Positions 1-64,000 of a stretch of DNA of 64,000 bases are shown here, piece after piece. The notes beneath the pieces are model-generated. The model did not search any database and was not told the origin of the DNA. It saw nothing but the letters and a program-made list of their open reading frames with translations. Position numbers and translations under genes: made by a program. The stretch comes from Yuukianura sp. NJ FZ-2021 (taxonomy: Eukaryota). The number at the start of each line of letters is the position of its first letter. Position 1 is the first letter of the stretch. The DNA lies in contig CM102286.1 in NCBI GenBank assembly GCA_046563655.1, forward strand, positions 8,680,001 through 8,744,000, read 5' to 3'.

Positions 1-24
1 TTTCCTGAAAAGTGTAAAGTTTAC

Positions 25-924
25 GTGAAAGACAAAACTTGCCCGTACATGGTGCTAGAGGAGGCAGAATATGATCAGCTGACTTCGAATAAACCACGGT
101 CCAAATCGGTATGGATGCCGGCAGTGGAACAGAAAAAGGAAACGGTTCCGTCTGAATCATATATGAGCGACGCAAAAAGAAATTTGATGAAAAGAGAAGT
201 AACTCAACTACACGACGAGTTCAACAAGGCAAATACATCAGTTGAACTTCAAAACCACATGCTCCATGCCCTCCTTCGTCAATTTCAGGATAGACGAAAC
301 GTGGAACAGCCAAAGCAAGCTGATTTGAAAGATACAAAAGCAATTGAAGTTGAGGCGAAAGGCATCGAAGAGCACAAGCGGAAGGAGTTGCCAAAACCGA
401 TTCCGGAACAAAAAAACTTTAATTTTTTATACTTTCCAAAACCAGGACGCAATCTCCTTCAACTTTTTGTGAATAACGGAGCAATCTTACAAGGAGAAAC
501 TGTCGCTTTCGGTGGTGAACAAATGCAACGATGCGACTTTGAAGACGGAATTCGTGTTCTTAGTGATGGCAGGCGCAGGCTAAATAGTTCATTGTTTGCG
601 GGAATGATTCAGTTTATGAAATCCCGCAAATTTCCAATACATGAATTACCGGAGGCAAGACAATACCTGTTTCAGACGTTTCAAGGGATGAATCCCAGAA
701 AGAAGAGACGTATTGTGGAGGATTCTTCCTCTAGCACAAGTGAAGAAGAAACTCCCAGCTCGAGTGATGGTGAAGAAGAAGATGATGACGCAGAGAACGA
801 GAGCGATCAGGAAAATGCAGTTCATGATGAGCCTGAAAACGAACAAACTGGACATGGGAAAATTGATGATCGCGATGAAGCCTTATATCGCTTTTATTCT
901 CGCGGGCAACATATGTACCGTTAA
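25..924 (+). CDS. Hypothetical protein (299 aa), possibly from a Polinton/Maverick-like or other large mobile element
   Basis: Long open frame with a globular-looking middle (KPGRNLLQLF..GETVAFGG..GMIQFMK..P), a basic NLS-like PRKKRR, an acidic Ser-rich tail and a QTGHG motif. AATAAA occurs at ~1057-1066. The start is uncertain (GTG at 25, first ATG at 49). The family assignment is only a resemblance. Confidence 0.5.
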   Translation: MKDKTCPYMVLEEAEYDQLTSNKPRSKSVWMPAVEQKKETVPSESYMSDAKRNLMKREVTQLHDEFNKANTSVELQNHMLHALLRQFQDRRNVEQPKQADLKDTKAIEVEAKGIEEHKRKELPKPIPEQKNFNFLYFPKPGRNLLQLFVNNGAILQGETVAFGGEQMQRCDFEDGIRVLSDGRRRLNSSLFAGMIQFMKSRKFPIHELPEARQYLFQTFQGMNPRKKRRIVEDSSSSTSEEETPSSSDGEEEDDDAENESDQENAVHDEPENEQTGHGKIDDRDEALYRFYSRGQHMYR

Positions 925-1200
925 GTTATTATCTTCTTTTTGCCAACGCAGAGTACTTCATTTCAGTAGCCTCATATCCTGTATGTATTGTATGTCTATG
1001 AAGTGTACTTTCGAGTTACGTAACATGTTACTGTGTGTGTATATTCTAATGTTGAAAATAAATAAAGTCGAATCTAAAACGATTTTTCAATTTCTTCTTT
1101 TTTAAGTTATTTGAACATATATTTATTTTTACTAAAGTGGTCAACAATTCACAATTCAAAAACAACATGTTTTTCAAGTTTTAAGTTTTGAATTTTTGAG

Positions 1201-1257
1201 GAGACCCTTTTTTCAGGGGGGGTTAGGTTACAAGACTGTGGGGTACAAGACTGGCTA
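1201..1257. mobile_element. Possible terminus of an unidentified element abutting the satellite array
   Basis: G-run, GGTTAGGTTA and a direct repeat TACAAGACTG (1229-1238, 1244-1253), then an abrupt mid-monomer start of the satellite at GGCTTCG (1258). The other end is outside the window. Confidence 0.3.
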
Positions 1258-3539
1258 GGCTTCGTAATTTTTTCTTACTTAAATTTTGTGCTTAAAATGC
1301 ATGTCAGTTAAGATGAATAAAAAGGCAGTTAATTAACATTCTTAATTGAGACTCTCTACAAAGAATTCTGACGGTGGCAACATCTCCTTTCATGTCACTT
1401 GTACCTTGTTATGAATAGCAGTGGACCTGATACAGCTTTTGTGTAACGGTTTATCGCAGCCTAAGATTTCGTTCAAAAAAATATTTCTCCACATGTATGA
1501 AACGGCATATCATCAAAGTTCTCCACACGACATTTGGCAGCAGCAAGGAATATGTAATATTTTACTTGCTAACAACACTCTCTTGTTTCCACTTTATTTC
1601 GATAGCAGTTCAAATCTACGGTGTAAGTTGGGCTTCGTAATTTTTTCTTACTTAAATTTTGTGCTTAAAATGCATGTCAGTTAAGATGAATAAAAAGGCA
1701 GTTAATTAACATTCTTAATTGCGACTTTCTACAAAGAATTCTGACGGTGGCAACATCTCCTTTCATGTCACTTGTACCTTGTTATGAATAGCAGTGGACC
1801 TGATACAGCTTTTGTGTAACGGTTTATCGCAGCCTAAGATTTCGTTCAAAAAAATATTTCTCCACATGTATGAAACGGCATATCATCAAAGTTCTCCACA
1901 CGACATTTGGCAGCAGCAAGGAATATGTAATATTTTACTTGCTAACAACACTCTCTTGTTTCCACTTTATTTCGAAAGCAGTTCAAATCTACGGCGTAAG
2001 TTGGGCTTCGTAATTTTTTCTTACCTAAATTTTGTGCTTAAAATGCATGTCAGTTAAGATGAATAAAAAGGCAGTTAATTAACATTCTTAATTGCGACGC
2101 TCTACAAAGAATTCTGACGGTGGCAACATCTCCTTTCATGTCACTTGTACCTTGTTATGAATAGCAGTGGACATGATACAGCTTTTGTGTAACGGTTTAT
2201 CGCAGCTTAAGATTGCGTTCAAAAAAATATTTCTCCACATGTATGAAACGGCATATCATCAAAGTTCTCCACACGACATTTGGCAGCAGCAAGGAATATG
2301 TAATATTTTACTTCCTAACAACACTCTCTTGTTTCCACTTTATTTCGATAGCAGTTCAAATCTACGGCGTAAGTTGGGCTTCGTAATTTTTTCTTACTTA
2401 AATTTTGTGCTTAAAATGCATGTCAGTTAAGATGAATAAAAAGGCAGTTAATTAACATTCTTAATTGCGACTCTCTACAAAGAATTCTGACGGTGGCAAC
2501 ATCTCCTTTCATGTCACTTGTACCTTGTTATGAATAGCAGTGGACCTGATACAGCTTTTGTGTAACGGTTTATCGCAGCCTAAGATTTCGTTCAAAAAAA
2601 TATTTCTCCACATGTATGAAACGGCATATCATCAAAGTTCTCCACACGACATTTGGCAGCAGCAAGGAATATGTAATATTTTACTTGCTAACAACACTCT
2701 CTTGTTTCCACTTTATTTCGATAGCAGTTCAAATCTACGGCGTAATGTGGGCTTCGTAATTTTTTCTTACTTAAATTTTGTGCTTAAAATGCATGTCAGT
2801 TAAGATGAATAAAAAGGCAGTTAATTAACATTCTTAATTGCGACTCTCTACAAAGAATTCTGACGGTGGCAACATCTCCTTTCATGTCACTTGTACCTTG
2901 TTATGAATAGCAGTGGACCTGATACAGCTTTTGTGTAACGGTTTATCGCAGCCTAAGATTTCGTTCAAAAAAATATTTCTCCACATGTATGAAACGGCAT
3001 ATCATCAAAGTTCTCCACACGACATTTGGCAGCAGCAAGGAATATGTAATATTTTACTTGCTAACAACACTCTCTTGTTTCCACTTTATTTCGATAGCAG
3101 TTCAAATCTACGGCGTAAGTTGGGCTTCGTAATTTTTTCTTACTTAAATTTTGTGCTTAAAATGCATGTCAGTTAAGATGAATAAAAAGGCAGTTAATTA
3201 ACATTCTTAATTGCGACGCTCTACAAAGAATTCTGACGGTGGCAACATCTCCTTTCATGTCACTTGTACCTTGTTATGAATAGCAGTGGACCTGATACAG
3301 CTTTTGTGTAACGGTTTATCGCAGCCTAAGATTTCGTTCAAAAAAATATTTCTCCACATGTATGAAACGGCATATCATCAAAGTTCTCCACACGACATTT
3401 GGCAGCAGCAAGGAATATGTAATATTTTACTTGCTAACAACACTCTCTTGTTTCCACTTTATTTCGATAGCAGTTCAAATCTACGGCGTAAGTTGGGCTT
3501 CCTAATTTTTTCTTACTTAAATTTTGTGCTTAAAATGCA
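1258..3539. repeat. 373-bp satellite array, block 1 (~6 monomers)
   Basis: The same sequence recurs every 373 bp (1421, 1794, 2167, 2540, 2913, 3286). Confidence 0.99.
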
Positions 3540-3824
3540 TGAAGTGAATTGGATGGTAGAGCGGATGTTGGTTTTTTGTATTTTATTATAAAACGTTAAT
3601 ACTTTAAATTATTTACATTTTATTGATTATTTTAATTAATAATCGAAAAGTGCAGACCATGCTGCTTGGAATAGAGAATTGAAGTGAAGAGGGCAGTTTC
3701 TCTGCTCATCTTCTTTTCACACTTTTTACACACTTTTTCTTAATTGCTATACACTATATCAAACACTTTTCGACAATTTGAAAGTGGCGCTTCCCATTTG
3801 AGAAGCGTCTCAAATGCCAAAACA
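3540..3824 (-). repeat. 3' LTR of BEL/Pao element
   Basis: TGAAGTGAATT...GCCAAAACA, a direct repeat of 12798-13082 with two substitutions seen by eye. Confidence 0.97.
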
Positions 3825-3833
3825 CCGCCCTCC
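3825..3833 (-). other. Polypurine tract
   Basis: GGAGGGCGG on the minus strand immediately before the 3' LTR. Confidence 0.8.
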
Positions 3834-4327
3834 ATTGAATGACTAGGTCATTCAATTTTGCACAAATAGAAAAAGAAAATGGCGACCAATTCTGGATACA
3901 TGCAAATGGAGGAAATAACCTAACCTGAACCGACGCCACTGGATTCGGTGGCTGAAGGTGGACTAGGCCTTCTTCCAGTTGCTCAGGCTGGAATTTCCGT
4001 TTGCTAGACCCTACCAGTATGTCTGAACATGAAAGATTACCCACACAATTACACAATCCAGAATTTAGTCACCTTACGTTCGGTAACTACTTTACTCGAA
4101 CGGAAGGTGTTTTAGCACATGATTTTTACCCCTAATTTTAATTTTGAAAAGAGATAACACTTAACACTAAAAGCCTATCTTAACACCTAGGTTATGATAG
4201 CTGGAAAAAGGCACTTAAATTCTAAGATTTTAAGTCTAACTTTAACCGAAAATTTTAAAGTTTGAATAATAAATGAATATTTTTGAAGTTTTACATTACA
4301 TTATTTACACATTTCCCTAGACTTACG

Positions 4328-4934
4328 CTACTCTGGTTCTAGTAGCTTGACAATTTTGACGATTGGACGAAGAAACACATGGTCCTTTACTTTGGATTGG
4401 CCTTTCTTGTCGATTTCTGTCGTCTTGTAGGTTACTTCCACTGAACGTACCAAATTGTCGTCTCCAGGGAATGTTTTGGTGATTCTGGCGAGTCTCCACT
4501 TCAACGGTGGAGTGTCGTCGTCTTTGATTAGCACAAGATCGCCAGTTTTGATGTTGTCAGCCTCATTTCGCCACTTGTTGCGTTGCTGGAGAAGGTTGAG
4601 GTACTCTTTCTTCCAGCGATTCCAGAAATGTTCCGACATCTGTTGAACTCGTTGCCATCTTGACAGTCGGTTTTCTTTCATCTCAGCCAGACTTGGTTCT
4701 GGAATGGCGAGTAGTGGCTTCCCGATGAGAAAGTGGCCTGGAGTCAGCGCTTCAACGTCATCTGGGTCACGAGATTTTGCACAAATCGGCCTGGAGTTGA
4801 GCACTGCTTCCACCATGGTCAGGAGCGTATGGAATTCCTCCAGTGTCAAAGTAGTCGATCCAACCACTCTCCTGAGGTGGTATTTGGCCGACTTGACTCC
4901 TGATTCCCATAGTCCACCCATGTGAGGCGCATCA
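4328..4934 (-). pseudogene. BEL/Pao integrase C-terminal part (split from pol by the Harbinger insertion)
   Basis: APHMGGLWESGVKSAK, LNSRP, LTPGHFLIG, FWNRWKKEYL, PPLKWRLARI and RPIVKI motifs. It joins in frame to ...WKFIPP once the insert and one TCA are removed. Confidence 0.95.
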
Positions 4935-5308
4935 GGCCTAGTTTCCATTACTCGGATAAGAGAGTAACTCTCCCAAATGAGTAATGGAAATGGGTAGGGT
5001 AACCCCTACTCATTTCCGTTTCCATTACTCACCTCGAAAGAGAGTAACTCACTTTCTTACCCGGATAAGTGGGTAAGATCTTATCCGAGTAGAACAAGTC
5101 GAGTAATGTAAACAAGGTAGGGAGTAGAAATTTGAAAATTGCGCCAAAATTAACATGTGCCTTGCTGCCCGGCAATTTACAAGATCAAAATTCCAGTTTT
5201 ATTCTCATGTTCACTCACTTCTGAAACGAAACTAATCAGTTCTGTTCTACTGTTTCGGTTTATACGGGTTTTTGTTAATTAATTGTTCTTATTTAGTTAA
5301 TTACGGCA

Positions 5309-6215
5309 ATGGAGGGTGGCAAATACTTTCAAAGTAGTGAAACGAAGTACCTAGTAAAACTGTTTTGCGATTCTGATTGGCAAAAGAAGTTTGAAAATCA
5401 TAAAAAATCGCAAAAGCATGTTTGGCAAGAGCTATCAGCTGAACTTGAACAACAAAATGGAATACAGCGTACAGGGGAACAATGCCAGAACAAGATCAAG
5501 AACTTGAAGAAGGAGTTTTTCAAACTGAAGAGGTCACCAAGTGGTTCGGGTCAAATTGAGTGGCCTTACTATGAAGACTTTGCAAAAGTTTTTGGTGGAA
5601 GTGCGCTACTCAATCCAGTCATGGTTATCGATTCGCTGGAATCTTCAGAAAGGTATGCAACATAAGTTACTCAGCTCGAACTTTTGAAAATAAATGGTTA
5701 AATGTGAACTTAATTTTAAAAATTGCAGTGACGTCACGTCTCAAGACGAAAGCGAGTACAGTTTGTCGCTTGTATCTGAAGACGATACCGACCCAGTTTT
5801 TCAACCGGAAGCATATACTGACCGTCCCTCTACATCAGCTTCAACAATCAACTTGGATCGTGCTAAACTGAATTCGTAAGTTTCATGTAAATCTTGCCGA
5901 AGCGCATTCAACCGGCAAAAATTATACTGTGTTTTTTTACGACACAGGAAAAAACGTAAGAACGCAGCAGCTCAGATCAACGAGTATCTGAGGAAGACTG
6001 AGGAGTCTGACAAGCGAGATCAGGATGAAAAGAAGAAGATGGACAATGACTTGCTACTTGAAATGAAAAAAATGAACGAAAACATGGCCGACTTGATTGC
6101 CCTTAAAAGACAGAAGTTAGAACAACCACCGATGTTCCAACTACCCTACTTCCAACCTCCGTCTCCCAATCCTCCAAATCCAAAAACAGCTTCGACACGG
6201 AAATCAAGTCACTAA
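5309..6215 (+). CDS. Harbinger Myb/SANT-like (trihelix) DNA-binding protein; predicted exons 5309-5652, 5729-5875, 5948-6215
   Basis: VWQELS..RTGEQCQNKIKNLKKEF..WPYY trihelix signature. The GT-AG introns keep the frame, giving an acidic linker and a coiled-coil-like C-terminus ending at TAA 6213-6215. Confidence 0.88.
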
Positions 6216-6308
6216 ATACTTTTATATCCACATAAGTTTAACAACACAAATGCAGTGGGTAATAAATATTACTTATCCCTACACCATTTAAGTAGTAAGT
6301 TGAATTGT

Positions 6309-7640
6309 TTAGAGCAGCTGATTTGCAATATCTGTTCTTTTTCTGTTCCCTTGTGCTCGAGCATGGTTCTGGTTTGGGGCATTGAAATTGTGTTGTTGTG
6401 GCTGTGGAAAACGATTGTCGAATTCCTCAACTCGTTTCAGCCACCCTTCAACGAAGATTTCCTTGTTTTCTTCAGCAATGTTATGTAGAATACAGCAAAC
6501 TTGGACGCATTTGACAAATTTAGTCAAATTCCAATCGCAGCGTCTCAGGAGAATACGAAAACGAGCTGTAATTTGATAAAAATAGAGGATTACTAAATTG
6601 TACTTGTAAATAGAAAAATTTAGACACAACTCACCTTTTAATCTCCCAAAAGCACACTCGACAGTCATTCTCGCTCGTGACAAACGGTAGTTGAAGTTGG
6701 ATTCTCCAGCATTGACCCCATGTAGTGGATAAGGCTTCATGATTTTTATCGACAACGGGAAAGCAGAATCAGCAATCAAATGATATGGTGCTCGAATTAT
6801 ACTTGTATCCTGGCCAAACTTAGAACTTCCCCATGCAGCTCCGTCGTTACATTTCCCAGGTTGACCAACATTGATCCAAAGAAATCTGTATACCAAATAC
6901 AAAAGAAAAACAACATTTTAAAAACAGATTATGAGCAAGTTTAAGTCTATAGTTAATTCTAACTTTCTTAACCTGGAATGGCTGTCCACAATTCCAAGCA
7001 AAATGATGGAGTGCCATCCTTTGTAGTTATAATAGTCAGCTCCATTTTCATCCGGAGTTAAGATCGGGATGTGCGATCCGTCCAGTGCTCCCACGCAATC
7101 CGGAAATTGATAATTCTCTTCAAACTCATTAGCTGTTTGTCCTTGATCATTTGCACTCATAGGAAACTTGATTTTGATTTTGTAGAAGCGTTTGATAATG
7201 GCGTCAAGAAACTCATCTAGAATTCTACACACTGAAGTTTTGGAGACACCAAACACGTCCGCGACAACTGAGTAGTCTGATCCCGATTTTAAAACGTAAA
7301 TTCCAATCGCAACACGCTTAATGACACTAATTGGTTCCCTCAGAACGTGTTGCTTGGTTAATTCGGGCCTCAAGTCTTCTACAAGTTCGTAAAACGATGC
7401 TTTGGAAAATCGGAACTTTTTTGAAAAAATATCGTCCGGAAGATTTAGTGTTTCTTCAAGAAAAACGCTGGACTTAACAAAGGTCCAAACTCTAGGTCTG
7501 GCTTTCTCGGGTTTCCATTCCTCCCATAATTTCTTCAAGGTCAGCAATGCTCGTCGTCTGGTTCGATGGGATTTAGCGTTTGAACGGCGGTTAATTAACT
7601 TTGAAATGATTAAGGCTTGAGAAATGATTAGTGTACTCAT
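6309..7640 (-). CDS. Harbinger (HARBI1-like) DDE transposase; predicted exons 7640-6973, 6885-6635, 6565-6309
   Basis: FRFSK..F, HTH-like VADVFGVSKTSV, VGALDGSHIPI (D), YYNYKGWHS, IADSAFP (D), RMTVECAFGRLKARFRIL (E) and CCILHN. Two frame-preserving GT-AG introns. Confidence 0.92.
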
Positions 7641-7848
7641 TTTTGACAACTTTTTGAAAGATAACTTCAGTTTTTGATATTTCACAATTTGAGTTTGGAA
7701 AAACCAAATTCGGTTTCCCGCAAAACCATCACATGCTAAAACGGCTCCAATTTCAAATTCTACTCTCTTAAAAATTTCGTTGGAACGGAGTACAATTCTA
7801 TCCGGGTCGTATCCGGATAACTTTTACCCGAGTAATGGAAACGTAGGG

Positions 7849-10800
7849 TCAGGAGGAATGAATTTCCACTGTATTCCTGAAACACATAAAAAATCAACGA
7901 CTTTAGTGTCATGAATTATTTTTAGCCACTCTGCCATTTCATTAGCAGCGCCCACAAAGTTTTTGCCATTGTCAGAATGAATGACAGACACAAGTCCTCT
8001 CCTGGAAATGAATCTTTTAAGGGTGGCAATGAACGCTGCAGTGGTCAAATCAGTTACGGGTTCCAAATGGATTGCCCGTGTTGCAAAGCAGACAAACACA
8101 CAAAAGTAGCCATCAAATTGTCGCTTGCCACGCCCGTATTTTTCCTGCAGCTTAATCGGACCTGCGTAGTCGACACCACAGTGTGTAAATGGTGGAGAGG
8201 GAGTTACTCTCGCCTTTGGCAAAGATCCCATCAGTTGTTCACTGGCTCTGGCTCGAAGTCTTTTGCACTTTAGGCAGTCTCTGACCACCTGTCGAATTGT
8301 GACTCGCGCACCCACAATCCAAAACTTTTTTGACACATTTGCCCACAACAACTGATAATTGGCATGTAAATAAAATTGATGATAGTGTCTTACCATGAGT
8401 TTGGTGAAATAATTATGACCTGATAGTATGATGGGGTGGCATTGGTCACTCGGAAGATCTGACTTTTGGAGTCTCCCTCCAACACGCATGACTCCATGAC
8501 TGTCTAAAAATGGATGAAGCGATTCCAATGCACTTCCTTTCCCCACGCAATTGTTTTTCGTCAAGGCCAGTATTTCGTCACTGTAGTCGTCTCCTTGCGC
8601 TACTTTGACGCACATGAGGAAGGCTCGGTCAGTTTCTTCAACTGTCAAGTCACCAGTAAGCCTCTCCCCCTGTTTCAAATTCCTGCAATTGGAAACAAAT
8701 CTAATGGCATATGCCACTGCACGGTTAAGCCTCACATAATTTGAAAATCTTTTCATCATGTCACGATCAATTATGGCCAAATTCACGTTTACCTTTCGTA
8801 ATTCCAGAAGTTCAGAGGGGTCACTTACTTTCCCTTCTGACTCAAACACTGGTAAATCTGGATTTTTTAGCCAGTCTGGGCCACACCACCACAAATTTGA
8901 ACTTACAAGTTCTTCTGCAGAAATTCCACGAGTCCCTAAGTCTGCTGGATTATCGATTCCAGGAACAAAATTCCAGGAACTGACAGGAATTACTTCCTGT
9001 ATCTCGGAAATACGATTAGCCACAAAAGTAACAAACTTACGACTCGTGTTACGCAGCCACTTAAGTACCGTTTCACTGTCGGTCCAAGTGATGATTGTGC
9101 AGTTGAGACGAGTGGCTTCCATCACCTTGGGAATCAATTTCGCCAGAAGTAGAGCACCACACAACTCGAGTCGTGGTAGGCTGATCTGCTTCATAGGAGC
9201 CACTTTCGTCTTTGATGCGATTATGTTGGTAGTGACCCGACCATTCCTCTGAATTGAACGGACGTATACTACCGCACAGTAGGCCAGTTCCGATGCGTCA
9301 CAAAATCCATGAATTTCAACGATTTCTGGAGAACCTGAGAACAAACACCTAGGAACAGTTAGACTTTTTATGTTTTGGACACTTTGGACATAGTCATGCC
9401 ATTGTCCGACTAGGTCAGGGGGAATCTCATCGTCCCATGACAAGATCCCATTTTCCTTTCCCTGCACTGGTGACCACAAAACCTGAAAATAAACTTTGAT
9501 TTTAACAGTTAGGGGAGACAAAAAACCAAGTGGGTCAAACACTTTTGACATCGTGGACAAGACCGTCCTCTTTGTGACCACGCCCACTGGTTTTGGAGTG
9601 TAACCTTTAAAATGAAAGTAGTCACCTCCACTGTCCCAACACACTCCTAAAACTCTGTCAAAGTCAGCATCACAAGTAATCACGTCATTTTTTCCACGGT
9701 TTACCTTAGGAATGGAGTTTAGAACCTCCTTTGAATTCGAGTCCCACTTCGTAATTTCAATGCAACCGAGACGTAAAAGTCCTTCCAGCTCCGTCACGAG
9801 TTGATTGGCCTCTTGGACAGTCTTAGCTCCTCCCATCAAGTCGTCCACGTAAAAATTTGACTTTAAAACCTCAGCAGCCTTTGGAAATTTGTTCTTTTCG
9901 TCTTCGGCTAATTGCTGGAGGCATCTGACGGCGTGAAATGGGGCGGAGCTTGTGCCGTATGTCACCGTTTGAAGTTCAAATTCACCAATTTCATCACTTG
10001 GTGTTGCACGCCAGAGTATCCGTTGTTTTCTCTGGTCAGTTTTGTCCACGAGGAATTGACGGTACATTTTAACAATGTCCGCCTTAAGTGCAATCAGATT
10101 GGTCCTAAAAAACAACAAATGAGAAAAAATATCAGTTTGAATAGTCGGACCAATTAACAAACACTCATTCAAAGACACATTATTAGACGTTCTGGCAGAT
10201 CCATCAAAAACCACCCGAAGCTTGGTAGTGGTACTTGTGTCTTTTAACACAAAGTGGTGGGGCAAGTAGTTTGTCACTCCAATGACCTCACCCTCCTCCG
10301 ACTTGGTCACTCGACTCATGTGGCCAAGTTCCTCGTATTTTGACATAAATTGGAGATACTCGTCCTTGTACTGAGGAAACTTTTGCAAACGTTTTTCGAT
10401 TCCCATTAATCGACTTACGGCCGTGTCCCGTGACGAGCCCAATTTGTCACAATCGGTTTTGAATGGTAATTTTACCACATACCTACCACTCTCAGTTCTG
10501 GAGTGGTTGACCACGAAATGTTGCTCTGCCAGTGCCTCCTCTTTAGTGTACACAGGCCGAATTGGGACACTCTCAAGTTCCCAAAATTTTTTCACATATG
10601 ATTCACACACAGAAGTACAAAAATTGACACTTACGTTTTTTGTAGTGCTTACCGGGCCAGATATGACCCACCCAAATTCAGTTTCCTCAGCGATGGGAAG
10701 ATTGAGGCTACTTTGGACCTTCTTACCAGTCTTCAATCTGGCCACAAATTCACTGCCAAGTAGAATGTCCACATCGCTGGGCTGAAGATAGGCTGGATCT

Positions 10801-11201
10801 GCCAGTTGCAAATTTTTTAAGTGTGGCCAATCAGTGTTTTTGACAAGGAACGAGGGCAGCGTACCTGTAACTTTGTTGAAAACTAAAGCACACACATTAA
10901 GTTCAAACTCATTAGCTTTAGATTTGACACAAAAGTTGGTCTCTCCCAGTGCTCTCTCGACCTTGGTTCCTGAAATGCCTGTAATGGTTACATTAGCACG
11001 ATGTTTTTTAAGACCCAATTTTTTGACACACGACATGGAGATAAAGTTTGATTCAGACCCTTGGTCCAAAAGTACACGACAATTTTGGTAATCTCCAAAA
11101 GAGTCCATTACACTCACCACAGCTGTAGCCAAAATCACACGAGCACTGGAACAGTGCAGTGCTGTGGTTGAAGTAGAGCTTTTCTCCTCCTTTGTATCCA
11201 C
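7849..11201 (-). pseudogene. BEL/Pao pol: protease, RT, RNase H, integrase N-terminal part
   Basis: LLDQGS (protease); KLRVVFDGS, ADIVKMYRQ and FYVDD (RT); HGFCDAS, PRLELCGA, WTDS and NPAD (RNase H); HHCC zinc finger, GVDYAGP and SDNG (integrase). Confidence 0.96.
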
Positions 11202-12511
11202 GGCTGGGGTTTGGGTTTTTTCTCATAGTGGAGCAGTGTATTATGTCGTTTTTGACATTTTGCACATTTAAATTTTGAATTACACTTGCTCTCACCGTGA
11301 CCAGCCCTGAGACAACAGAAACATAAATTTTTAGACTTTACAAATTTCTCACGTTCGTCGACTGCCATGGAGTTGAATTGTTCACATTTGAACAGTGAAT
11401 GTTCTCCTCCGCATTTTGGACATGCGACTTTATAGGACGATTGATGTGACTTTTTCTCAGTGGGTTTGTCTGCCGTCTTTTTCTCACTGTGACCCGATTT
11501 TTCTGAGCCAACATTTAACCCACGAAGGTGATCTTCCAGAAAGTCCTTGACCTCGCTAAATTTTGGCATCTGCGTACCTTTGAAATGGCGGGTCCACTCA
11601 CGTTTTGTTTCAACCGAAACTTTTTCTAAAATCAAAAAAATCAGAAAAGAGTCCCACTTGTCCACAGGCTCCTTCAACACCTGAAGTGACCTGATGGACT
11701 GATTAAAAACATCAAGCAACTTCCGTAGTGCTTGTGCGGACTCATTAGCAATTGGTTTGAAATTCACAATATTTTTCAAAAATGAAAATATGATTTGGCG
11801 CGGGTTTTCATACCGCTCTTTGAGGCTGTCCCATGCCTCTTCAAAAGTCCCATTGCTCAAATCGAAGTACTTGAGCGCTTCTTCAGCCTCACCCTTCAGC
11901 GTAGACTGGAAATATCCCAGCTTCTGGCTTCCAGTCAAGTCAGGATTATTGACAATGTAAGTCAAAATTTAATCCTTGTAGGACAGCCAGTCTCCGTATT
12001 TGCCATTGAAAGTTGGAAGTTCCAGCTTCGGCATGTTCACTTTCATTTTTCCAGATGTTGAGCCTCCACTAACCTGGGACTCAAAAGAAATCAATCTTAG
12101 ATTTATTGCATCCAGAAACTTATCACACACATTCAATTCCGCAGCCTGCGCGCGTATTTGCGTTTCGTCGTCGCAGTTCATGTACACATCGCTGCGCAAT
12201 TCACTTAGCCTTGTTTCGAAACCCTCAAGTTTCTTTCGTTCCATCGCCATCCTGGGCTTGGATACAAGGGTGGGAGTTGTGCTGTACTCCTCCACTTTTT
12301 GCTGAAAATACTGGAGGTCAAAGTTGAAACCTCTAATGGCCTTTACCATTCTCTGCATGTTTTCAGACTCCACACTTGGTAGTGACACGCTCAGCATTGA
12401 TTTCGAGCCAGTCGGCTTGACCTGACCTTGACCTTTTGCTGCAGCCACCTTACTCTCTTGTTCTTGGTCAGACATGGCCAAAGACGATTCTTTGGCTTTC
12501 TTCCTGGTCAA
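11135..12511 (-). pseudogene. BEL/Pao gag, with an in-frame stop at 11969-11971
   Basis: PKLELPTFNG, LKGEA, LKERY, then CPKC..HSLFKC, CFCCLRAGH..C and CAKC..HNTLLH knuckles. The two ORFs share a frame and are separated by one TAA. Confidence 0.92.
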
Positions 12512-12787
12512 CAGTTTGTCAACTTTGATTAATTTTACTCAAAAAGAGCCACACACGATAAGTTAGACAATTACTGTTGCCACACACACATATGTCATGA
12601 CCGAAGACTCAAGATTACACAAATATACAATGACACAATGATTAATTCATTAACACATTTGTTCAATTGACACCTTTGAACTCACCTAAGTTAACTGTTA
12701 CGTTAGTTAACGATTACCAAAATACCGCATGCTTCATCCTTTGATGATCAGTTGGTTGTCGTTCGTTGTCCTGACGAAAACCAGTCG

Positions 12788-12797
12788 TTCGGCACCA
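12788..12797 (-). other. Primer-binding site, probably tRNA-Phe
   Basis: TGGTGCCGAA directly after the 5' LTR on the minus strand, complementary to the 3' end of animal tRNA-Phe (UUCGGCACCA). Confidence 0.75.
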
Positions 12798-13082
12798 TGA
12801 AGTGAATTGGATGGTAGAGCGGATGTTGGTTTTTTGTATTTTATTATAAAACGTTAATGCTTTAAATTATTTACATTTTATTGATTATTTTAATTAATAA
12901 TCGAAAAGTGCAGACCATGCTGCTTGGAATAGAGAATTGAAGTGAAGAGGGCAGTTTCGCTGCTCATCTTCTTTTCACACTTTTTACACACTTTTTCTTA
13001 ATTGCTATACACTATATCAAACACTTTTCGACAATTTGAAAGTGGCGCTTCCCATTTGAGAAGCGTCTCAAATGCCAAAACA
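12798..13082 (-). repeat. 5' LTR of BEL/Pao element
   Basis: Direct repeat of 3540-3824, adjacent to the PBS. Confidence 0.97.
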
Positions 13083-14585
13083 ATGCATGTCAGTTAAGAT
13101 GAATAAAAAGGCAGTTAATTAACATTCTTAATTGCGACGCTCTACAAAGAATTCTGACGGTGGCAACATCTCCTTTCATGTCACTTGTACCTTGTTATGA
13201 ATAGCAGTGGACCTGATACAGCTTTTGTGTAACGGTTTATCGCAGCCTAAGATTTCGTTCAAAAAAATATTTCTCCACATGTATGAAACGGCATATCATC
13301 AAAGTTCTCCACACGACATTTGGCAGCAGCAAGGAATATGTAATATTTTACTTGCTAACAACACTCTCTTGTTTCCACTTTATGTCGATAGCAGTTCAAA
13401 TCTACGGCGTAAGTTGGGCTTCGTAATTTTTTCTTACTTAAATTTTGTGCTTAAAATGCATGTCAGTTAAGATGAATAAAAAGGCAGTTAATTAACATTC
13501 TTAATTACGACTCTCTACAAAGAATTCTGACGGTGGCAACATCTCCTTTCATGTCACTTGTACCTTGTTATGAATAGCAGTGGACCTGATACAGCTTTTG
13601 TGTAACGGTTTATCGCAGCCTAAGATTTCGTTCAAAAAAATATTTCTCCACATGCATGAAACGGCATATCATCAAAGTTCTCCACACGACATTTGGCAGC
13701 AGCAAGGAATATGTAATATTTTACTTGCTAACAACACTCTCTTGTTTCCACTTTATTTCGATAGCAGTTCAAATCTACGGCGTAAGTTGGGCTTCGTAAT
13801 TTTTTCTTACTTAAATTTTGTGCTTAAAATGCATGTCAGTTAAGATGAATAAAAAGGCAGTTAATTAACATTCTTAATTGCGACTCTCTACAAAGAATTC
13901 TGACGGTGGCAACATCTCCTTTCATGTCACTTGTACCTTGTTATGAATAGCAGTGGACCTGATACAGCTTTTGTGTAACGGTTTATCGCAGCCTAAGATT
14001 TCGTTCAAAAAAATATTTCTCCACATGTATGAAACGGCATATCATCAAAGTTCTCCACACGACATTTGGCAGCAGCAAGGAATATGTAATATTTTACTTG
14101 CTAACAACACTCTCTTGTTTCCACTTTATTTCGATAGCAGTTCAAATCTACGGCGTAAGTTGGGCTTCGTAATTTTTTCTTACTTAAATTTTGTGCTTAA
14201 AATGCATGTCAGTTAAGATGAATAAAAAGGCAGTTAATTAACATTCTTAATTGCGACGCTCTACAAAGAATTCTGACGGTGGCAACATCTCCTTTCATGT
14301 CACTTGTACCTTGTTATGAATAGCAGTGGACCTGATACAGCTTTTGTGTAACGGTTTATCGCAGCCTAAGATTTCGTTCAAAAAAATATTTCTCCACATG
14401 TATGAAACGGCATATCATCAAAGTTCTCCACACGACATTTGGCAGCAGCAAGGAATATGTAATATTTTACTTGCTAACAACACTCTCTTGTTTCCACTTT
14501 ATTTCGATAGCAGTTCAAATCTACGGCGTAAGTTGGGCTTCGTAATTTTTTCTTACTTAAATTTTGTGCTTAAAATGCATGTCAG

Positions 14586-15205
14586 TATGAGGAGGTAGGG
14601 TCCTCACGGGCCGCCACAAAGGGCACCCGGAATGAGAGGTCAATGGACGGGTCACGGGAGTGACCCGGAACAATAAATCCGACGTGGAATGGGCGGATAA
14701 TGGGAAACAAAAGGATCTTACGTTTATTTTGAAAGAATCAATGAAAAAACGAAAAAAAGAACCAAATGGTAGTGTGCAGTGGTTGGTGGGTCTTGTCCAG
14801 TGCTTTGTGGGTCTTGTCCAGTGCTTGGTGGGTCTTGTCCAGTGCTTGGTGGGTCTTGTCCAGAGCGGCGTGGCAGCCAAAAATGGCGGACGGAAAAGTT
14901 GGAGTGGAGAGACGTGGATCCGGACTGGACAACTGGCAGCCGAAGACTGAAGAAGAAGTGGGAAGTGGGATTCTGCCTGTTCACAGGCAGAAAGTTCTCG
15001 AATGTTCTGGAAGGTGGTTTGGGGGATTCGGCGATGGGGGAAACACACGGCGGAGTGGGAAAAACGCCTTGTCATGTTCCTTTGCAGGAGCATGGCAAGG
15101 GCTAGCGGGGGAAAATACAGGACTTGGGGTGGAGTCTTGGTTTCATAAGAAACCAAGACTAAAAAGAAATGATTTTCGGACGGGAGAGGGAGTAACCTCC
15201 TCACA
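14586..15205 (-). mobile_element. ~620-bp solo-LTR-like element (Gypsy-like), copy 1
   Basis: 4-bp TSD TCAG; termini TATGAGGAGGT...ACCTCCTCACA (minus strand TGT...ATA); minus-strand AATAAA at ~14723-14728; four internal 21-bp tandem repeats (GTGGGTCTTGTCCAGTGCTTG); no credible ORF. Confidence 0.75.
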
Positions 15206-18200
15206 TCAGTTAAGATGAATAAAAAGGCAGTTAATTAACATTCTTAATTGCGACGCTCTACAAAGAATTCTGACGGTGGCAACATCTCCTTTCATGTCAC
15301 TTGTACCTTGTTATGAATAGCAGTGGACCTGATACAGCTTTTGTGTAACGGTTTATCGCAGCCTAAGATTTCGTTCAAAAAAATATTTCTCCACATGTAT
15401 GAAACGGCATATCATCAAAGTTCTCCACACGACATTTGGCAGCAGCAAGGAATATGTAATATTTTACTTGCTAACAACACTCTCTTGTTTCCACTTTATT
15501 TCGATAGCAGTTCAAATCTACGGCGTAAGTTGGGCTTCGTAATTTTTTCTTACTTAAATTTTGTGCTTAAAATGCATGTCAGTTAAGATGAATAAAAAGG
15601 CAGTTAATTAACATTCTTAATTGCGACTCTCTACAAAGAATTCTGACGGTGGCAACATCTCCTTTCATGTCACTTGTACCTTGTTATGAATAGCAGTGGA
15701 CCTGATACAGCTTTTGTGTAACGGTTTATCGCAGCCTAAGATTTCGTTCAAAAAAATATTTCTCCACATGTATGAAACGGCATATCATCAAAGTTCTCCA
15801 CACGACATTTGGCAGCAGCAAGGAATATGTAATATTTTACTTGCTAACAACACTCTCTTGTTTCCATTTTATTTCGATAGCAGTTCAAATCTACGGCGTA
15901 AGTTGGGCTTCGTAATTTTTTCTTACTTAAATTTTGTGCTTAAAATGCATGTCAGTTAAGATGAATAAAAAGGCAGTTAATTAACATTCTTAATTGCGAC
16001 TCTCTACAAAGAATTCTGACGGTGGCAACATCTCCTTTCATGTCACTTGTACCTTGTTATGAATAGCAGTGGACCTGATACAGCTTTTGTGTAACGGTTT
16101 ATCGCAGCCTAAGATTTCGTTCAAAAAATATTTCTCCACATGTATGAAACGGCATATCATCAAAGTTCTCCACACGACATTTGGCAGCAGCAAGGAATAT
16201 GTAATATTTTACTTGCTAACAACACTCTCTTGTTTCCACTTTATTTCGATAGCAGTTCAAATCTACGGCGTAAGTTGGGCTTCGTAATTTTTTCTTACTT
16301 AAATTTTGTGCTTAAAATGCATGTCAGTTAAGATGAATAAAAAGGCAGTTAATTAACATTCTTAATTGCGACTCTCTACAAAGAATTCTGACGGTGGCAA
16401 CATCTCCTTTCATGTCACTTGTACCTTGTTATGAATAGCAGTGGACCTGATACAGCTTTTGTGTAACGGTTTATCGCAGCCTAAGATTTCGTTCAAAAAA
16501 ATATTTCTCCACATGTATGAAACGGCATATCATCAAAGTTCTCCACACGACATTTGGCAGCAGCAAGGAATATGTAATATTTTACTTGCTAACAACACTC
16601 TCTTGTTTCCACTTTATTTCGATAGCAGTTCAAATCTACGGCGTAAGTTGGGCTTCGTAATTTTTTCTTACTTAAATTTTGTGCTTAAAATGCATGTCAG
16701 TTAAGATGAATAAAAAGGCAGTTAATTAACATTCTTAATTGCGACGCTCTACAAAGAATTCTGACGGTGGCAACATCTCCTTTCATGTCACTTGTACCTT
16801 GTTATGAATAGCAGTGGACCTGATACAGCTTTTGTGTAACGGTTTATCGCAGCCTAAGATTTCGTTCAAAAAAATATTTCTCCACATGTATGAAACGGCA
16901 TATCATCAAAGTTCTCCACACGACATTTGGCAGCAGCAAGGAATATGTAATATTTTACTTGCTAACAACACTCTCTTGTTTCCACTTTATTTCGATAGCA
17001 GTTCAAATCTACGGCGTAAGTTGGGCTTCGTAATTTTTTCTTACTTAAATTTTGTGCTTAAAATGCATGTCAGTTAAGATGAATAAAAAGGCAGTTAATT
17101 AACATTCTTAATTACGACTCTCTACAAAGAATTCTGACGGTGGCAACATCTCCTTTCATGTCACTTGTACCTTGTTATGAATAGCAGTGGACCTGATACA
17201 GCTTTTGTGTAACGGTTTATCGCAGCCTAAGATTTCGTTCAAAAAAATATTTCTCCACATGTATGAAACGGCATATCATCAAAGTTCTCCACACGACATT
17301 TGGCAGCAGCAAGGAATATGTAATATTTTACTTGCTAACAACACTCTCTTGTTTCCACTTTATTTCGATAGCAGTTCAAATCTACGGCGTAAGTTGGGCT
17401 TCGTAATTTTTTCTTACTTAAATTTTGTGCTTAAAATGCATGTCAGTTAAGATGAATAAAAAGGCAGTTAATTAACATTCTTAATTGCGACTCTCTACAA
17501 AGAATTCTGACGGTGGCAACATCTCCTTTCATGTCACTTGTACCTTGTTATGAATAGCAGTGGACCTGATACAGCTTTTGTGTAACGGTTTATCGCAGCC
17601 TAAGATTTCGTTCAAAAAAATATTTCTCCACATGTATGAAACGGCATATCATCAAAGTTCTCCACACGACATTTGGCAGCAGCAAGGAATATGTAATATT
17701 TTACATGCTAACAACACTCTCTTGTTTCCACTTTATTTCGATAGCAGTTCAAATCTACGGCGTAAGTTGGGCTTCGTAATTTTTTCTTACTTAAATTTTG
17801 TGCTTAAAATGCATGTCAGTTAAGATGAATAAAAAGGCAGTTAATTAACATTCTTAATTGCGACGCTCTACAAAGAATTCTGACGGTGGCAACATCTCCT
17901 TTCATGTCACTTGTACCTTGTTATGAATAGCAGTGGACCTGATACAGCTTTTGTGTAACGGTTTATCGCAGCCTAAGATTTCGTTCAAAAAAATATTTCT
18001 CCACATGTATGAAACGGCATATCATCAAAGTTCTCCACACGACATTTGGCAGCAGCAAGGAATATGTAATATTTTACTTGCTAACAACACTCTCTTGTTT
18101 CCACTTTATTTCGATAGCAGTTCAAATCTACGGCGTAAGTTGGGCTTCGTAATTTTTTCTTACTTAAATTTTGTGCTTAAAATGCATGTCAGTTAAGATG

Positions 18201-19683
18201 AATAAAAAGGCAGTTAATTAACATTCTTAATTGCGACTCTCTACAAAGAATTCTGACGGTGGCAACATCTCCTTTCATGTCACTTGTACCTTGTTATGAA
18301 TAGCAGTGGACCTGATACAGCTTTTGTGTAACGGTTTATCGCAGCCTAAGATTTCGTTCAAAAAATATTTCTCCACATGTATGAAACGGCATATCATCAA
18401 AGTTCTCCACACGACATTTGGCAGCAGCAAGGAATATGTAATATTTTACTTGCTAACAACACTCTCTTGTTTCCATTTTATTTCGATAGCAGTTCAAATC
18501 TACGGCGTAAGTTGGGCTTCGTAATTTTTTCTTACTTAAATTTTGTGCTTAAAATGCATGTCAGTTAAGATGAATAAAAAGGCAGTTAATTAACATTCTT
18601 AATTGCGACTCTCTACAAAGAATTCTGACGGTGGCAACATCTCCTTTCATGTCACTTGTACCTTGTTATGAATAGCAGTGGACCTGATACAGCTTTTGTG
18701 TAACGGTTTATCGCAGCCTAAGATTTCGTTCAAAAAAATATTTCTCCACATGTATGAAACGGCATATCATCAAAGTTCTCCACACGACATTTGGCAGCAG
18801 CAAGGAATATGTAATATTTTACTTGCTAACAACACTCTCTTGTTTCCACTTTATTTCGATAGCAGTTCAAATCTACGGCGTAAGTTGGGCTTCGTAATTT
18901 TTTCTTACTTAAATTTTGTGCTTAAAATGCATGTCAGTTAAGATGAATAAAAAGGCAGTTAATTAACATTCTTAATTGCGACTCTCTACAAAGAATTCTG
19001 ACGGTGGCAACATCTCCTTTCATGTCACTTGTACCTTGTTATGAATAGCAGTGGACCTGATACAGCTTTTGTGTAACGGTTTATCGCAGCCTAAGATTTC
19101 GTTCAAAAAAATATTTCTCCACATGTATGAAACGGCATATCATCAAAGTTCTCCACACGACATTTGGCAGCAGCAAGGAATATGTAATATTTTACTTGCT
19201 AACAACACTCTCTTGTTTCCACTTTATTTCGATAGCAGTTCAAATCTACGGCGTAAGTTGGGCTTCGTAATTTTTTCTTACTTAAATTTTGTGCTTAAAA
19301 TGCATGTCAGTTAAGATGAATAAAAAGGCAGTTAATTAACATTCTTAATTGCGACGCTCTACAAAGAATTCTGACGGTGGCAACATCTCCTTTCATGTCA
19401 CTTGTACCTTGTTATGAATAGCAGTGGACCTGATACAGCTTTTGTGTAACGGTTTATCGCAGCCTAAGATTTCGTTCAAAAAAATATTTCTCCACATGTA
19501 TGAAACGGCATATCATCAAAGTTCTCCACACGACATTTGGCAGCAGCAAGGAATATGTAATATTTTACTTGCTAACAACACTCTCTTGTTTCCACTTTAT
19601 TTCGATAGCAGTTCAAATCTACGGCGTAAGTTGGGCTTCGTAATTTTTTCTTACTTAAATTTTGTGCTTAAAATGCATGTCAG

Positions 19684-20301
19684 TATGAGGAGGTAGGGTC
19701 CTCACGGGCCGCCACAAAGGGCACCCGGAATGAGAGGTCAATGGACGGGTCACGGGAGTGACCCGGAACAATAAATCCGACGTGGAATGGGCGGATAATG
19801 GGAAACAAAAGGATCTTACGTTTATTTTGAAAGAATCAATGAAAAAACGAAAAAAAGAACCAAATGGTAGTGTGCAGTGGTTGGTGGGTCTTGTCCAGTG
19901 CTTTGTGGGTCTTGTCCAGTGCTTGGTGGGTCTTGTCCAGTGCTTGGTGGGTCTTGTCCAGAGCGGCGTGGCAGCCAAAAATGGCGGACGGAAAAGTTGG
20001 AGTGGAGAGACGTGGATCCGGACTGGACAACTGGCAGCCGAAGACTGAAGAAGAAGTGGGAAGTGGGATTCTGCCTGTTCACAGGCAGAAAGTTCTCGAA
20101 TGTTCTGGAAGGTGGTTTGGGGGATTCGGCGATGGGGAAACACACGGCGGAGTGGGAAAAACGCCTTGTCATGTTCCTTTGCAGGAGCATGGCAAGGGCT
20201 AGCGGGGAAAATACAGGACTTGGGGTGGAGTCTTGGTTTCATAAGAAACCAAGACTAAAAAGAAATGATTTTCGGACGGGAGAGGGAGTAACCTCCTCAC
20301 A
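19684..20301 (-). mobile_element. Solo-LTR-like element, copy 2
   Basis: Near-identical to copy 1, with the same TCAG TSD and monomer position. Confidence 0.75.
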
Positions 20302-20678
20302 TCAGTTAAGATGAATAAAAAGGCAGTTAATTAACATTCTTAATTGCGACGCTCTACAAAGAATTCTGACGGTGGCAACATCTCCTTTCATGTCACTTGT
20401 ACCTTGTTATGAATAGCAGTGGACCTGATACAGCTTTTGTGTAACGGTTTATCGCAGCCTAAGATTTCGTTCAAAAAAATATTTCTCCACATGTATGAAA
20501 CGGCATATCATCAAAGTTCTCCACACGACATTTGGCAGCAGCAAGGAATATGTAATATTTTACTTGCTAACAACACTCTCTTGTTTCCACTTTATTTCGA
20601 TAGCAGTTCAAATCTACGGCGTAAGTTGGGCTTCGTAATTTTTTCTTACTTAAATTTTGTGCTTAAAATGCATGTCAG

Positions 20679-21297
20679 TATGAGGAGGTAGGGTCCTCAC
20701 GGGCCGCCACAAAGGGCACCCGGAATGAGAGGTCAATGGACGGGTCACGGGAGTGACCCGGAACAATAAATCCGACGTGGAATGGGCGGATAATGGGAAA
20801 CAAAAGGATCTTACGTTTATGTTTAAAGAATCAATAAAAAAAACGAAAAAAGAACCAAATGGTAGTGTGTAGTGATTGGTGGGTCTTGTCCAGTGCTTTG
20901 TGGGTCTTGTCCAGTGCTTGGTGGGTCTTGTCCAGTGCTTGGTGGGTCTTGTCCAGAGCGGCGTGGCAGCCAAAAATGGCGGACGGAAAAGTTGGAGTGG
21001 AGAGACGTGGATCCGGACTGGACAACTGGCAGCCGAAGACTGAAGAAGAAGTGGGAAGTGGGATTCTGCCTGTTCACAGGCAGAAAGTTCTCGAATGTTC
21101 TGGAAGGTGGTTTGGGGGATTCGGCGATGGGGGAAACACACGGCGGAGTGGGAAAAACGCCTTGTCATGTTCCTTTGCAGGAGAATGGCAAGGGCTAGCG
21201 GGGAAAATACAGGACTTGGGGTGGAGTCTTGGTTTCATAAGAAACCAAGACTAAAAAGAAATGATTTTCGGACGGGAGAGGGAGTAACCTCCTCACA
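20679..21297 (-). mobile_element. Solo-LTR-like element, copy 3 (variant)
   Basis: Same termini and TSD, with clustered differences at ~20821-20877. Confidence 0.75.
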
Positions 21298-22420
21298 TCA
21301 GTTAAGATGAATAAAAAGGCAGTTAATTAACATTCTTAATTGCGACGCTCTACAAAGAATTCTGACGGTGGCAACATCTCCTTTCATGTCACTTGTACCT
21401 TGTTATGAATAGCAGTGGACCTGATACAGCTTTTGTGTAACGGTTTATCGCAGCCTAAGATTTCGTTCAAAAAAATATTTCTCCACATGTATGAAACGGC
21501 ATATCATCAAAGTTCTCCACACGACATTTGGCAGCAGCAAGGAATATGTAATATTTTACTTGCTAACAACACTCTCTTGTTTCCACTTTATTTCGATAGC
21601 AGTTCAAATCTACGGCGTAAGTTGGGCTTCGTAATTTTTTCTTACTTAAATTTTGTGCTTAAAATGCATGTCAGTTAAGATGAATAAAAAGGCAGTTAAT
21701 TAACATTCTTAATTGCGACTCTCTACAAAGAATTCTGACGGTGGCAACATCTCCTTTCATGTCACTTGTACCTTGTTATGAATAGCAGTGGACCTGATAC
21801 AGCTTTTGTGTAACGGTTTATCGCAGCCTAAGATTTCGTTCAAAAAAATATTTCTCCACATGTATGAAACGGCATATCATCAAAGTTCTCCACACGACAT
21901 TTGGCAGCAGCAAGGAATATGTAATATTTTACTTGCTAACAACACTCTCTTGTTTCCACTTTATTTCGATAGCAGTTCAAATCTACGGCGTAAGTTGGGC
22001 TTCGTAATTTTTTCTTACTTAAATTTTGTGCTTAAAATGCATGTCAGTTAAGATGAATAAAAAGGCAGTTAATTAACATTCTTAATTGCGACGCTCTACA
22101 AAGAATTCTGACGGTGGCAACATCTCCTTTCATGTCACTTGTACCTTGTTATGAATAGCAGTGGACCTGATACAGCTTTTGTGTAACGGTTTATCGCAGC
22201 CTAAGATTTCGTTCAAAAAAATATTTCTCCACATGTATGAAACGGCATATCATCAAAGTTCTCCACACGACATTTGGCAGCAGCAAGGAATATGTAATAT
22301 TTTACTTGCTAACAACACTCTCTTGTTTCCACTTTATTTCGATAGCAGTTCAAATCTACGGCGTAAGTTGGGCTTCGTAATTTTTTCTTACTTAAATTTT
22401 GTGCTTAAAATGCATGTCAG

Positions 22421-23038
22421 TATGAGGAGGTAGGGTCCTCACGGGCCGCCACAAAGGGCACCCGGAATGAGAGGTCAATGGACGGGTCACGGGAGTGACC
22501 CGGAACAATAAATCCGACGTGGAATGGGCGGATAATGGGAAACAAAAGGATCTTACGTTTATTTTGAAAGAATCAATGAAAAAACGAAAAAAAGAACCAA
22601 ATGGTAGTGTGCAGTGGTTGGTGGGTCTTGTCCAGTGCTTTGTGGGTCTTGTCCAGTGCTTGGTGGGTCTTGTCCAGTGCTTGGTGGGTCTTGTCCAGAG
22701 CGGCGTGGCAGCCAAAAATGGCGGACGGAAAAGTTGGAGTGGAGAGACGTGGATCCGGACTGGACAACTGGCAGCCGAAGACTGAAGAAGAAGTGGGAAG
22801 TGGGATTCTGCCTGTTCACAGGCAGAAAGTTCTCGAATGTTCTGGAAGGTGGTTTGGGGGATTCGGCGATGGGGGAAACACACGGCGGAGTGGGAAAAAC
22901 GCCTTGTCATGTTCCTTTGCAGGAGCATGGCAAGGGCTAGTGGGAAAATACAGGACTTGGGGTGGAGTCTTGGTTTCATAAGAAACCAAGACTAAAAAGA
23001 AATGATTTTCGGACGGGAGAGGGAGTAACCTCCTCACA
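22421..23038 (-). mobile_element. Solo-LTR-like element, copy 4
   Basis: Near-identical to copy 1, with the same TCAG TSD. Confidence 0.75.
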
Positions 23039-23332
23039 TCAGTTAAGATGAATAAAAAGGCAGTTAATTAACATTCTTAATTGCGACGCTCTACAAAGAA
23101 TTCTGACGGTGGCAACATCTCCTTTCATGTCACTTGTACCTTGTTATGAATAGCAGTGGACCTGATACAGCTTTTGTGTAACGGTTTATCGCAGCCTAAG
23201 ATTTCGTTCAAAAAAATATTTCTCCACATGTATGAAACGGCATATCATCAAAGTTCTCCACACGACATTTGGCAGCAGCAAGGAATATGTAATATTTTAC
23301 TTGCTAACAACACTCTCTTGTTTCCACTTTAT

Positions 23333-24426
23333 TATAATAGCGAAGCTATTATGATAAAAGAGGTTTGTCTGTCTGTCTGTCTGTCCGTCTGTCTGTCCGT
23401 CTGTCTGTCCAGATTAATTATCTCAGAAACTACTCGTCCGATTTGATTCCGGTTTTCACCAGTGACCATGTCATGAGCCGGGCTTGGTCACTATTGAATA
23501 TGACCCCCGGGTGTCAACTCCTTCCGGGTCAAAGGTCAAGGTCAACCGGTTTTATCCCTGGTAACTGGGAAAATGACCTCTACAAAAGTTGTTCATCTCA
23601 TCGAGGGGAACAACTTTTGTGTGTAATGTGTGACCCTAGGTCACCTGCTTCCGGGTCAAAATCGATTTCAAAGGTCATTTGTAATGCAAGTGTGTGTAAC
23701 AAAAACTCTGCTTGTGAGACTGGAAAGGCAATTGGCATGGGACTTGGTTCTCTGCTTAGCAAAAAATCTATTACGCAGTTGACATATACACTTTACACAC
23801 TCATGCACTGTGTCCACCGGGTGTCACCTGTCACTTGCCGGGTGTCACCTGTCACCTGTTAATTGCCGGGTGTCACCTGTCACATACCAGGTGTCACCTG
23901 GCAGTTGCCGGGTGTCACCTGTCACCTGTCACTTGCCGGGTGTCACCTGTTAACTGCCGGGTGTCACCTGTCACATTCCGGGTGTCACCTGTCACTTGCC
24001 GGATGTCACCTGTCACCTGTCACTTGCCGGGTGTCACCTGTCACGTGCCGCGTGTCACCTGTCACATTCACGTGTCACTTGCCGCGTGTCACCTGTCACC
24101 CTCACGTGTCACTTGCCGGGTGTCACCTGTCACGTCTCACCTGTCACCTGTCACGCCTCAGCTGTCACGTCTCACCTGTCACCTGTCACGCCTCAGCTGT
24201 CACGTCTCACCTGTCAACACCCCCTGGGGGGGCGGGAAAGTGGGGGAACACACCCCCACGCTTTCTGGGGTGCGGAGCAAAAAAGCGGGAAAACACATCC
24301 CCACTCCCCCGGCGGGGCGGGAAAGTTGGGGGAACACACCCCCGCTTTCTTGGAGGGGGGGCTTCAGTGTGATTAACAAAACTGCCCTATTCTTCGCTAT
24401 TATCATTATGGGCGGTTTACAACCGG
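23333..24426 (+). mobile_element. DINE-1/HINE-like non-autonomous Helentron (ends ambiguous by ~5 bp)
   Basis: 5' subterminal IR ATAATAGCGAAG within a palindrome, (GTCY)n microsatellite, central tandem repeats, 3' subTIR CTTCGCTATTAT followed by hairpin CGGTT-TAC-AACCG, and a T-rich insertion site. Confidence 0.8.
23815..24217. repeat. Minisatellite of TGTCACC / GCCGGGTGTCACCTGTCACTT units inside the Helentron-like element
   Basis: Degenerate 7/21/28-bp tandem units. Confidence 0.92.
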
Positions 24427-24969
24427 TTTATTTCGATAGCAGTTCAAATCTACGGCGTAAGTTGGGCTTCGTAATTTTTTCTTACTTAAATTTTGTGCTT
24501 AAAATGCATGTCAGTTAAGATGAATAAAAAGGCAGTTAATTAACATTCTTAATTGCGACTCTCTACAAAGAATTCTGACGGTGGCAACATCTCCTTTCAT
24601 GTCACTTGTACCTTGTTATGAATAGCAGTGGACCTGATACAGCTTTTGTGTAACGGTTTATCGCAGCCTAAGATTTCGTTCAAAAAAATATTTCTCCACA
24701 TGTATGAAACGGCATATCATCAAAGTTCTCCACACGACATTTGGCAGCAGCAAGGAATATGTAATATTTTACTTGCTAACAACACTCTCTAGTTTCCACT
24801 TTATTTCGATAGCAGTTCAAATCTACGGCGTAAGTTGGGCTTCGTAATTTTTTCTTACTTAAATTTTGTGCTTAAAATGCATGTCAGTTAAGATGAATAA
24901 AAAGGCAGTTAATTAACATTCTTAATTGCGACTCTCTACAAAGAATTCTGACGGTGGCAACATCTCCTT

Positions 24970-27900
24970 TCATGTCACTTGTACCTTGTTATGAATAGCA
25001 GTGGACCTGATACAGCTTTTGTGTAACGGTTTATCGCAGCCTAAGATTTCGTTCAAAAAAGGTTCTGTTTTGTCGCTGAGGGTTCTCAGCATAGTTTTTG
25101 AGTCCTTATAATCCTTGCTGATGCTCCATCTCTTTTCGTGACGCATCTTAGCCCATCTGCTAATGGCAGTATGAACTGTGCGCATCGAAATCGGTAGAGC
25201 GGGTGCAGGACCATAGAACGGTATATTTGTCGCCTCTTTTGCTAGCACGTCAACAGTCTCATTCCCTTCATACCCGCTATGAGCTGGTATCCAGTGAACT
25301 GTAACTTGTCTAGTGTTAGCTAGGTTGTTCAAAGCGTCAAAACACTCTCTGAGCATGCCAGTTTGAATCCACGGGCTTCTCAGGCTGTCTAGTACGCTCA
25401 ATGAGTCGACGTAGATATTCGCGGGAAGCACATTCCTTTCGAGAATCAGTTTCTCCGCAGCACTTAGCAAAGCAAAGACTTCCGCCTGGTAAACAGTCGG
25501 ATGTTCTCCCAATGCTAGCCTATACTTCCTTGCAGGTCGGTTGGGGGCTACGATGTAGAACGCTGCTCCCGACCTGCCATCGATGCGTGAACCGTCGGTA
25601 AAACAGTGCAGGGCTTCTTTTGGCAGACCTTGCTTGGAGTTTTCTGCCCATTGTTCCCTTGAGCATACTTTTATTTCAAAGAATCTCTCGGTGGGCAGAA
25701 CGTTATGAGTCTCGCAGGGGAATCCCATTTCTGGTATTTCCCCTGCGTTTGATTCACAAATTTGAGCGTGGGTTCGCGTTTTCAGCGTGTTAACCCTTGC
25801 TGGTATCCAGTCCCCTGACAGTTTCAGTCGATACATTGTTCGGACTGCTACTGACTGGAGCTCTATATCCATTGGTCTCAAGTTCAAAAGAGCCTCCATT
25901 GCGGCCGTTGGTGTTGATCTCATCACGCCAAACGTTGCCAGCAGAGCCGCTCTTTGTACTCGGACTAATGGTTTTATAGTATTTGGTTTACATGCAGCCT
26001 CAGTCCAGACCACCGCCCCGTAGGTTAAGGTTGGCCTCACTACAGCTTTGTAAATCCAATTTGTGTACTTTGGAGAGAGTCCTTGCGTTTTTCCAATAGC
26101 GCGTTTGCACTGGGCTAGCGCAATGGAAGCTGCTGTTGCTCTCCTTTGTACGTGAGTTGTCCATTGTAGCTTGTCATCTAGAGTAACCCCTAGGTAACGT
26201 ACCACTTTGGAGTATCTTATTTCTACCTCCCCAACTGTGAGAGGTATAAGTTTTGTGTTTCGTTTTCTGGTGAACAGAATGGCTTCCGCCTTATCCCCGC
26301 ATAGACCTAAATCTATGTCTGGGCGGCAGCACCACTCTAGCACCTTGTTTAATGCCTGTTGCGTAATGCTGACAATAGTGGAATAATCAATCCCCACTTG
26401 GAGGAGACCCAAATCATCAGCAAAAGCCTGGCTTAGTAGTTGTGGAAATTGCTGGTTTAGTGATACGAGCAACTCACTTACCAGCAGAATCCATAGGAGA
26501 GGAGAGAGTACTCCGCCTTGTGGGCAGCCCCTCTCTACGATGCTTTCTGCGGATTCGTCCTGGAGTTCACTGACGACTGTGCGGGTCATCAGCATGTGCT
26601 GGACAACCCGGATGCAGCCGTCGTCCAGGCGCTCCCTCCGCATTGCAGCAATCATAGAACGAAAAGTCGCATGGCTAAAAGCTCCTTCAATGTCAAGGAG
26701 CACTGCCAGCGCGTACTGTTGATTGCGTAATGCTTGCTCTGCAAGACTGACAAATCTGTGCAGCGCAAGCTCAGTCGACGCTCCTCTGAGATACGCACAT
26801 TGCTTAGCAGCTTTAAGTCTTTCCACAATTGTAGGAGACCTGAGGTACCAGTCAATGAGTCGCTCGAGGACTTTTAAAAGAAATGAAGTTAGTGATATCG
26901 GCCTCCAAGAGTTAGCCTTACCATAACTGCTTTTGCCTGGCTTGGGAATGAAAACAGCCTTGGTTCTCCTCCAACTGAGCGGAATATAACCAAAGCGTAA
27001 ACACGCCCGCATGATTTTCCCAAGTATAGGGGTTAGCGTCTTCCGTCCTTCAATTAGCATTCCCGGAAAGATGTTATCCGGGCCTGCAGCCTTGTATGGA
27101 TTGAAAGTCTTTAACACCCTGTCTACTGTGGCGTCATTTGCCACTTCCTTTACGACGGGGCCGTCGTTTGGAGTGTGATCGTGTGGAAACTCCACCTTGG
27201 TAGGGTCTGGAGGGTAATGTTTATGAAGGAGATATTTTATCGTATCCGCGGCCCCCTCCGTGTAAGATCCGTCGGGGAGTTCAATCGGACCAAGTTTGAT
27301 CGTCTTTCCTCCCGCTAGGACTCTGTACAGCCTGGCGGCGTTGGGTAACGTCTTTATCCCTTCACAATACAAGTGAAAAGCAAACTGCTTTGCGTCGCGC
27401 AGTTTGTACAGAAAAGCACGACGAGCTACTCTGTGTTCTTCTGCGCTAGCAGTAGTGAACCCACTTCCAACCATCCGCCTTTGCTTTTTCCGAGCCTCCT
27501 TGCGAAGCTCCGTAAGCTCTGGCGTCCAATAGTTGTGTGTGGGTCCTTTGTTCCTAACCTTCTTCTCAGGACAGGCTTCATGAAATGCTTCCACAAGAAC
27601 TCTTGTGACACGTTCGACCCGTGTCTCAAGTTCGTCAAGTGTTTGTATTTCAGTGCCCGGAAGTTCCCTGAGGTTGTTCTCTATAGTCGCCGAGAAAAGA
27701 TCCCACTGGGTTTTCCTCTTATTCCTATAGAAGATGGGCTTGGGTTTTCCAAGTTGTATGGTGAACCGTATGGTTCTGTGATCCGAGAACGAATCAGCTG
27801 TATCCACTCGCCACCCATTTATCCTGTCTAGGAGACTTGTAGAGGCTAGGGATATATCCAAAACCTCTTGTCTGCTCCTAGTTACAAATGTTGGCTTGTG

Positions 27901-28476
27901 ACCATGGTTTAGTAAGGCCATGTGCGTCCCAACTAGCCAGTCGAGGAGGGAGTTCCCGCGCTCATTCGCGTCTGAACTACCCCAGAATGGGTGATGGGCG
28001 TTGCAGTCCGTCCCTACTATTAAAGGAATGGCATGAGAATGACAAAACTCCACCAGTTCGCTTAGAGCGGTAGGTGGAGCCGCTTCAGTCTCATGCATAT
28101 ACACTGAGGCAAATACCACAATGGTATCATGCCATGTAGTTTTTATGGCCACACAGTCACCATTCGAGAATTGTGACAGTAGCCATGATTTAACATTTGA
28201 CGACGTAAGAACACATGCTCGCGGCCTGCAGTCCTTATCATTTGCTGTATATACTTCATATGATCCAAAACCTAGTACTTGGTCTATCCTTGTCCATGGT
28301 TCTTGAATTAATGAAATAAATGTTTGCACATGTGCCAAGCTCCGCCCCAGCGATGCTGTTGCAGCTTGGGACCTGTGCAAATTTATTTGTGTGATAGGTA
28401 TAGATATAATCCTTACATTACTATTAGGTCTCCCTAGAAGATGAAATGAATGATTAGAACTTGCCATATTACACAT
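24970..28476 (-). CDS. LINE ORF2: AP endonuclease, reverse transcriptase, RNase H; last ~30 codons read from satellite
   Basis: QINLHRS, LIQEPW, GTDCNAHH and SFSDH (APE); WRPISLTS, LDIEGAF, PQGGVLSP, FADD and YLGV (RT); FTDGS, YQAE, YVDS and WIPAHSG.EGNE (RNase H). Confidence 0.95.
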   Translation of the reverse strand: MCNMASSNHSFHLLGRPNSNVRIISIPITQINLHRSQAATASLGRSLAHVQTFISLIQEPWTRIDQVLGFGSYEVYTANDKDCRPRACVLTSSNVKSWLLSQFSNGDCVAIKTTWHDTIVVFASVYMHETEAAPPTALSELVEFCHSHAIPLIVGTDCNAHHPFWGSSDANERGNSLLDWLVGTHMALLNHGHKPTFVTRSRQEVLDISLASTSLLDRINGWRVDTADSFSDHRTIRFTIQLGKPKPIFYRNKRKTQWDLFSATIENNLRELPGTEIQTLDELETRVERVTRVLVEAFHEACPEKKVRNKGPTHNYWTPELTELRKEARKKQRRMVGSGFTTASAEEHRVARRAFLYKLRDAKQFAFHLYCEGIKTLPNAARLYRVLAGGKTIKLGPIELPDGSYTEGAADTIKYLLHKHYPPDPTKVEFPHDHTPNDGPVVKEVANDATVDRVLKTFNPYKAAGPDNIFPGMLIEGRKTLTPILGKIMRACLRFGYIPLSWRRTKAVFIPKPGKSSYGKANSWRPISLTSFLLKVLERLIDWYLRSPTIVERLKAAKQCAYLRGASTELALHRFVSLAEQALRNQQYALAVLLDIEGAFSHATFRSMIAAMRRERLDDGCIRVVQHMLMTRTVVSELQDESAESIVERGCPQGGVLSPLLWILLVSELLVSLNQQFPQLLSQAFADDLGLLQVGIDYSTIVSITQQALNKVLEWCCRPDIDLGLCGDKAEAILFTRKRNTKLIPLTVGEVEIRYSKVVRYLGVTLDDKLQWTTHVQRRATAASIALAQCKRAIGKTQGLSPKYTNWIYKAVVRPTLTYGAVVWTEAACKPNTIKPLVRVQRAALLATFGVMRSTPTAAMEALLNLRPMDIELQSVAVRTMYRLKLSGDWIPARVNTLKTRTHAQICESNAGEIPEMGFPCETHNVLPTERFFEIKVCSREQWAENSKQGLPKEALHCFTDGSRIDGRSGAAFYIVAPNRPARKYRLALGEHPTVYQAEVFALLSAAEKLILERNVLPANIYVDSLSVLDSLRSPWIQTGMLRECFDALNNLANTRQVTVHWIPAHSGYEGNETVDVLAKEATNIPFYGPAPALPISMRTVHTAISRWAKMRHEKRWSISKDYKDSKTMLRTLSDKTEPFLNEILGCDKPLHKSCIRSTAIHNKVQVT

Positions 28477-30333
28477 TATGGAATTTGTTTATTTGTAACA
28501 AATATCCCCCCATATAAAATGTTAACATTGTTGACATGTTTGTTGGGGGTGGTTACTGGGCCGTACCCTGTTTACCGTTACCAGTACCCTTAGGTGCTGG
28601 GCCCGGTTTTGTTTTATTCTGTGCGCTAGGCGAGCGCTTGCGCTTCCGTTCAGCACCAGAAACCCTGACGTGAAAGTTTAGGGTGCCCAGTGCGTAGTGG
28701 GTGCGCATGTGCATCGCCTTTAGCTGTTTATAGGACTCCTCGCCCGATCGTAGGCAAAGGGTGAACCCTTCGGTACCCGGGGCAAGAAAGTCCAACTTCC
28801 AGCTCGCAGTATCTAGTTTGTTTCTGCTCTGCAGTTTTACTGCAGAGCAAAATTTTTGAAAATCAAAGTCTTTGGAATCCTCATCTGATATCCAGCACCG
28901 GAGTTTTATTTCCGGATTTGGATTTTCAGACGAAGAGACCTTGACATGGAACTTTCCGTTGCTTATTGTTCGGAGGATTAGCCTAACCCTCGACACCGTC
29001 TCTTCGTCGGCACACCTTACCACAGCAAGGTCACCGACTTTAGAGACTCGGTCAATTTGTAGACCAACCTCCTCGTATTTCAGAACTTCCGACTGGAGTT
29101 CCTTCTTCATTGTAATGAAGTCGGCATCTGAAAGCTCTTGTTTCCCGTTGTCTACAGTGTAAACATGCAGGAACAGTGCTTTCTTTGCCGACTCCAAGTA
29201 AGGTACGGCCTTCACTCTTTTAGTTTCTGGACTTGGGTTCGACCCGGATGTAGAGCTGGGGGTAAGATCCTGTCTTTTAGTTTTCTCCCCTCGAGTTCGA
29301 TTAGAGCCGGAACTACTTGCAGTTGGTTGAGTAGTAGCAGTTTGCGGATTCCTGGTGGCAACATTTGTCAGTAAGGCAGTGACTGCCGCAGACGTAGTAG
29401 CTGGATTCATTGTGGCATCATTTGTCCCAGGGGCAGTGACTGCTGAGCTGCTCGTGTTTTGTTCGGTTTCCGAATTGTTAGCAGGAAGTGTCGAACCAGA
29501 ATTGTTAGATCCTGCTTCCAGCTTCCTTCGTTGTTTCCGCTCCTTAGCCTTTTGCTTCGCTCGCAGTTTTTTAGCCTTCACTCGTTCGGCTTTTTCTTCT
29601 TCAGTTTCCGTGCGTCTGCTTGTGGAAGTTAGCGCAGTTGATGTTGATGTAGTTGCTGTTGCTTCTTCCGGATTTAAGTTTTCAGATGTTGGTGTTGGTG
29701 GCAACGGTGGCAACGGTGACGTTAGAGTTGGCATAGGCGGTGGAGTTGGAATTGATAGATAAGTGGAGTGAGACGATGATGGGCTGGTTTTCAATTGACC
29801 TTGACCTTCTTCTTTTTCAGAGTCTGGATCAGTTAGTAGGTGTTTTTCTTCATCACTTGTGATTTCCATGATCTCACCGTCATCTTCATCCGCACTGTTT
29901 ATGTTTTTGTCAATTTCCATTACTGCAGGCGATGGACCTGTGTGTAAAGAATTGACAGTTAAGTACCCTCTCCTTCTAACCCCCGTTCCCCTTCTAGACA
30001 GGTACCCCCTTCCAGCGATTCCTCTCGGTGACCTTTGTTCGATTAGTAGGGGCCTTAACTGGTCCCCCTCTTGTCTACGCTGGAACACCCAGGAATCATC
30101 TGTTTGGTTTGCCTTGTCCGGCATGGAGAAACTGTGGTCGAAGTATCAGGGTACTTTGCTATGTAATTTATCGTTGTACTTACCACTATTATGTGTCGAA
30201 GTACTCCTGGTGAGGTCCTCTTCACGTAGTGGGTAGTATCGTGTTGATCGGTGAGCGATTAGTTGATTAATTAATCAATTAAGTCTTAAGCTTAATTTAG
30301 CACACCTTCTCTCTTCGAGTTCCCGCGCTCCCT
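25061..30333 (-). mobile_element. Non-LTR retrotransposon, LOA/Lian-like (APE-RT-RNase H), complete ORF1, 3'-truncated
   Basis: Two long ORFs on the minus strand; no 3' UTR, tail or TSD; satellite monomer positions ~61-194 are missing across the insertion. Confidence 0.92.
28553..30124 (-). CDS. LINE ORF1 (gag-like; C-terminal domain resembles DUF4780)
   Basis: 523 aa with a low-complexity S/T/P and basic N-terminal half and a globular C-terminus (W..L.L...EES...L....YALG..F). It lies directly upstream of ORF2. Confidence 0.85.
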   Translation of the reverse strand: MPDKANQTDDSWVFQRRQEGDQLRPLLIEQRSPRGIAGRGYLSRRGTGVRRRGYLTVNSLHTGPSPAVMEIDKNINSADEDDGEIMEITSDEEKHLLTDPDSEKEEGQGQLKTSPSSSHSTYLSIPTPPPMPTLTSPLPPLPPTPTSENLNPEEATATTSTSTALTSTSRRTETEEEKAERVKAKKLRAKQKAKERKQRRKLEAGSNNSGSTLPANNSETEQNTSSSAVTAPGTNDATMNPATTSAAVTALLTNVATRNPQTATTQPTASSSGSNRTRGEKTKRQDLTPSSTSGSNPSPETKRVKAVPYLESAKKALFLHVYTVDNGKQELSDADFITMKKELQSEVLKYEEVGLQIDRVSKVGDLAVVRCADEETVSRVRLILRTISNGKFHVKVSSSENPNPEIKLRCWISDEDSKDFDFQKFCSAVKLQSRNKLDTASWKLDFLAPGTEGFTLCLRSGEESYKQLKAMHMRTHYALGTLNFHVRVSGAERKRKRSPSAQNKTKPGPAPKGTGNGKQGTAQ

Positions 30334-33300
30334 TCTACGGCGTAAGTTGGGCTTCGTAATTTTTTCTTACTTAAATTTTGTGCTTAAAATGCATGTCAGT
30401 TAAGATGAATAAAAAGGCAGTTAATTAACATTCTTAATTGCGACTCTCTACAAAGAATTCTGACGGTGGCAACATCTCCTTTCATGTCACTTGTACCTTG
30501 TTATGAATAGCAGTGGACCTGATACAGCTTTTGTGTAACGGTTTATCGCAGCCTAAGATTTCGTTCAAAAAAATATTTCTCCACATGTATGAAACGGCAT
30601 ATCATCAAAGTTCTCCACACGACATTTGGCAGCAGCAAGGAATATGTAATATTTTACTTGCTAACAACACTCTCTAGTTTCCACTTTATTTCGATAGCAG
30701 TTCAAATCTACGGCGTAAGTTGGGCTTCGTAATTTTTTCTTACTTAAATTTTGTGCTTAAAATGCATGTCAGTTAAGATGAATAAAAAGGCAGTTAATTA
30801 ACATTCTTAATTGCGACGCTCTACAAAGAATTCTGACGGTGGCAACATCTCCTTTCATGTCACTTGTACCTTGTTATGAATAGCAGTGGACCTGATACAG
30901 CTTTTGTGTAACGGTTTATCGCAGCCTAAGATTTCGTTCAAAAAAATATTTCTCCACATGTATGAAACGGCATATCATCAAAGTTCTCCACACGACATTT
31001 GGCAGCAGCAAGGAATATGTAATATTTTACTTGCTAACAACACTCTCTTGTTTCCACTTTATTTCGATAGCAGTTCAAATCTACGGCGTAAGTTGGGCTT
31101 CGTAATTTTTTCTTACTTAAATTTTGTGCTTAAAATGCATGTCAGTTAAGATGAATAAAAAGGCAGTTAATTAACATTCTTAATTGCGACGCTCTACAAA
31201 GAATTCTGACGGTGGCAACATCTCCTTTCATGTCACTTGTACCTTGTTATGAATAGCAGTGGACCTGATACAGCTTTTGTGTAACGGTTTATCGCAGCCT
31301 AAGATTTCGTTCAAAAATATTTCTCCACATGTATGAAACGGCATATCATCAAAGTTCTCCACACGACATTTGGCAGCAGCAAGGAATATGTAATATTTTA
31401 CTTGCTAACAACACTCTCTTGTTTCCACTTTATTTCGATAGCAGTTCAAATCTACGGCGTAAGTTGGGCTTCGTAATTTTTTCTTACTTAAATTTTGTGC
31501 TTAAAATGCATGTCAGTTAAGATGAATAAAAAGGCAGTTAATTAACATTCTTAATTGCGACTCTCTACAAAGAATTCTGACGGTGGCAACATCTCCTTTC
31601 ATGTCACTTGTACCTTGTTATGAATAGCAGTGGACCTGATACAGCTTTTGTGTAACGGTTTATCGCAGCTTAAGATTTCGTTCAAAAAATATTTCTCCAC
31701 ATGTATGAAACGGCATATCATCAAAGTTCTCCACACGACATTTGGCAGCAGCAAGGAATATGTAATATTTTACTTGCTAACAACACTCTCTAGTTTCCAC
31801 TTTATTTCGATAGCAGTTCAAATCTACGGCGTAAGTTGGGCTTCGTAATTTTTTCTTACTTAAATTTTGTGCTTAAAATGCATGTCAGTTAAGATGAATA
31901 AAAAGGCAGTTAATTAACATTCTTAATTGCGACTCTCTACAAAGAATTCTGACGGTGGCAACATCTCCTTTCATGTCACTTGTACCTTGTTATGAATAGC
32001 AGTGGACCTGATACAGCTTTTGTGTAACGGTTTATCGCAGCTTAAGATTTCGTTCAAAAAAATATTTCTCCACATGTATGAAACGGCATATCATCAAAGT
32101 TCTCCACACGACATTTGGCAGCAGCAAGGAATATGTAATATTTTACTTGCTAACAACACTCTCTTGTTTCCACTTTATTTCGATAGCAGTTCAAATCTAC
32201 GGCGTAAGTTGGGCTTCGTAATTTTTTCTTACTTAAATTTTGTGCTTAAAATGCATGTCAGTTAAGATGAATAAAAAGGCAGTTAATTAACATTCTTAAT
32301 TGCGACTCTCTACAAAGAATTCTGACGGTGGCAACATCTCCTTTCATGTCACTTGTACCTTGTTATGAATAGCAGTGGACCTGATACAGCTTTTGTGTAA
32401 CGGTTTATCGCAGCCTAAGATTTCGTTCAAAAAAATATTTCTCCACATGTATGAAACGGCATATCATCAAAGTTCTCCACACGACATTTGGCAGCAGCAA
32501 GGAATATGTAATATTTTACTTGCTAACAACACTCTCTTGTTTCCACTTTATTTCGATAGCAGTTCAAATCTACGGCGTAAGTTGGGCTTCGTAATTTTTT
32601 CTTACTTAAATTTTGTGCTTAAAATGCATGTCAGTTAAGATGAATAAAAAGGCAGTTAATTAACATTCTTAATTGCGACTCTCTACAAAGAATTCTGACG
32701 GTGGCAACATCTCCTTTCATGTCACTTGTACCTTGTTATGAATAGCAGTGGACCTGATACAGCTTTTGTGTAACGGTTTATCGCAGCTTAAGATTTCGTT
32801 CAAAAATATTTCTCCACATGTATGAAACGGCATATCATCAAAGTTCTCCACACGACATTTGGCAGCAGCAAGGAATATGTAATATTTTACTTGCTAACAA
32901 CACTCTCTAGTTTCCACTTTATTTCGATAGCAGTTCAAATCTACGGCGTAAGTTGGGCTTCGTAATTTTTTCTTACTTAAATTTTGTGCTTAAAATGCAT
33001 GTCAGTTAAGATGAATAAAAAGGCAGTTAATTAACATTCTTAATTGCGACTCTCTACAAAGAATTCTGACGGTGGCAACATCTCCTTTCATGTCACTTGT
33101 ACCTTGTTATGAATAGCAGTGGACCTGATACAGCTTTTGTGTAACGGTTTATCGCAGCCTAAGATTTCGTTCAAAAAAATATTTCTCCACATGTATGAAA
33201 CGGCATATCATCAAAGTTCTCCACACGACATTTGGCAGCAGCAAGGAATATGTAATATTTTACTTGCTAACAACACTCTCTTGTTTCCACTTTATTTCGA

Positions 33301-36300
33301 TAGCAGTTCAAATCTACGGCGTAAGTTGGGCTTCGTAATTTTTTCTTACTTAAATTTTGTGCTTAAAATGCATGTCAGTTAAGATGAATAAAAAGGCAGT
33401 TAATTAACATTCTTAATTGCGACTCTCTACAAAGAATTCTGACGGTGGCAACATCTCCTTTCATGTCACTTGTACCTTGTTATGAATAGCAGTGGACCTG
33501 ATACAGCTTTTGTGTAACGGTTTATCGCAGCCTAAGATTTCGTTCAAAAAAATATTTCTCCACATGTATGAAACGGCATATCATCAAAGTTCTCCACACG
33601 ACATTTGGCAGCAGCAAGGAATATGTAATATTTTACTTGCTAACAACACTCTCTTGTTTCCACTTTATTTCGATAGCAGTTCAAATCTACGGCGTAAGTT
33701 GGGCTTCGTAATTTTTTCTTACTTAAATTTTGTGCTTAAAATGCATGTCAGTTAAGATGAATAAAAAGGCAGTTAATTAACATTCTTAATTGCGACTCTC
33801 TACAAAGAATTCTGACGGTGGCAACATCTCCTTTCATGTCACTTGTACCTTGTTATGAATAGCAGTGGACCTGATACAGCTTTTGTGTAACGGTTTATCG
33901 CAGCTTAAGATTTCGTTCAAAAAAATATTTCTCCACATGTATGAAACGGCATATCATCAAAGTTCTCCACACGACATTTGGCAGCAGCAAGGAATATGTA
34001 ATATTTTACTTGCTAACAACACTCTCTAGTTTCCACTTTATTTCGATAGCAGTTCAAATCTACGGCGTAAGTTGGGCTTCGTAATTTTTTCTTACTTAAA
34101 TTTTGTGCTTAAAATGCATGTCAGTTAAGATGAATAAAAAGGCAGTTAATTAACATTCTTAATTGCGACTCTCTACAAAGAATTCTGACGGTGGCAACAT
34201 CTCCTTTCATGTCACTTGTACCTTGTTATGAATAGCAGTGGACCTGATACAGCTTTTGTGTAACGGTTTATCGCAGCTTAAGATTTCGTTCAAAAAAATA
34301 TTTCTCCACATGTATGAAACGGCATATCATCAAAGTTCTCCACACGACATTTGGCAGCAGCAAGGAATATGTAATATTTTACTTGCTAACAACACTCTCT
34401 TGTTTCCACTTTATTTCGATAGCAGTTCAAATCTACGGCGTAAGTTGGGCTTCGTAATTTTTTCTTACTTAAATTTTGTGCTTAAAATGCATGTCAGTTA
34501 AGATGAATAAAAAGGCAGTTAATTAACATTCTTAATTGCGACTCTCTACAAAGAATTCTGACGGTGGCAACATCTCCTTTCATGTCACTTGTACCTTGTT
34601 ATGAATAGCAGTGGACCTGATACAGCTTTTGTGTAACGGTTTATCGCAGCCTAAGATTTCGTTCAAAAAAATATTTCTCCACATGTATGAAACGGCATAT
34701 CATCAAAGTTCTCCACACGACATTTGGCAGCAGCAAGGAATATGTAATATTTTACTTGCTAACAACACTCTCTTGTTTCCACTTTATTTCGATAGCAGTT
34801 CAAATCTACGGCGTAAGTTGGGCTTCGTAATTTTTTCTTACTTAAATTTTGTGCTTAAAATGCATGTCAGTTAAGATGAATAAAAAGGCAGTTAATTAAC
34901 ATTCTTAATTGCGACTCTCTACAAAGAATTCTGACGGTGGCAACATCTCCTTTCATGTCACTTGTACCTTGTTATGAATAGCAGTGGACCTGATACAGCT
35001 TTTGTGTAACGGTTTATCGCAGCTTAAGATTTCGTTCAAAAAAATATTTCTCCACATGTATGAAACGGCATATCATCAAAGTTCTCCACACGACATTTGG
35101 CAGCAGCAAGGAATATGTAATATTTTACTTGCTAACAACACTCTCTAGTTTCCACTTTATTTCGATAGCAGTTCAAATCTACGGCGTAAGTTGGGCTTCG
35201 TAATTTTTTCTTACTTAAATTTTGTGCTTAAAATGCATGTCAGTTAAGATGAATAAAAAGGCAGTTAATTAACATTCTTAATTGCGACTCTCTACAAAGA
35301 ATTCTGACGGTGGCAACATCTCCTTTCATGTCACTTGTACCTTGTTATGAATAGCAGTGGACCTGATACAGCTTTTGTGTAACGGTTTATCGCAGCTTAA
35401 GATTTCGTTCAAAAAATATTTCTCCACATGTATGAAACGGCATATCATCAAAGTTCTCCACACGACATTTGGCAGCAGCAAGGAATATGTAATATTTTAC
35501 TTGCTAACAACACTCTCTAGTTTCCACTTTATTTCGATAGCAGTTCAAATCTACGGCGTAAGTTGGGCTTCGTAATTTTTTCTTACTTAAATTTTGTGCT
35601 TAAAATGCATGTCAGTTAAGATGAATAAAAAGGCAGTTAATTAACATTCTTAATTGCGACTCTCTACAAAGAATTCTGACGGTGGCAACATCTCCTTTCA
35701 TGTCACTTGTACCTTGTTATGAATAGCAGTGGACCTGATACAGCTTTTGTGTAACGGTTTATCGCAGCCTAAGATTTCGTTCAAAAAAATATTTCTCCAC
35801 ATGTATGAAACGGCATATCATCAAAGTTCTCCACACGACATTTGGCAGCAGCAAGGAATATGTAATATTTTACTTGCTAACAACACTCTCTTGTTTCCAC
35901 TTTATTTCGATAGCAGTTCAAATCTACGGCGTAAGTTGGGCTTCGTAATTTTTTCTTACTTAAATTTTGTGCTTAAAATGCATGTCAGTTAAGATGAATA
36001 AAAAGGCAGTTAATTAACATTCTTAATTGCGACTCTCTACAAAGAATTCTGACGGTGGCAACATCTCCTTTCATGTCACTTGTACCTTGTTATGAATAGC
36101 AGTGGACCTGATACAGCTTTTGTGTAACGGTTTATCGCAGCCTAAGATTTCGTTCAAAAAAATATTTCTCCACATGTATGAAACGGCATATCATCAAAGT
36201 TCTCCACACGACATTTGGCAGCAGCCAGGAATATGTAATATTTTACTTGCTAACAACACTCTCTTGTTTCCACTTTATTTCGATAGCAGTTCAAATCTAC

Positions 36301-39300
36301 GGCGTAAGTTGGGCTTCGTAATTTTTTCTTACTTAAATTTTGTGCTTAAAATGCATGTCAGTTAAGATGAATAAAAAGGCAGTTAATTAACATTCTTAAT
36401 TGCGACTCTCTACAAAGAATTCTGACGGTGGCAACATCTCCTTTCATGTCACTTGTACCTTGTTATGAATAGCAGTGGACCTGATACAGCTTTTGTGTAA
36501 CGGTTTATCGCAGCCTAAGATTTCGTTCAAAAAATATTTCTCCACATGTATGAAACGGCATATCATCAAAGTTCTCCACACGACATTTGGCAGCAGCAAG
36601 GAATATGTAATATTTTACTTGCTAACAACACTCTCTTGTTTCCATTTTATTTCGATAGCAGTTCAAATCTACGGCGTAAGTTGGGCTTCGTAATTTTTTC
36701 TTACTTAAATTTTGTGCTTAAAATGCATGTCAGTTAAGATGAATAAAAAGGCAGTTAATTAACATTCTTAATTGCGACTCTCTACAAAGAATTCTGACGG
36801 TGGCAACATCTCCTTTCATGTCACTTGTACCTTGTTATGAATAGCAGTGGACCTGATACAGCTTTTGTGTAACGGTTTATCGCAGCCTAAGATTTCGTTC
36901 AAAAAAATATTTCTCCACATGTATGAAACGGCATATCATCAAAGTTCTCCACACGACATTTGGCAGCAGCAAGGAATATGTAATATTTTACTTGCTAACA
37001 ACACTCTCTTGTTTCCACTTTATTTCGATAGCAGTTCAAATCTACGGCGTAAGTTGGGCTTCGTAATTTTTTCTTACTTAAATTTTGTGCTTAAAATGCA
37101 TGTCAGTTAAGATGAATAAAAAGGCAGTTAATTAACATTCTTAATTGCGACTCTCTACAAAGAATTCTGACGGTGGCAACATCTCCTTTCATGTCACTTG
37201 TACCTTGTTATGAATAGCAGTGGACCTGATACAGCTTTTGTGTAACGGTTTATCGCAGCCTAAGATTTCGTTCAAAAAATATTTCTCCACATGTATGAAA
37301 CGGCATATCATCAAAGTTCTCCACACGACATTTGGCAGCAGCAAGGAATATGTAATATTTTACTTGCTAACAACACTCTCTTGTTTCCACTTTATTTCGA
37401 TAGCAGTTCAAATCTACGGCCTAAGTTGGGCTTCGTAATTTTTTCTTACTTAAATTTTGTGCTTAAAATGCATGTCAGTTAAGATGAATAAAAAGGCAGT
37501 TAATTAACATTCTTAATTGCGACGCTCTACAAAGAATTCTGACGGTGGCAACATCTCCTTTCATGTCACTTGTACCTTGTTATGAATAGCAGTGGACCTG
37601 ATACAGCTTTTGTGTAACGGTTTATCGCAGCCTAAGATTTCGTTCAAAAAAATATTTCTCCACATATATGAAACGGCATATCATCAAAGTTCTCCACACG
37701 ACATTTGGCAGCAGCAAGGAATATGTAATATTTTACTTGCTACCAACACTCTCTACTTTCCACTTTATTTCGATAGCAGTTCAAATCTACGGCGTAAGTT
37801 GGGCTTCGTAATTTTTTCTTACTTAAATTTTGTGCTTAAAATGCATGTCAGTTAAGATGAATAAAAAGGCAGTTAATTAACATTCTTAATTGCGACGCTC
37901 TACAAAGAATTCTGACGGTGGCAACATCTCCTTTCATGTCACTTGTACCTTGTTATGAATAGCAGTGGACCTGATACAGCTTTTGTGTAACGGTTTATCG
38001 CAGCTTAAGATTTCGTTCAAAAAAATATTTCTCCACATGTATGAAACGGCATATCATCAAAGTTCTCCACACGACATTTGGCAGCAGCAAGGAATATGTA
38101 ATATTTTACTTGCTAACAACACTCTCTTGTTTCCACTTTATTTCGATAGCAGTTCAAATCTACGGCGTAAGTTGGGCTTCGTAATTTTTTCTTACTTAAA
38201 TTTTGTGCTTAAAATGCATGTCAGTTAAGATGAATAAAAAGGCAGTTAATTAACATTCTTAATTGCGACTCTCTACAAAGAATTCTGACGGTGGCAACAT
38301 CTCCTTTCATGTCACTTGTACCTTGTTATGAATAGCAGTGGACCTGATACAGCTTTTGTGTAACGGTTTATCGCGGCTTAAGATTTCGTTCAAAAAAATA
38401 TTTCTCCACATGTATGAAACGGCATATCATCAAAGTTCTCCACACGACATTTGGCAGCAGCAAGGAATATGTAATATTTTACTTGCTAACAACACTCTCT
38501 AGTTTCCACTTTATTTCGATAGCAGTTCAAATCTACGGCGTAAGTTGGGCTTCGTAATTTTTTCTTACTTAAATTTTGTGCTTAAAATGCATGTCAGTTA
38601 AGATGAATAAAAAGGCAGTTAATTAACATTCTTAATTGCGACGCTCTACAAAGAATTCTGACGGTGGCAACATCTCCTTTCATGTCACTTGTACCTTGTT
38701 ATGAATAGCAGTGGACCTGATACAGCTTTTGTGTAACGGTTTATCGCAGCCTAAGATTTCGTTCAAAAAAATATTTCTCCACATGTATGAAACGGCATAT
38801 CATCAAAGTTTTCCACACGACATTTGGCAGCGGCAAGGAATATGTAATATTTTACTTGCTAACAACACTCTCTTGTTTCCGCTTTATTTCGATAGCAGTT
38901 CAAATCTACGGCGTAAGTTGGGCTTCGAAATTTTTTCTTACTTAAATTTTGTGCTTAAAATGCATGTCAGTTAAGATGAATAAAAAGGCAGTTAATTAAC
39001 ATTCTTAATTGCGACGCTCTACAAAGAATTCTGACGGTGGCAACATCTCCTTTCATGTCACTTGTACCTTGTTATGAATAGCAGTGGACCTGATACAGCT
39101 TTTGTGTAACGGTTTATCGCAGCCTAAGATTTCGTTCAAAAAAATATTTCTCCACATGTATGAAACGGCATATCATCAAAGTTCTCCACACGACATTTGG
39201 CAGCAGCAAGGAATATGTAATATTTTACTTGCTAACAACACTCTCTTGTTTCCACTTTATTTCGATAGCAGTTCAAATCTACGGCGTAAGTTGGGCTTCG

Positions 39301-42300
39301 TAATTTTTTCTTACTTAAATTTTGTGCTTAAAATGCATGTCAGTTAAGATGAATAAAAAGGCAGTTAATTAACATTCTTAATTGCGACTCTCTACAAAGA
39401 ATTCTGACGGTGGCAACATCTCCTTTCATGTCACTTGTACCTTGTTATGAATAGCAGTGGACCTGATACAGCTTTTGTGTAACGGTTTATCGCAGCCTAA
39501 GATTTCGTTCAAAAAAATATTTCTCCACATGTATGAAACGGCATATCATCAAAGTTCTCCACACGACATTTGGCAGCAGCAAGGAATATGTAATATTTTA
39601 CTTGCTACCAACACTTTCTACTTTCCACTTTATTTCGATAGCAGTTCAAATCTACGGCGTAAGTTGGGCTTCGTAATTTTTTCTTACTTAAATTTTGTGC
39701 TTAAAATGCATATCAGTTAAGATGAATAAAAAGGCAGTTAATTAACATTCTTAATTGCGACGCTCTACAAAGAATTCTGACGGTGGCAACATCTCCTTTC
39801 ATGTCACTTGTACCTTGTTATGAATAGCAGTGGACCTGATACAGCTTTTGTGTAACGGTTTATCGCAGCCTAAGATTTCGTTCAAAAATATTTCTCCACA
39901 TGTATGAAACGGCATATCATCAAAGTTCTCCACACGACATTTGGCAGCAGCAAGGAATATGTAATATTTTACTTGCTAACAACACTCTCTTGTTTCCACT
40001 TTATTTCGATAGCAGTTCAAATCTACGGCGTAAGTTGGGCTTCGTAATTTTTTCTTACTTAAATTTTGTGCTTAAAATGCATGTCAGTTAAGATGAATAA
40101 AAAGGCAGTTAATTAACATTCTTAATTGCGACTCTCTACAAAGAATTCTGACGGTGGCAACATCTCCTTTCATGTCACTTGTACCTTGTTATGAATAGCA
40201 GTGGACCTGATACAGCTTTTGTGTAACGGTTTATCGCAGCCTAAGATTTCGTTCAAAAAATATTTCTCCACATGTATGAAACGGCATATCATCAAAGTTC
40301 TCCACACGACATTTGGCAGCAGCAAGGAATATGTAATATTTTACTTGCTACCAACACTCTCTACTTTCCACTTTATTTCGATAGCAGTTCAAATCTACGG
40401 CGTAAGTTGGGCTTCGTAATTTTTTCTTACTTAAATTTTGTGCTTAAAATGCATATCAGTTAAGATGAATAAAAAGGCAGTTAATTAACATTCTTAATTG
40501 CGACGCTCTACAAAGAATTCTGACGGTGGCAACATCTCCTTTCATGTCACTTGTACCTTGTTATGAATAGCAGTGGACCTGATACAGCTTTTGTGTAACG
40601 GTTTATCGCAGCCTAAGATTTCGTTCAAAAAATATTTCTCCACATGTATGAAACGGCATATCATCAAAGTTCTCCACACGACATTTGGCAGCAGCAAGGA
40701 ATATGTAATATTTTACTTGCTAACAACACTCTCTTGTTTCCACTTTATTTCGATAGCAGTTCAAATCTACGGCGTAAGTTGGGCTTCGTAATTTTTTCTT
40801 ACTTAAATTTTGTGCTTAAAATGCATGTCAGTTAAGATGAATAAAAAGGCAGTTAATTAACATTCTTAATTGCGACTCTCTACAAAGAATTCTGACGGTG
40901 GCAACATCTCCTTTCATGTCACTTGTACCTTGTTATGAATAGCAGTGGACCTGATACAGCTTTTGTGTAACGGTTTATCGCAGCCTAAGATTTCGTTCAA
41001 AAAAATATTTCTCCACATGTATGAAACGGCATATCATCAAAGTTCTCCACACGACATTTAACAGCAGCAAGGAATATGTAATATTTTACTTGCTAACAAC
41101 ACTCTCTTGTTTCCACTTTATTTCGATAGCAGTTCAAATCTACGGCGTAAGTTGGGCTTCGTAATTTTTTCTTACTTAAATTTTGTGCTTAAAATGCATG
41201 TCAGTTAAGATGAATAAAAAGGCAGTTAATTAACATTCTTAATTGCGACTCTCTACAAAGAATTCTGACGGTGGCAACATCTCCTTTCATGTCACTTGTA
41301 CCTTGTTATGAATAGCAGTGGACCTGATACAGCTTTTGTGTAACGGTTTATCGCAGCCTAAGATTTCGTTCAAAAAAATATTTCTCCACATGTATGAAAC
41401 GGCATATCATCAAAGTTCTCCACACGACATTTGGCAGCAGCAAGGAATATGTAATATTTTACTTGCTAACAACACTCTCTTGTTTCCACTTTATTTCGAT
41501 AGCAGTTCAAATCTACGGCGTAAGTTGGGCTTCGTAATTTTTTCTTACTTAAATTTTGTGCTTAAAATGCATGTCAGTTAAGATGAATAAAAAGGCAGTT
41601 AATTAACATTCTTAATTGCGACTCTCTACAAAGAATTCTGACGGTGGCAACATCTCCTTTCATGTCACTTGTACCTTGTTATGAATAGCAGTGGACCTGA
41701 TACAGCTTTTGTGTAACGGTTTATCGCAGCCTAAGATTTCGTTCAAAAAAATATTTCTCCACATGTATGAAACGGCATATCATCAAAGTTCTCCACACGA
41801 CATTTGGCAGCAGCAAGGAATATGTAATATTTTACTTGCTAACAACACTCTCTTGTTTCCACTTTATTTCGATAGCAGTTCAAATCTACGGCGTAAGTTG
41901 GGCTTCGTAATTTTTTCTTACTTAAATTTTGTGCTTAAAATGCATGTCAGTTAAGATGAATAAAAAGGCAGTTAATTAACATTCTTAATTGCGACTCTCT
42001 ACAAAGAATTCTGACGGTGGCAACATCTCCTTTCATGTCACTTGTACCTTGTTATGAATAGCAGTGGACCTGATACAGCTTTTGTGTAACGGTTTATCGC
42101 AGCCTAAGATTTCGTTCAAAAAAATATTTCTCCACATGTATGAAACGGCATATCATCAAAGTTCTCCACACGACATTTGGCAGCAGCAAGGAATATGTAA
42201 TATTTTACTTGCTAACAACACTCTCTTGTTTCCACTTTATTTCGATAGCAGTTCAAATCTACGGCGTAAGTTGGGCTTCGTAATTTTTTCTTACTTAAAT

Positions 42301-45300
42301 TTTGTGCTTAAAATGCATGTCAGTTAAGATGAATAAAAAGGCAGTTAATTAACATTCTTAATTGCGACTCTCTACAAAGAATTCTGACGGTGGCAACATC
42401 TCCTTTCATGTCACTTGTACCTTGTTATGAATAGCAGTGGACCTGATACAGCTTTTGTGTAACGGTTTATCGCAGCCTAAGATTTCGTTCAAAAAAATAT
42501 TTCTCCACATGTATGAAACGGCATATCATCAAAGTTCTCCACACGACATTTGGCAGCAGCAAGGAATATGTAATATTTTACTTGCTAACAACACTCTCTT
42601 GTTTCCACTTTATTTCGATAGCAGTTCAAATCTACGGCGTAAGTTGGGCTTCGTAATTTTTTCTTACTTAAATTTTGTGCTTAAAATGCATGTCAGTTAA
42701 GATGAATAAAAAGGCAGTTAATTAACATTCTTAATTGCGACTCTCTACAAAGAATTCTGACGGTGGCAACATCTCCTTTCATGTCACTTGTACCTTGTTA
42801 TGAATAGCAGTGGACCTGATACAGCTTTTGTGTAACGGTTTATCGCAGCCTAAGATTTCGTTCAAAAAAATATTTCTCCACATGTATGAAACGGCATATC
42901 ATCAAAGTTCTCCACACGACATTTGGCAGCAGCAAGGAATATGTAATATTTTACTTGCTAACAACACTCTCTTGTTTCCACTTTATTTCGATAGCAGTTC
43001 AAATCTACGGCGTAAGTTGGGCTTCGTAATTTTTTCTTACTTAAATTTTGTGCTTAAAATGCATGTCAGTTAAGATGAATAAAAAGGCAGTTAATTAACA
43101 TTCTTAATTGCGACTCTCTACAAAGAATTCTGACGGTGGCAACATCTCCTTTCATGTCACTTGTACCTTGTTATGAATAGCAGTGGACCTGATACAGCTT
43201 TTGTGTAACGGTTTATCGCAGCCTAAGATTTCGTTCAAAAAAATATTTCTCCACATGTATGAAACGGCATATCATCAAAGTTCTCCACACGACATTTGGC
43301 AGCAGCAAGGAATATGTAATATTTTACTTGCTACCAACACTCTCTACTGTCCACTTTATTTCGATAGCAGTTCAAATCTACGGCGTAAGTTGGGCTTCGT
43401 AATTTTTTCTTACTTAAATTTTGTGCTTAAAATGCATGTCAGTTAAGATGAATAAAAAGGCAGTTAATTAACATTCTTAATTGCGACTCTCTACAAAGAA
43501 TTCTGACGGTGGCAACATCTCCTTTCATGTCACTTGTACCTTGTTATGAATAGCAGTGGACCTGATACAGCTTTTGTGTAACGGTTTATCGCAGCCTAAG
43601 ATTTCGTTCAAAAAAATATTTCTCCACATGTATGAAACGGCATATCATCAAAGTTCTCCACACGACATTTGGCAGCAGCAAGGAATATGTAATATTTTAC
43701 TTGCTAACAACACTCTCTTGTTTCCACTTTATTTCGATAGCAGTTCAAATCTACGGCGTAAGTTGGGCTTCGTAATTTTTTCTTACTTAAATTTTGTGCT
43801 TAAAATGCATGTCAGTTAAGATGAATAAAAAGGCAGTTAATTAACATTCTTAATTGCGACTCTCTACAAAGAATTCTGACGGTGGCAACATCTCCTTTCA
43901 TGTCACTTGTACCTTGTTATGAATAGCAGTGGACCTGATACAGCTTTTGTGTAACGGTTTATCGCAGCCTAAGATTTCGTTCAAAAAAAATATTTCTCCA
44001 CATGTATGAAACGGCATATCATCAAAGTTCTCCACACGACATTTGGCAGCAGCAAGGAATATGTAATATTTTACTTGCTAACAACACTCTCTTGTTTCCA
44101 CTTTATTTCGATAGCAGTTCAAATCTACGGCGTAAGTTGGGCTTCGTAATTTTTTCTTACTTAAATTTTGTGCTTAAAATGCATGTCAGTTAAGATGAAT
44201 AAAAAGGCAGTTAATTAACATTCTTAATTGCGACTCTCTACAAAGAATTCTGACGGTGGCAACATCTCCTTTCATGTCACTTGTACCTTGTTATGAATAG
44301 CAGTGGACCTGATACAGCTTTTGTGTAACGGTTTATCGCAGCCTAAGATTTCGTTCAAAAAAATATTTCTCCACATGTATGAAACGGCATATCATCAAAG
44401 TTCTCCACACGACATTTGGCAGCAGCAAGGAATATGTAATATTTTACTTGCTAACAACACTCTCTTGTTTCCACTTTATTTCGATAGCAGTTCAAATCTA
44501 CGGCGTAAGTTGGGCTTCGTAATTTTTTCTTACTTAAATTTTGTGCTTAAAATGCATGTCAGTTAAGATGAATAAAAAGGCAGTTAATTAACATTCTTAA
44601 TTGCGACTCTCTACAAAGAATTCTGACGGTGGCAACATCTCCTTTCATGTCACTTGTACCTTGTTATGAATAGCAGTGGACCTGATACAGCTTTTGTGTA
44701 ACGGTTTATCGCAGCCTAAGATTTCGTTCAAAAAAATATTTCTCCACATGTATGAAACGGCATATCATCAAAGTTCTCCACACGACATTTGGCAGCAGCA
44801 AGGAATATGTAATATTTTACTTGCTAACAACACTCTCTTGTTTCCACTTTATTTCGATAGCAGTTCAAATCTACGGCGTAAGTTGGGCTTCGTAATTTTT
44901 TCTTACTTAAATTTTGTGCTTAAAATGCATGTCAGTTAAGATGAATAAAAAGGCAGTTAATTAACATTCTTAATTGCGACTCTCTACAAAGAATTCTGAC
45001 GGTGGCAACATCTCCTTTCATGTCACTTGTACCTTGTTATGAATAGCAGTGGACCTGATACAGCTTTTGTGTAACGGTTTATCGCAGCCTAAGATTTCGT
45101 TCAAAAAAATATTTCTCCACATGTATGAAACGGCATATCATCAAAGTTCTCCACACGACATTTGGCAGCAGCAAGGAATATGTAATATTTTACTTGCTAA
45201 CAACACTCTCTTGTTTCCACTTTATTTCGATAGCAGTTCAAATCTACGGCGTAAGTTGGGCTTCGTAATTTTTTCTTACTTAAATTTTGTGCTTAAAATG

Positions 45301-48300
45301 CATGTCAGTTAAGATGAATAAAAAGGCAGTTAATTAACATTCTTAATTGCGACTCTCTACAAAGAATTCTGACGGTGGCAACATCTCCTTTCATGTCACT
45401 TGTACCTTGTTATGAATAGCAGTGGACCTGATACAGCTTTTGTGTAACGGTTTATCGCAGCCTAAGATTTCGTTCAAAAAAATATTTCTCCACATGTATG
45501 AAACGGCATATCATCAAAGTTCTCCACACGACATTTGGCAGCAGCAAGGAATATGTAATATTTTACTTGCTAACAACACTCTCTTGTTTCCACTTTATTT
45601 CGATAGCAGTTCAAATCTACGGCGTAAGTTGGGCTTCGTAATTTTTTCTTACTTAAATTTTGTGCTTAAAATGCATGTCAGTTAAGATGAATAAAAAGGC
45701 AGTTAATTAACATTCTTAATTGCGACTCTCTACAAAGAATTCTGACGGTGGCAACATCTCCTTTCATGTCACTTGTACCTTGTTATGAATAGCAGTGGAC
45801 CTGATACAGCTTTTGTGTAACGGTTTATCGCAGCCTAAGATTTCGTTCAAAAAAATATTTCTCCACATGTATGAAACGGCATATCATCAAACTTCTCCAC
45901 ACGACATTTGACAGCAGCAAGGAATATGTAATATTTTACTTCCTAACAACACTCTCTTGTTTCCACTTTATTTCGATAGCAGTTCAAATCTACGGCGTTA
46001 GTTGGGCTTCGTAATTTTTTATTACTTCAATTTGGTGCTTAAAATGCATGTCAGTTAAGATGAATAAAAAGGCAGTTAATTAACATTCTTAATTGCGACT
46101 CTCTACAAAGAATTCTGACGGTGGCAACATCTCCTTTCATGTCACTTGTACCTTGTTATGAATAGCAGTGGACCTGATACAGCTTTTGTGTAACGGTTTA
46201 TCGCAGCCTAAGATTTCGTTCAAAAAAATATTTCTCCACATGTATGAAACGGCATATCATCAAAGTTCTCCACACGACATTTGGCAGCAGCAAGGAATAT
46301 GTAATATTTTACTTGCTAACAACACTCTCTTGTTTCCGCTTTATTTCGATAGCAGTTCAAATCTACGGCGTAAGTTGGGCTTCGAAATTTTTTCTTACTT
46401 AAATTTTGTGCTTAAAATGCATGTCAGTTAAGATGAATAAAAAGGCAGTTAATTAACATTCTTAATTGCGACTCTCTACAAAGAATTCTGACGGTGGCAA
46501 CATCTCCTTTCATGTCACTTGTACCTTGTTATGAATAGCAGTGGACCTGATACAGCTTTTGTGTAACGGTTTATCGCAGCCTAAGATTTCGTTCAAAAAA
46601 ATATTTCTCCACATGTATGAAACGGCATATCATCAAAGTTCTCCACACGACATTTGGCAGCAGCAAGGAATATGTAATATTTTACTTGCTAACAACACTC
46701 TCTTGTTTCCGCTTTATTTCGATAGCAGTTCAAATCTACGGCGTAAGTTGGGCTTCGAAATTTTTTCTTACTTAAATTTTGTGCTTAAAATGCATGTCAG
46801 TTAAGATGAATAAAAAGGCAGTTAATTAACATTCTTAATTGCGACTCTCTACAAAGAATTCTGACGGTGGCAACATCTCCTTTCATGTCACTTGTACCTT
46901 GTTATGAATAGCAGTGGACCTGATACAGCTTTTGTGTAACGGTTTATCGCAGCCTAAGATTTCGTTCAAAAAAATATTTCTCCACATGTATGAAACGGCA
47001 TATCATCAAAGTTCTCCACACGACATTTGGCAGCAGCAAGGAATATGTAATATTTTACTTGCTAACAACACTCTCTTGTTTCCGCTTTATTTCGATAGCA
47101 GTTCAAATCTACGGCGTAAGTTGGGCTTCGAAATTTTTTCTTACTTAAATTTTGTGCTTAAAATGCATGTCAGTTAAGATGAATAAAAAGGCAGTTAATT
47201 AACATTCTTAATTGCGACTCTCTACAAAGAATTCTGACGGTGGCAACATCTCCTTTCATGTCACTTGTACCTTGTTATGAATAGCAGTGGACCTGATACA
47301 GCTTTTGTGTAACGGTTTATCGCAGCCTAAGATTTCGTTCAAAAAAATATTTCTCCACATGTATGAAACGGCATATCATCAAAGTTCTCCACACGACATT
47401 TGGCAGCAGCAAGGAATATGTAATATTTTACTTGCTAACAACACTCTCTTGTTTCCGCTTTATTTCGATAGCAGTTCAAATCTACGGCGTAAGTTGGGCT
47501 TCGAAATTTTTTCTTACTTAAATTTTGTGCTTAAAATGCATGTCAGTTAAGATGAATAAAAAGGCAGTTAATTAACATTCTTAATTGCGACTCTCTACAA
47601 AGAATTCTGACGGTGGCAACATCTCCTTTCATGTCACTTGTACCTTGTTATGAATAGCAGTGGACCTGATACAGCTTTTGTGTAACGGTTTATCGCAGCC
47701 TAAGATTTCGTTCAAAAAAATATTTCTCCACATGTATGAAACGGCATATCATCAAAGTTCTCCACACGACATTTGGCAGCAGCAAGGAATATGTAATATT
47801 TTACTTGCTAACAACACTCTCTTGTTTCCACTTTATTTCGATAGCAGTTCAAATCTACGGCGTAAGTTGGGCTTCGTAATTTTTTCTTACTTAAATTTTG
47901 TGCTTAAAATGCATGTCAGTTAAGATGAATAAAAAGGCAGTTAATTAACATTCTTAATTGCGACTCTCTACAAAGAATTCTGACGGTGGCAACATCTCCT
48001 TTCATGTCACTTGTACCTTGTTATGAATAGCAGTGGACCTGATACAGCTTTTGTGTAACGGTTTATCGCAGCCTAAGATTTCGTTCAAAAAAATATTTCT
48101 CCACATGTATGAAACGGCATATCATCAAACTTCTCCACACGACATTTGACAGCAGCAAGGAATATGTAATATTTTACTTGCTAACAACACTCTCTTGTTT
48201 CCACTTTATTTCGATAGCAGTTCAAATCTACGGCGTTAGTTGGGCTTCGTAATTTTTTATTACTTCAATTTGGTGCTTAAAATGCATGTCAGTTAAGATG

Positions 48301-48669
48301 AATAAAAAGGCAGTTAATTAACATTCTTAATTGCGACTCTCTACAAAGAATTCTGACGGTGGCAACATCTCCTTTCATGTCACTTGTACCTTGTTATGAA
48401 TAGCAGTGGACCTGATACAGCTTTTGTGTAACGGTTTATCGCAGCCTAAGATTTCGTTCAAAAAAATATTTCTCCACATGTATGAAACGGCATATCATCA
48501 AAGTTCTCCACACGACATTTGGCAGCAGCAAGGAATATGTAATATTTTACTTGCTAACAACACTCTCTTGTTTCCGCTTTATTTCGATAGCAGTTCAAAT
48601 CTACGGCGTAAGTTGGGCTTCGAAATTTTTTCTTACTTAAATTTTGTGCTTAAAATGCATGTCAGTTAA
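30334..48669. repeat. 373-bp satellite array, block 3 (~49 uninterrupted monomers)
   Basis: 371-374 bp periodicity with few variant sites. Confidence 0.99.
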
Positions 48670-51600
48670 GGACGGCTTATTGTTGATTTATTTTATCATG
48701 TCCACCAACTTGGTTTCCACCAACAACCAAATATTTTTTGAAACTTTAAAAACTGACTTCGGCATGATTGTTATAGTTCCATATCAATCAAAACAAAACA
48801 CTAGATCGACTATTAAAGTTCAAAGAAACTAACTTCTAGATCTAAAAGACCTTAAAGACCTTTAGATCTAAAAAAAAGAACCTTTATTACAACATCCATT
48901 AATTGACTTACACCCATTCACAGTACCCAATTTTCCAATTCTCTCGTGACTTTGTCAGTAGTGTAAATTGAGGTAATCCAGTTTAAAGTGACATCTACGG
49001 AAATGACGGGTTATGAGGGGAGAACAGTGTCGAACAATTCAGTACCCAAAGTTTAAACAATTTAATAAGTTTGCTGAAAAGCCGATAACTATTGAAACAC
49101 ATCTACACGAAACAAGCTCTCAATCACACCAAAAGGACTCCAATTGTATCCTTAAATTACCGTTCTAGAAACGTTATATTTTGGAGAATGAATACAGAAA
49201 ATGGCGAAAATTATAATTTATGTTCATAAATTCAGAGCAGAAACTTTACATAAGAGAAGCTGAAGAAGTAAGAGAAGAAGTAAGAGAACTATGTATTATA
49301 CTGTATTTGCACTAATCAGCTTGAACCAAAACAAGATGTGGATCTTCTTCGCTGGCGTCTCGAGTGTTGGTCTGTCCCAGCCGCTCACGTGATTTCTTCT
49401 TTGGAACTGAAAACAACAATATGTAAATCTCGCTCCTCATTATACACACTGTCAATATTTTTAGTAAATACCTTCAACGGAAGAATGCAAAGTTTGCCTT
49501 TTACGGTCACCTGCCTCTTGAATAGCTCGCTGTCGATAGAATGGTTGCCGGATTGGCATGCCTCGTTGCACTCTTGGATTTACAATTTCAGGAGCCAGGT
49601 CTTCATCGTAAAATCGAATAAACTTTGCTTTCATTTCCAACCAAAGCTTTGCAGTTTCTTCTGTCCGATAAATTCTTTGGATGAATAGAGGAAAGTCATG
49701 ACGAACTCCGGCAATTTCTTTGAAGCTGTATACGACAAAGTCGCACCAATTCCGGTTCGTTACATGCAGCAGCATTACAACTTGCTTGAAGTATTTGTGG
49801 GATTTAGCTAACTCCAGTGATGTTCCCGATTCTCCAACAGACTTTAAGTATGAACGGCCTTTTAGTAAATGTGGCATTTCATGAGGTGGGAATCCAACAA
49901 TTGAGGAAGGACATTTGATCTCCAGTAAACCATCATTTCCGATTAATCCATCAGGTGAAACTGCGAAGATCCCATTCTCGGAGCTGACAACTAGACCAGT
50001 AGGCACGACTTTGTTGAGGGAAACAGCTTCATACGCCAGGATTGCGTTCTTCTCATTTTGGCAACCAAACTTTATTGCTGCGACGTGACTTAATGATTTT
50101 GGATATAGGATCTTCTTGACCAGGGAAGAATTGGAGGTCGAATCCTTGAGTGAAAAGACTTCCCCGGCCATTGATGCAGTAATTCTCTTACTCCTTTCTT
50201 CGACCCATCGTTCTGAACCTGACTGTTCCCGTGTACCAAATGAAAGTTCTTCCCTTTCTGCCAACGTCAATTGAAGACTGACTTTTAGGTTGAAAATAAG
50301 GAGTTGCAGAGAATCATCGTCCAAGTCCGGTGATGCCGCATTGGGACCATAGTGGAGATCGCTCACAACGTTTCTTGTTGATTTCTTGGTTGGAGTTGTT
50401 CGTTGTCTCTTAATTGCGTCATACTTCCGAACTCTGTCGACTCTCTTCTGGGAAATTTGACTCGCTTGTTGCCAATGACGTGAAGGACTTTTCCCAGTCA
50501 ACCGTTTGCATATATCCAAATAGAATGATTTCCCCTTTGTAAACGACAAAGCTGCAGTTACTGCCCTGGAGTGCCAACCAAATCGTTGCGTCACGTGGAG
50601 TCGTTTCCCATGATTGTACTTTGCCATACGGGACATAAAGGATTCGGCGACGTTGGAAGTGTAGTTGGGAATCAACCTTTCTGACATAAACGACACCTTG
50701 TTCACGAGTTCTAAGATTTTCTTCCAGATTGCCAGATCCTCGATTTCTGGGACTCTATTTGGTTCCGGAGTTTTCTTGCAAAAGTAACTTGCACAATTGC
50801 TGTGGTCACCAAAGATGTGGAAAGGAACATTCATGATGTCGGAGCGAAGAAGCTGATGTCTAGATCTGTCGCTGTTATGCCTGAAGATAATTGCCGAACG
50901 TACAGACTTTCCAAATCTTCGGAGTTGGGGCTTTAGTAGTCTTCGATGAGCTAGTGGAATTGCTGTATCCTTGGTAAGCTTAATCAAGGCCTTGTTCAAA
51001 TTTTTGATGACGTGGTTAACGCATTCTGCTTTTTGAATTCGTATTCCGGGATAAATTGGATTTCCAAGCAGTGTCGTGTAAACAGATGAGTCTCCGTCAG
51101 CGATAAGCCTGTTGTAGACCAATCCGTGATCCTTCAAGCTGGATTGAAACCCCTCAAGGACTATCTTGGATTCCATACTTGTTGCACTGACTGTTTCGCT
51201 CCAGTTCTTGTAGCAAACATGATCGGGTGGTGACTTGCTGGCGTTTGATGACCTCTTACAGATGATACAGAACATGTTTTTTATCCCCAAGTGTAGTATC
51301 TTGTTTGTTCTGGCGCCAATAAGCACAGCAATACCACCTTTGGACTTGCATGAGTGTCCGTACGACCGAGTTGACCAGCCACCATCAGCAAACACACCCG
51401 TACAAGGGTAGACAGTTCCATTGACTTCAACAGTATCGCCGGCCTCAACAGCAGCTTTTGCCTCGGCTTTTCCGTTTTCAATGAGTTCCTCCATGAGTAC
51501 ATCATTCCATTGGTTACTCACTGCTTCTTGTACTTTGTTAAAGAATTTGAATGTTGGAAACGGGATGTCAAGCACCGTCATCAACTCCTTCACTGCCTCA

Positions 51601-53550
51601 AAATGACTGGCTCCGGCGTTTGTTCCCCAAACAAGAGCCTCGTTAACTGGAAGTGACACCTGGGATTCTTCCTTGTCGGTACAAATCCACTGCGACCAAT
51701 TGCAAGAACGGCATACAACCTTCACTCTGCTGCGCAATCCGGTTTTGATTTCCTACGTTAAATTATCGTGCACAATATCACTCAAGTATTCTATAATTTG
51801 TTCAGCCCATACGAACCTTCTCAAAGGCCAAAGAACAATTAGTACAATTTCCTCCATGACTGGCTGCCATATTCAAGCTTTCCTGCCATGATCCAACCGT
51901 AATTAATCGGCGTCCACCAAGCTGACAACTGGGATCTGAAATATAGAACTACGTTTTGCATCACGTTTCAAAGGTATTTATTTAACTTGTAACATACTGG
52001 TTTCCTCCAACGTTCTTTTAGGTTGGTATGCCTTGGCTCTGCATTTGACGAGATGAAAACGGCGTTTCTTGGAACACCGCACTCGCTTCGTCTGTTTCGC
52101 CATTCTGAAATTAACAATCACATACATAAATCTTTGCAGAAATAATAAATATTAGCATTTGTGAAAACCAGCTAATAAATATATATATATGTATAAAGTA
52201 ACATATTGAATTAGTTAAAGTAATAAATTAGAATTTTTTCTTTTGCTTCTTTGTCCATCTTGATTTTTAGTTCTTGCTTTTTGATCGCCTTTGTCAAGAT
52301 TCTTTGCAGCTTGGTTTCCTTTTTAGTCTGAAAAATATATAATTTTGAATATTTAAGAGTTTTGAATTATTAATAATATAATCTCATATAATAAACGTTA
52401 TAATAATAAGGATAATTTAGTGCAAGGATTAGAATTTTTCTATGATTTTCAATTTCAGATGTTTTGCAACATTTTGCACCATAATCATAATTGCGAAAGT
52501 TTCCCCCCCCATAGTTTTCAAAAAAATTTTGGCATGACTCGTTTTAATATTTTCCACAAAAAAAGCTGTTAAAAGATTAGTGGTTCTCGATAGTTGCAAT
52601 TAAATTTAATGAAATCAACTCACCTTTTGGCAATTCGACTTTTCTGTAGATGATGATGAGAAGGTAGAACTTGATGGCTCCATTTCTTGACGAATCTTCC
52701 GCTGAAACCTGTATACTGAACCCTATACCTGTAATTACTAATAAATAACCTAAAACTTATACTAAACTAAGATAATTAAGTAATTAACTCACCAATTAAT
52801 CAACTTTTCTTCACCAGAAAATCAAATTGCTCCTTTCGTGTCAATGACCTCTACAATTCTGAGCAAAAGTGAGATTTTGGTTGAGGTAAGGTTCAACGAT
52901 AGTCATTGTGCCCACACGGTGAGGCAACCAAGTGTCTTGCTATGGATAGTTGCACCATGTGACAACACCTGTGTTTAATTATTTCTTCATTAATTTACTT
53001 AATCACTTAATTAATTATCACGTTGTAGCTATACAACATAACTCGGCACTGAGCTGGTACAATTAGTATCATTCAACCTTACTGCAACAGAAAATGTTTT
53101 CAAAAGTTTAAAATTTGAATGGGAAGGCGGGAAATCTCATTCCGATGTCTGCTTGATTTCATCAAAAGCATAAACAAACTTTGTCAATTTTTGGGACGCT
53201 GGTAAAATGACCAAGATGGACCCTCAGGATGGACTTAGAAATATGATTAATGGTATCAAAATTTGTGAAAAGCGATTGCGGGGTTTTCTATAGAATAAAA
53301 AGTCAGAAATTGCAGCTCTTAAACCTAAAAAACAATGATTATTCGTAACTACTTTTGCTTTATCGGCTGTAACTTTTAAACGGCTGAACGTATTTAAAGT
53401 TTGATTCTATAGAATACCCCGCCATGCGCTTCCGCAGGTTTTGATACCTTACTTTACTTTCTATGTCGATCCTACGATTTTTAACTGATTTTAGAAAATG
53501 GTGAATTTTCAGTAGTTATCAGACCTCTTCGTTGCCGGATTAACAGAGCC
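48670..53550 (-). mobile_element. Kolobok-like DNA transposon (DDE plus PD-(D/E)XK nuclease type)
   Basis: TTAA TSD (48666-48669 and 53551-53554), GG...CC termini, satellite resuming in register, and a spliced transposase gene inside. Confidence 0.8.
49312..52103 (-). CDS. DDE transposase fused to a YqaJ/lambda-exonuclease-like domain; predicted exons 52103-51998, 51935-51817, 51752-49472, 49406-49312
   Basis: GRRLI..H..C..E..GL.S..C..C zinc motif, VFADGGW (D), C2HC, LIADGDSS (D), ECVNH and NVAESF (E). These are followed by TREQS..W..RITAS, SPDGLI, LEIKCP and WCDFVV. The GT-AG introns keep the frame. Confidence 0.88.
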
Positions 53551-54314
53551 TTAAGATGAATAAAAAGGCAGTTAATTAACATTCTTAATTGCGACTCTCT
53601 ACAAAGAATTCTGACGGTGGCAACATCTCCTTTCATGTCACTTGTACCTTGTTATGAATAGCAGTGGACCTGATACAGCTTTTGTGTAACGGTTTATCGC
53701 AGCCTAAGATTTCGTTCAAAAAAATATTTCTCCACATGTATGAAACGGCATATCATCAAAGTTCTCCACACGACATTTGGCAGCAGCAAGGAATATGTAA
53801 TATTTTACTTGCTAACAACACTCTCTTGTTTCCACTTTATTTCGATAGCAGTTCAAATCTACGGCGTAAGTTGGGCTTCGTAATTTTTTCTTACTTAAAT
53901 TTTGTGCTTAAAATGCATGTCAGTTAAGATGAATAAAAAGGCAGTTAATTAACATTCTTAATTGCGACTCTCTACAAAGAATTCTGACGGTGGCAACATC
54001 TCCTTTCATGTCACTTGTACCTTGTTATGAATAGCAGTGGACCTGATACAGCTTTTGTGTAACGGTTTATCGCAGCCTAAGATTTCGTTCAAAAAAATAT
54101 TTCTCCACATGTATGAAACGGCATATCATCAAAGTTCTCCACACGACATTTTGCAGCAGCAAGGAATATGTAATATTTTACTTGCTAACAACACTCTCTT
54201 GTTTCCACTTTATTTCGATAGCAGTTCAAATCTACGGCGTAAGTTGGGCTTCGTAATTTTTTCTTACTTAAATTTTGTGCTTAAAATGCATGTCAGTTAA
54301 GATGAATAAAAAGG
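53551..54314. repeat. 373-bp satellite array, block 4 (2 monomers)
   Basis: Resumes after TTAA and ends at the gap. Confidence 0.99.
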
Positions 54315-54414
54315 NNNNNNNNNNNNNNNNNNNNNNNNNNNNNNNNNNNNNNNNNNNNNNNNNNNNNNNNNNNNNNNNNNNNNNNNNNNNNNNNNNNNNN
54401 NNNNNNNNNNNNNN
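54315..54414. other. Assembly gap (100 N)
   Basis: Run of exactly 100 N, the usual placeholder for a gap of unknown size. Confidence 0.99.
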
Positions 54415-57400
54415 CTTCTGAAAGCCCATATGAAGTGTTCCAAACTCAATTTTTCTCCGAAAAATCCATTTTTTTCATTTAAAACTCACCAAAAAGTCAT
54501 TCTGGGCTATCTGAGGAGTCAAAATTGCAAACCGAAATTATGCTTCTGAAAGCCCATATGAAGTGTTCCAAACTAAATTTTTCTCCGAAAAATCCATTCT
54601 TTTCATTTAAAACTCACCAAAAAGTCATTCTGGGCTATCTGAGGAGTCAAAATTGCAAACCGAAATTATGCTTCTGAAAGCCCATCTGAAGTGTTCCAAA
54701 CTCAATTTTTCACCAAAAAATCATTTTTTTCATTAAATACTCTTCAAAAAGTCATTCTGGGCTATCTGAGGAGTCAAAATTGCAAACCGAAATTATGCTT
54801 CTGAAAGCCCATATGAAGTGTTCCAAACTCTCAATTTTTCTCCGAAAAATCCATTTTTTTCATTTAAAACTCACCAAAAAGTCATTCTGTGCTATCTGAG
54901 GAGTCAAAATTGCAAACCGAAATTATGCTTCTGAAAGCCCATCTGAAGTGTTCCAAACTCAATTTTTCACCAAAAAATCATTTTTTTTCATTAAATACTC
55001 TTCAAAAAGTCATTCTGGGCTATCTGAGGAGTCAAAATTGCAAACCGAAATTATGCTTCTGAAAGCCCATATGAAGTGTTCCAAACTCAATTTTTCTCCG
55101 AAAAATCCATTTTTTTCATTTAAAACTCACCAAAAAGTCATTCTGGGCTATCTGAGGAGTCAAAATTGCAAACCGAAATTATGCTTCTGAAAGCCCATAT
55201 GAAGTGTTCCAAACTAAATTTTTCTCCGAAAAATCCATTCTTTTCATTTAAAACTCACCAAAAAGTCATTCTGGGCTATCTGAGGAGTCAAAATTGCAAA
55301 CCGAAATTATGCTTCTGAAAGCCCATCTGAAGTGTTCCAAACTCAATTTTTCACCAAAAAATCATTTTTTTTCATTAAATACTCTTCAAAAAGTCATTCT
55401 GGGCTATCTGAGGAGTCAAAATTGCAAACCGAAATTATGCTTCTGAAAGCCCATATGAAGTGTTCCAAACTAAATTTTTCTCCGAAAAATCCATTTTTTT
55501 CATTTAAAACTCACCAAAAAGTCATTCTGGGCTATCTGAGGAGTCAAAATTGCAAACCGAAATTATGCTTCTGAAAGCCCATATGAAGTGTTCCAAACTA
55601 AATTTTTCTCCGAAAAATCCATTCTTTTCATTTAAAACTCACCAAAAAGTCATTCTGGGCTATCTGAGGAGTCAAAATTGCAAACCGAAATTATGCTTCT
55701 GAAAGCCCATCTGAAGTGTTCCAAACTCAATTTTTCACCAAAAAATCATTTTTTTTTCATTAAATACTCTTCAAAAAGTCATTCTGGGCTATCTGAGGAG
55801 TCAAAATTGCAAACCGAAATTATGCTTCTGAAAGCCCATATGAAGTGTTCCAAACTCAATTTTTCTCCGAAAAATCCATTTTTTTCATTTAAAACTCACC
55901 AAAAAGTCATTCTGGGCTATCTGAGGAGTCAAAATTGCAAACCGAAATTATGCTTCTGAAAGCCCATCTGAAGTGTTCCAAACTCAATTTTTCACCAACA
56001 AATCATTTTCTTTTTCATTAAATACTCTTCAAAAAGTCATTCTGGGCTATCTGAGGAGTCAAAATTGCAAACCGAAATTATGCTTCTGAAAGCCCATATG
56101 AAGTGTTCCAAACTCAATTTTTCTCCGAAAAATCCATTTTTTTCATTTAAAACTCACCAAAAAGTCATTCTGGGCTATCTGAGGAGTCAAAATTGCAAAC
56201 CGAAATTATGCTTCTGAAAGCCCATATGAAGTGTTCCAAACTAAATTTTTCTCCGAAAAATCCATTCTTTTCATTTAAAACTCACCAAAAAGTCATTCTG
56301 GGCTATCTGAGGAGTCAAAATTGCAAACCGAAATTATGCTTCTGAAAGCCCATATGAAGTGTTCCAAACTCAATTTTTCTCCGAAAAATCCATTTTTTTC
56401 ATTTAAAACTCACCAAAAAGTCATTCTGGGCTATCTGAGGAGTCAAAATTGCAAACCGAAATTATGCTTCTGAAAGCCCATATGAAGTGTTCCAAACTAA
56501 ATTTTTCTCCGAAAAATCCATTCTTTTCATTTAAAACTCACCAAAAAGTCATTCTGGGCTATCTGAGGAGTCAAAATTGCAAACCGAAATTATGCTTGTG
56601 AAAGCCCATCTGAAGTGTTCCAAGCTCAATTTTTCACCAAAAAATCATTTTTTTTTCATTAAATACTCTTCAAAAAGTCATTCTGGGCTATCTGAGGAGT
56701 CAAAATTGCAAACCGAAATTATGCTTCTGAAAGCCCATCTGAAGTGTTCCAAACTCAATTTTTCTCCGAAAAATCCATTCTTTTCATTTAAAACTCACCA
56801 AAAAGTCATTCTGGGCTATCTGAGGTGTCAAAATTGTAAACCGAAATTATGCTTCTGAAAGCCCATCTGAAGTGTTCCAAACTCACTTTTTCTCCGAAAA
56901 ATCCATTTTTTCATTAAAACTCCCCAAAAAGTCATTCTGGGCTATCTGAGGAGTCAAAATTGCAAACCGAAATTATGCTTCTGAAAGCCCATCTGAAGTG
57001 TTCCAAACTCAATTTTTCTCCGAAAAATTCATTTTTTTTTTCATTTAAAACTCCCCAAAGAGTCATTCTGGGCTATTTGAGATGTCAAAATTGCAAACCG
57101 AAATTATGCTTGTGAAAGCCCGTCTGAAGTGTTCCAAGCTCAATTTTTCACCAAAAAATTTATTTTTTTTCATTTAAAACTCTCCAAAAAGTCATTCTGG
57201 GCTATCTGAGGAGTCGAAATTGCAAACCGAAATTATGCTTCTGAAAGCCCATATGAAGTGTTCCAAACCAAATTTTTCTCCGAAAAATCCATTCTTTTCA
57301 TTTAAAACTCACCAAAAAGTCATTCTGGGCTATCTGAGGAGTCAAAATTGTAAACCGAAATTATGCTTCTGAAAGCCCATCTGAAGTGTTCCAAACTCAC

Positions 57401-60400
57401 TTTTTCTCCGAAAAGTCCATTCTTTTCATTTAAAACTCACCAAAAAGTCATTCTGGGCTATCTGAGGAGTCAAAATTGCAAACCGAAATTATGCTTCTGA
57501 AAGCCCATCTGAAGTGTTCCAAACTCACTTTTTCTCCGAAAAATTCATTTTTTTTCATTTAAAACTCCCCAAAAAGTCATTCTGGGCTATCTGAGGAGTC
57601 AAAATTGCAAACCGAAATTATGCTTCTGAAAGCCCATCTGAAGTGTTCCAAACTCACTTTTTCTCCGAAAAATTCATTTTTTTTTTCATTTAAAACTCCC
57701 CATAAAGTCATTCTGGGCTATCTGAGGAGTCAAAATTGCAAACCGAAGTTATGCTTCTGAAAGCCCATCTGAAGTGTTCCAAACTCACTTTTTCTCCGAA
57801 AAATTCATTTTTTTTCATTTAAAACTCCCCAAAAAGTCATTCTGGGCTATCTGAGGAGTCAAAATTGCAAACCGAAATTATGCTTCTGAAAGCCCATCTG
57901 AAGTGTTCCAATCTCAATTTTTCTCCGAAAAATTCATTTTTTTCATTATAAACTCCTAAAAAAGTCATTCTGGAGTATGTGAGGAGTCAAAATTGCAAAC
58001 CGAAATTATGCTTCTGAAAGCCAATCTGAAGTGAACCAAGCTCAATTTTTCACCAAAAACCTTTTTTTTTCATTTAAAACTCACCATAAAGTCATTCTGG
58101 GCTATCTGAGGAGTCAAAATTGCAAACCGAAATTATGGTTGTGAAAGCCCATCTGAAGTGTTCCAAGCTCAATTTTTCACCAAAAAATCATTTTTTTTTC
58201 ATTAAATACTCTTCAAAAAGTCATTCTGGGCTATCTGAGGAGTCAAAATTGCAAACCGAAATTATGCTTCTGAAAGCCCATATGAAGTGTTCCAAACTCA
58301 CTTTTTCTCCGAAAAGTCCATTCTTTTCATTTAAAACTCACCAAAAAGTCATTCTGGGCTATCTGAGGAGTCAAAATTGCAAACCGAAATTATGCTTCTG
58401 AAAGCCCATCTGAAGTGTTCCAAACTCACTTTTTCTCCGAAAAATTCATTTTTTTTCATTTAAAACTCCCCAAAAAGTCATTCTGGGCTATCTGAGGAGT
58501 CAAAATTGCAAACCGAAATTATGCTTCTGAAAGCCCATCTGAAGTGTTCCAAACTCACTTTTTCTCCGAAAAATTCATTTTTTTCATTTAAAACTCCCCA
58601 TAAAGTCATTCTGGGCTATCTGAGGAGTCAAAATTGCAAACCGAAATTATGCTTCTGAAAGCCCATCTGAAGTGTTCCAAACTCACTTTTTCTCCGAAAA
58701 ATTCATTTTTTTTTCATTTAAAACTCCCCAAAAAGTCATTCTGGGCTATCTGAGGAGTCAAAATTGCAAACCGAAATTATGCTTCTGAAAGCCCATCTGA
58801 AGTGTTCCAAACTCACTTTTTCTCCGAAAAATTCATTTTTTTTTCATTTAAAACTCCCAATAAAGTCATTCTGGGCTATCTGAGGAGTCAAAATTGCAAA
58901 CCGAAATTATGGTTGTGAAAGCTCATCTGAAGTGTTCCAAGCGCAATTTTTCACCAAAGAATCATTTTTTTTTCATTTAAAACTCACCATAAAGTCATTC
59001 TGGGCTATCTGAGGAGTCAAAATTGCAAACCGAAATTATGGTTGTGAAAGCCCATCTGAAGTGTTCCAAGCTCAATTTTTCACCAAAAAATCATTTTTTT
59101 TTCATTAAATACTCTTCAAAAAGTCATTCTGGGCTATCTGAGGAGTCAAAATTGCAAACCGAAATTATGCTTCTGAAAGCCCATATGAAGTGTTCCAAAC
59201 TCAATTTTTCTCCGAAAAATCCATTTTTTTCATTTAAAACTCACCAAAAAGTCATTCTGGGCTATCTGAGGAGTCAAAATTGCAAACCGAAATTATGCTT
59301 CTGAAAGCCCATCTGAAGTGTTCCAAACTCAATTTTTCACCAAAAAATCATTTTTTTTCATTAAATACTCATCAAAAAGTCATTCTGGGCTATCTGAGGA
59401 GTCAAAATTGCAAACCGAAATTATGCTTCTGAAAGCCCATATGAAGTGTTCCAAACTAAATTTTTCTCCGAAAAATCCATTCTTTTCATTTAAAACTCAC
59501 CAAAAAGTCATTCTGGGCTATCTGAGGAGTCAAAATTGCAAACCGAAATTATGGTTGTGAAAGCCCATCTGAAGTGTTCCAAGCTCAATTTTTCACCAAA
59601 AAATCATTTTTTTCATTAAATACTCTTCAAAAAGTCATTCTGGGCTATCTGAGGAGTCAAAATTGCAAACCGAAATTATGCTTCTGAAAGCCCATCTGAA
59701 GTGTTCCAAACTCACTTTTTCTCCGAAAAATCCATTTTTTTCATTTAAAACTCACCAAAAAGTCATTCTGGGCTATCTGAGGAGTCAAAATTGCAAACCG
59801 AAATTATGCTTCTGAAAGCCCATATGAAGTGTTCCAAACTAAATTTTTCTCCGAAAAATCCATTCTTTTCATTTAAAACTCACCAAAAAGTCATTCTGGG
59901 CTATCTGAGGAGTCAAAATTGCAAACCGAAATTATGGTTGTGAAAGCCCATCTGAAGTGTTCCAAGCTCAATTTTTCACCAAAAAATCATTTTTTTCATT
60001 AAATACTCTTCAAAAAGTCATTCTGGGCTATCTGAGGAGTCAAAATTGCAAACCGAAATTATGCTTCTGAAAGCCCATCTGAAGTGTTCCAAACTCAATT
60101 TTTCACCAAAAAATCCATTTTTTTCATTTAAAACTCACCAAAAAGTCATTCTTGGCTATCTGAGGTGTCAAAATTGCAAACCGAAATTACGCTTCTGAAA
60201 GCCCATCTGAAGTGTTCCAAACTCACTTTTTCTCCGAAAAATCCATTTTTTTCATTTAAAACTCCCCAAAAAGTCATTCTGGGCTATCTGAGGAGTCAAA
60301 ATTGCAAACCGAAATTATGCTTCTGAAAGCCCATCTGAAGTGTTCCAAACTCAATTTTTCTCCGAAAAATCCATTTTTTCATTTAAAACTCCCCAAAAAG

Positions 60401-63400
60401 TCATTCTGGGCTATCTGAGGAGTCAAAATTGCAAACCGAAATTATGCTTCTGAAAGCCCATCTGAAGTGTTCCAAACTCACTTTTTCTCCGAAAAATTCA
60501 TTTTTTTTTCATTTAAAACTCCCCATAAAGTCATTCTGGGCTATCTGAGGAGTCAAAATTGCAAACCGAAATTATGCTTCTGAAAGCCCATATGAAGTGT
60601 TCCAAACCAAATTTTTCTCCGAAAAATCCATTTTTTTCATTTAAAACTCCCCAAAAAGTCATTCTGCGCTATCTGAGGAGTCAAAATTGCAAACCGAAAT
60701 TATGCTTCTGAAAGCCCATCTGAAGTGTTCCAAACTCAATTTTTCTCCGAAAAATCCATTTTTTTCATTTAAAACTCACCAAAAAGTCATTCTGGGCTAT
60801 CTGAGGAGTCAAAATTGCAAACCGAAATTATGCTTCTGAAAGCCCATCTGAAGTGTTCCAAACTCAATTTTTCACCAAAAAATCATTTTTTTTTCATTAA
60901 ATACTCTTCAAAAAGTCATTCTGGGCTATCTGAGGAGTCAAAATTGCAAACCGAAATTATGCTTCTGAAAGCCCATATGAAGTGTTCCAAACTCAATTTT
61001 TCTCCGAAAAATCCATTTTTTTCATTTAAAACTCACCAAAAAGTCATTCTGGGCTATCTGAGGAGTCAAAATTGCAAACCGAAATTATGCTTCTGAAAGC
61101 CCATCTGAAGTGTTCCAAACTCAATTTTTCACCAAAAAAATCATTCTTTTTCATTAAATACTCATCAAAAAGTCATTCTGGGCTATCTGAGGAGTCAAAA
61201 TTGCAAACCGAAATTATGCTTCTGAAAGCCCATATGAAGTGTTCCAAACTAAATTTTTCTCCGAAAAATCCATTCTTTTCATTTAAAACTCACCAAAAAG
61301 TCATTCTGGGCTATCTGAGGAGTCAAAATTGCAAACCGAAATTATGCTTGTGAAAGCCCATCTGAAGTGTTCCAAGCTCAATTTTTCACCAAAAAATCAT
61401 TTTTTTCATTAAATACTCTTCAAAAAGTCATTCTGGGCTATCTGAGGAGTCAAAATTGCAAACCGAAATTATGCTTCTGAAAGCCCATCTGAAGTGTTCC
61501 AAACTCACTTTTTCTCCGAAAAATCCATTTTTTTCATTTAAAACTCACCAAAAAGTCATTCTGGGCTATCTGAGGAGTCAAAATTGCAAACCGAAATTAT
61601 GCTTCTGAAAGCCCATATGAAGTGTTCCAAACTAAATTTTTCTCCGAAAAATCCATTCTTTTCATTTAAAACTCACCAAAAAGTCATTCTGGGCTATCTG
61701 AGGAGTCAAAATTGCAAACCGAAATTATGGTTGTGAAAGCCCATCTGAAGTGTTCCAAGCTCAATTTTTCACCAAAAAATCATTTTTTTTTCATTAAATA
61801 CTCTTCAAAAAGTCATTCTGGGCTATCTGAGGAGTCAAAATTGCAAACCGAAATTATGCTTCTGAAAGCCCATATGAAGTGTTCCAAACTCAATTTTTCA
61901 CCAAAAAATCCATTTTTTTTTCATTTAAAACTCACCAAAAAGTCATTCTGGGCTATCTGAGGTGTCAAAATTGTAAACCGAAATTACGCTTCTGAAAGCC
62001 CATCTGAAGTGTTCCAAACTCACTTTTTCTCCGAAAAATCCATTTTTTTCATTTAAAACTCCCCAAAAAGTCATTCTGGGCTATCTGAGGAGTCAAAATT
62101 GCAAACCGAAATTATGCTTCTGAAAGCCCATCTGACGTGTTCCAATCTCAATTTTTCTCCGAAAAATTCATTTTTTTCATTATAAACTCCTAAAAAAGTC
62201 ATTCTGGAGTATGTGAGGAGTCAAAATTGCAAACCGAAATTATGCTTCTGAAAGCCCATCTGAAGTGTTCCAAACTCACTTTTTCTCCGAAAAATCCATT
62301 TTTTTCATTTAAAACTCCCCATAAAGTCATTCTGGGCTATCTGAGGAGTCAAAATTGCAAACCGAAATTATGCTTCTGAAAGCCCATATGAAGTGTTCCA
62401 AACCAAATTTTTCTCCGAAAAATCCATTTTTTTCATTTAAAACTCCCCAAAAAGTCATTCTGGGCTATCTGAGGAGTCAAAATTGCAAACCGAAATTATG
62501 CTTCTGAAAGCCCATCTGAAGTGTTCCAAACTCAATTTTTCTCCGAAAAATCCATTTTTTTCATTTAAAACTCACCAAAAAGTCATTCTGGGCTATCTGA
62601 GGAGTCAAAATTGCAAACCGAAATTACAGGGGGGGGCGTCCTATTTTGGACAGTTAGTTTTTGTCGTAGATCGAGGCGCGCAGTATACTTTTTGTCGGGT
62701 TTTCGATCCTATCGTATCAATGGGTCGCAGATAAGCAAAGTTTAACTTTGTAATTCAGTTAATTAATTCAAAATGGCGGACAAAATGGCCGCCAAACTCG
62801 AAGCTCCCATTATAACTTTTTCCAAAGGCGGATTTTCACTCTAAGGGTACCAGCGACAGTTCAAAACGTTAACTTTTGACGTTACGTCTAGCACAATTCG
62901 TGCCAACATCGGTTACAATCGATTTGGCACGAATTTGAAATTTGTTGATGCTGTGAAGCATTAAAATGTTAAAATAAGAAAAAACTCGAAAAAAGGAAAA
63001 TTCGAAAAGGAAAAAAGGAACATTTGATATTTGAACCGCTGAGTACCCCGGTTGCAGTGTTGCAATGAAAAAAGGGTTGTAACTGTCACCCAGAGGCTCA
63101 GCAAGGTCACCCCGAAGAAGATTTGGAAAAAAAGTGAAAGTAAAGTGAAAGTAACTGACTTCAATGCACCATTACAAACTTTTCGCGTCCAGAATCAAAC
63201 AAAAAATTCAAAATGGTCAATGACCTTGATTAAAAATTTGACCTAAGGTGATGCCCAGCTCGGATATGCATATCAATAGCTCTGTTATCAGTATGGTAAA
63301 TTTTCGCACATTAGCGGCCTCAAAATAAAGGATTATCCAAATCCGTCTTAAGACTTTAGGAAGGGGTTTTGGAAACTCTCCCAGTAAAATGGTTTCAAAT

Positions 63401-64000
63401 GACCCCCTCGAAGGTCAAAATGGTAATCGATGGCGAGAAACTGACACTTCGGATGGTCACTCAAGTGTATTAGGAGCATCTTAAGGCAAAAATATTAGTT
63501 AATATTCGGTAATTACTGCAGCTACAGCGTAAAATATAACTGTCCAAAATAGGATGCCCCCCCCTGTATGCTTCTGAAAGCCCATCTGAAGTGTTCCAAA
63601 CTCAATTTTTCACCAAAAAATCATTTTTTTTTTCATTAAATACTCTTCAAAAAGTCATTCTGGGCTATCTGAGGAGTCAAAATTGCAAACCGAAATTATG
63701 CTTCTGAAAGCCCATATGAAGTGTTCCAAACCAAATTTTTCTCCGAAAAATCCATTTTTTTCATTTAAAACTCCCCAAAAAGTCATTCTGCGCTATCTGA
63801 GGAGTCAAAATTGCAAACCGAAATTATGCTTCTGAAAGCCCATCTGAAGTGTTCCAAACTCAATTTTTCTCCGAAAAATCCATTTTTTTCATTTAAAACT
63901 CACCAAAAAGTCATTCTGGGCTATCTGAGGAGTCAAAATTGCAAACCGAAATTATGCTTCTGAAAGCCCATCTGAAGTGTTCCAAACTCAATTTTTCACC
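54415..64000. repeat. ~128-bp AT-rich satellite with at least two monomer subtypes
   Basis: CTGAAAGCCCAT recurs every 127-130 bp. The subtypes are TTCTCCGAAAAATCC..AAAACTCACC and TTCACCAAAAAATCA..AAATACTCTTC. Confidence 0.99.
62627..63566. mobile_element. Non-autonomous Tc1/mariner-type element (MITE, 940 bp)
   Basis: TA TSD (62625-62626 and 63567-63568); ~30-bp TIR CAGGGGGGGGCRTCCTATTTTGGACAGTTA with one mismatch; no transposase ORF; the satellite resumes in register. Confidence 0.92.

Follow-up and report, generated by a model that had tools for sequence, protein, structure and literature searches.

Do transposable elements (TEs) of unrelated classes enter a satellite array at a common place in the repeat unit and, if so, is it the exposure of the DNA, the preferences of the enzymes, or the survival of the insertions that singles out this place? 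The question is raised by a 64-kb eukaryotic window (the whole stretch of DNA that was analysed) in which a 373-bp satellite is interrupted by elements of several classes, with six junction sites within monomer positions 173-264 and only one, the 3' break of a LINE at position 60, outside this segment. The features of the window that bear on the question, with their coordinates and strands, are the following.

1258..3539, plus strand: satellite segment 1, starting at monomer position 211 beside the left flank (1-1257) and ending at the left ATGCA
1593..1684, plus strand: 92-bp reference segment, monomer positions 173-264, the insertion-junction zone
3540..13082, minus strand: BEL/Pao LTR retrotransposon, recognised by Pfam domains, LTRs, and target duplication
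14586..15205, no strand assigned: LTR-like element, copy C, with TCAG flanks and termini TATGAGGAGGT ... ACCTCCTCACA
19684..20301, no strand assigned: LTR-like element, copy D, at the monomer site of copy C
20679..21297, no strand assigned: LTR-like element, copy E, at the monomer site of copy C
22421..23038, no strand assigned: LTR-like element, copy F, at the monomer site of copy C
23334..24426, plus strand: Helentron-type non-autonomous element (HINE-like), 1,093 bp, recognised by structural layout
25061..30333, minus strand: LINE, with ORF1 at 28553-30145 and ORF2 with endonuclease, RT, and RNase H
30334..48669, plus strand: longest unbroken stretch of the 373-bp satellite, 49 monomers
48670..53550, minus strand: KolobokE-type DNA transposon, 4,881 bp, recognised by TTAA duplication, termini, DDE, and YqaJ

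The satellite and the elements that interrupt it

Tandem Repeats Finder and BLAST searches with the monomer delineate nine segments of the 373-bp satellite in the window, all on the plus strand, with a total length of 29,800 bp, that is, about 80 monomers. We built a consensus from the 59 full-length monomers, with position 1 at window position 1421, and aligned every satellite segment to it. The full-length monomers are, on average, 99.6% identical to the consensus (minimum, 98.1%), so the array is young, or else has been strongly homogenised. Each of the four public runs X1-X4 contains the satellite, and contigs aligned on one monomer show in each the joint at which the alignment goes back by 373 bp; its k-mer depths, which are not copy numbers, reach thousands in X1 and X2. 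In one of the four runs, labelled as a second organism, 12 letters differ over the 338 aligned. Soil and outdoor metagenome runs (X5-X7) contain only small shares of the sampled monomer words, and exact-pattern scans produced 0 matches for two monomer stretches against metagenome contigs and 0 matches for one stretch against either prokaryote genome contigs or viral contigs. Among the papers listed by a keyword search for literature on 373-bp satellite DNA monomers, none is, judged by title or abstract, evidently about the present repeat.

The interrupting elements had been labelled BEL, Helentron-like, LINE, and Kolobok in a first-pass annotation of this DNA, and the domains and structural signatures described here largely bear out these four assignments. 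The BEL/Pao element encodes, on the minus strand, Peptidase_A17 (E = 1e-47), rve (2.2e-08), Integrase_H2C2, DUF1759, DUF5641, and RT domains, with Peptidase_A17, rve, DUF1759, and DUF5641 establishing the BEL identity. Its LTRs of about 284 bp (3540-3823 and 12799-13082) end in TG..CA (TGAAGTG ... AAAACA) and differ by 2 mismatches over the 282 bp aligned, and the element is flanked by the target duplication ATGCA (3535-3539 and 13083-13087), which corresponds to monomer positions 250-254. The pol region is broken by ORFs with DDE_Tnp_4 and HTH_Tnp_4 domains, those with DDE_Tnp_4 being located at 6309-7823. As candidate ends of a nested DDE_Tnp_4 element, we considered the inverted repeat pair 5017-5030/7830-7843 and rejected it for want of a matching flank duplication.

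The LTR-like element is non-coding, 618-620 bp long, and flanked by TCAG (positions 257-260) at four places in the array. It has TA..CA ends with an 11-nt imperfect inverted repeat and a target duplication that reads as either TCAG or TCAGT; no full-length relative was found within the window, and "solo LTR" is a label by appearance. Because the four copies have identical flanks, are 98.4-99.7% identical to one another, and all share the minority variant 306G, which lies 49 bp downstream of each copy and is present in 13 of the 59 full monomers, we counted them once: a single insertion that unequal exchange multiplied together with the array explains them better than four insertions. Four separate site-specific insertions were considered and rejected on the 306G flank that follows every copy.

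The Helentron-type element shares with the HINE/DINE-1 elements (PMC4067079) subterminal inverted repeats (subTIRs; 15 nt, with arms 23331-23345 and 24392-24406 that are 93% complementary, compared with about 13 bp in HINE/DINE-1), a 5' inverted repeat nested in the subTIR (here a hairpin at 23328-23358), a microsatellite, (TGTC)n, at 23366-23410, central tandem repeats with 21/28/70/91-bp units at 23816-24216, a short 3' stem-loop (CGGTT-tac-AACCG), and a T-rich target, TTTATTT. The satellite stops at position 178 and restarts at position 173, with TTTATT (173-178) on both sides, such that the flanks appear duplicated; HINE/DINE-1 elements differ in this respect, being described as inserting into T-rich sites or TT and leaving the target unmodified (PMC4067079). 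The TTTATT flanks may represent a 5-6-bp duplication or else the element's own T-rich end that pairs in the 5' hairpin.

The LINE ORF2 matches the Pfam families Exo_endo_phos_2 (1.1e-20), RVT_1 (2.6e-23), and RNase_H (1.2e-12). The satellite stops at position 60 at the 3' break of this element and restarts at position 195 at the 5' junction, so that 134 bp of the monomer phase (positions 61-194) are absent between the two flanks. The ORF2 frame stays open through 25061 into the satellite, down to 24970, and there is no stop codon, 3' UTR, or tail at the 25061 junction. The 3' end of the LINE is therefore missing, and this end, and hence the original target, has been removed by a later deletion.

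The KolobokE-type transposon is flanked by a TTAA duplication (48666-48669 and 53551-53554) at monomer positions 261-264, where the monomer has one TTAA, and its termini are 5'-GG..CC-3' (GGACGG at the start, AGAGCC at the end). The ORF at 49461-51752, a frame of 763 aa, codes for a DDE domain of the Mutator-like kind (PF20700, E = 2.8e-73; the top-scoring Pfam model is "Mutator-like transposase") and, after it, for a YqaJ nuclease domain (PF09588, E = 7.6e-12, residues 516-667). Kolobok and MuDR are related superfamilies (PMC9587614), and the KolobokE lineage described in the same work combines a TTAA duplication, 5'-RR..YY-3' termini, and a DDE transposase with a downstream lambda-exonuclease-like PD-(D/E)xK nuclease, as found here. 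Unlike that lineage, the present element lacks clear terminal inverted repeats: no end-to-end pair was detected among the longest 25 of the 38 inverted pairs in 48640-53600, and by eye only GG/CC match at the ends; the assignment is by layout. A keyword search turned up no literature that joins Kolobok with YqaJ.

Junction positions and independent events

Alignment of the satellite segments to the consensus, combined with BLAST, reproduced every junction position previously reported for this DNA, and with them the count of six junctions in 92 of the 373 bp and only the LINE 3' break elsewhere; the earlier treatment of the LTR-like copies as a single event is likewise upheld by their common 306G flank. 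The 92-bp segment contains TTTATT (173-178), ATGCA (250-254), TCAG (257-260), and TTAA (261-264). There are thus five independent TE events (BEL/Pao, LTR-like, KolobokE-type, Helentron-type, and LINE), plus the start of the array. With the four LTR-like copies taken as one, these events are independent of each other because they hit separate monomers that lie kilobases from one another. Nowhere else in the 64-kb window does any of the elements recur. Three of the TE events enter within 15 bp of each other (250-264).

The array starts at window position 1258, which is monomer position 211. The ORF in the left flank (1-924) has no match to any Pfam family above the threshold, and comparisons with longer proteins and with proteins of similar length found no homologue. 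Among the contigs from runs X1-X4, only one leaves the monomer, after window position 1635, that is, position 215, inside the 173-264 segment; its continuation was not found in the window. Contigs drop rare variants and branches, such that the lack of other contig junctions is not informative. An array that starts at 211 and one that ends at 215 would have 5 bp in common, and for a random position the chance of a 3-6-bp overlap is about 1%; the left flank may therefore be where a sixth insertion ends, its target duplication being the 5 bp at 211-215. The right edge of the array, at position 278, coincides with a 100-N assembly gap (54315-54414) and is not a junction. Beyond this gap lies a different satellite, with a 128-bp unit.

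Clustering, composition, and competing explanations

Under a uniform circular null model, the probability of finding the events in an arc of at most 88 bp is P = 0.004-0.005 for all six events, 0.016 for the five TE events, and 0.053 for the four events with duplications, compared with 0.023 for six of the seven junctions, whereas, with n running from 4 to 7, a trio of events confined to 11 bp has P = 0.011 to 0.085; all these values are nominal, with n = 5-6 events and with the arc and the trio picked from the same data, where many patterns were open to choice, so that the true significance is weaker. In a conditioned null model, we drew the TTAA element from the 6 TTAA sites and the Helentron-type element from the 50 TT sites of the monomer, with the rest placed uniformly or weighted by AT content; the nominal values are then P = 0.005-0.033 for the arc, 0.030-0.109 for the trio within 11 bp, and 0.002-0.011 for the arc and the trio jointly. 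Nominally, then, the events are clustered beyond random expectation, and the supply of target motifs does not account for it.

The first-pass annotation had called the segment an insertion hotspot, with the caveat that the TTAA sites all lie in this AT-rich part of the monomer. The hotspot stands insofar as P remains nominally 0.005-0.03 under the conditioned null, and is weakened by the small number of events (n = 5-6) and by an arc defined from the data. As for the caveat, all six TTAA sites (232, 245, 261, 282, 286, and 295) are indeed confined to one AT-rich stretch, 232-298, but half of them (3/6) fall outside 173-264 and, since the conditioned P is still 0.005-0.03, they do not account for the clustering. 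Of the 50 TT sites in the monomer, 19 are inside the segment.

The composition of the segment itself barely differs from that of the rest of the monomer (68% vs 63% AT). The AT-richest part of the monomer is located at positions 217-300 (71-77% AT in 31-bp windows), and this part holds all six TTAA sites, the sole ATGCAT palindrome, and a T6 tract. The density of flexible TA/TG/CA steps at 250-264 is the maximum for the monomer but is tied with several other places (15-bp and 21-bp windows), and around positions 173-178, 195, and 211 the local composition is average. A half-repeat of about 186 bp was looked for inside the monomer and not found. A periodicity of about 10 bp in AA/TT/TA/AT was not among the top spectral peaks, the strongest of which are at 13.3 bp and 12.0 bp.

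We give close to an even chance to a real but modest regional bias toward one zone of the monomer, with accessibility as its cause. Under this explanation, a young, uniform 373-bp array would have been struck by five independent elements of differing classes, and perhaps by a sixth at the left flank. Positions 217-300 are probably the most accessible or deformable DNA of the unit, for example, the linker between two positioned nucleosomes, and enzymes that bend or open their target would succeed more often there, with the events at 173-215 forming the upstream shoulder of this zone. We infer from the sequence both that the excess would be real genome-wide and that accessibility would be its cause. 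If the bias is real and common to the different classes, the phase of TE junctions in satellite monomers would report the organisation of satellite chromatin without a chromatin assay, and a bias of this kind would go some way toward accounting for the seeding of TE islands within satellite arrays and centromere-like regions.

On this evidence, such a bias cannot be told apart from chance combined with ordinary target preferences, an explanation to which we assign somewhat less than even probability. In that case, there would be no common hotspot, the TTAA element being bound to 232-298 and the others following weak preferences of their own. The few events, the choice of the statistic after inspection of the data, and the P values of 0.053 for the four duplication-bearing events and 0.03-0.11 for the trio are all compatible with chance, as are the small difference in AT content and the non-unique flexibility peak at 250-264; moreover, a scan of 64 kb for oddities meets a nominal P of about 0.01 now and then. 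What argues against chance is that conditioning on motifs scarcely shifts P (0.005-0.033 for the arc, 0.002-0.011 for the arc and the trio) and that the sole additional junction obtained from reads, at position 215, is also inside the segment. Even if chance is the explanation, the window is a clean case in which elements of five classes colonised a young satellite array and one of the insertions was then multiplied together with the array.

A stronger version of the accessibility explanation, which we consider unlikely, at perhaps half the weight of the regional bias, is that the 373-bp monomer, being of dinucleosome length, has one chromatin-exposed landing pad of about 90 bp that channels at least five unrelated element classes. 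Such a pad would serve a retroviral-type integrase, a DDE cut-and-paste transposase, rolling-circle transposition, and target-primed reverse transcription alike, which would make it the counterpart, in a non-coding satellite, of the 28S rDNA zone, and we are equally doubtful of this breadth. Should it hold, the phase of TE junctions would reveal nucleosome positioning in satellite chromatin from the sequence alone.

Alternatively, one or more families could recognise the satellite sequence, in the manner of the R elements and Pokey in rDNA, with the sites becoming neighbours by accident. Precedents exist, given that tandem repeats are a known refuge of site-specific elements (PMC10946416) and that Pokey, a piggyBac-type transposon, uses a single TTAA among the more than 30 in the rDNA unit (PMC3849761), and in the present array the LTR-like element occupies the identical TCAG four times. 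The four copies, however, carry the 306G flank and are better read as the amplification of one insertion; every other family is present once, such that no specificity can be shown, and no element recurs elsewhere in the window. We accordingly regard element-specific targeting as improbable.

The proposal of the first-pass annotation that selection shields the rest of the monomer, so that insertions land everywhere and survive only where the functional part is undisturbed, has a precedent in an argument about rDNA, in which insertions persist only at sites that are conserved yet non-essential (PMC10946416), but is implausible here and, in our assessment, the least probable explanation: with about 80 near-identical monomers in the window alone and k-mer depths up to thousands in X1 and X2, the interrupted monomer is one among very many near-identical copies and its loss should therefore be neutral, and unequal exchange removes insertions whatever their phase.

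Insertion phase in other tandem repeats

In the 28S rRNA gene, the insertion sites of R1, R2, and Pokey are within roughly 100 bp of one another. This zone resembles the present one in that unrelated classes of elements occupy fixed, neighbouring sites of a tandem unit (PMC3849761, PMC10946416), and rDNA monomers are expected to offer few landing sites, which may become hotspots (PMC10946416). The two cases differ in that the specificity in 28S rDNA is established for each family from hundreds of independent insertions across species into a conserved functional gene, whereas the target of the elements described here is non-coding and each family is seen once. A narrow keyword search for a multi-class landing zone in a non-coding satellite turned up no literature, which does not prove that none exists.

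Phase preference inside a satellite monomer does occur: one retroviral integrase variant prefers positions 6 and 69 of the alpha-satellite monomer, with no known binding motif nearby (PMC8933506). There, a single enzyme produced thousands of experimental events, with integrations at nearly every position, unlike the several enzyme classes and the handful of natural events considered here. The part of PMC11735389 that was covered contains no passage on the phase of integration within a repeat unit.

For the nesting of LTR retrotransposons, a weak tendency to favour palindromes and a link to nucleosome occupancy have been reported (PMC6911290). The data of that study are 1,491 pairs of plant elements inside other retrotransposons, with nothing, in the portion covered, on satellites or DNA transposons, and so differ in kind from the array analysed here. 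In line with the reported preference, the BEL duplication ATGCA is located in the sole ATGCAT palindrome of the 373-bp monomer, at position 250.

Amplification of an LTR-like insertion within the satellite

The four copies of the non-coding, TCAG-flanked LTR-like element in the 373-bp array are a single insertion that was amplified along with its 306G monomer, a minority variant of the repeat unit. The gaps between successive copies are 12, 1 and 3 monomers and, given the amplification of the insertion and the 306G monomer at this spacing, the transposable element now belongs to a higher-order repeat unit in the satellite array. The four copies are located within window 14586-23038, each with a flanking 306G monomer.

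Monomer length, on a finer scale, varies at the A7 tract (monomer positions 55-61), which is polymorphic in length (for example, at window 16123, 31313 and 32802). Deletions of one or two bases in this tract, detected in at least 13 monomers, account for nearly all 371- and 372-bp monomers. The same tract is the site of the LINE 3' break.

Contigs of four public sequencing runs (X1-X4) were compared with one monomer (window 1421-1793). Three of these runs come from a single organism, and in them the 373-bp satellite ranks with the deepest words. The fourth run, labelled as a second organism, contains the satellite too: a contig of 403 letters there goes all the way round the monomer, with 12 letters differing across 338 aligned.

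Sequences inside and beside the array

1-1257: left flank; its 307-aa open frame extends past the first base of the window
6309-7823: PIF/Harbinger-like ORFs with DDE_Tnp_4 and HTH_Tnp_4 domains, inside the BEL/Pao element
54315-54414: run of 100 N between the 373-bp and 128-bp arrays
54415-62626 and 63567-63997: second satellite, 128-bp unit, unrelated to the 373-bp one
62627-63566: 940-bp element splitting the 128-bp satellite

The 307-aa frame has an acidic tail rich in Ser, Glu and Asp; Pfam yielded no family over the curated cut-off, with one weak sub-threshold match (BSP_II, E 0.0078), and no homologue was detectable. The region 3' of this frame is AT-rich and is closed, exactly at the satellite boundary, by a short direct repeat, ACAAGACTG twice.

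The DDE_Tnp_4/HTH_Tnp_4 ORFs are a nested insertion, given their location between the BEL integrase core (rve) on one side and the BEL DUF5641 tail on the other.

The 373-bp array is cut at monomer position 278 where it meets the 100-N run; its true right end is missing from the assembly. The 128-bp satellite comprises about 67 copies, with 93% matches, and the 940-bp element within it has terminal inverted repeats of about 27 nt, beginning CAGGGGGGGG, with TA at either flank.
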